DNA from: a virus | Lineage: Duplodnaviria; Caudoviricetes | IMG/VR virus record: IMGVR_UViG_3300032303_001834 | Location: 1 to 34,431 of that record | Reading direction: 5' to 3' (one strand) | DNA length: 34,431 nucleotides | In this document: in pieces, positions 1 to 34,431 of the stretch | Layout of the letters: every line of letters begins with the position of its first letter | How positions within the stretch are numbered: the first letter of the stretch is position 1 | Notes under the pieces: model-generated | The model's input: only the letters and a program-made list of their open reading frames with translations | Told to the model about the DNA's origin: nothing | The model's database searches: none | Program-made: the position numbers and the translations under genes

Positions 1-367
1 GTGCTGTTCAGCACCACCAATGATTAAGGGAACCTGCTATGCCCATCATCCATTGTTGTCTATTCCCCGTATAGTCAGCTATTTGGGCTACTATACGCTA
101 CCGGTTGCTCTGTAAAGTTTGCTGGGACTGTAGTGAAGATTATCTCTTGCAAGAGGTCTTCCGCAACGCATGTTCTATAACCCAAAGACAAAGTAGGCTA
201 TAGACTCATTCAGGGTTCGCACACATAACGAGAGCCCTGTCGGTATTCCAAGACTAAAATACTAACCAATGGTTAATATAATAATCCTGCATACTCCAGA
301 TCTGTCGGCAACGAGCCTTACCTCGGCTGACTCAAGGAGGATCGAGGTACCTCGATCAAACGTACTG
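1..367 (-). ncRNA. Putative large structured non-coding RNA of unknown family, 3' part truncated by the window edge
   Basis: No ORF; about 46% GC by hand count (164/360) in an AT-rich genome; near-contiguous hairpins at 340-357, 314-328, 249-289, 211-239, 174-204, 135-161, 68-97, 18-55 and 1-14; stems 174-204 and 249-289 contain G-U pairs on the minus strand that would be A-C mismatches on the plus strand. Confidence 0.6.
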
Positions 368-937
368 TTAAACTATAGGTATTGTGATTAAATTATCAGA
401 AGATTGTTTTTGCGTTGACTTGGTGTCTGGTGTACTGGAATAAGCTTTAAGAAGGTCTTTGTTGTTTTTAAAAAAGTGATTGAATTCTATAATGAGCCAA
501 TCACCATAATTGCCTGAAGAATAATATGTAAAATTATCTGTAACCCAAGTAAGACCGCATTGCACGGCCACGTATCTTCCCTTTCGGGTAAACTTCATGA
601 ATAGGATGTTTAAATCCCCAGCATCAGCAACCGACATGAGTTGATCTAGCCACGTATTTAGTTGCTTGCTTTCACCTGAAAGTACTAAGTGAAAAGGAAA
701 ATCAGCATAGTTCTTTGCTTCAGCATTAAACTTACTCCAAGAGTCAGGGGGAATAATATCTCCCTTAAACCCTTTGATTTGATTTTCACTTAGATTTTGC
801 TTTCTATGTGAATTTGAGCCACCAATAAAAGCACCTGAGTTGGGCACTCTTACAAAATGATCATCATAGAGGTCGCTGAGATATTTTGCAACATCTCTTT
901 CCCATGATGAACCTTTTTGCTTTTGTGGACTAGACAT
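368..937 (-). CDS. Holliday junction resolvase, Hjc-like PD-(D/E)xK family
   Basis: N-terminal KGSSWERDVAKYL, RVPNSGA, GDII and EAKNY motifs typical of Hjc-like phage resolvases; adjacent to gp46/gp47. Confidence 0.75.
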   Translation of the reverse strand: MSSPQKQKGSSWERDVAKYLSDLYDDHFVRVPNSGAFIGGSNSHRKQNLSENQIKGFKGDIIPPDSWSKFNAEAKNYADFPFHLVLSGESKQLNTWLDQLMSVADAGDLNILFMKFTRKGRYVAVQCGLTWVTDNFTYYSSGNYGDWLIIEFNHFFKNNKDLLKAYSSTPDTKSTQKQSSDNLITIPIV

Positions 938-942
938 ACTAA

Positions 943-957
943 TACTTAGTGTTTATC
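943..957 (-). promoter_or_regulatory. Putative phage late promoter(s) (GATAAACA / CTAAGTA) ahead of the resolvase, probably a leaderless transcript
   Basis: Minus strand reads gataaacaCTAAGTAttagtATG; resembles the T4 late box TATAAATA; 5 nt from the ATG and no Shine-Dalgarno. Confidence 0.4.
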
Positions 958-976
958 AGGTGGTATGAAAATTTTA

Positions 977-2734
977 TCATTTTTCAATACTTACGGAACT
1001 CTCATACGTGGTAAATCCACTCTCTTTGACAACTTTGAGAACATTTGGAACTCTGTTGATTAATTCTTCTTTATGACTAACTAACCAAATAGATTTTTGC
1101 CTACGGCGTGACATCTCTTTAAGTATACTTAGAGAATTTTCAACACCTATACTATCAGTACCGTTGTCTAATAGTTCATCAATAAATAATACATTGATTG
1201 GTGAATATAATGATTCCCAAACGTCACGAAAAGCCCAAGACAATGCTAATATAACTCTGTTCATCTCTCCCCTTGACAAATTATAGAAATCCATTTCTCT
1301 ACCCAACTCAGTAATTTCAACCTGAAGATCATTTTGAAATACTACCTGATGGGGTAGACCAATCTTATCCAAATAATGAGTAAGTCTACTATTCAAATAT
1401 GACAAATTTTGATCAATAATCTTTTTGCGAACAAATGAATCTTTACTACTTAATAGGTCAAGTAGAAATTTCTGATGTTCTAGTGTTTTAGTCAACCTAT
1501 TGATATTATCAAAATCAATTTCTTGTAGAGCTTGACTCTCCATTTCACTAATTTGTTCATCATATGGGTCAACTTCCGCTGCTTTGTTTTCTATAGAAAC
1601 TAGAGTATTGGCAATCTGACTAGAATGCTTAACAGCTTCCGCTTCGGTTTTATAATGAGTAGTAGGTTTGGCACTGACAAACACTGGATTATCTTCAAGC
1701 TCCTTTATAGTGGCTTCGAACTCATCAATATGTTTTCTACTCTCTGTCAATGATTCAATCTTTTTATTTAAGACTTCTGAATGAGATTCATCATGGAACT
1801 CCTGACCGCAAGCATAACATTTATGATCTTTGAGAGTTTTAACTTCGGTATCTAGTTTAGCCCAAGTTTTCTTTTCTTTAGCTAGATCGGTCTTTGCTCT
1901 ACTAAGATTAGCATCGTGTTCAGTTTGTAAACGAACCTGATCATTATAAATTACTAAATCTTTATGTGCCTGAAGTTCTTTGTCTATATCAATGGCACTT
2001 AGTTTGGTATACTCAATAGCGAGTTTTTCCAAGTCTTCATCGTGTTTAGTTTGCCAAAGTTTCTGCCTACGCTTTAAGCTTTCAATTTGTTCTTTAACAC
2101 GCTTATTGGCTTCTTCAATGGCTTTGACTTTGAATTCTTCGGATTGAATAGATTCTTTGCTTTCTTTAATTAGATTTTTAATTACCTCAGCTTTTTCGGA
2201 AAGGATAGTAATTCCCAAAAGCTGTTCAATAATGTTTCTTTGCTCATTGGTTTTAAGAGCAAGAAATGGTTCACTGTAAGTATTCAGCGCAACGATATGT
2301 CTAAACATATCAGCCGACATATTGATGATTCGTTCAATAGCATGTTGAGTTTCTTTATTTTCCCCTTGTGCATCATCGGTTGACTTTTGCAAATCATCGT
2401 TTACATAAAATTTCAGAATATTGGGTTTGCGACCACGTTCAATCTTGTATTCAATGCCATTGACACTGAATTCAAGAGTGACCATCATGCCCTTACCATT
2501 AGTACGATTAACTAAATTATCCTTGCGAATGTTATTAATTGGAACGCCAAAGAGTGCATATGACAGTGCTTGAATCAATGAGGTTTTGCCCGTACCATTT
2601 CTAGCACCGTCACCGCCTAAATCTAGGTTTTCACCTAGGATAAGGGTCAACTCTCTGCGATCAAAGTTTACCGCTTGCGTTACTTGTCCAATTGATAAAA
2701 AATTCCTAAGAGCAATATTTTTTAATAAAATCAT
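977..2734 (-). CDS. gp46: Recombination endonuclease ATPase subunit, T4 gp46 / SbcC / Rad50-like (585 aa; start moved from 2788 to the ATG at 2734)
   Basis: Walker A NGTGKTS, coiled coil with CYAC zinc hook, signature LSRGE, Walker B LFIDE, H-loop VSH; MILLKNIALRNFLSIG is the typical family N-terminus. Confidence 0.93.
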   Translation of the reverse strand: MILLKNIALRNFLSIGQVTQAVNFDRRELTLILGENLDLGGDGARNGTGKTSLIQALSYALFGVPINNIRKDNLVNRTNGKGMMVTLEFSVNGIEYKIERGRKPNILKFYVNDDLQKSTDDAQGENKETQHAIERIINMSADMFRHIVALNTYSEPFLALKTNEQRNIIEQLLGITILSEKAEVIKNLIKESKESIQSEEFKVKAIEEANKRVKEQIESLKRRQKLWQTKHDEDLEKLAIEYTKLSAIDIDKELQAHKDLVIYNDQVRLQTEHDANLSRAKTDLAKEKKTWAKLDTEVKTLKDHKCYACGQEFHDESHSEVLNKKIESLTESRKHIDEFEATIKELEDNPVFVSAKPTTHYKTEAEAVKHSSQIANTLVSIENKAAEVDPYDEQISEMESQALQEIDFDNINRLTKTLEHQKFLLDLLSSKDSFVRKKIIDQNLSYLNSRLTHYLDKIGLPHQVVFQNDLQVEITELGREMDFYNLSRGEMNRVILALSWAFRDVWESLYSPINVLFIDELLDNGTDSIGVENSLSILKEMSRRRQKSIWLVSHKEELINRVPNVLKVVKESGFTTYESSVSIEK

Positions 2735-2751
2735 ATGTTGTTTTGAACTTT

Positions 2752-3687
2752 TTATATAATTTGTAAACCATGTTTGCTGAACACCCAAAATTCAAATAGA
2801 TAGCCCAACGCTAAACATGCTTCTTTTTTGCGGAGGTTATTATTTAGGTCTTTACTATATGTATAAGTAGATTTTACCTCAATCAGTTTATTTTCATTAA
2901 CTAACATAATGTCTGTGAAATATCTATGTTTGGTGTGATCAGAATTCTCATACCAAATAATTGGCAACAATGAGCGTTTAGTAACAATGTTATCTTCTGT
3001 TGTCATTGTCAATAAAATATCTAGGGCCCTAGGTTCGTATCCCTGCACTTTAATAACTGTACCTGAGGGTAAAGTATACAATTTGAATCTAGTGCGTTGT
3101 TGTTTGAGATGAATTTCAGGAACCTGTGACACATAATCAACCCCATATCTTTCTCTAATAGTTTTTTTTGCCTTAGCGAATCGGTCAGGTGCATTTTCTT
3201 TGTTTTTTCTAGAAACTTCTTTTGCCACACTCTCTAATTTAAGTATGTTATCAACTCCGTACCGACTAAGATTAGTATTTTTAGTTTTTTCAATTATGGC
3301 CGAAACATCGTTTGATAGCCAAGTAGTGCGCCGTTGATCAGCCAATTCTGTACGCTCAGCAGACTCTAATTTATAATTAGCATTAAATGTTAGTTGTTTG
3401 GCCTGCTTTATGTTAGGTAGTTTACTGACATTGGTAACTCCGTAGGTTTTTTCTAATGTATCTTCTGCTTTACTTCTGTTGTTAAAATTAGAATCTCCGT
3501 ATTTTTCTAATTTAGTTTTTCTCCCCTTTTCAATATTTTTAAAATTTGCATCACCGTATTTTTCAATACAGGTGCTGCTCTTGCGCTGCCTAATTTCAGG
3601 ACATCCTGACACATTTTTGCTACAGCATGTGATGCCATTTTTAAATGTAAATGATGCGGGGCGTTTACAGTAGTTACAAATTGTCAT
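2752..3687 (-). CDS. Free-standing homing-endonuclease-like protein (Cys-rich N-terminus, repeated T..(K/R)YG helical motifs, C-terminal PD-(D/E)xK nuclease)
   Basis: CNYC...CCS...C; repeats TCIEKYG, TKLEKYG, TLEKTYG, TNLSRYG, TIRERYG; VQGYEP and HRYFTDI...KLIEVKS catalytic-like motif; sits between gp47 and gp46; GAGGA SD upstream. Confidence 0.7.
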   Translation of the reverse strand: MTICNYCKRPASFTFKNGITCCSKNVSGCPEIRQRKSSTCIEKYGDANFKNIEKGRKTKLEKYGDSNFNNRSKAEDTLEKTYGVTNVSKLPNIKQAKQLTFNANYKLESAERTELADQRRTTWLSNDVSAIIEKTKNTNLSRYGVDNILKLESVAKEVSRKNKENAPDRFAKAKKTIRERYGVDYVSQVPEIHLKQQRTRFKLYTLPSGTVIKVQGYEPRALDILLTMTTEDNIVTKRSLLPIIWYENSDHTKHRYFTDIMLVNENKLIEVKSTYTYSKDLNNNLRKKEACLALGYLFEFWVFSKHGLQII

Positions 3688-4690
3688 ACATAATCCTCAG
3701 TAAATTTTTATCAAGATTGGTGCTCTCAATACTATTTATGCCTGAGATGACAATTTGGTCAACACTTTCAAATTTCATTCCATCCGTGTTTTGATATTGT
3801 TCTACTTGGTCTGCTTTTATAGGTATCAACGTCATTTCTCTTAGTTTATGATCAGGGATTAATGTTTCACGAATGAAGTTTGCTTCTTCGTATGAAATGG
3901 CTATATCTAAATGCACTCTAACATGGCTGTCAGGTAATAGCAACCCTTTAGGGTTTTCCAATACATCACTTAGCTTATAGACTCTAAATAAAGGTTGATT
4001 GGGCCAACTGTGAAATTCAGGTTCTTCGCCCCATTCTAATACCATCATGCCGCGTTGGTCATCTCCGGCGTCAGCATAGTTATGTGGAAAAGCGTTACCA
4101 ATATACCAAATGTTCTTGCGAGCCTGACGTTTATGAAAATGTCCTGAGAAAACTTTTTCAAAACCCTCTACATGTCCGTCATTGATTTCACCATGATCGG
4201 GCATTGCTATTTGAGCGTTCATAAAAAAATGAGGCAACTCAAGATGGGCAAAAAGATATTTACCAGATAGTTTCGCTAATTTTTTATAATCATTGCCCAC
4301 TAACCAAGGAGCGATAACACAGTCACCTGCTTGAAACCAATCATTGACAATGGTAATATTTGGCAGATGTTTAGCCCATTCTACAGAATGAATGTCACGC
4401 CTGTCCCTATAATATAAATCGTGGTTACCAGGAACAAAATATACCTGTTGAAAGTTTTCACTTAACATTTCCAAACTTCGTAAGCCAAACTGAAGAGTTT
4501 GAATGTTAATGCTGGCCCTATGATGATTCCAATCACCTAAGAACAAGCAAGTTTCACAATTTTCTTGTTTGGCTTTCTCTACAAACCAACTGACAAAATT
4601 GATACAATCGGTGTTGTGAACCAAAGAATTAGACTTGTTACCATAATGAATATCGGTAAAAACCGCTGCTTTTTTAAATAGGTTACTCAT
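3674..4690 (-). CDS. gp47: Recombination endonuclease nuclease subunit, T4 gp47 / SbcD / Mre11-like metallophosphoesterase
   Basis: Motifs DIH, GDW, GNHD, GHFH; paired with a gp46-like gene. Confidence 0.93.
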   Translation of the reverse strand: MSNLFKKAAVFTDIHYGNKSNSLVHNTDCINFVSWFVEKAKQENCETCLFLGDWNHHRASINIQTLQFGLRSLEMLSENFQQVYFVPGNHDLYYRDRRDIHSVEWAKHLPNITIVNDWFQAGDCVIAPWLVGNDYKKLAKLSGKYLFAHLELPHFFMNAQIAMPDHGEINDGHVEGFEKVFSGHFHKRQARKNIWYIGNAFPHNYADAGDDQRGMMVLEWGEEPEFHSWPNQPLFRVYKLSDVLENPKGLLLPDSHVRVHLDIAISYEEANFIRETLIPDHKLREMTLIPIKADQVEQYQNTDGMKFESVDQIVISGINSIESTNLDKNLLRIMYDNL

Positions 4691-4696
4691 CCACTG

Positions 4697-4726
4697 ATTA
4701 TATCTTATTCTTGACTATCTAGTCAA
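4697..4726 (-). promoter_or_regulatory. Sigma70-type promoter (TTGACT-18-TATAAT) for gp47, with an inverted repeat over the -35 box; leaderless start
   Basis: Minus strand TTGACTagatagtcaagaataagaTATAATcagtggATG; palindrome TTGACTA-tc-TAGTCAA at 4711-4726. Confidence 0.65.
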
Positions 4727-4739
4727 TTATATTGGTTGC

Positions 4740-5651
4740 CTATTCTTCGTACACGTTAATCTGCGGACCATTTGAAATACCTTGACGAGACCATGAGGGG
4801 TTCAACCCATTCATTTCTAGGATATCATCCCGAATATTTTGGCTTCTTTTTTCTGTATTCAAAACTCTACAAAAGGAATTTGTAATAGCGGCAGTATAAT
4901 ATGCGAAAGGGTTCGCACTTTTAGATTCGTTAAATCGCAGGCCCACGTAGGTAAGTTGAAGTATAGCACTATTTTTCATTTCATCATTGTAGGTATACCC
5001 ACGCCAGTTGTATTTCATAGCGTATTTTTCACACATCATGATATACATTCTAGCTAGCTTGTCAGTGATTTGACCATGGTCTTTGCTAAAAGATCCAGTT
5101 ACCAAGTCACCTTTCCAATGAGAATGACCGATACAATAAAATTCGTTCTGTTCGTTAATCTTATAGTGCTTGAAAGGTGGAAAGTTTACTTTGACATGAA
5201 CCATGTCATCTACTTCTGCCTGAGTAGTAACATCTTCTAGGTCAGCGAAAATCTCATCAGGATCGGTTTCTTCAAAATCAAAAATATCTTTGGCAGTTTT
5301 CTTTTTTACCGTTTTTCTAGGTTGTTTCTGAGAAACTGGAATATGATCCCAAGTCATAACTCTAAAAACCAAGTCAGTAACTGGGATGCTCATTGGATCT
5401 ACCGAGTCTTTTACTCCTGCTTCAATACTAAGCCTAGTAGCCCTTGTCTCACGGGCAGTTTGAATTATATCTTTAATGGTTTCGTGATTAATGATTTCTT
5501 CTGATGAAGATTGTGGCATGTCTATGATGTAGTCATATCTATGATATTCTTTATTTTCAAAGAAACAATAAGTGTTTTTACTTTCGTGAATTTCTTTTAA
5601 AATATCTTTATTATTTAGGTAGTTAACCGTTTTTTTCGCAGTGATTGACAT
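4740..5651 (-). CDS. gp55: Late-transcription sigma factor, T4 gp55-like, with a large internal insertion
   Basis: N-terminal NYLNNKDILKEI and C-terminal NWRGYTYNDEM...NPFAYYTAAITNSF..VLNTEK resemble gp55 conserved blocks; located next to gp47 as in T4-like phages; AAGGA SD. Confidence 0.82.
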   Translation of the reverse strand: MSITAKKTVNYLNNKDILKEIHESKNTYCFFENKEYHRYDYIIDMPQSSSEEIINHETIKDIIQTARETRATRLSIEAGVKDSVDPMSIPVTDLVFRVMTWDHIPVSQKQPRKTVKKKTAKDIFDFEETDPDEIFADLEDVTTQAEVDDMVHVKVNFPPFKHYKINEQNEFYCIGHSHWKGDLVTGSFSKDHGQITDKLARMYIMMCEKYAMKYNWRGYTYNDEMKNSAILQLTYVGLRFNESKSANPFAYYTAAITNSFCRVLNTEKRSQNIRDDILEMNGLNPSWSRQGISNGPQINVYEE

Positions 5652-5678
5652 AGGGTCCTTGTTATTTTGCTATAGTAG

Positions 5679-5710
5679 AGTATAGCATATGTGTTGCAGA
5701 ATTGCAACAC
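5679..5710 (-). promoter_or_regulatory. Sigma70-type promoter (TTGCAA-17-TATACT, extended -10) for the gp55-like gene, with an inverted repeat over the -35 box
   Basis: Minus strand gtgTTGCAAttctgcaacacataTGcTATACT; 8-bp inverted repeat GTGTTGCA-gaat-TGCAACAC at 5691-5710. Confidence 0.6.
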
Positions 5711-5741
5711 CGAGTGGATCAAAAGGTAAAAGCAATATTAT

Positions 5742-5781
5742 TATTTATCTTCTAAAAGTCAATGTTTTTTGATACTAAATA
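5742..5781. promoter_or_regulatory. Back-to-back putative late promoters: GATAAATA (minus, 5742-5749) and ACTAAATA (plus, 5774-5781)
   Basis: T4-late-like TAAATA cores in the divergent intergenic region; the plus-strand one precedes TAAGGA and the ATG at 5802. Confidence 0.5.
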
Positions 5782-5801
5782 GTAATAAGGATATTAATAT
5801 T

Positions 5802-7499
5802 ATGGCAACGATTCCAGAATTAAAGGCTAAGATAGCCGCAATAGATAATCAACTTATACCTCTTAAAGCGGCAGCACTGGAAGCAAAAATAAAAACCAAC
5901 CAAGCACAGGAAGCGTTGGATGCCTATTACAATACACCCGGACACATCAATCTTAGTGCAAAAATAAACGCACAAAATGCAGTTAAGGCAGATCCTACAA
6001 ATATACAGTTACAACAAAATTTAGCAGCCATAAATACCCAATGGTCAAAACAGTCAGCAGAGTTAGGACCATTGTTGGCAGCTAGAGATGCGGCATTTCA
6101 AGCACAAATTGAGGCAAATGCACCTGTAGTAAAATTGGATCGTGAAGCCGGTGAATATGAAATAGAAATTGCTAAAATAGACCCTAGCCAAGCAACACCT
6201 GACGCAGTAGCATATTTAAAAGAAAATGGTGGACTACCAATAACACCGCCGGCTGATCCTGCGCTACCTGAACCACAACCACAACCCTCACCGATATATA
6301 ACGCACCAGCAGATACTAATATAGAACCAGCAGCGGTAACATCTTCTGTAAATCCGCTTAAAGTAACCGCCAACCCAATAGTTCAAAATGATTATGGAGA
6401 GGATCTAGTGCTAGGCCAAACACCAGAGGTAATTGAACCCCAAAAAACTGGTGACGCATACCCAAATGAATTTCAGGGTGTAGATGAAGCTATAGCTCTA
6501 CAGGAAAAAATAGCGATTAATACTTCAGGTTTACCAGTACTGGCTGAAGATGGTTCAGTGGCACAAGGAGTTGCTATTAATCCTGAAACGGGACAAACTT
6601 ATTATACAGTGCCAACTGGGTCTAGTAAAGGATTACAAGGTGCTAAGGCAAACAATCAATCTCAATCTACAGCACAATCCCAAGCTAATTTTGCTCTTAA
6701 GCAGGATTGGCGTGTTAGATTAAGCCTAGCACCTAATTCAGGTTATCTTTATCAAGCATCACAAGTTCAAGGTATATTACAGCCTTTAATAGACACTGAC
6801 GGCGTAGTTTTTCCATATACACCAAGTATACAGGTTCAATATAGCGCACACTATGATAATTATGATTTAACTCATAGTAATTATAAAATATATCAATATA
6901 AAAATAGCTCAGTAGACACTATTCAGATTTCTTGTGATTTTACCGCACAAGACACAGCCGAAGCAAATTATTTACTTGCAGTCATTCATTTTTTCAGATC
7001 GGTTACTAAAATGTTTTATGGACAAGATTCTATTCCTAAAATTGGAACTCCTCCTCCCCTATGTTTCTTGACAGGACTAGGATCTTTTCAATTTGATAAT
7101 CATCCATTAGTTATAACAAGTTTTTCTTATAACTTACCCACTGATGTAGATTATATAAGGGCATCTGCCAGTGCCACAACAGCAGCAGGTGTAAATAAAG
7201 CACCTGCTCAACCACCGAACAATACAGATGCAATAAGTAATGCCAGATTAAATAGCACTAATCAAGCAATAGATAGAGGTGGTGTGACACCTAATCCAAA
7301 TTTTTCATCAACCACTTCAATACAAACACCTGCAGCTTCAGATAGAACACCAACATATGTGCCTACAAAAATGAATATATCAATAAGTGCAAACCCAATT
7401 GTAACAAGAAATGATATTAGTAATAAATTTAGTTTACGAGATTATGCAACTGGTAAATTGTTACAAGGTAGTAAAAATGCAACTGTGGGTATTTGGTAA
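5802..7499 (+). CDS. Baseplate / tail-tube initiator-like protein (C-terminal conserved domain; N-terminal coiled coil and Pro-rich linker); start moved from TTG 5769 to ATG 5802
   Basis: C-terminal DWRVRL...FPYTPSI...THSNY...FTAQ...PPPL..L.G.G tube-fold-like domain; first gene of the baseplate cluster, directly before the LysM/gp53-like gene; TAAGGA SD. Confidence 0.6.
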   Translation: MATIPELKAKIAAIDNQLIPLKAAALEAKIKTNQAQEALDAYYNTPGHINLSAKINAQNAVKADPTNIQLQQNLAAINTQWSKQSAELGPLLAARDAAFQAQIEANAPVVKLDREAGEYEIEIAKIDPSQATPDAVAYLKENGGLPITPPADPALPEPQPQPSPIYNAPADTNIEPAAVTSSVNPLKVTANPIVQNDYGEDLVLGQTPEVIEPQKTGDAYPNEFQGVDEAIALQEKIAINTSGLPVLAEDGSVAQGVAINPETGQTYYTVPTGSSKGLQGAKANNQSQSTAQSQANFALKQDWRVRLSLAPNSGYLYQASQVQGILQPLIDTDGVVFPYTPSIQVQYSAHYDNYDLTHSNYKIYQYKNSSVDTIQISCDFTAQDTAEANYLLAVIHFFRSVTKMFYGQDSIPKIGTPPPLCFLTGLGSFQFDNHPLVITSFSYNLPTDVDYIRASASATTAAGVNKAPAQPPNNTDAISNARLNSTNQAIDRGGVTPNPNFSSTTSIQTPAASDRTPTYVPTKMNISISANPIVTRNDISNKFSLRDYATGKLLQGSKNATVGIW

Positions 7500-7810
7500 T
7501 GGCTGTCAATAGTTTATACCCCGCAACTAGTCCTTACAATGTTACAGACATTGTTAATAGTAATTATTTGGATATTATGATTAATATTCCTATACCAATG
7601 GTTCCTAGCGATATATATTTTGAAATTACCACAGTTTATCAATATAGACCTGATATGTTGGCGTATGATTTATATTCAGACTCTAGATTATGGTGGGTTT
7701 TCGCACAAAGAAATCCAAATAGATTAAAAGACCCTTATTTTGATTTTGTAGCTGGAGTAAGCATTTATATACCTAAATTAGAATTATTAAAACAAGTATT
7801 GGGAATCTAA
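7499..7810 (+). CDS. gp53: Baseplate wedge protein, gp53 / LysM-like
   Basis: YQYRPDMLAYDLYSDSRLWWVFAQRNP...F..G..IYIP motif; TAATG stop/start overlap with the upstream gene. Confidence 0.82.
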   Translation: MAVNSLYPATSPYNVTDIVNSNYLDIMINIPIPMVPSDIYFEITTVYQYRPDMLAYDLYSDSRLWWVFAQRNPNRLKDPYFDFVAGVSIYIPKLELLKQVLGI

Positions 7811-10402
7811 ATGGCTAATGAAGATCCAATCCTACTTAATCCATCTACCGATACGGTACAACAAAATAGACAATATGTAGCCTCAGGCGGCGCAAATGAT
7901 GAATCAGGTACACAAAGCACCGGCTCAGGTGATCGAGCAAACACTGTACAGGGATCTTCAGGTGCAAATGCAGGTGGTACGACACAAGCAGGTAAAGCTG
8001 AAACCCCGACCGCCACTGTATATCAGGCATCACCCGATAAAAGACAATATAATCCCTTAGGACAATTTTCTAGTTATACCTACCAAATTACTCTTTACAT
8101 GATTACTCCTGACGCATATGACAGATTCATAGATTCAGGACGTCAAAAGATAGATGTATTAAATCAATCATCTGCCAAAGGACAAGGTGGGGCATTAATA
8201 ATTTGTCAAAGTGGTGGAATTAATAATTCTAGTACTAAACGAGCAAGTGGATTTCAATATGATTTTTATATAGATGATTTAAAAATTGATTCTTATGTAA
8301 ATGGAAAAAGTACACAAAGTGCAACCAACGTAACTGATATTACTTTTAATATTATTGAACCATTGGGGTTTTCTTTTATTACTAATTTAAAACGAGCAGC
8401 AGACCAATTACAAGCATATTGTACTACTAAAAATTATAAAGATTTACAAAATCCCACTAGACAATTTTATATTTTGGGTCTTAGATTTCAAGGTTATGAT
8501 AAAGATGGAAAAATCATGACCGGTAAAGAAAAATTTTTAGGTCAACAATTAGATCCATCACAAAGTGATAACTCTAGTGGAATTTTTGAAAGATATTATG
8601 ATATTATTATTCGTGGTATTAAATTTAAAATTAATGGTCAAGCTACAGTATATAATATATCTGCGAATTCAATGTCTCCGGGTATAGCTATGGGGTTAAA
8701 GCGTGGATTTTCCACTAAAGATATACAAGTTACTTCTGATACGGTTGGCGGTGCTGTAACTCAATTTTTAGATATTCTATCTAGAGAGCAAGAAGACATG
8801 CTGAGTAAAACTCAGATTACAGTTAAAAATACATATAACGTAGTATTTCAAGATTCAGAAATAGCTAATGCTAGTATAGTTAATAAGGCTGATTTAACCA
8901 AATTTTCTTATCGAATGCCTGTACAAAAGACATCTGAATCAACCGAGGCTGCTGCGAGTAAAAAGAATACACCAGCTAATCCAACTGAAAAGCAATTGAA
9001 ATTTGCTACCAATACACCTATTTTACAGGTCATTGAAAATATTATTTCTAATAGTTCGTACATGAGAAATGCTGTTGCATTGGTATATTCTAATAATCTA
9101 AATAAATCTGATGAACCTTTACCAAACGATGCTAGACCTGAAATAAGTTGGTATAATATCAGTGCAAAAGTAAATAATGCAGAATGGGATCCTAAAGTAG
9201 GTGATTATGCATTTAATATTACATATTTTATTAAAAAATATGTAACTCCTATCTTTTTAAGTGCTTATGCTAAAATTGCACCTAGATATCCTGGCCCCCA
9301 TAAAGTCTATGAATATTGGTATACTGGAGAAAATAGAGAAATATTGAATTACGAACAATCACTAGACAATGCTTATTTTAATGTGGCAGTTGTACCTTCT
9401 GGTACAGGTCAATCACAGGGCGGCCCTACTGATGTAGCTACCGTACCTGGTAAGCGAACTGATCAATCTAGACTATCAGGAGCAGATCAATCATTAGAGA
9501 CCATAAACACTTATGTAACTTCATTGTATGATCCAGGATCATATGCTAAAGTAAAAATGACTATTATAGGTGATCCTGATTTCTTAATGCAAGATTCTCC
9601 GGGTAGCATCAAAGCGGTATATGATAGGTTTTACGGGGATGATGGATTTACTATCAATCCCAATGGTGGACAAGTTTTTATAGAAATAAATTTTAAAGAA
9701 GCTGATGATTATGATACCAACACTGGTGTGCTATCTATAAACGAAAGTATTAGATTTTGGGCATATCCTAGTGAAATACAAAATAGAGTCAAAGGTGTAA
9801 GTTATATGGTTTTACGAGTTACCAGTAACTTTCGGGCCGGTAAATTTACACAGGATTTGGAATGTCTGATTAACACTTTCCCTAATGCAACATCTACTAG
9901 TTCAAATGCTAGAACAGCCGATCCTTATGCTAACGAAACCGCTAAATTTGCTAGACAAGGTACTAGATCAGGCAATCCCAATGCCAATGAATATGAAATA
10001 AGTGGATCTCAAGCTATTTCACCATATGCATCACTAGTAAATGTTACTACCCAAACTACTGGATTAAAAGTCGTAGATGATGTCTTGGAATCCGCTCTTT
10101 CTAGGGTAGAATCTACCGAAATAGTGAATGTAACTAATCCTACTAACCTAGCTTCTAGTATTACTTCACCCACAGGTGGCGCCCCTAATACAGGATTAAT
10201 AATATTAGATGGGGATGCTCAAGGCACTACACCTAAATCTATCCCTGAACAGGGTAGAGAAGTTAATAGTAATGTTCAATCCCGAGATCCTCCTTCTAAG
10301 TATGATGTAATACGGTCAGAGACTGCAAAACTAAGAGCGGATTCCTTGGCTATTATTAACAGGAATAGAAGAAATCTTGGATTACCAGATTTCAAAGAAT
10401 AA
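7811..10402 (+). CDS. Probable baseplate hub protein (gp27 / P2 gpD-like)
   Basis: Position between gp53-like and gp5-like genes; NPL..FSSYTY, IIEPLG and MTIIGDPDFL...Y.V..V.S.F..GKFTQ.L motifs of hub-type proteins. Confidence 0.6.
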   Translation: MANEDPILLNPSTDTVQQNRQYVASGGANDESGTQSTGSGDRANTVQGSSGANAGGTTQAGKAETPTATVYQASPDKRQYNPLGQFSSYTYQITLYMITPDAYDRFIDSGRQKIDVLNQSSAKGQGGALIICQSGGINNSSTKRASGFQYDFYIDDLKIDSYVNGKSTQSATNVTDITFNIIEPLGFSFITNLKRAADQLQAYCTTKNYKDLQNPTRQFYILGLRFQGYDKDGKIMTGKEKFLGQQLDPSQSDNSSGIFERYYDIIIRGIKFKINGQATVYNISANSMSPGIAMGLKRGFSTKDIQVTSDTVGGAVTQFLDILSREQEDMLSKTQITVKNTYNVVFQDSEIANASIVNKADLTKFSYRMPVQKTSESTEAAASKKNTPANPTEKQLKFATNTPILQVIENIISNSSYMRNAVALVYSNNLNKSDEPLPNDARPEISWYNISAKVNNAEWDPKVGDYAFNITYFIKKYVTPIFLSAYAKIAPRYPGPHKVYEYWYTGENREILNYEQSLDNAYFNVAVVPSGTGQSQGGPTDVATVPGKRTDQSRLSGADQSLETINTYVTSLYDPGSYAKVKMTIIGDPDFLMQDSPGSIKAVYDRFYGDDGFTINPNGGQVFIEINFKEADDYDTNTGVLSINESIRFWAYPSEIQNRVKGVSYMVLRVTSNFRAGKFTQDLECLINTFPNATSTSSNARTADPYANETAKFARQGTRSGNPNANEYEISGSQAISPYASLVNVTTQTTGLKVVDDVLESALSRVESTEIVNVTNPTNLASSITSPTGGAPNTGLIILDGDAQGTTPKSIPEQGREVNSNVQSRDPPSKYDVIRSETAKLRADSLAIINRNRRNLGLPDFKE

Positions 10403-10473
10403 CAGAGATTTTAAATTAGAAGAATTCAAATGTTAGGGTTTATACCAACACTATACAACGGAGTTAAAAAATA

Positions 10474-13400
10474 ATGGAAGATTACTTCAAGCCAAGAGGA
10501 CCGATAGAGTCAAGCAAACCTGATGCAGGTAAGGCTAATATAAGATCGGTTCCTGTTTTTGGCGTGGTTAAAGACAATGTAGATCCAGTTAGAATGGGCC
10601 GAATTCAAGTATATCTACTTGATTTGAACGGTGAAGATCAGAATAATGCTGATAGTTGGATAACTGTTGGACAGCTTCCTAACTTTTATGGTTATACCGC
10701 ACCTAGGGCCAGTAAGAAACCTGAGGATTATGGTACGTATGAAACAAACCCTCATTCATATGGAGCATGGCAAAGCCCTCCTGAAATAGGAACAGTAGTT
10801 ATATGCATGTTTGTAAACGGTGATACTAACTTTGGTTATTATATAGGATGTGTACCTAATCCAGATGCGCTGCAAATGGTCCCGGCAATTGGTGCTACTA
10901 CAAATGTAGTTTTAAATAATACAGAAGCATCTAGTTATGGTGGCGCTACTAGACTACCTGTAACTAATATTAATCCTAATAATCCCAAATCAAATAATCC
11001 GGATTATTTTACTATGGCGAAGCCAGTTCATTCGTATACCGCTGCAATTATGAATCAGCAAGGTATTATCAGAGATCCTATTAGAGGACCTATTAGTACC
11101 AGTGCTCAACGTGAATCACCTAGCAGAGTTGGCTGGGGCGTAAGTACTCCGGGTAGACCTATCTATGAAGGTAATTATACTGATGAATCAGTACTACAGG
11201 CAGCTTTGGCTGATAATCCAAATGTAAGGGTTGTAGGTAGAAGAGGCGGCCATTCTATTGTTATGGATGATGGCGATGTTGTTGGAAACGACCAGCTAGT
11301 TCGTATAAGAACTGCATTGGGTCATCAAATCATGATGAGTGATAATGGTCAAACTCTAATGATCCTGCACTCAAATGGGCAAAGCTACATTGAACTAGGC
11401 AAAGAGGGTACTATTGACATGTTCTCTACTAATAGTGTTAATATTAGAACTCAGGGCGATTTAAATTTACATGCAGACAATGATGTTAATATCAATGCTG
11501 CTAAAAAATTAAACATTCAAGCTGATTCTATTACCGTAAGTTCAGAAAAAGATTACAAGCAAAGAGTTGGTGGAGATAATATTATACAAACTTTAGGTAA
11601 ATTTACACATAAAGTTGGAGGGGCCATGAGCTTAGCTTCCAGCGGTGTAGCTTCGTTTTCTAGTAGTTTGGTTACATTTATCAATGGTTTATTTGTAAAT
11701 TTAAATACTGGTCAAACTTATGTAACTCCAAAAGAAGTTCCTATTCCTACTAATGTTGCCCATACTGATACACTTTATGATAAAGCCAAGGGCTTTTTAG
11801 CAGCACCTGGCAAGTTAATAAGCATCGTTTCCAGAGCACCAGCACATGCACCATGGGCCAACGCAGGACAAGGTGTTAATATACCTACTACTTTAAATGC
11901 TGACCAACAACTTAGTTCTTCTTCTAATCCTGCTCTTTCTCTTCTTAATGCAGTAGCTGGTTCAGTACCCAGTGTACAGGCTACTCTTGCGGCGGCTTCT
12001 ACTGTACCGGCTATAGGTCCGATAAGTGATATGCTTGGATATGGACCAACCAGTGCTATGTTAAGTGGTATAGCTACCAATGTAGGCAGTAGTGCGGCTG
12101 CTACTGCGGCAGCAGCAGGGGGTGGAATAGTCCAAACGTTGCGGGGTGCTATTCCAGTAGTAGGAAAATTTGCACTGACCCCACAACAGCTTCAAAACTC
12201 AGGAGTCATTAAACCGATGTCCGCCGGATTAATAACTTCTCTAGCACAAAAAGGTAACGCTACATTACAAAAAGTTTTACCATCAAATATGTTTACCGGT
12301 AAAGCAGGTGCTGAAAATGCACCTGCAATTGCCAACAGCATGGCCGCACAAGCGGAAATAGCGAAAACCGCCTTGCAACAAGGGGAAAGTGCATTAACAC
12401 AAATCGGGGTCCTTACTGGTAAAGAAGCAGCCGGTGATGTGGGAGGAGCAATAATGGCTGCAGCAACTGCTGGAATAGCACCAGTTGCAAACGCTTTTAA
12501 TGAGGCTAACAATGCCATTGCTGCCGGTGTCGCTAGTGCTCAAAGTATAGTTGCTAAAGGTCAAGATTTACTTAATACCGCTACAGGTACAATTAATACG
12601 GTAACCAATGCAGCCGCTACTGTTACAAAGCTAGCAGATAAGGTTCCTGCATTGGGAGGTGTTGCATCCTCTTTCTCAGGTCTAGCGGCAACTTTCAATG
12701 CAGGGGGTTTTGCGGCCAATCTCGGCGCTATAGGTGGTGCATTTAGTGCAATATCAGGATTCTTGGGTAAGTTAGGAGGAGGTATTAGTGGTATTATAAA
12801 CCGAGCTAAGGGAATAGCGGCCGATGCGTTTAATTCAATTAAAAATGCACTACCAACTCTAAAACCAAATGTACCTCAAGACTTAGAAGCAATCAACGCA
12901 TCAGCTAAAGCATCAGAAAGTGGAGGTTTAGTAGCAGGTGCTACTGCGGCTGTTACAGGAGCCGCTGTGGTAGCTGGAACAACTGGGGCTACCGGTTCTG
13001 TACTAACTTCCGCTGCCAATGCTCTTGGTAATCTTAAAACTACAGTTACTACTGTTATAAACTCAGCAGGATCAGTGGTTACAAACGCTGCCAATATATT
13101 GGCTAAAGCAGGAACTACCATATCAACTGGTAATGTAGACTCAGCAGTAGCTAGTGGTGTTGATAATTTACCAGGTGGTCAAGCTTCCATAGCATCTATA
13201 ACAGATTATTCAAGCAAAGTTGCTGCTATCCCGGGTACAGGATCTATTAAGACCTTAGTTGATAATGCTAGTACTGCTGTTAATAATGGTATTTCTTTAA
13301 CAAAATCTATATCAACCGCGGTAACCTCAGTTAGCAACACTGTCGCTAACATAGGCAACGCAATAAATAATTTCTCATTGAGTGGGGCAGCGAACTCACT

Positions 13401-14010
13401 TACTGGATTCCTTTCAAGTGGATTAGATAAATTAAAATCCTTAGGTTTATCATCACTAGTGCAAGCGGGCTTACCAGCTGCGGCTGCTGCAAAATTAAAT
13501 TCCGCTATTTCAGGATTAAGTTCAGGTCTTGTGAAGATAACTACTCCTCAAGTAGGCGTAAATACTAATAACCGAGCACAATTAGATCAACAAACTAACG
13601 CATTACTAGGCAATGTTCCTGGACCAAACTTAACAGGAACGATTTCAAATGAAGCTACAGCCGCGTTAAACGCAGAAAATGAAAAAAATAATAAAATAAC
13701 TAGACTACTCAATGAAATTGATTCAATAATTATTGAAAGAGATAAAGTTGAGAGTAATTTCACAGTTCTTCAGGTTCAATATAGAGACTTAGCAAATACC
13801 AGTCCACAGGGAGATCCAGCTGTGGCCAGTGCTAGAAAGGCCGCATATGATTCATTAGTAGAAGTTGAGATGTTAAATGAAAAAATCTTAGCTTTAAGAG
13901 AGCAGCAGTATTCGTTGCAAGGAACCACGGGTAATAGAGGACGTGATAGGATTAGAGGACTGCTCCAAGGTAGTGTGTCTGCAATTGCAGCACTTAACAA
14001 AAATTTATAA
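10474..14010 (+). CDS. gp5: Baseplate central spike, gp5 / VgrG-like, with a long Ala/Gly/Ser-rich C-terminal extension
   Basis: N-terminal OB-fold (GVVKDNVDPVRMGRIQV...PPEIGTVVICMFVNGD), beta-helix repeats (GHSIVMDD, RIRTALGHQIMMSD, YIEL...G.ID), RAPAHAPW motif; precedes gp25. Confidence 0.8.
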   Translation: MEDYFKPRGPIESSKPDAGKANIRSVPVFGVVKDNVDPVRMGRIQVYLLDLNGEDQNNADSWITVGQLPNFYGYTAPRASKKPEDYGTYETNPHSYGAWQSPPEIGTVVICMFVNGDTNFGYYIGCVPNPDALQMVPAIGATTNVVLNNTEASSYGGATRLPVTNINPNNPKSNNPDYFTMAKPVHSYTAAIMNQQGIIRDPIRGPISTSAQRESPSRVGWGVSTPGRPIYEGNYTDESVLQAALADNPNVRVVGRRGGHSIVMDDGDVVGNDQLVRIRTALGHQIMMSDNGQTLMILHSNGQSYIELGKEGTIDMFSTNSVNIRTQGDLNLHADNDVNINAAKKLNIQADSITVSSEKDYKQRVGGDNIIQTLGKFTHKVGGAMSLASSGVASFSSSLVTFINGLFVNLNTGQTYVTPKEVPIPTNVAHTDTLYDKAKGFLAAPGKLISIVSRAPAHAPWANAGQGVNIPTTLNADQQLSSSSNPALSLLNAVAGSVPSVQATLAAASTVPAIGPISDMLGYGPTSAMLSGIATNVGSSAAATAAAAGGGIVQTLRGAIPVVGKFALTPQQLQNSGVIKPMSAGLITSLAQKGNATLQKVLPSNMFTGKAGAENAPAIANSMAAQAEIAKTALQQGESALTQIGVLTGKEAAGDVGGAIMAAATAGIAPVANAFNEANNAIAAGVASAQSIVAKGQDLLNTATGTINTVTNAAATVTKLADKVPALGGVASSFSGLAATFNAGGFAANLGAIGGAFSAISGFLGKLGGGISGIINRAKGIAADAFNSIKNALPTLKPNVPQDLEAINASAKASESGGLVAGATAAVTGAAVVAGTTGATGSVLTSAANALGNLKTTVTTVINSAGSVVTNAANILAKAGTTISTGNVDSAVASGVDNLPGGQASIASITDYSSKVAAIPGTGSIKTLVDNASTAVNNGISLTKSISTAVTSVSNTVANIGNAINNFSLSGAANSLTGFLSSGLDKLKSLGLSSLVQAGLPAAAAAKLNSAISGLSSGLVKITTPQVGVNTNNRAQLDQQTNALLGNVPGPNLTGTISNEATAALNAENEKNNKITRLLNEIDSIIIERDKVESNFTVLQVQYRDLANTSPQGDPAVASARKAAYDSLVEVEMLNEKILALREQQYSLQGTTGNRGRDRIRGLLQGSVSAIAALNKNL

Positions 14011-14029
14011 GAATAAGGAACAATAAATC

Positions 14030-14479
14030 ATGCCATCATATGTTGGATTCAGCACAATTGGAGCAAATCAACCAAAAACCACTAACGCCATTAATGGTAC
14101 TGATGGTGGTGTAGGTGGAATTGTTAGACCTGTTAACACTGGTAAAAAGTATACTCTAGTAGATGTTCCGCTTGTGATTCAAGATTTTATCAATGCATTG
14201 AATATAACACAAGGGCAAAAAGTAGGTCAACCTGCATATGGAACCACTCTTTGGTCTTTTGTATTTGAACCAAACACGGCTGATGTTCAGTTTCAACTAG
14301 AAAATGAAATTAGAAGAGTTGCTAGTCTAGATCCCAGATTGATTTTAAACTCTGTAGCGGCCTTCCCACAAGAACTTGGAATTTTAATAGAATTAGAAAT
14401 AGCTATTGCTCCGTTTAATAATCCATTGGTATTGAGCGTGTTTTTTGACTCTAATACCAGTAGAGCGACTATTCAGTAA
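14030..14479 (+). CDS. gp25: Baseplate wedge / sheath initiator, gp25 / gpW-like
   Basis: D..LVIQDFINALNITQGQKVGQPAYGTTLWSFVFEP...DPRL motif; TAAGGA SD. Confidence 0.88.
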   Translation: MPSYVGFSTIGANQPKTTNAINGTDGGVGGIVRPVNTGKKYTLVDVPLVIQDFINALNITQGQKVGQPAYGTTLWSFVFEPNTADVQFQLENEIRRVASLDPRLILNSVAAFPQELGILIELEIAIAPFNNPLVLSVFFDSNTSRATIQ

Positions 14480-14508
14480 TTTACTTAAAAACCATGGATT
14501 ACAGGTTT

Positions 14509-14516
14509 GATAAATA
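14509..14516 (+). promoter_or_regulatory. Putative late promoter GATAAATA upstream of the gp6-like gene
   Basis: Intergenic TAAATA core 17 nt before the ATG at 14534; same 8-mer as at 5742-5749. Confidence 0.5.
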
Positions 14517-14533
14517 CTTAAAAGAGAAAACGT

Positions 14534-17500
14534 ATGGCAACCAGCAGCAGACAATCGGCTTTATTTGGGGTAAATGATTGGAAATCTATATACCAAACCT
14601 TTAGGGAAGCAGATTTTCGGTCTTATGACTATGAAACACTACGCAAAAGTTTTATAGATTACCTACGTACATATTATCCTGAAACATTTAATGACTATAT
14701 AGAAAGCAGCGAATTTATAGCGTTATTAGACGTTATGGCTTTTATGGGCCAAGGTCTAGCTTTTCGTAATGATTTAAATACCAGAGAAAATTTCATTGAT
14801 ACCGCTGAGCGTAGAGATTCAGTGGTCAAGCTTGCTAATTTAGTAAGTTATACACCTAAAAGAAACCTAGCTGCACAGGGATTTCTAAAGGTAACTAGTA
14901 TTAATACCACTGAAAATATCACAGATTTAAATGGCTTTAATCTAGGTAATTTAACTATACTTTGGAATGATCCAGCTAACCCAAATTGGTTAGAACAGTA
15001 TAATACTATTGTAAATGCCACACTGGTCAATGCACAAAAAGTTGGACGCCCGGGAAATACAGCAGATTTGTTGGGTATTACCACTAGTGAATATGCTGTA
15101 AACATACCTCAAGGTACTTTACCTATAGCGCCATTTTCAGCTACAGTAAATGGTTTAACAATGAATTTTGAACTTGTTAGCGTAACAAGTTTAGATGAAG
15201 ATTATTTGTATGAGATTCCACCTGCACCGTCAGGTAGATTCAACATGCTATATAGAAATGATAAATTGGGATATGGTAGCCCAAATACAGGTTATTTTTT
15301 CTATTTTAAACAGGGTATCTTACAAAATTACGATTTTACCCTACAGCAACAGATTTCAAATCAAGTAGTCAATATTGACATCCAAGGTGTTAATAATACA
15401 GATACTTGGTTATATCAACTAAGCGCAGCAAATGGCGGACTAAGTCCGTGGGTGAAAGTTGAAAATGTATATGCAAATGCATATCTACAAACAGCTTCTA
15501 GTGATAAGAGAATCTTTTCAGTAGGGTCAGGCTTTAATGATGTTGTTAATTATCAATTTGGTGATGGTATATTCTCAGCTATACCAGTTGGTAATTTCAG
15601 AGCATATGTACGTTCTTCTAATGGATTGACATATACTATCGATCCTTCAGAAATGCAGGGTATTACAGTTGCGTTTTCTTATGTAAGCAGATTGAACAGA
15701 ATTGAAACTCTAACTGTTGGTTTACAATTATCCAATCCTGTTTCTAATGCTCAGTCTAGGGAGTCACTACCACAAATCAAACTACGTGCTCCTACTCGCT
15801 ACTATACACAGAATCGTATGGTCAATGGGGAAGATTATAATAACTTCCCCTACACCCTATACAGTTCTATAATTAAAAGTAAAGCAATTAACCGTAGTTC
15901 AATTGGTGTTTCTAAGAACCTAGACTTATTAGATCCAACAGGAAAATACAGTAGTTTAAATTCTTTTGCTAGTGATGGTGGATTATATTTAGATGATGCA
16001 GATGGATATTTAACCTTCACAGTCAATGACACTAGCAATATTATTACCTTTTTAACAGATACCCTAGCATCTGAATTATTATTAAATAAAACAACTCAAT
16101 ATTATCTACAAAATTATACTAGATACAATGTAAATACATCTACCGGTGATGGCACAGTGTATTGGAAAACCAGTACAGTTGATGCTAATTCTTTAACTGG
16201 ATATTACTACAATATTATTAATAGCGTTAATACACCTATTCCAGTTGGTGTTTTTTCAGGATATAATGCAAAATATATTACTCCTGGTGCACTAGTTAAA
16301 TTTGTTGCGCCATCAGGATATTATTTTGATTCAAACAACAGATTGGTATCAGGGATCGCGGGTCCAACTAATCCTACTTATTTTTGGACTAGTGTATTAA
16401 ATGTAGTTGGTGATGGATTTAATCAAGGTGATGGAGCATTCTCAAATGGAACAGGTCCTATTACGTTAAATGGTTATGTACCCTCAGGTGCTATTTTGAC
16501 GCAGGTAATCCCAGCATTTAGTAATACATTCAGCAATGCAATTATTCAAGAATGTATTATCAGAATAGAACTACAGCAGAGTTTTTCACTAGTATTTAAT
16601 AATGGGTTAACCGTTGTTGAAGATAGGTGGTCTGTTGCTGATTATAATAACCCTAGCTACTTTATTAATTTTTTAAGTTTAGGTAATAACAGATATTCAG
16701 TTTCATATAAATCTCTTATATATTATTTTGGTAGTGTACATGATACTAGGTTTTCTTTTGAAAGAGACAAATTAGTATATGATCCATTTACTGGTAAAAT
16801 TCTACAAGATTTTATAAATGTTCTAGCCACTAATACTCAGCCTAATTCAAATTATCCTTTGGCTTCAAATGTTCAAGTTAACATTGTTGGACAAACAGTA
16901 TTAGCTGATGGTTATATAGATGACTTTGAAGTTCAGGTATCTGCCACTGATGTTAACAACAGACTTATTATTACCGATCCTGATTTCTTCAACACCGTAA
17001 CAGGTTATGTAACGGGCGCTCAGAATTTTGGTATATATACTTTTTTTGAACTTATTCAAGATCCAATAAATCTAGCAAGATATCAACTTATTCCTACAAC
17101 AGATGTTGTTTATCAGTATCCTTCAATGAATTCAATTGAAGTGGTTAAGTATGATTATCCATTAGGTCAAATATTTTACGCTTATACAGATAATCTATTT
17201 TATACTACTGTTCAGAGTACTACAGTAACTACCCCGTACTATATCTTAGTACAACAGCCTCAATATTCAATGAAGCCTGGTCGTCAAGGATTACAATTTC
17301 AATATAGGCACAATTCTAATAATACAACTAGAATTGATCCAGCTACAACTAATATTATAGATTTATATGTTGTAACTCAAGCATATTATACAGCATATAC
17401 GAATTATATTGTAGATACAACCAATACTATACCTAAGCCTGAAAGACCAACTATTAATGAGTTAAATCAGGCATATGGTCAAGTAAATGATTATAAGATG

Positions 17501-17905
17501 ATTAGCGATTCCGTTATTTTAAACAGTGTGGTGTTTCAACCATTGTTTGGACCAAAAGCACCTCCTGCACTAAGAGCAACTATTAAAGTAATTAAGACTT
17601 CTAATACTAATGCCAGCGACAGTGAAATTCGTAGTGCAGTGTTAACCGCAATGAATAGTTATTTTAATATTAATAATTGGAATTTCGGCGATACTTTCTA
17701 TTTTTCAGAGTTAAGTGCTTACTTGCATTCTGAAATAGGTGCCCTTATTAGTTCGGCCGTTTTAGTGCCTAATGACCCCACGTTGACATTTGGAGATTTG
17801 TATGAAATAAAATGTGCCCCTTATCAAATTTTTGTCAACGCAGCAACATCTAATGATGTACTAGTAATCCCTGCTCTCACGCAAGTCCAATTACAAGTAA
17901 GATAA
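14534..17905 (+). CDS. gp6: Baseplate wedge subunit, T4 gp6 / P2 gpJ-like
   Basis: DYETLRKSFIDYL...FNDY.ESS...LLD..A...ENFIDTAERRDSV..LA..VSYTPKR; FGDGIF..IP; ES...IK..AP..Y.TQNRMV..EDY. Confidence 0.9.
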   Translation: MATSSRQSALFGVNDWKSIYQTFREADFRSYDYETLRKSFIDYLRTYYPETFNDYIESSEFIALLDVMAFMGQGLAFRNDLNTRENFIDTAERRDSVVKLANLVSYTPKRNLAAQGFLKVTSINTTENITDLNGFNLGNLTILWNDPANPNWLEQYNTIVNATLVNAQKVGRPGNTADLLGITTSEYAVNIPQGTLPIAPFSATVNGLTMNFELVSVTSLDEDYLYEIPPAPSGRFNMLYRNDKLGYGSPNTGYFFYFKQGILQNYDFTLQQQISNQVVNIDIQGVNNTDTWLYQLSAANGGLSPWVKVENVYANAYLQTASSDKRIFSVGSGFNDVVNYQFGDGIFSAIPVGNFRAYVRSSNGLTYTIDPSEMQGITVAFSYVSRLNRIETLTVGLQLSNPVSNAQSRESLPQIKLRAPTRYYTQNRMVNGEDYNNFPYTLYSSIIKSKAINRSSIGVSKNLDLLDPTGKYSSLNSFASDGGLYLDDADGYLTFTVNDTSNIITFLTDTLASELLLNKTTQYYLQNYTRYNVNTSTGDGTVYWKTSTVDANSLTGYYYNIINSVNTPIPVGVFSGYNAKYITPGALVKFVAPSGYYFDSNNRLVSGIAGPTNPTYFWTSVLNVVGDGFNQGDGAFSNGTGPITLNGYVPSGAILTQVIPAFSNTFSNAIIQECIIRIELQQSFSLVFNNGLTVVEDRWSVADYNNPSYFINFLSLGNNRYSVSYKSLIYYFGSVHDTRFSFERDKLVYDPFTGKILQDFINVLATNTQPNSNYPLASNVQVNIVGQTVLADGYIDDFEVQVSATDVNNRLIITDPDFFNTVTGYVTGAQNFGIYTFFELIQDPINLARYQLIPTTDVVYQYPSMNSIEVVKYDYPLGQIFYAYTDNLFYTTVQSTTVTTPYYILVQQPQYSMKPGRQGLQFQYRHNSNNTTRIDPATTNIIDLYVVTQAYYTAYTNYIVDTTNTIPKPERPTINELNQAYGQVNDYKMISDSVILNSVVFQPLFGPKAPPALRATIKVIKTSNTNASDSEIRSAVLTAMNSYFNINNWNFGDTFYFSELSAYLHSEIGALISSAVLVPNDPTLTFGDLYEIKCAPYQIFVNAATSNDVLVIPALTQVQLQVR

Positions 17906-17910
17906 TAACT

Positions 17911-20900
17911 ATGGCCACAAAAATAAGAACTCTAGATTTTCTCCCAGAGATATTTCAAACTCCTACTAACGCTCAATTCTTAGCAGCAACACTAGACCAA
18001 CTAGTTGCACAACCTTCTGTTGAAAGAATTCAGGGATATATTGGTACTAGAGTTGGATATGGAATTAATGCTAAAGATTATTATGTAACTGAACCAACAA
18101 AAGTTAGAACAGATTACCAACTTGATCCTGGTGTTGTGTTTAGAAAAACCAATCAAGATGTTGCACAAGATTTCATAAGCTATCCTGGAATATTAGATGC
18201 TCTTAAATTAGAAGGTGGGATAACAAATAATAATAATCGACTTTTTAATAGCGAATTTTATTCTTGGGATTCATTCACTAATTTAGACACAAATGTTAAC
18301 TTTCATCAGTATTACTGGTTACCTGAGGGTCTTCCCCCAGTAGTAGTAACATCTGCAACCGCTTATTCATCTGAGCAATATTACGTTATTGATGGCTCAA
18401 ACTCTTATCAAATCACCACAGAGCCTACAGGGACTTCATTAGGAAATCCAACTTTAACTCTATTACGCGGGGGCACTTACACATTTACCGTAAACCAAAA
18501 AACTCAGTTTTGGATTCAGGGCCAACCAGGAACTACTGGATATAGCATTACTCAACCAAATGTACAAACTAGAGATGTATTGGGTGTTGTTAATAATGGT
18601 GCTACTACAGGTGTTGTGACTTTTACTGTACCTGCTAAAAACGCACAAGATGAATATAATTTACCAGGTAATAACACAGTAGGTGTAGTAAGCACATTGC
18701 CTTTTTCTCAAATAGATGGTAGTTATTTAAACACATTGAATGACATTGATGGAGTAACTTCACTCAACGGATTAACTGTTATGTTTTACAATACAGGTAA
18801 TCCAAATGAAATGGCGTATGGTCAGTTAGTAAGCGCACAATTTTTCACAATCAATTATATTGGATCAACTTCTAATCCACAATTACAACTTACCCCTGCT
18901 ACCAGTATACCAACTAATCAAAAGATTACCGCACAATATGGTACTAATTATTCAGGTAGACAGTTTTTTAGAAATACAGCAACCATTGTTACATTAATAC
19001 CTTACTTAAGTGCTGAGTTAGATACTCTTTATTATCAAGATGGTACTTCAAGTGATAAAGTAGGGATGATTAGACTTATTGACAGTAATACGACTGATAC
19101 AATTGATGTTGTGACTGAAATATTAGGTAAGACAACTTATACATCTCCCAACGGTGTCGCGTTTACAAATGGATTGAAAGTTCAATTTCAAGGTAATATA
19201 ACCCCTGAAGCATATACAGTTGAAGATTTTTATGTTGAGGGTGTGGGTACGGCAATAGAACTTATTCCTGTATCAAGTCTTATAGTTCCTGAATCTTTTT
19301 CTACAAGCGTGTACTTACCCTATGACTCAACACCATGGGATATTGGTGGTTGGTCCGGTAAACCTTTTATACCAACGGATCCTGATTATATCACTATAGC
19401 TAGAAATGCACTAAGCAAAAATGCTTGGTCTAGAAGCAATAGATGGTTTCATATTGATGTTATTAGAGCAACTGCTGAATACAACAATGATCCTACCATA
19501 TTATTTTATGCATCACAGGATTATAAAGCCAAAAGACCCATAATTGAATTTTATCCAAACCTAAGATTATTTGATTCGGGTACTGAAGGCAAAGAGCCAT
19601 TAAATTTCATTGATTTTCGTACCACCGATCCTCTATTACTAGTATCAGGGCAACAAAATTATTATCCTGATGTTCAGGTATATACCGATTATGCCGCTAG
19701 AATTGATACAACTAATTATACAAGTTCACGTACCGCTACCGCAACTAATGGTCTCACTGATGAAATTACATGCGGCAGTACTTCAGGATTTAGAGTTAAC
19801 GATTTAGTAAGATTTACTATTAGCTCAGGAGCAGTGTTTGGTAATATTGTTGCAGGTGAATATTACTATATTTCAGAAGTAGTTAGCAGTACTAAATTTA
19901 CAGTTTCAGAAATCAAAGGTGGAAATCTAGTAGACCTTTCTACTGGCACTGGAACAATGCAATTTTACTGGACACCACAAAGTACAGTGATAACCATTGC
20001 AGCTAGTGATGTAACAGGTACTTTCAAAGTAGGTCAATACATAACTGATTCTACTAATTTACTTCCACCTGAAACACAAATTTCTTCGGTATCAGGAACA
20101 ACTACTATAACTCTAGAGGTAATATGGGATACTGTATCATACAGTTTCTTTGCAGGTACAAGTGTAGCTTCTTTAATATCAGTTCCTCAGCCAGTTAATA
20201 ATTATGCGTTGTTCAATGGATCTAGAGTGGTATTTGCTGCTGCTACAGATCCCAATGTTCGTGACAAGATTTATATCGCTAGATATTCTGTAATATCAGG
20301 TTCAACTCCCGTGCTTACATTGAGCGAAGCACCAAATGGCGAGATACTAGTCGGTGATCAATCAGTTATACTTAGTGGTTACAACTATGCAGGAACAAGC
20401 TTTTGGTATGATGGTTTGGAATGGCTTCAAGCACAACAAAAAAATACAGTAAATCAGCCACCTTTGTTTGACGTATTTGATGAAAATGGTATTAGCTTTG
20501 GTGACAAAGCAGTATATGTTGGTAGCTCATTTATAGGTAGTAAATTATTTGCATATGGTATTGGTACAGGAACAAAAGATTCAGTTTTGGGATTCCCTAT
20601 CAGATATAGTACTGTAGCTAACATTGGTGATATTAGCTTTGATGTATCAATTAATACCGATACCTTTGATTATGTAAGTAATTCTCAACCAATAAATCAG
20701 AAGGTTAATACTGGTTATGTTTATAACTATCAAACTAGAAATCTTTATAACAGAGAATTAGGTTGGCAAACAGCGGTATCACCTAGTATTCAATATCAAG
20801 TATTTGAATTTGATTATTATGTCACAAATCCTCAAGTATTGTTTACGTGTGACGTTGCAGTAAATTCTACTACTTCTACCAATTGGCCTGTTATTAAAGT

Positions 20901-23900
20901 ATTGATAAACAATATTATATTGCCTAGCACTGATTACGAATACATTGTAGCTAGTAATTCCACAATTGTAAACATATTTTCTACTATTCCAACTGACACC
21001 GTTGTACAAATTTTAATCTTCAGTGATCAGGTAAGTGCTACCGCATATTACAGTATTCCTATTAATTTAAGTAACAACCCACTTAATACCAATTTAGAAA
21101 TAGCCAATGTAGGTGATATTAAAAATCAATATCAAACTATATACTATAATAATCCAAATACCTCAGGTGAAGTCTTTGGGCCAAACAATTATAGAGACTT
21201 GGGCAATTTAGTTCCATGGGGAGATAGAATAATACAAAATAGCGCCTCACTAGCATTAGTGGGTGCGTTCTTAAGAAAACCAAATCAAAATGTATTCAAT
21301 GCATTGATGTTCAATAGCAGAGAATATATTAAATTTAAGACATTATTAGTAGACACTGTTAATAATACAGACTATGCTCAAAGATTTAATCCATCAACTA
21401 TATTAGATGATGCACTAACTAAGATTAATCAAGTTAAGATTCAATCTCAGCCATTCTTTTGGAGTGACATGATCCCATCAAAGTCACCCTATATTATTAA
21501 TAGTTATACATATACTACGCCATCTATCGCTCCTACTTACCCATTAAGTAAAGTTTATAACTTCTCTACTGCTAATTATTCAGGTGTATTAGTTTATCTT
21601 TCTACCACTATATCTAACGTACCTATAACCAAACAATTGGTTACTAATGTTGATTATGTTATTAGCACTTCTACACCTTCACTAACAATTATATCTTCTT
21701 TACAAAACGGGGATGTAATTACAATTAAAGAATACAATCAAACATATGGTAGTTATATTCCAAATACTCCTACTAAATTGGGTCTATATCCTGCATTTAT
21801 TCCCGAAGTAGTATTAGATTCAGATTATGCCCAGCCTACATATTTTATTAGAGGTCATGATGGTTCATATAATAAGTTATATGGAAAATATGATCCTGTA
21901 CTAGGAGTATTAGTAGACTTTAGAGATCAGGCTCTATTGGAATTTGAACTAAGAGTTTACAATAACTTGAAATTAAGTACCAGTGTTCCTATATCGCAAT
22001 ACGACATTATACCTGGATTCTTTAGAGAAACTGCATTTACTAATAGTGAAATTTTAGAAATCTATAGTAAAATGTTTTTAAATTGGGTAGGACAAAATAG
22101 AATTGATTATAAGAAGCAGTTATTCAACAAAAACGATCAATTTACATTTAACTATTATCAAAGTGGCAATAAGATAGATCAAGAACCTATCTATCAGGGT
22201 TATTGGCGTGGGGTATACCAGTGGTATTATGATACTACTACCCCTAACTTAACTCCGTGGGAAATGTTAGGTTTTCAAGAACAACCAAGTTGGTGGGCCT
22301 CTAGATATGGTCCAGCACCGTATACCAGTAACAACTTGATTCTTTGGAATGATTTAGCAGAGGGTATTAATTGGAACAACGGTAATCCAATAGTATTACC
22401 ACAATTCGTAAGACCTGAATTATTACAAGTGATTCCAGTTAATAGTGCAGGTAAATTATTATCACCGTTTGATGCAATTGTTGGTAACTACACTGCTTCC
22501 ACATTCCAACATGATTGGAAAGTTGGTGACGAAGGCCCTGCTGAATTAAGTTATCGCAGAAGCAGTTCTTGGCCATTTGATTTAATGAGAATATATGCCC
22601 TAACTGAGCCTGCTAAATTCTTTAATCTATGTGCTGATCTAGACAATTACAAATTCAACACTGAATTTAATCAGTACTTGGTTAATAATCGCAGTCACTT
22701 GGTCCCTGCAGATATTCAGGTCTATGGTACAGGTACACCCAAAACAAGTTACATGAATTGGGTAGTTGATTATGAAAAACAATTGGGTGTAGATGCCACA
22801 CAAAACATAATTGACTTGTTAAACAATATTGATGTTAGATTAGTTTATAGAGTGGCTGGATTTACAGATAAGAATCTAGTTAATTTTTATGTAGAAAAAG
22901 CAACACCAAATAGTACCAATGCTAGCCTATTAATTCCTGACGCAAGTTATCAAGTTCTATTATATGATAACCAACCTTTTGATAGAATAATTTATAGTTC
23001 TGTTATTGTTCAGATAACAAGTGAAGGATACTTGGTATTTGGTAATTCTCAAACACAAGCCTATTTTACTACTCTTAAACCAAAATTCACAGGAATAAAT
23101 GAAGTAGTTACTGTAGAAACCCTAACTGTTAAACTTGCCACTGATTATTCCAATGAAGAAGTAATCGTGCCCTATGGCACATTATTCTATACTGTACAAG
23201 AAGTTGCTCAATTCCTAACTAGCTACGGCGCATATTTACAGGCTCATGGCATGGTGTTTGATGAAATTCTATCTGGTATAGAAGTCACTTGGAATCAAAT
23301 GGTATCTGAGTTTTTATACTGGGTTCAATTGGGTTGGGAAAATGGTAGCTTAGAAACCATTAATCCAGCTGCTGGATACTTAAAAATCAACAGAGATGGA
23401 TATCTAGTACAACCTCTTACTATACGCCAAGAAAACTTTGTTTTAAATCAAAACTTATATCCTATTCAATCTACTGATTTAAATGTTCTTAGAGATGGTA
23501 CGCTATTCCTTGCTCGTCCAGTAAACAATGGGGATTCACTATCATATGGTCAATTTAATATAGCTAGTCTAGAAGATGGCGTTGTATTCAATAACGTTAC
23601 ATTATTTGATGACGTTATCTATGATTTGATAACTGGATCTAGACAGCTTAGAATTTATGTCAGAGGCAGTAAAACCGCTGCTTGGGACGGTACTCTTACT
23701 GCATCAGGATTTATTCTTAACCAAGATAATATACTACAGTGGAACAAAGATGTAACTTATACTAAAGGGAGTATTGTACTTTATAAGAATAAGTATTGGG
23801 TAGCATTAAGAATAGTGCAACCAAGTGCTACCTTTAATGAACAGAATTGGAGAAAAACTGAATACGATCAAATTCAAAAAGGACTATTGCCAAATTCCAG

Positions 23901-26900
23901 CACTAGATCCTATGAAAGCACTCTTTATTATGATAGTACTAAAGCTAACATAGAAGAAGATGCTGATTTATTGAGTTTCTCTTTGATCGGATATCGTCCA
24001 AGAGATTATCTAACAACCGTAGATTTAACTGAAATCACTCAAATTAATGTTTATAAAAACTTAATTAAAAACAAAGGTACTCTAAATGCGGCTAGTGCAT
24101 TCAAAGGCGCCAATCTACCACAGGGCGGAATAGATTATGACATTTATGAAAATTGGGCTATCAAAGCAGGCGAGTTTGGTGGAGTATTAAATACCAACTT
24201 TGTAGAATTTAAGATTAGTGAAAGCTTAATGACTGGTGATCCAAGTATTGTTGCTCTTACCAATGGTGCACCAACTCCAGGTGCCGAACAAGAAATACCA
24301 TTGTATTCTCTATTCAATTATGGCCGAGCAATTAATAGTCCTGACATTCTAGAAACCACTGCAATTAATCAGCCGTCTACTTTGTATCCTGATGCAGGTT
24401 ATGTTAATTATAATGATGTTAGAATGTCAAGTTATTTTTATTCTAACCTACCAACTGCCGTAAATCAAAATGGTATATTAATTCCTTTATCTGAATTTTA
24501 TGTAAGAGAGTATGTTTGGATAGCGAATTATCTAGGTACTTGGCAAGTATATACTCCTGCATCTATTGGGCCAATAACTCAGGCTTTAAATAACCTAAAT
24601 GGTACCGTTACAATTACATTTAGCAATCAGCATAATTTGTCACAATACAATATCTTTGCTATCATTAATCTCAATCCTGCTATTAACGGGTACTACATTG
24701 CAACATATATCGTTGATCCATTTAGAGTAATAATTAATTTAAATCTAGACCCTAATATTAGAAATGCTACAGGGCTAGGTGTAGGATTACGTTTCCAAAC
24801 TCAACGGGTAGCTACTCCTGCTGATATTAATAACTTAAACTTACTGAATTCAGAGTTCATTAAAAACACTGTATGGGTTGATACATATTCCACCGGTGAT
24901 TGGGCAGTTTTAAGAAAGAGTATCAATTATCAATATGAACAAGAATTCAATAAATTAAATAGCTCAACTTATGGTAGTGCAGTCGCAACTGACACACAGT
25001 TAGGTTATTTAGTCGGCGATAGTGGAGTAGGAGAAGTATATAGATATACTTACAATGAAGTTTTACAAACTTATCAACTAGTGCAGACTATTACTGGCAA
25101 TAGGTCATTTGGTACTACTATTAGTCACGCAGGTGATTTATATGTAATATCAGAGCCAACTACTAATTATAGCTTTTCGGTAAATCCATCTAGATGGGAT
25201 TGGGATATATCAGCAGAAGGTGGAACACATAGCTTTACAGTAACACCAAGTAGTTGGACTTGGAATATATCGTCCTTAAGTGGACCAATTACCACACCTA
25301 CTTTAACATCTACTTTAACATCTACTTTAACATCTACTTTAACATCTACTTTAACATCTACAACAAATTCTACGCCTGCAGTTTACCTATACATACTAGA
25401 AAACAATGTATTATCAGATGACTTGATATTATATCAAAATCCAATTACCGCGCCGAATAATACAAAAAGTTGGGGAGCTGCTACTGCGATATCAGGTGAT
25501 AAGAATTGGCTTTATATTTCTGATTATGACAATAATTCTGTATATGTTTACAGAAGAAACAATGTTTCAACACCAGCCGGATTTTTTATAGTAGGGCAAA
25601 CTTATACTATTACTGACTTGGGCACTACAGATTTTACCCTAGTAGGTGCTACTAATAACATTGTAGGGTTATCTTTTATAGCAACTGGAGTTGGATCAGG
25701 TACTGGTGCAACAACAAATACAACATATAGATACATAACAGTTATTGACGGTAACGAATTATCGTTGACTACTTCAGTAGGAGATAACTTTGGTTATTCA
25801 ATCTCTACCGATTATTATGGTCAAACAGTAACAATTGGTGCACCTGGTCAAACTATAAACTCAATTACCGATTCAGGTGCAGCTTATCTTTTTAGCAGGA
25901 CTGTGCAAAATGTAGAAGTTCAAGTAAACACTACCCCGGGTTTTCCTCAAGTATTTAGATTGGGATGGTCCCCTGTGACTGCTAGAACTGCTGTTTTTCA
26001 AACATCTAGTTCTAGCAATACCATTACATGCGCTGCTAGCACTAGGAGATTTCATGTTAATGATCCTGTTATATTCTACGGTACAGTTTACCCTAATAGT
26101 AATATATCATTTAACCAAATTTACTATATTCATAGCATAGTAAATGACACTACATTTAGGATTAAAGTTAGCAGAGAACAACTTAATCCATATCAATTGA
26201 CTAATTCAAATGGTAATGGAATGATTGTTAGTGTGCAAACTGTTCCGATTTACGTTTCCTTAAATGGGACTATAGTTGCTGATAATCAATATGGTATGGT
26301 AGGAAGCTTATTATATTATGTAGGTACATTAACAGCAGGTGATATTATCAACGTTAGTGGAAATAAGTTTACTTACTTCCAACAATTAACCAATCCAAAT
26401 AATTATACAATTGGTTCACAATTTGGATTAGCCTGTGCTAATAATTTACAATCAACTGAAATTTTAGTAAGTGCTCCGTTTCAGATTAATAATCAAGTAG
26501 AAGAAGGTGGTATATTTAGATATACTAATGGCGGTACTAGTTATGGTCAAATATTTGGTACATCAACTTGTAATGTTACGGCGACTACTCCTATTTTATT
26601 AAATGGTTATTTGGTTCTAATACCTGAAGGTAACGCTACAGCGGTAGCCGCAGCAATTAATTCTAATAAAGTTACTAATATTACTGCTAGTACTAGTGGT
26701 AGTAATAATGAATACTTGGTTATTTCGTTAATAAATCAAGACTTGGCAATACCCAATGCAAGTCTTAGTATTGCTGTCTTTAATATTAATACCCTAAGTG
26801 AATTAGGAATAACTGTTTATACACAAACACAAACTATTAGTAGTCCTCATTTAGGTGAGCGTAATCAGTTTGGTACTACTATTAAATTTAATGAACAGAA

Positions 26901-29900
26901 TTCGTTCGTAGCCAGCGCTCCAGTTGGTTCACGCTATAGCAGTACTACTTTTGATTTTACAGATGATGAAAATTATACTAATGACACTGTATTTGATAAT
27001 AATGCAACTCAGTGGATAGATGTATTTGTTAATGCTGGTGCGGTGTATATGTTTGACTACTTGTCAGTGTATAATGAAAACATTAATAATACTGGTGACT
27101 ATGTCCTTGCACAGGATGCTAATGCTAGAAATATTAATTATGGTAAGCAGCCATATTATGGTACTGCACTTGATTTTAATAACTATTCAGTAATAGTTGG
27201 TGCACCACTATTCAGACCCGATTATGTAAATGGACAGGTTATTACTTTCTTAAATTCTAGTGGAGAAAAAGATTGGTCTCTTTATAGAAGCTCCTCACCT
27301 GTAGTTGATATAAATCGTGTGCAAAATGCTCAATTGTTTAGCGCACTTACCAATGAAACATTAATCAACTTAGATTATATAGATCCTCTCCAAGGTAAAT
27401 TACTTGGTGCAGTAAGTGAAAACATAGATTATGTTTCCAATGTTGATCCGGCACATTATAATAATCAAAATAATTTGAAATGGGGAGTTACCAATATTGG
27501 TCAATTATGGTTCAACACTACTAATGTTAGATTTATAAATTATCATCAAAATGATTTAGTTTATAACAGCCAATATTGGGGTACAATATTTCCTGGTAGT
27601 GATGTTGCAGTATACTCTTGGATTTCAAGTAGTGACTTGCCTATAAATTATCAGGGACCAGGCACACCATATGATGTAAATTTATATTGCACTCAATTTG
27701 ATTTAAATGCCAATAATCTTTTAACACCAGTATATTTCTATTGGGTTAGAAATACAAATATTATCTTCTCCCAAGTTGGAAATACTCTAGCAGATTCAAT
27801 TATTGAAACATATATCAGATCTCCTAAGAACTCAGGCATCGGTTATTTTGCACCTCTGTTACCAAACACATTTGCATTGTATAACTCTGGTGAGTATATC
27901 AACGTAAATGATTCGGTATTCCATATTGGATATTCCACTGGTACAAATGATGATGTTGGGCATACATCATATGACCTGATTAGAGCTAATTATACTGATG
28001 ACTTTTTATCAGGATTGCCGCATTACGGTGCTAATGTCGAGCCTGAATACTTGTACAGAAGATTCTTAGCTAGTATGTCCGGTGTAGATGATTCAGGTCA
28101 AGTCGTACCTGATCCATTCCTACCGATAGCAGTTCGTTCAGGTGTTCAAGTGAGACCTAGACAAAGCTTCTTCTTATTCAGATTATTAGCTGTAAAAAAT
28201 TATTTGCAGTATGCTAATGAAATTCTAGCACAGTTCCCGATTATAGAACTGAGACCGCAGGCAACATTCTTGCATAAATCAGGTCCTTTTTACAATACAG
28301 CAGATTATTGGGAATATGTAAATTGGTGGGCTACTGGATATGACAATAATACTAAAGCATCAGTTCAAGTACCTTTGTATTCTGATTTATCCACCCTTTC
28401 TGTAGCATTTGGTACAATCGCTGAAGTAACTACAAATGGTAATGGTAATTCTGAAACTTACATTTATACTGTAGATGGAGTTTGGGTTAGAATTGGCTTG
28501 ACCAATGGTACAATTGCATTTAAGTCATCACTATGGGATTATGCAGGAGCTAACACTGGATTTGGTGGTAACTATTTTGATACAACTCCATATGATCAGT
28601 ATCCTTCAACAGAAACTTATTATATTCTTAGGGCATTAAACGAACAGATTTATATTGATGATTTTGCAATCTACCGAAACAAGAGTTTGATTCTTACATT
28701 TGAATATATTGTTGCAGAAACGGCCGAAACACAAAATTATCTACCGTGGCTTAATAAAACTTCATTAGTTGACGTAACTCATACCCTCAGAGAGTTGAAG
28801 CCATATGAAGTGTTTAGCTCAGATAACCAAGACTTTCTATATGGTTACTTAAACGAAGTTAAGCCTTATCATGTGGTGTTTAAAGAATTTTTGTTCAAGT
28901 ATACTAAAACAGAACCATACTTAATGAATGTCACTGACTTTGATTTACCTGCTCAATATGTTGCTGGTGACGCTCAATTTATTTCGCCTGAGTTGGTTTA
29001 TAGTAATCCAAGTGGCGATAGTCAATTCTTACCTGAGAATCCGATTTGGAATCAACAGGAATACACTCAGTGGTATCAGAATTATGGGCTGTCTTTTACA
29101 GGTCAAAATGATTTTAATATCGCTAGACTAGAATCTTATATTTCAATTAATACAACTGAAATTGCGGTATCTAATATCAGTGGGTTTCCTATCGCCGGTA
29201 CTATCAAAATAGGTACTGAATTAATTTCATATGAAACTGTAAATCTTGAGACATATACTTTAAGTGGACTGTCAAGGGGATTAAATGGTACTACAATTAG
29301 TAATCATTTACCAGGTGAATTAGTTTACATTGACTTGCCATCGGTACTAGTAGTGTACGGTGCTCATAGTTACACAGAACCTCCTAAAGTTACAGCATAT
29401 ATTGATACCTCAATCTATCCAAAGCCCCGTATACCTGCTGTATTTGCAGCGGTGATGAACGTAGATTCGGTGTTAGAAATTCAAGTAATTAATCCTGGCT
29501 CAGGGTATGCTGTACTACCAACAATCGTAGTTGATCCCGCCGAAACATACACTTTTGGTAGTGGTGCAGTTAACATTATTTTAAACACTATCACATTAGC
29601 GGCTCCAAACTTAGTTACAGGTGATCAAGTACAATACGAAGTTGGCGTAGCTACAACTGCAATTGGACCTTTAGTAGACGGGGAATGGTATTATGTGAAT
29701 GTATTATCCAGTACACCAGTAACTACTATTGCACTGTATACAAGCTATGATGATGCCATCAATGACAACTTTAGAATTAATTTTACTAGTACAGGTACTG
29801 GTTCTAGTCAATCTCTGAATTTAGGTGCTAGAGCATTTGCAATTACAAATTCAACACCTGTAAGAGAAAATATCATTACTATGCGTTTTGACAGAACCTC

Positions 29901-32900
29901 TTATTTACCTCAAGTAGTTGATTGGGTGCCTGAGCAATTTTATGGGGCTAGTTATGCTGGAAACTACAATAAAATTTCTAGCTCATCAATTCAGTTACAA
30001 AGTACGAGTCCTCCCATTGGATCAGTGTTGGCCAGTGGACAAGGATTGGGATTGGAAATTGAAGAAGTTGAAAATCAGGTTATATATTCTTGGTCTGGGT
30101 TCCCTCGTAGAGTAACAAACACCTATTCAGGATCTAATACTATTAGACTTAATCCTTATGACAGTGGAGTTGGTAAACCCACAGCATCAGGTTCTACAAT
30201 TGGTTTTTATGTAGGGATGCCTATTAGAATCGACGGAGCATCAATTGGTGGCATCATAACTGATGTAACATATTATGTCCATAGCATCGTAAGTGACTTA
30301 CTGTTTACTATTTCTCGAACCGCAACAGGATCGGTATATCCATTGACCACTGCAACAGCTACCCCTAACACTGTTAAATGTTATACTGCTCAAGTTATTA
30401 ACCAAGCTATATTAACTGTTAATTATCCAGGTATAGTTGAAGTAACTTCAATAGCAGATTCAAATATAATAACTGTACCTCTTAATCCTACTGGAACAGG
30501 CGGGACCTATGGGTTTTATGTCAATATGCCTGTATTCTTCACAGGCAATGTGTTTGGTAACATAATTGCCAATGAAGTATATTACATCCATACAATATGT
30601 AACTCACAGACATTTACAATCTCTACACAAACAGATCCAGTTACATATACTTTGGCCAAGACCTCTGCAACAGGCAACGTAGTAACATTAACAAATCAAG
30701 TTATGGATTTAAGCACAAACAATCCTATAATCTTCACGAACTTTGTGTTTACTAGTGGAAGTTTCATAATTGGACAAACTTATACTATAGTTAGTCTTGG
30801 TACTACTAATTTCACTTTAATTGGTGCACCTTTCAATGGAATAGGAGCTACCTTTACAGCCACCGGTGTTGGTACTGGTACTGGCACAGCATCATCTGGT
30901 GTATTTGGTAATCTTATATCTGGTCAAATATATTATGTTGCTAGTGTAGCTAGTGCAAATAGTTTTAGTGTAAAAGCACAAATAAATTCATCGGTCATGA
31001 CCTTAATTAATAGTCAAGGTACAGGTATGGTTTCCGATCAAACTGATACAGTTGATTTGGTAGCCAGTACTGGTACAATGATCATTAATTGTAATTTACC
31101 AATAAGTCCAGGACAAATTACTGGTCAGCAGTTTTCAATGTATACTACGTCACGGCAATATCCAAACATAAGTGGGCCAGTTGGCAATTTAATTACTAGA
31201 ACATTACCTGCTACCCTTGCTGGTTCAAACAGAATACCAATGACATATACCAGTGGTGGAGCAACCAATATCTATGTAAATATGCCATTTAAACTTGCAA
31301 AACCAATTGGGGGTTTAAGTGCAGGACCTACAGTATATTATGTAAAAGAGGTTGGTACAACTTCTATACCTGTAATTTCCACTAGTGCTCCTAGCACCGT
31401 CGGTGTGGTAACAGGTAGTATATCCGCTTATACATTGACCGTAACCGCAAGAACCTCAGGTCTGATAGTAAACGGGGCTACCATTACAGGAACAGGAATT
31501 GCAGCAGGTACTACCATTATATCACAGCTATCAGGGTTGCCTAACAGCACAGGTACTTACTTGGTAAGTACCTCTCAAACGGTAGCGTCAACAGCCATTA
31601 CATTATCTATTAGTTATCTAACTATTCCAAGTACATATTCAACTAATACATTGTATGCAGGTATGCCTGTTGTTTTTGATGCATTGAGTATAGGTGGTGT
31701 AGATTTGAATACCGAGTATTTTGTGCGGTCAATTATAAGTGCAACTCAATTTTCTATATCACTTACACTAGGTGGTGATGCTGTTATTATGTCTACTGGA
31801 ACCGGCAATTATATGCGCTGTACCGGTCAAGATTATATAACAGTAAGTGCTACCCAAGGCGGACCGGTTATTCCGCTGCTTGGCTCAATAGCAGCAAATG
31901 ATTCATTTACCTTCACTCAGTATCCTATACTAGCCCCTGTGTTTGATGTGAGTTGGATATTAGGTGGCTATAATGTTGTCATAACTAACCCTGGATTGGG
32001 TTATGCAGTATCCAATACAATATCAGTACCCGGCACCTTAATTGGCGGAACGGTAAATAATAACTTAACGATCACTATAAATAAACTACAAGAATATGCG
32101 GTGAATCAGAGTTATGGGGCTGTAGCTGATGTTATTACCTCGGGGTTAATACCTGATATACCTACTAAATATTTCTTAAAAGCGGTTGCTCCAAATCAAT
32201 TGGCAGTATATAGCAACTCTCAGTTAACTGTTCCTGTTAGTGGTATAAACTTTCCATATTATGGTACAATACAAACAACTGTAACAGGAACATTCGCTTC
32301 AAGCAATGTAGTAGTTGTAAATAGTACTACAGGTTTTAACTTAAACGACCCGGTAGTGTTTACGGGTAATGTAGCTGGAGGATTAGTATTAGGTAAAGTA
32401 TATTATATACTTAGCGTCACTCCCAATCTAACAGTGAGCTTAAAACCCGGTGATAGTTCAACTATAGTATCGTTATCAACAGCGACATTTCTTAATTTTA
32501 CAATGGCTAAGTTGGGTGATTATGCATTCTTGCCTGAACCATATCCTTTCAATCAAAGTATAGTTAAATTTAATAATAAAGTTTATTCCTGTGTAGTGAG
32601 TAATTATGATGCTGAATTTGTTTTAGGTAAGTGGGCATTATTAAATTCTGATGACCGTAGATTAAATGCACTAGACAGAATCATAGGTTATTATGCACCT
32701 ACTGTTAATATGCTCGGGGCAATTACTAAATTGGGTCAAACTTTATCATACGATATAGTTACTTATGATAGTTATCCATACAATGATGTAACCTCATTAA
32801 ACATAGATTTGTCTCAATTACTAACTGGAACAACATATCCAAATAGTACATATTTAGGTAATAATTTCAATCCTGATTTAGCGTTTGAATTAGATACTGA

Positions 32901-34431
32901 ATTAAGTGATACAACATTTACTAGTACTACACCGACAGTATATGATGTAGAAGGCACTTCGTTTACATTTGGATACGCACCTGAAGAATTGGTTGCGGGG
33001 TTAGTAAGAGATAATATAACATTTATAGCTACTACTAGACCGGGTATAAATTGGCCTGTGCAAGAATATCAAAATAACGGATTTGGTGTACTAAGTGTAG
33101 AAATACCACAGAGTTCTCCTACACAAACCCAATATAGTTTTGCTAACTTAGTTCAAGTGCCAGCACAAATTAAAGTGTTTGTAATAGACCCTGTTTCAAA
33201 ATTAAGTACATCTATATATGTTACTCAAGATTATACAGTAAATTGGGTCAATAGTAAAGTGATATTGAATAATGCTTTACCTATAGGTAAAATACTAAGA
33301 ATTGATGTTTATGAAACAGGTAACGGATATCAATTAGACAGGTCTAATACTATCCTTACTCCTCTACGTGATAATACTGTAACAGGACTACAAGAAATAT
33401 ATTTAGATTCTAAATATGCAGGTACTATTAACGATGGTAATGGTCTAGTAGTTCCATACACCCAATCTCAAATGGTAGAGGTAGTGGCTACCGAAAGTGA
33501 TGTAAATCTATTATATTGTACAAGTGTTGATCAATTTGTTCCGAATAGTCCAATCACATTCCAAGGTAACGTATTTGGTAATATTCAAGAAAATACAACA
33601 TATTATGTAAAAACTATTGATGTAGCTACATTGTCAATAACCATATCTCTATATTATGATATTATTAATGGAATTGCAGGCTCTGAATTCGCATTATCAA
33701 CAGCAACTGGTTCAATGGAAGCTGTTATAAATGTGGGATCAGAAGAGCTTTATACTCCACCATTAGTAATGGTAAATGGCAGTGAGTTATCATTAGGAGC
33801 ATATGGCCAAGTTACTCAACTTAATGGTGATCTAATAGCAGCGGGTAACTTTATAGTTGGAAAAACTTATATTATAGTATCAGTAGGAACTACTAATTTT
33901 GTTGCTTCAGGCGCAGCTTCTAATCTAGTTGGAGTATCGTTTATAGCAACTAATGCAGGGTTAGGTACTGGCACAGTAGCTAAGTATACCATAACTTGTA
34001 ACAATACAGCTATAATAGCAGTAAATGATGCTATTATATTTTCTAATGAAATATTTGGTTCAGTAATTCAACCACTAACCACCTATTATGTTAAAACGAT
34101 TTGGGATGCTAACGAGTTTACAATTTCGGCAACTCTAGGTGGAACTACGTTAGCTTTAACTTCCGCTACAGGATTGGCGACCTTTGTAACAAAAGAGTAT
34201 ACGATTGGCCGAGTTAGTGGCACTAATTTAGCTAAATTGGTATTTGCTGACCAATATGACACCTCTACTGATTATATTTCATATACTGTATTGGGAGAAA
34301 CAGCACCAACACAATATGGGTACAGTATTCCTGAAACTCAGTTGCTAACAGGAACTGGTTCTACTTCTACATTTGGTTTAACTAATTATGTTGGTGGAGG
34401 AAACGTAACTAACGCAATTGTAGAAATTAAC
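17911..34431 (+). CDS. Giant baseplate wedge (gp7-like) / adhesin fusion protein, at least 5507 aa, 3'-truncated by the window
   Basis: ATG 5 nt after the gp6 stop (MATKIRTLDFLPEIFQT...); segments I translated are stop-free and the ORF track lists no closed ORF in this frame, consistent with an ORF open to the end; KNKGTLNAA and YLNEVKPYH wedge-like motifs, FG-GAP-like blades, many beta-rich repeats. Confidence 0.88.
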   Translation, partial: MATKIRTLDFLPEIFQTPTNAQFLAATLDQLVAQPSVERIQGYIGTRVGYGINAKDYYVTEPTKVRTDYQLDPGVVFRKTNQDVAQDFISYPGILDALKLEGGITNNNNRLFNSEFYSWDSFTNLDTNVNFHQYYWLPEGLPPVVVTSATAYSSEQYYVIDGSNSYQITTEPTGTSLGNPTLTLLRGGTYTFTVNQKTQFWIQGQPGTTGYSITQPNVQTRDVLGVVNNGATTGVVTFTVPAKNAQDEYNLPGNNTVGVVSTLPFSQIDGSYLNTLNDIDGVTSLNGLTVMFYNTGNPNEMAYGQLVSAQFFTINYIGSTSNPQLQLTPATSIPTNQKITAQYGTNYSGRQFFRNTATIVTLIPYLSAELDTLYYQDGTSSDKVGMIRLIDSNTTDTIDVVTEILGKTTYTSPNGVAFTNGLKVQFQGNITPEAYTVEDFYVEGVGTAIELIPVSSLIVPESFSTSVYLPYDSTPWDIGGWSGKPFIPTDPDYITIARNALSKNAWSRSNRWFHIDVIRATAEYNNDPTILFYASQDYKAKRPIIEFYPNLRLFDSGTEGKEPLNFIDFRTTDPLLLVSGQQNYYPDVQVYTDYAARIDTTNYTSSRTATATNGLTDEITCGSTSGFRVNDLVRFTISSGAVFGNIVAGEYYYISEVVSSTKFTVSEIKGGNLVDLSTGTGTMQFYWTPQSTVITIAASDVTGTFKVGQYITDSTNLLPPETQISSVSGTTTITLEVIWDTVSYSFFAGTSVASLISVPQPVNNYALFNGSRVVFAAATDPNVRDKIYIARYSVISGSTPVLTLSEAPNGEILVGDQSVILSGYNYAGTSFWYDGLEWLQAQQKNTVNQPPLFDVFDENGISFGDKAVYVGSSFIGSKLFAYGIGTGTKDSVLGFPIRYSTVANIGDISFDVSINTDTFDYVSNSQPINQKVNTGYVYNYQTRNLYNRELGWQTAVSPSIQYQVFEFDYYVTNPQVLFTCDVAVNSTTSTNWPVIKVLINNIILPSTDYEYIVASNSTIVNIFSTIPTDTVVQILIFSDQVSATAYYSIPINLSNNPLNTNLEIANVGDIKNQYQTIYYNNPNTSGEVFGPNNYRDLGNLVPWGDRIIQNSASLALVGAFLRKPNQNVFNALMFNSREYIKFKTLLVDTVNNTDYAQRFNPSTILDDALTKINQVKIQSQPFFWSDMIPSKSPYIINSYTYTTPSIAPTYPLSKVYNFSTANYSGVLVYLSTTISNVPITKQLVTNVDYVISTSTPSLTIISSLQNGDVITIKEYNQTYGSYIPNTPTKLGLYPAFIPEVVLDSDYAQPTYFIRGHDGSYNKLYGKYDPVLGVLVDFRDQALLEFELRVYNNLKLSTSVPISQYDIIPGFFRETAFTNSEILEIYSKMFLNWVGQNRIDYKKQLFNKNDQFTFNYYQSGNKIDQEPIYQGYWRGVYQWYYDTTTPNLTPWEMLGFQEQPSWWASRYGPAPYTSNNLILWNDLAEGINWNNGNPIVLPQFVRPELLQVIPVNSAGKLLSPFDAIVGNYTASTFQHDWKVGDEGPAELSYRRSSSWPFDLMRIYALTEPAKFFNLCADLDNYKFNTEFNQYLVNNRSHLVPADIQVYGTGTPKTSYMNWVVDYEKQLGVDATQNIIDLLNNIDVRLVYRVAGFTDKNLVNFYVEKATPNSTNASLLIPDASYQVLLYDNQPFDRIIYSSVIVQITSEGYLVFGNSQTQAYFTTLKPKFTGINEVVTVETLTVKLATDYSNEEVIVPYGTLFYTVQEVAQFLTSYGAYLQAHGMVFDEILSGIEVTWNQMVSEFLYWVQLGWENGSLETINPAAGYLKINRDGYLVQPLTIRQENFVLNQNLYPIQSTDLNVLRDGTLFLARPVNNGDSLSYGQFNIASLEDGVVFNNVTLFDDVIYDLITGSRQLRIYVRGSKTAAWDGTLTASGFILNQDNILQWNKDVTYTKGSIVLYKNKYWVALRIVQPSATFNEQNWRKTEYDQIQKGLLPNSSTRSYESTLYYDSTKANIEEDADLLSFSLIGYRPRDYLTTVDLTEITQINVYKNLIKNKGTLNAASAFKGANLPQGGIDYDIYENWAIKAGEFGGVLNTNFVEFKISESLMTGDPSIVALTNGAPTPGAEQEIPLYSLFNYGRAINSPDILETTAINQPSTLYPDAGYVNYNDVRMSSYFYSNLPTAVNQNGILIPLSEFYVREYVWIANYLGTWQVYTPASIGPITQALNNLNGTVTITFSNQHNLSQYNIFAIINLNPAINGYYIATYIVDPFRVIINLNLDPNIRNATGLGVGLRFQTQRVATPADINNLNLLNSEFIKNTVWVDTYSTGDWAVLRKSINYQYEQEFNKLNSSTYGSAVATDTQLGYLVGDSGVGEVYRYTYNEVLQTYQLVQTITGNRSFGTTISHAGDLYVISEPTTNYSFSVNPSRWDWDISAEGGTHSFTVTPSSWTWNISSLSGPITTPTLTSTLTSTLTSTLTSTLTSTTNSTPAVYLYILENNVLSDDLILYQNPITAPNNTKSWGAATAISGDKNWLYISDYDNNSVYVYRRNNVSTPAGFFIVGQTYTITDLGTTDFTLVGATNNIVGLSFIATGVGSGTGATTNTTYRYITVIDGNELSLTTSVGDNFGYSISTDYYGQTVTIGAPGQTINSITDSGAAYLFSRTVQNVEVQVNTTPGFPQVFRLGWSPVTARTAVFQTSSSSNTITCAASTRRFHVNDPVIFYGTVYPNSNISFNQIYYIHSIVNDTTFRIKVSREQLNPYQLTNSNGNGMIVSVQTVPIYVSLNGTIVADNQYGMVGSLLYYVGTLTAGDIINVSGNKFTYFQQLTNPNNYTIGSQFGLACANNLQSTEILVSAPFQINNQVEEGGIFRYTNGGTSYGQIFGTSTCNVTATTPILLNGYLVLIPEGNATAVAAAINSNKVTNITASTSGSNNEYLVISLINQDLAIPNASLSIAVFNINTLSELGITVYTQTQTISSPHLGERNQFGTTIKFNEQNSFVASAPVGSRYSSTTFDFTDDENYTNDTVFDNNATQWIDVFVNAGAVYMFDYLSVYNENINNTGDYVLAQDANARNINYGKQPYYGTALDFNNYSVIVGAPLFRPDYVNGQVITFLNSSGEKDWSLYRSSSPVVDINRVQNAQLFSALTNETLINLDYIDPLQGKLLGAVSENIDYVSNVDPAHYNNQNNLKWGVTNIGQLWFNTTNVRFINYHQNDLVYNSQYWGTIFPGSDVAVYSWISSSDLPINYQGPGTPYDVNLYCTQFDLNANNLLTPVYFYWVRNTNIIFSQVGNTLADSIIETYIRSPKNSGIGYFAPLLPNTFALYNSGEYINVNDSVFHIGYSTGTNDDVGHTSYDLIRANYTDDFLSGLPHYGANVEPEYLYRRFLASMSGVDDSGQVVPDPFLPIAVRSGVQVRPRQSFFLFRLLAVKNYLQYANEILAQFPIIELRPQATFLHKSGPFYNTADYWEYVNWWATGYDNNTKASVQVPLYSDLSTLSVAFGTIAEVTTNGNGNSETYIYTVDGVWVRIGLTNGTIAFKSSLWDYAGANTGFGGNYFDTTPYDQYPSTETYYILRALNEQIYIDDFAIYRNKSLILTFEYIVAETAETQNYLPWLNKTSLVDVTHTLRELKPYEVFSSDNQDFLYGYLNEVKPYHVVFKEFLFKYTKTEPYLMNVTDFDLPAQYVAGDAQFISPELVYSNPSGDSQFLPENPIWNQQEYTQWYQNYGLSFTGQNDFNIARLESYISINTTEIAVSNISGFPIAGTIKIGTELISYETVNLETYTLSGLSRGLNGTTISNHLPGELVYIDLPSVLVVYGAHSYTEPPKVTAYIDTSIYPKPRIPAVFAAVMNVDSVLEIQVINPGSGYAVLPTIVVDPAETYTFGSGAVNIILNTITLAAPNLVTGDQVQYEVGVATTAIGPLVDGEWYYVNVLSSTPVTTIALYTSYDDAINDNFRINFTSTGTGSSQSLNLGARAFAITNSTPVRENIITMRFDRTSYLPQVVDWVPEQFYGASYAGNYNKISSSSIQLQSTSPPIGSVLASGQGLGLEIEEVENQVIYSWSGFPRRVTNTYSGSNTIRLNPYDSGVGKPTASGSTIGFYVGMPIRIDGASIGGIITDVTYYVHSIVSDLLFTISRTATGSVYPLTTATATPNTVKCYTAQVINQAILTVNYPGIVEVTSIADSNIITVPLNPTGTGGTYGFYVNMPVFFTGNVFGNIIANEVYYIHTICNSQTFTISTQTDPVTYTLAKTSATGNVVTLTNQVMDLSTNNPIIFTNFVFTSGSFIIGQTYTIVSLGTTNFTLIGAPFNGIGATFTATGVGTGTGTASSGVFGNLISGQIYYVASVASANSFSVKAQINSSVMTLINSQGTGMVSDQTDTVDLVASTGTMIINCNLPISPGQITGQQFSMYTTSRQYPNISGPVGNLITRTLPATLAGSNRIPMTYTSGGATNIYVNMPFKLAKPIGGLSAGPTVYYVKEVGTTSIPVISTSAPSTVGVVTGSISAYTLTVTARTSGLIVNGATITGTGIAAGTTIISQLSGLPNSTGTYLVSTSQTVASTAITLSISYLTIPSTYSTNTLYAGMPVVFDALSIGGVDLNTEYFVRSIISATQFSISLTLGGDAVIMSTGTGNYMRCTGQDYITVSATQGGPVIPLLGSIAANDSFTFTQYPILAPVFDVSWILGGYNVVITNPGLGYAVSNTISVPGTLIGGTVNNNLTITINKLQEYAVNQSYGAVADVITSGLIPDIPTKYFLKAVAPNQLAVYSNSQLTVPVSGINFPYYGTIQTTVTGTFASSNVVVVNSTTGFNLNDPVVFTGNVAGGLVLGKVYYILSVTPNLTVSLKPGDSSTIVSLSTATFLNFTMAKLGDYAFLPEPYPFNQSIVKFNNKVYSCVVSNYDAEFVLGKWALLNSDDRRLNALDRIIGYYAPTVNMLGAITKLGQTLSYDIVTYDSYPYNDVTSLNIDLSQLLTGTTYPNSTYLGNNFNPDLAFELDTELSDTTFTSTTPTVYDVEGTSFTFGYAPEELVAGLVRDNITFIATTRPGINWPVQEYQNNGFGVLSVEIPQSSPTQTQYSFANLVQVPAQIKVFVIDPVSKLSTSIYVTQDYTVNWVNSKVILNNALPIGKILRIDVYETGNGYQLDRSNTILTPLRDNTVTGLQEIYLDSKYAGTINDGNGLVVPYTQSQMVEVVATESDVNLLYCTSVDQFVPNSPITFQGNVFGNIQENTTYYVKTIDVATLSITISLYYDIINGIAGSEFALSTATGSMEAVINVGSEELYTPPLVMVNGSELSLGAYGQVTQLNGDLIAAGNFIVGKTYIIVSVGTTNFVASGAASNLVGVSFIATNAGLGTGTVAKYTITCNNTAIIAVNDAIIFSNEIFGSVIQPLTTYYVKTIWDANEFTISATLGGTTLALTSATGLATFVTKEYTIGRVSGTNLAKLVFADQYDTSTDYISYTVLGETAPTQYGYSIPETQLLTGTGSTSTFGLTNYVGGGNVTNAIVEIN
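25171..25271 (+). repeat. Imperfect in-frame duplication, 60-bp period (SFSVNPSRWDWDIS / SFTVTPSSWTWNIS)
   Basis: 25171-25211 versus 25231-25271: 31 of 41 nt identical. Confidence 0.8.
25298..25361 (+). repeat. Perfect 12-bp tandem repeat (CTACTTTAACAT)x5 plus CTAC, encoding (TLTS)x5
   Basis: Five exact copies read directly; in frame within the giant ORF. Confidence 0.97.
25576..33978 (+). repeat. Dispersed ~45-aa module (A/S)GxFI(V/I)G(Q/K)TY.I...GTT(D/N)F...GA..N..G..F.AT..G.GTG in three copies (25576-25707, 30754-30891, 33841-33978)
   Basis: Direct translation of the three loci gives alignable sequences. Confidence 0.85.

Follow-up and report, generated by a model that had tools for sequence, protein, structure and literature searches.

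What occupies the stretch behind the resolvase gene at the left end of this phage contig, and what might it do? The window, by which we mean the whole 34,431-nt stretch of DNA analysed, is the complete contig of a jumbo myophage whose resolvase has its closest cultured relatives in PA5oct-like phages (47%). According to the original prediction, positions 1-367, with no ORF and about 46% GC, encode on their minus strand a large structured RNA not described before. We found no ORF longer than 40 aa within 1-367, and the GC content was 45.8%, against 35.6% across the window. The minus strand folded better than its shuffles (z -2.69, 0 of 100 shuffles as good; plus strand z -1.23, 12 of 100), and all nine predicted stems were in place. 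A contig 99.2% identical to the window (L001) prolongs the locus past the contig's left end; there the locus is a 537-nt gap bounded by convergent baseplate-hub genes. Window 1-363 almost certainly belongs to a real, conserved structured RNA on the minus strand, about 25 nt more of which lie beyond the contig end (about 385 nt in total).

Conservation and covariation of the RNA

Homologues were collected from IMG/VR with a pattern for the 3' hairpin, which gave at least 120 loci (about 290 estimated), and all 120 listed loci were matched by a profile built on the first 11 copies. There were 90 full-length copies, and removal of 32 redundant ones left 58 distinct sequences of freshwater jumbo phages, 42-94% identical, which form subfamily A. 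Covariation in the 58-copy alignment was strong when measured with our own approximation of R-scape against a tree-shuffled null. Nineteen column pairs rose above the null maximum, 17 of them canonical pairs and 2 neighbours of those. The 74-pair structure drawn from the same alignment is 93.5% paired (33-44% in the slid control), with double changes in 51 of the 74 helix pairs. We counted 88 G-U against 10 A-C cells, and GNRA in 24 of 59 variable-arm loops, the reverse complement of GNRA being present in 1. Because of this G-U excess and the GNRA loops, the strand is fixed as minus and the molecule pointed to is RNA.

Rfam 15 gave no gathering-score match in the window, no relevant match at E≤10 in 1-420 and none at E≤1 in sets of 9 and 10 loci; the predicted novelty stands, and no outcome named beforehand as contradicting the prediction was encountered. 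ARAGORN detected 0 tRNA or tmRNA genes in the window. A group I intron was considered and rejected: the element is intergenic, its S-like word CAGUCC takes part in a downstream pairing, pseudoknot 2 (see below), and there is no Rfam match. Searches of openly available full texts, Weinberg 2010 (PMC2864571) and PMC5778457 among them, gave no description of the RNA family, and the accessible text of the CBB genome paper (PMC5259590) does not mention the RNA. Six of its motif words were absent from the searched supplements of Fremin et al. 2023 (PMC10690425), the alignments and one table being outside this scope; pieces of the RNA may be among the unnamed candidates of that study.

A knotted core and a symmetric 3' domain

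All elements of the fold lie on the minus strand. The RNA opens with hairpin P1 (340-357), which keeps at least 5 bp in 58/58 copies and belongs to a 5' module common to subfamily B (see below). Next comes P2 (294-339; 339-336 with 297-294), a helix absent from the original prediction and 100% paired, which encloses the AGCC/GGCU hairpin P2a (314-328), where 43/58 copies form at least 5 bp. The predicted arm at 249-289 (P3) was supported, with double changes in 5/6 base pairs, but it varies in length, and in relatives it is often GNRA-capped. The long-range helix P4 (99-245; 245-241 with 103-99) had also been missed; it is 99% paired, shows double changes in 3/5 pairs and closes the core junction. 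A base triple of P4 with 116 is possible; the covariation among columns 178, 338 and 355 is weak and does not reach significance.

P4-P7 meet in a multi-way junction that forms the core. Hairpin P5 (211-239) has a conserved internal loop and is 99-100% paired, and at 239/211 and 237/213 its covariation exceeds the null maximum; like P9, the hairpin has strong compensatory-change support across the 58 homologues. The same holds for P6, whose true extent is 170-209 and not 174-204 as predicted (99.4% paired, double changes in 8/9 pairs). The P6 loop provides the long-range pseudoknot 1 (56-191; 191-186 with 61-56), in which 100% of cells are paired, 5/6 pairs have double changes, and 191/56 and 189/58 exceed the null maximum. 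The predicted long-range pairing of GUUGC with GCAAC is real in another register: 108-104 pairs with 167-163 (290/290 cells) and not with 312-308 (164/231). This helix, P7 (104-167), encloses P8 (135-161, at least 5 bp in 58/58 copies) and the conserved words ACUACA and UUUACAG, and it lies in the core common to the subfamilies. Pseudoknot 2 (64-127; 127-125 with 64-66) is 95.8% paired with double changes in 3/3 pairs, and with E about 0.25 for 127/64 it is less significant than pseudoknot 1. Neither pseudoknot was in the original prediction, and the two land side by side at 67-56. Hairpin P9 (68-97) is 95.6% paired, with double changes in 9/11 pairs.

The 3' domain (1-51) contains one direct repeat (about 51-33), the first of a pair, along with the terminal hairpin. 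The hairpin predicted at 1-14 is a real helix but is truncated by the contig end: it has 9 bp and starts at position 19, so that 19-11 pairs with 4 to beyond the contig end. It formed part of the search pattern, and its invariance is by selection. The predicted stem at 18-55, which overlaps it, was kept in part, with its outer pairs at 80% and the inner GGG/CCC at 55%, and the twofold occurrence of CCGACAG is found in 1/58 copies and is due to chance. Past the contig end follow the second direct repeat, an A/T tract and GNA hairpins (L001 3945-4065). The repeat 5-mers are identical in 30 of the 36 copies (of 58) that could be parsed, with a shuffled mean of 18 and a maximum of 26. The two repeats flanking the terminal hairpin covary by identity and not by complementarity, likewise in subfamily B, which suggests two-fold symmetry of the 3' domain.

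Genomic setting in the window

The genes before the RNA are, in order, a late sigma factor, SbcD, a homing endonuclease, SbcC and a RusA-like Holliday junction resolvase (368-937, minus strand; phrog_244, E 1e-21), which is the upstream neighbour and lies outside the RNA. The homing-endonuclease-like gene (2752-3687) lies between SbcD and SbcC and overlaps the starts or ends of both. At the other end of the window, a single open frame of over 5,500 codons fills 17911-34431; it encodes a virion structural protein and runs off the contig. Beyond the left end, a gp26-like hub gene and a short gp51-like ORF (L001:4108-5162, minus strand) converge on the RNA. All subfamily A copies are intergenic.

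Upstream of the RNA, within the resolvase tail and 30-90 nt ahead of it, is the conserved word GACAC-NNN-GTC (417-427, minus strand). By eye it occurs in most subfamily A upstream regions and at several B loci after the stop codon of another gene; it is a possible promoter or processing element. A weak sigma-70-like site (372-399, minus strand; 9/12 matches) is positioned just before the RNA. Such sites are at chance level (4 found, 3.0 expected).

Related RNAs in freshwater and cultured phages

A pattern made from more distant loci gave at least 120 further loci (about 380 estimated, some of them by chance). From 123 rows we dropped 24 as duplicate or too short, 1 for failing the motif filter, 17 as redundant and 7 as outliers. 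The remaining 74 distinct copies, subfamily B, are a second freshwater set that has the 5' module and the core in common with A. Many follow the gene of a 142-aa protein that has homing-endonuclease matches; its best PHROG is labelled NAD synthetase, and we read it ourselves as GIY-YIG-like. Some follow the resolvase or another insert, and a resolvase match was found at just 11/80 B loci. An AGGC word stands ahead of many B copies, and short tandem repeats containing AGGC lie just upstream of the RNA at L219:1170-1300 and L260:1790-1700 (minus strand).

In cultured Rak2-like phages, the same locus has a gap that holds subfamily C, for which 23 candidates less one near-duplicate and one non-member gave 21 copies. 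By blastn, C is present in most of 82 records, where it usually occupies 4-5 places per record. All four genomes searched (PBECO4, Munch, Kaldavass and XaC1) carry 4-5 full cassettes that share one orientation and are spaced by 34-110 kb. In PA5oct, three paralogous copies lie on the plus strand, at 13, 76 and 246 kb, with 82.5% identity over 126 nt and an identical 32-nt hairpin block, and the third is at the hub/resolvase locus. These five genomes with spaced copies are related and do not count as independent. Four freshwater genomes or contigs of 259-525 kb have one copy each, and neither blastn nor profiles found extra copies in them. Twelve descriptor matches that we inspected in freshwater genomes were coding sequence, and six other mini-hairpin sites there had no cassette by eye.

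A descriptor of the shared core, composed after all three subfamilies had been viewed, matches 56/58 A, 69/74 B and 19/21 C copies, with 0, 0 and 1 antisense matches and none in shuffled sequence. In a search of 89 kb with a B-core covariance model, the seven best matches were all to cores of the element, five of these belonging to a set of 12 C copies (E 0.013 to 2.1, a rough estimate), and A and PA5oct were missed. The A sequence profile matches the 5' module in 7/74 B copies at E<0.01, and at this threshold sequence profiles gave no link of C to A or B. The B-C and A-B links are thus supported separately, and subfamily B and the Rak2-like phages have the knotted core in common with A at the same locus. 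The PA5oct copy was detected by neither profile, covariance model nor core descriptor, and its link to the window RNA is more weakly supported, by position and by motifs read by eye. What is new here is the proposed link between subfamilies A and C, and to the PA5oct transcript ncRNA004 described below.

Searches further afield returned little. Blastn of the window element and two B elements against 50,697 phage records gave chance matches or none, and the subfamily A pattern had 0 matches in 185,579 GTDB genomes. At the equivalent locus of Sinorhizobium phage Phosso, the RNA was not found by profile, model or descriptor; this locus has a 1-kb gene-free gap (L165:2986-4001) that adjoins an RNase HI gene and in which GNA hairpins can be seen by eye on each strand. 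The corresponding position in Atu_ph07 and SCTP-2 has no gap.

The original prediction tied the RNA to the resolvase. The tie holds in position only: some related copies stand behind a different gene or at another place in the genome, and others are inverted and have a promoter of their own. In freshwater genome G009 the RNA is inverted, antisense to the operon, and has a near-perfect sigma-70 promoter. A resolvase-specific 3' UTR was therefore rejected, given the other upstream genes at B loci and this inverted copy. A broader reading is that the RNA is a 3'-end element of the sigma-SbcD-SbcC-resolvase operon, that is, a terminator, an RNase barrier or a feedback site at which the resolvase dimer could bind the two-fold symmetric 3' domain. 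It would fit the subfamily A loci, where the RNA begins a few bases past the resolvase stop and faces convergent tail genes (resolvase upstream in 58/58 copies, hub downstream in 56/58), and a single RNA contig that joins the resolvase and the 5' part of the RNA. Since the upstream gene is often not the resolvase, the G009 copy is antisense to the operon, cultured phages have dispersed copies with their own promoters and no terminator-like site was found in window 1-1100, we consider this reading unlikely.

Transcription

In 6/7 lake RNA runs, which are shallow and were chosen together with this stretch, contigs cover part of the element at depth 2-7, like the resolvase; these contigs carry no strand or level. 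Two of them begin at the 5' end of the element (L001 3588 and 3592). No RNA contig covers L001 3956-4135, but run X14 (kind not on record) does, which is a weak hint in such shallow runs.

The PA5oct copy at 246 kb corresponds in position to the ncRNA004 reported by Lood et al. 2020 (PMC7318152). In the accessible text of that paper, ncRNA004 is a transcribed region of 619 nt, given without structure, family or function. It makes up 0.08/0.03/0.02% of phage reads from early to late, is thus highest early, and is about 15- to 250-fold rarer than ncRNA001 and 002 of the same phage (PMC7318152). Its reported end lies just past the terminal hairpin, ahead of the A/T tract and the hairpins. Its core words, terminal hairpin and downstream module are similar to those of the window RNA's family.

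A discrete transcript could mean that the RNA acts in trans as a protein scaffold, host-factor decoy or ribozyme. GOLLD/ROOL-type RNAs contain pseudoknots, GOLLD and ROOL are phage-associated, and their function is open; several large bacterial and phage RNAs are still without one. GOLLD, ROOL, OLE and raiA are likewise several hundred bases long and heavily structured (accessible text of PMC12286853). The window RNA differs from them in having no Rfam match, no tRNA genes in the window and a module of DNA-type hairpins behind it. If the RNA acted in trans, as GOLLD, ROOL and raiA may, those hairpins would be a tail or a transcription boundary, and extra copies would raise dosage. Such a role would suit the compact core, in which two supported pseudoknots and invariant unpaired words exceed the apparent needs of a primer, as well as the own promoters in G009 and cultured phages, the discrete ncRNA in PA5oct and the RNA contigs that begin at the 5' end. 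Against it, ncRNA004 is scarce beside ncRNA001 and 002, and the DNA-type hairpins accompany nearly every copy, the chromosomal islands described below included, yet lie outside the reported transcript. An island would also presumably benefit little from an RNA that its helper phage already makes. We regard a trans-acting role as possible but rather doubtful.

A hairpin module behind the RNA

In relatives, the cassette has the order promoter, RNA, A/T-rich tract, and GNA-loop and tandem-GA hairpins, all on the strand of the RNA. GNA-loop and tandem-GA hairpins are specially stable in DNA. Within 200 nt downstream, the sense strand has them in 55/58 A, 66/74 B and 20/21 C copies (141/153), the antisense strand in 2, 3 and 0, and the RNA itself in 0, 1 and 1. 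In upstream control windows of subfamily B, GNA hairpins were present in 19/72. The first 45 nt after the RNA are 68-75% A+T and the RNA is 41-46% GC; since the genomes are AT-rich overall, the contrast is mainly with the RNA. A clear sigma-70 consensus lies upstream of the C, PA5oct and G009 copies, as against a site at chance level in the window. With the hairpin module as blastn query, phages and plasmids gave nothing below E 2, and one weak match, in XaC1, sits behind a C-type copy.

The same mini-hairpin pattern has one match in ColE1, at L362:1331, with 0.084 expected per shuffled plasmid; the test was not blind, since the likeness had been noticed before the pattern was written. The stretch around it folds no better than shuffles. 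We take the match to mark the primosome site, which lies behind RNA II and on its strand.

A possible replication origin

We favour the reading that the element is the pre-primer RNA of a phage replication origin, like T4 oriF or ColE1 RNA II, and give it about an even chance. The anatomy of promoter and A+T tract seen in relatives matches that of T4 oriF and oriG. RNA polymerase would transcribe the RNA early. In cultured phages it would start at the RNA's own sigma-70 promoter; in the window phage, transcription would probably come by read-through from the resolvase operon or from a weak promoter. The RNA would fold during synthesis, with its 3' end staying hybridised in the A/T tract as an R-loop, and this end, either as it is or once RNase H has cut it, would serve as primer for the leading strand. 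The displaced strand would fold into the DNA-type hairpins, leading to helicase and primase loading, and the two direct repeats around the terminal hairpin could bind a two-fold symmetric protein.

T4 has at least 5 origins per genome, made of a promoter, an A+T-rich unwinding element and an R-loop; oriF (uvsY) and oriG (34) have the promoter followed by the A+T-rich tract and drive plasmid replication during infection (accessible text of PMC3016281). T4 origins are about 100 bp long, with MotA middle promoters and no common motif, whereas here a covarying RNA of 350-600 nt and a hairpin module are conserved behind sigma-70 promoters, and the origin role is predicted. The elaborate fold would not be required for priming, because T4 origins need no shared motif (PMC3016281).

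ColE1 RNA II resembles the phage RNA as a folded transcript with a persistent hybrid (PMC4412123, in its accessible text), and the tandem-GA mini-hairpin at L362:1331 may be a further likeness. The phage element differs in being multi-copy on a phage chromosome and in the lack of an RNA sequence match: profiles A and B had no significant match to ColE1, Rfam had none, and the C cassette was absent from 72,556 plasmids. RNA II is about 550 nt in size. In lactococcal Ceduovirus (c2), a non-coding intergenic origin behind an early promoter supports plasmid replication; the c2 phages are small siphoviruses with one origin, which works without other phage proteins (accessible text of PMC7150918).

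Several observations count for an origin. The cassettes are multi-copy, co-oriented and widely spaced in cultured phages (3-5 copies), the DNA-type hairpins are on the sense strand of an RNA with GNRA loops and G-U pairs, and ncRNA004 is low, early and ends before the A/T tract and hairpins. The mini-hairpin match in ColE1, from a test that was not blind, and the cassette-bearing islands with no recognisable replication gene would point the same way. Against an origin are the single copy in the four freshwater genomes or contigs, the absence of a skew switch and the absence of RNase HI (PF00075, 0/5 freshwater genomes). In two complete genomes and two long contigs, base skew follows the gene strand and does not switch at the element; in G001 and G002 the main switch of gene orientation is 5-7 kb upstream of it. 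A strand-skew switch is true of some T4 origins only. The G009 copy also counts against an origin, since it runs against the majority strand with no GNA hairpin behind it, as do the GNA hairpins in the upstream control windows of subfamily B. The searched literature, in its accessible text, holds no account of replication start in PA5oct-like or Rak2-like jumbo phages. Of the two roles first proposed, a replication-associated RNA fits better as the predicted function than a GOLLD/ROOL-like one.

The module might instead mark a start of packaging or recombination, where transcription opens the DNA and terminase, resolvase or SbcCD cut or bind the hairpins, islands being packaged by the jumbo phage. 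Branched DNA hairpins adjoining the resolvase and SbcCD genes would suit this, and as a cis-acting reading it is equally consistent with the islands. However, the sigma-70 promoters and the early peak of ncRNA004 disagree with packaging, which is late, and fixed terminal repeats are reported in the accessible texts for PA5oct (PMC7318152) and CBB (PMC5259590). We consider such a start very improbable.

Cassettes in enterobacterial islands

The cassette was found in 2/5,426 E. coli genomes, and 9 strong matches were obtained among 121 loci screened. Seven islands with flanks (L431, L442, L465, L485, L498, L503 and L508) have promoter, RNA, tract and hairpins complete. An integrase or recombinase adjoins the cassette in 7/7, a small serine resolvase is present in 6/7 and a CI and Ner-like pair in 4/7. 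Among the proteins searched (69 against Pfam, 17 rescanned against PHROGs) there was no Rep, primase, capsid or terminase; several ORFs are unassigned and could hide a Rep, and the sole helicase adjoins HamA. In gene content, the islands have what marks phage satellites: an integrase, a regulatory switch and no virion genes.

If the cassette is an origin, the islands would carry it for replication by an infecting jumbo phage. A wider proposal, which we put forward only tentatively, is that a T4-like jumbo-phage clade replicates from a portable cassette whose ribozyme-sized, knotted RNA builds or matures its own R-loop primer, and that defence islands captured the cassette and became satellites needing no replication gene. 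An origin role would add a structured-RNA origin class to phage biology and suggest satellites of jumbo phages. With any other role, it would remain a new fold of a large RNA, for which 58 + 74 + 21 aligned variants can serve structure work. Linking the lake-phage RNA to a published transcript and to multi-copy cassettes in phages grown on E. coli and Pseudomonas makes two questions testable in laboratory strains: how such jumbo phages start replication, and what a large RNA of this kind does.

The islands appear to form a family of integrative defence elements of 6-10 kb with Kiwa, Hachiman, STAND NTPase, GmrSD, AbiGi and DUF488 as cargo. Several carry an LprI-like gene and an unassigned ORF of about 286 aa.

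Other features of the freshwater genomes

A two-piece (permuted) tmRNA was present in 4/4 genomes (G001 288480-288896, G002 202603-203008, G008 110821-111310 and G009 94952-95270) and is a possible hint to the host group. The Polynucleobacter-1 RNA (RF01718) was above cut-off in 0/5 genomes; a full-length sub-threshold match (L326, G007:165725-165864; 35.5 bits, cut-off 37) lies 110 kb from the element. A GC-rich stretch on the minus strand of G009, at about 127.0-127.6 kb, contains repeated words, a GNA hairpin and apparently no gene; by profiles it is unrelated to the RNA. Near-complete tRNA clusters occur twice in the 525-kb contig G001, at 115-127 kb and, on the other strand, at 417-427 kb, which may reflect a large duplication or a chimeric assembly.
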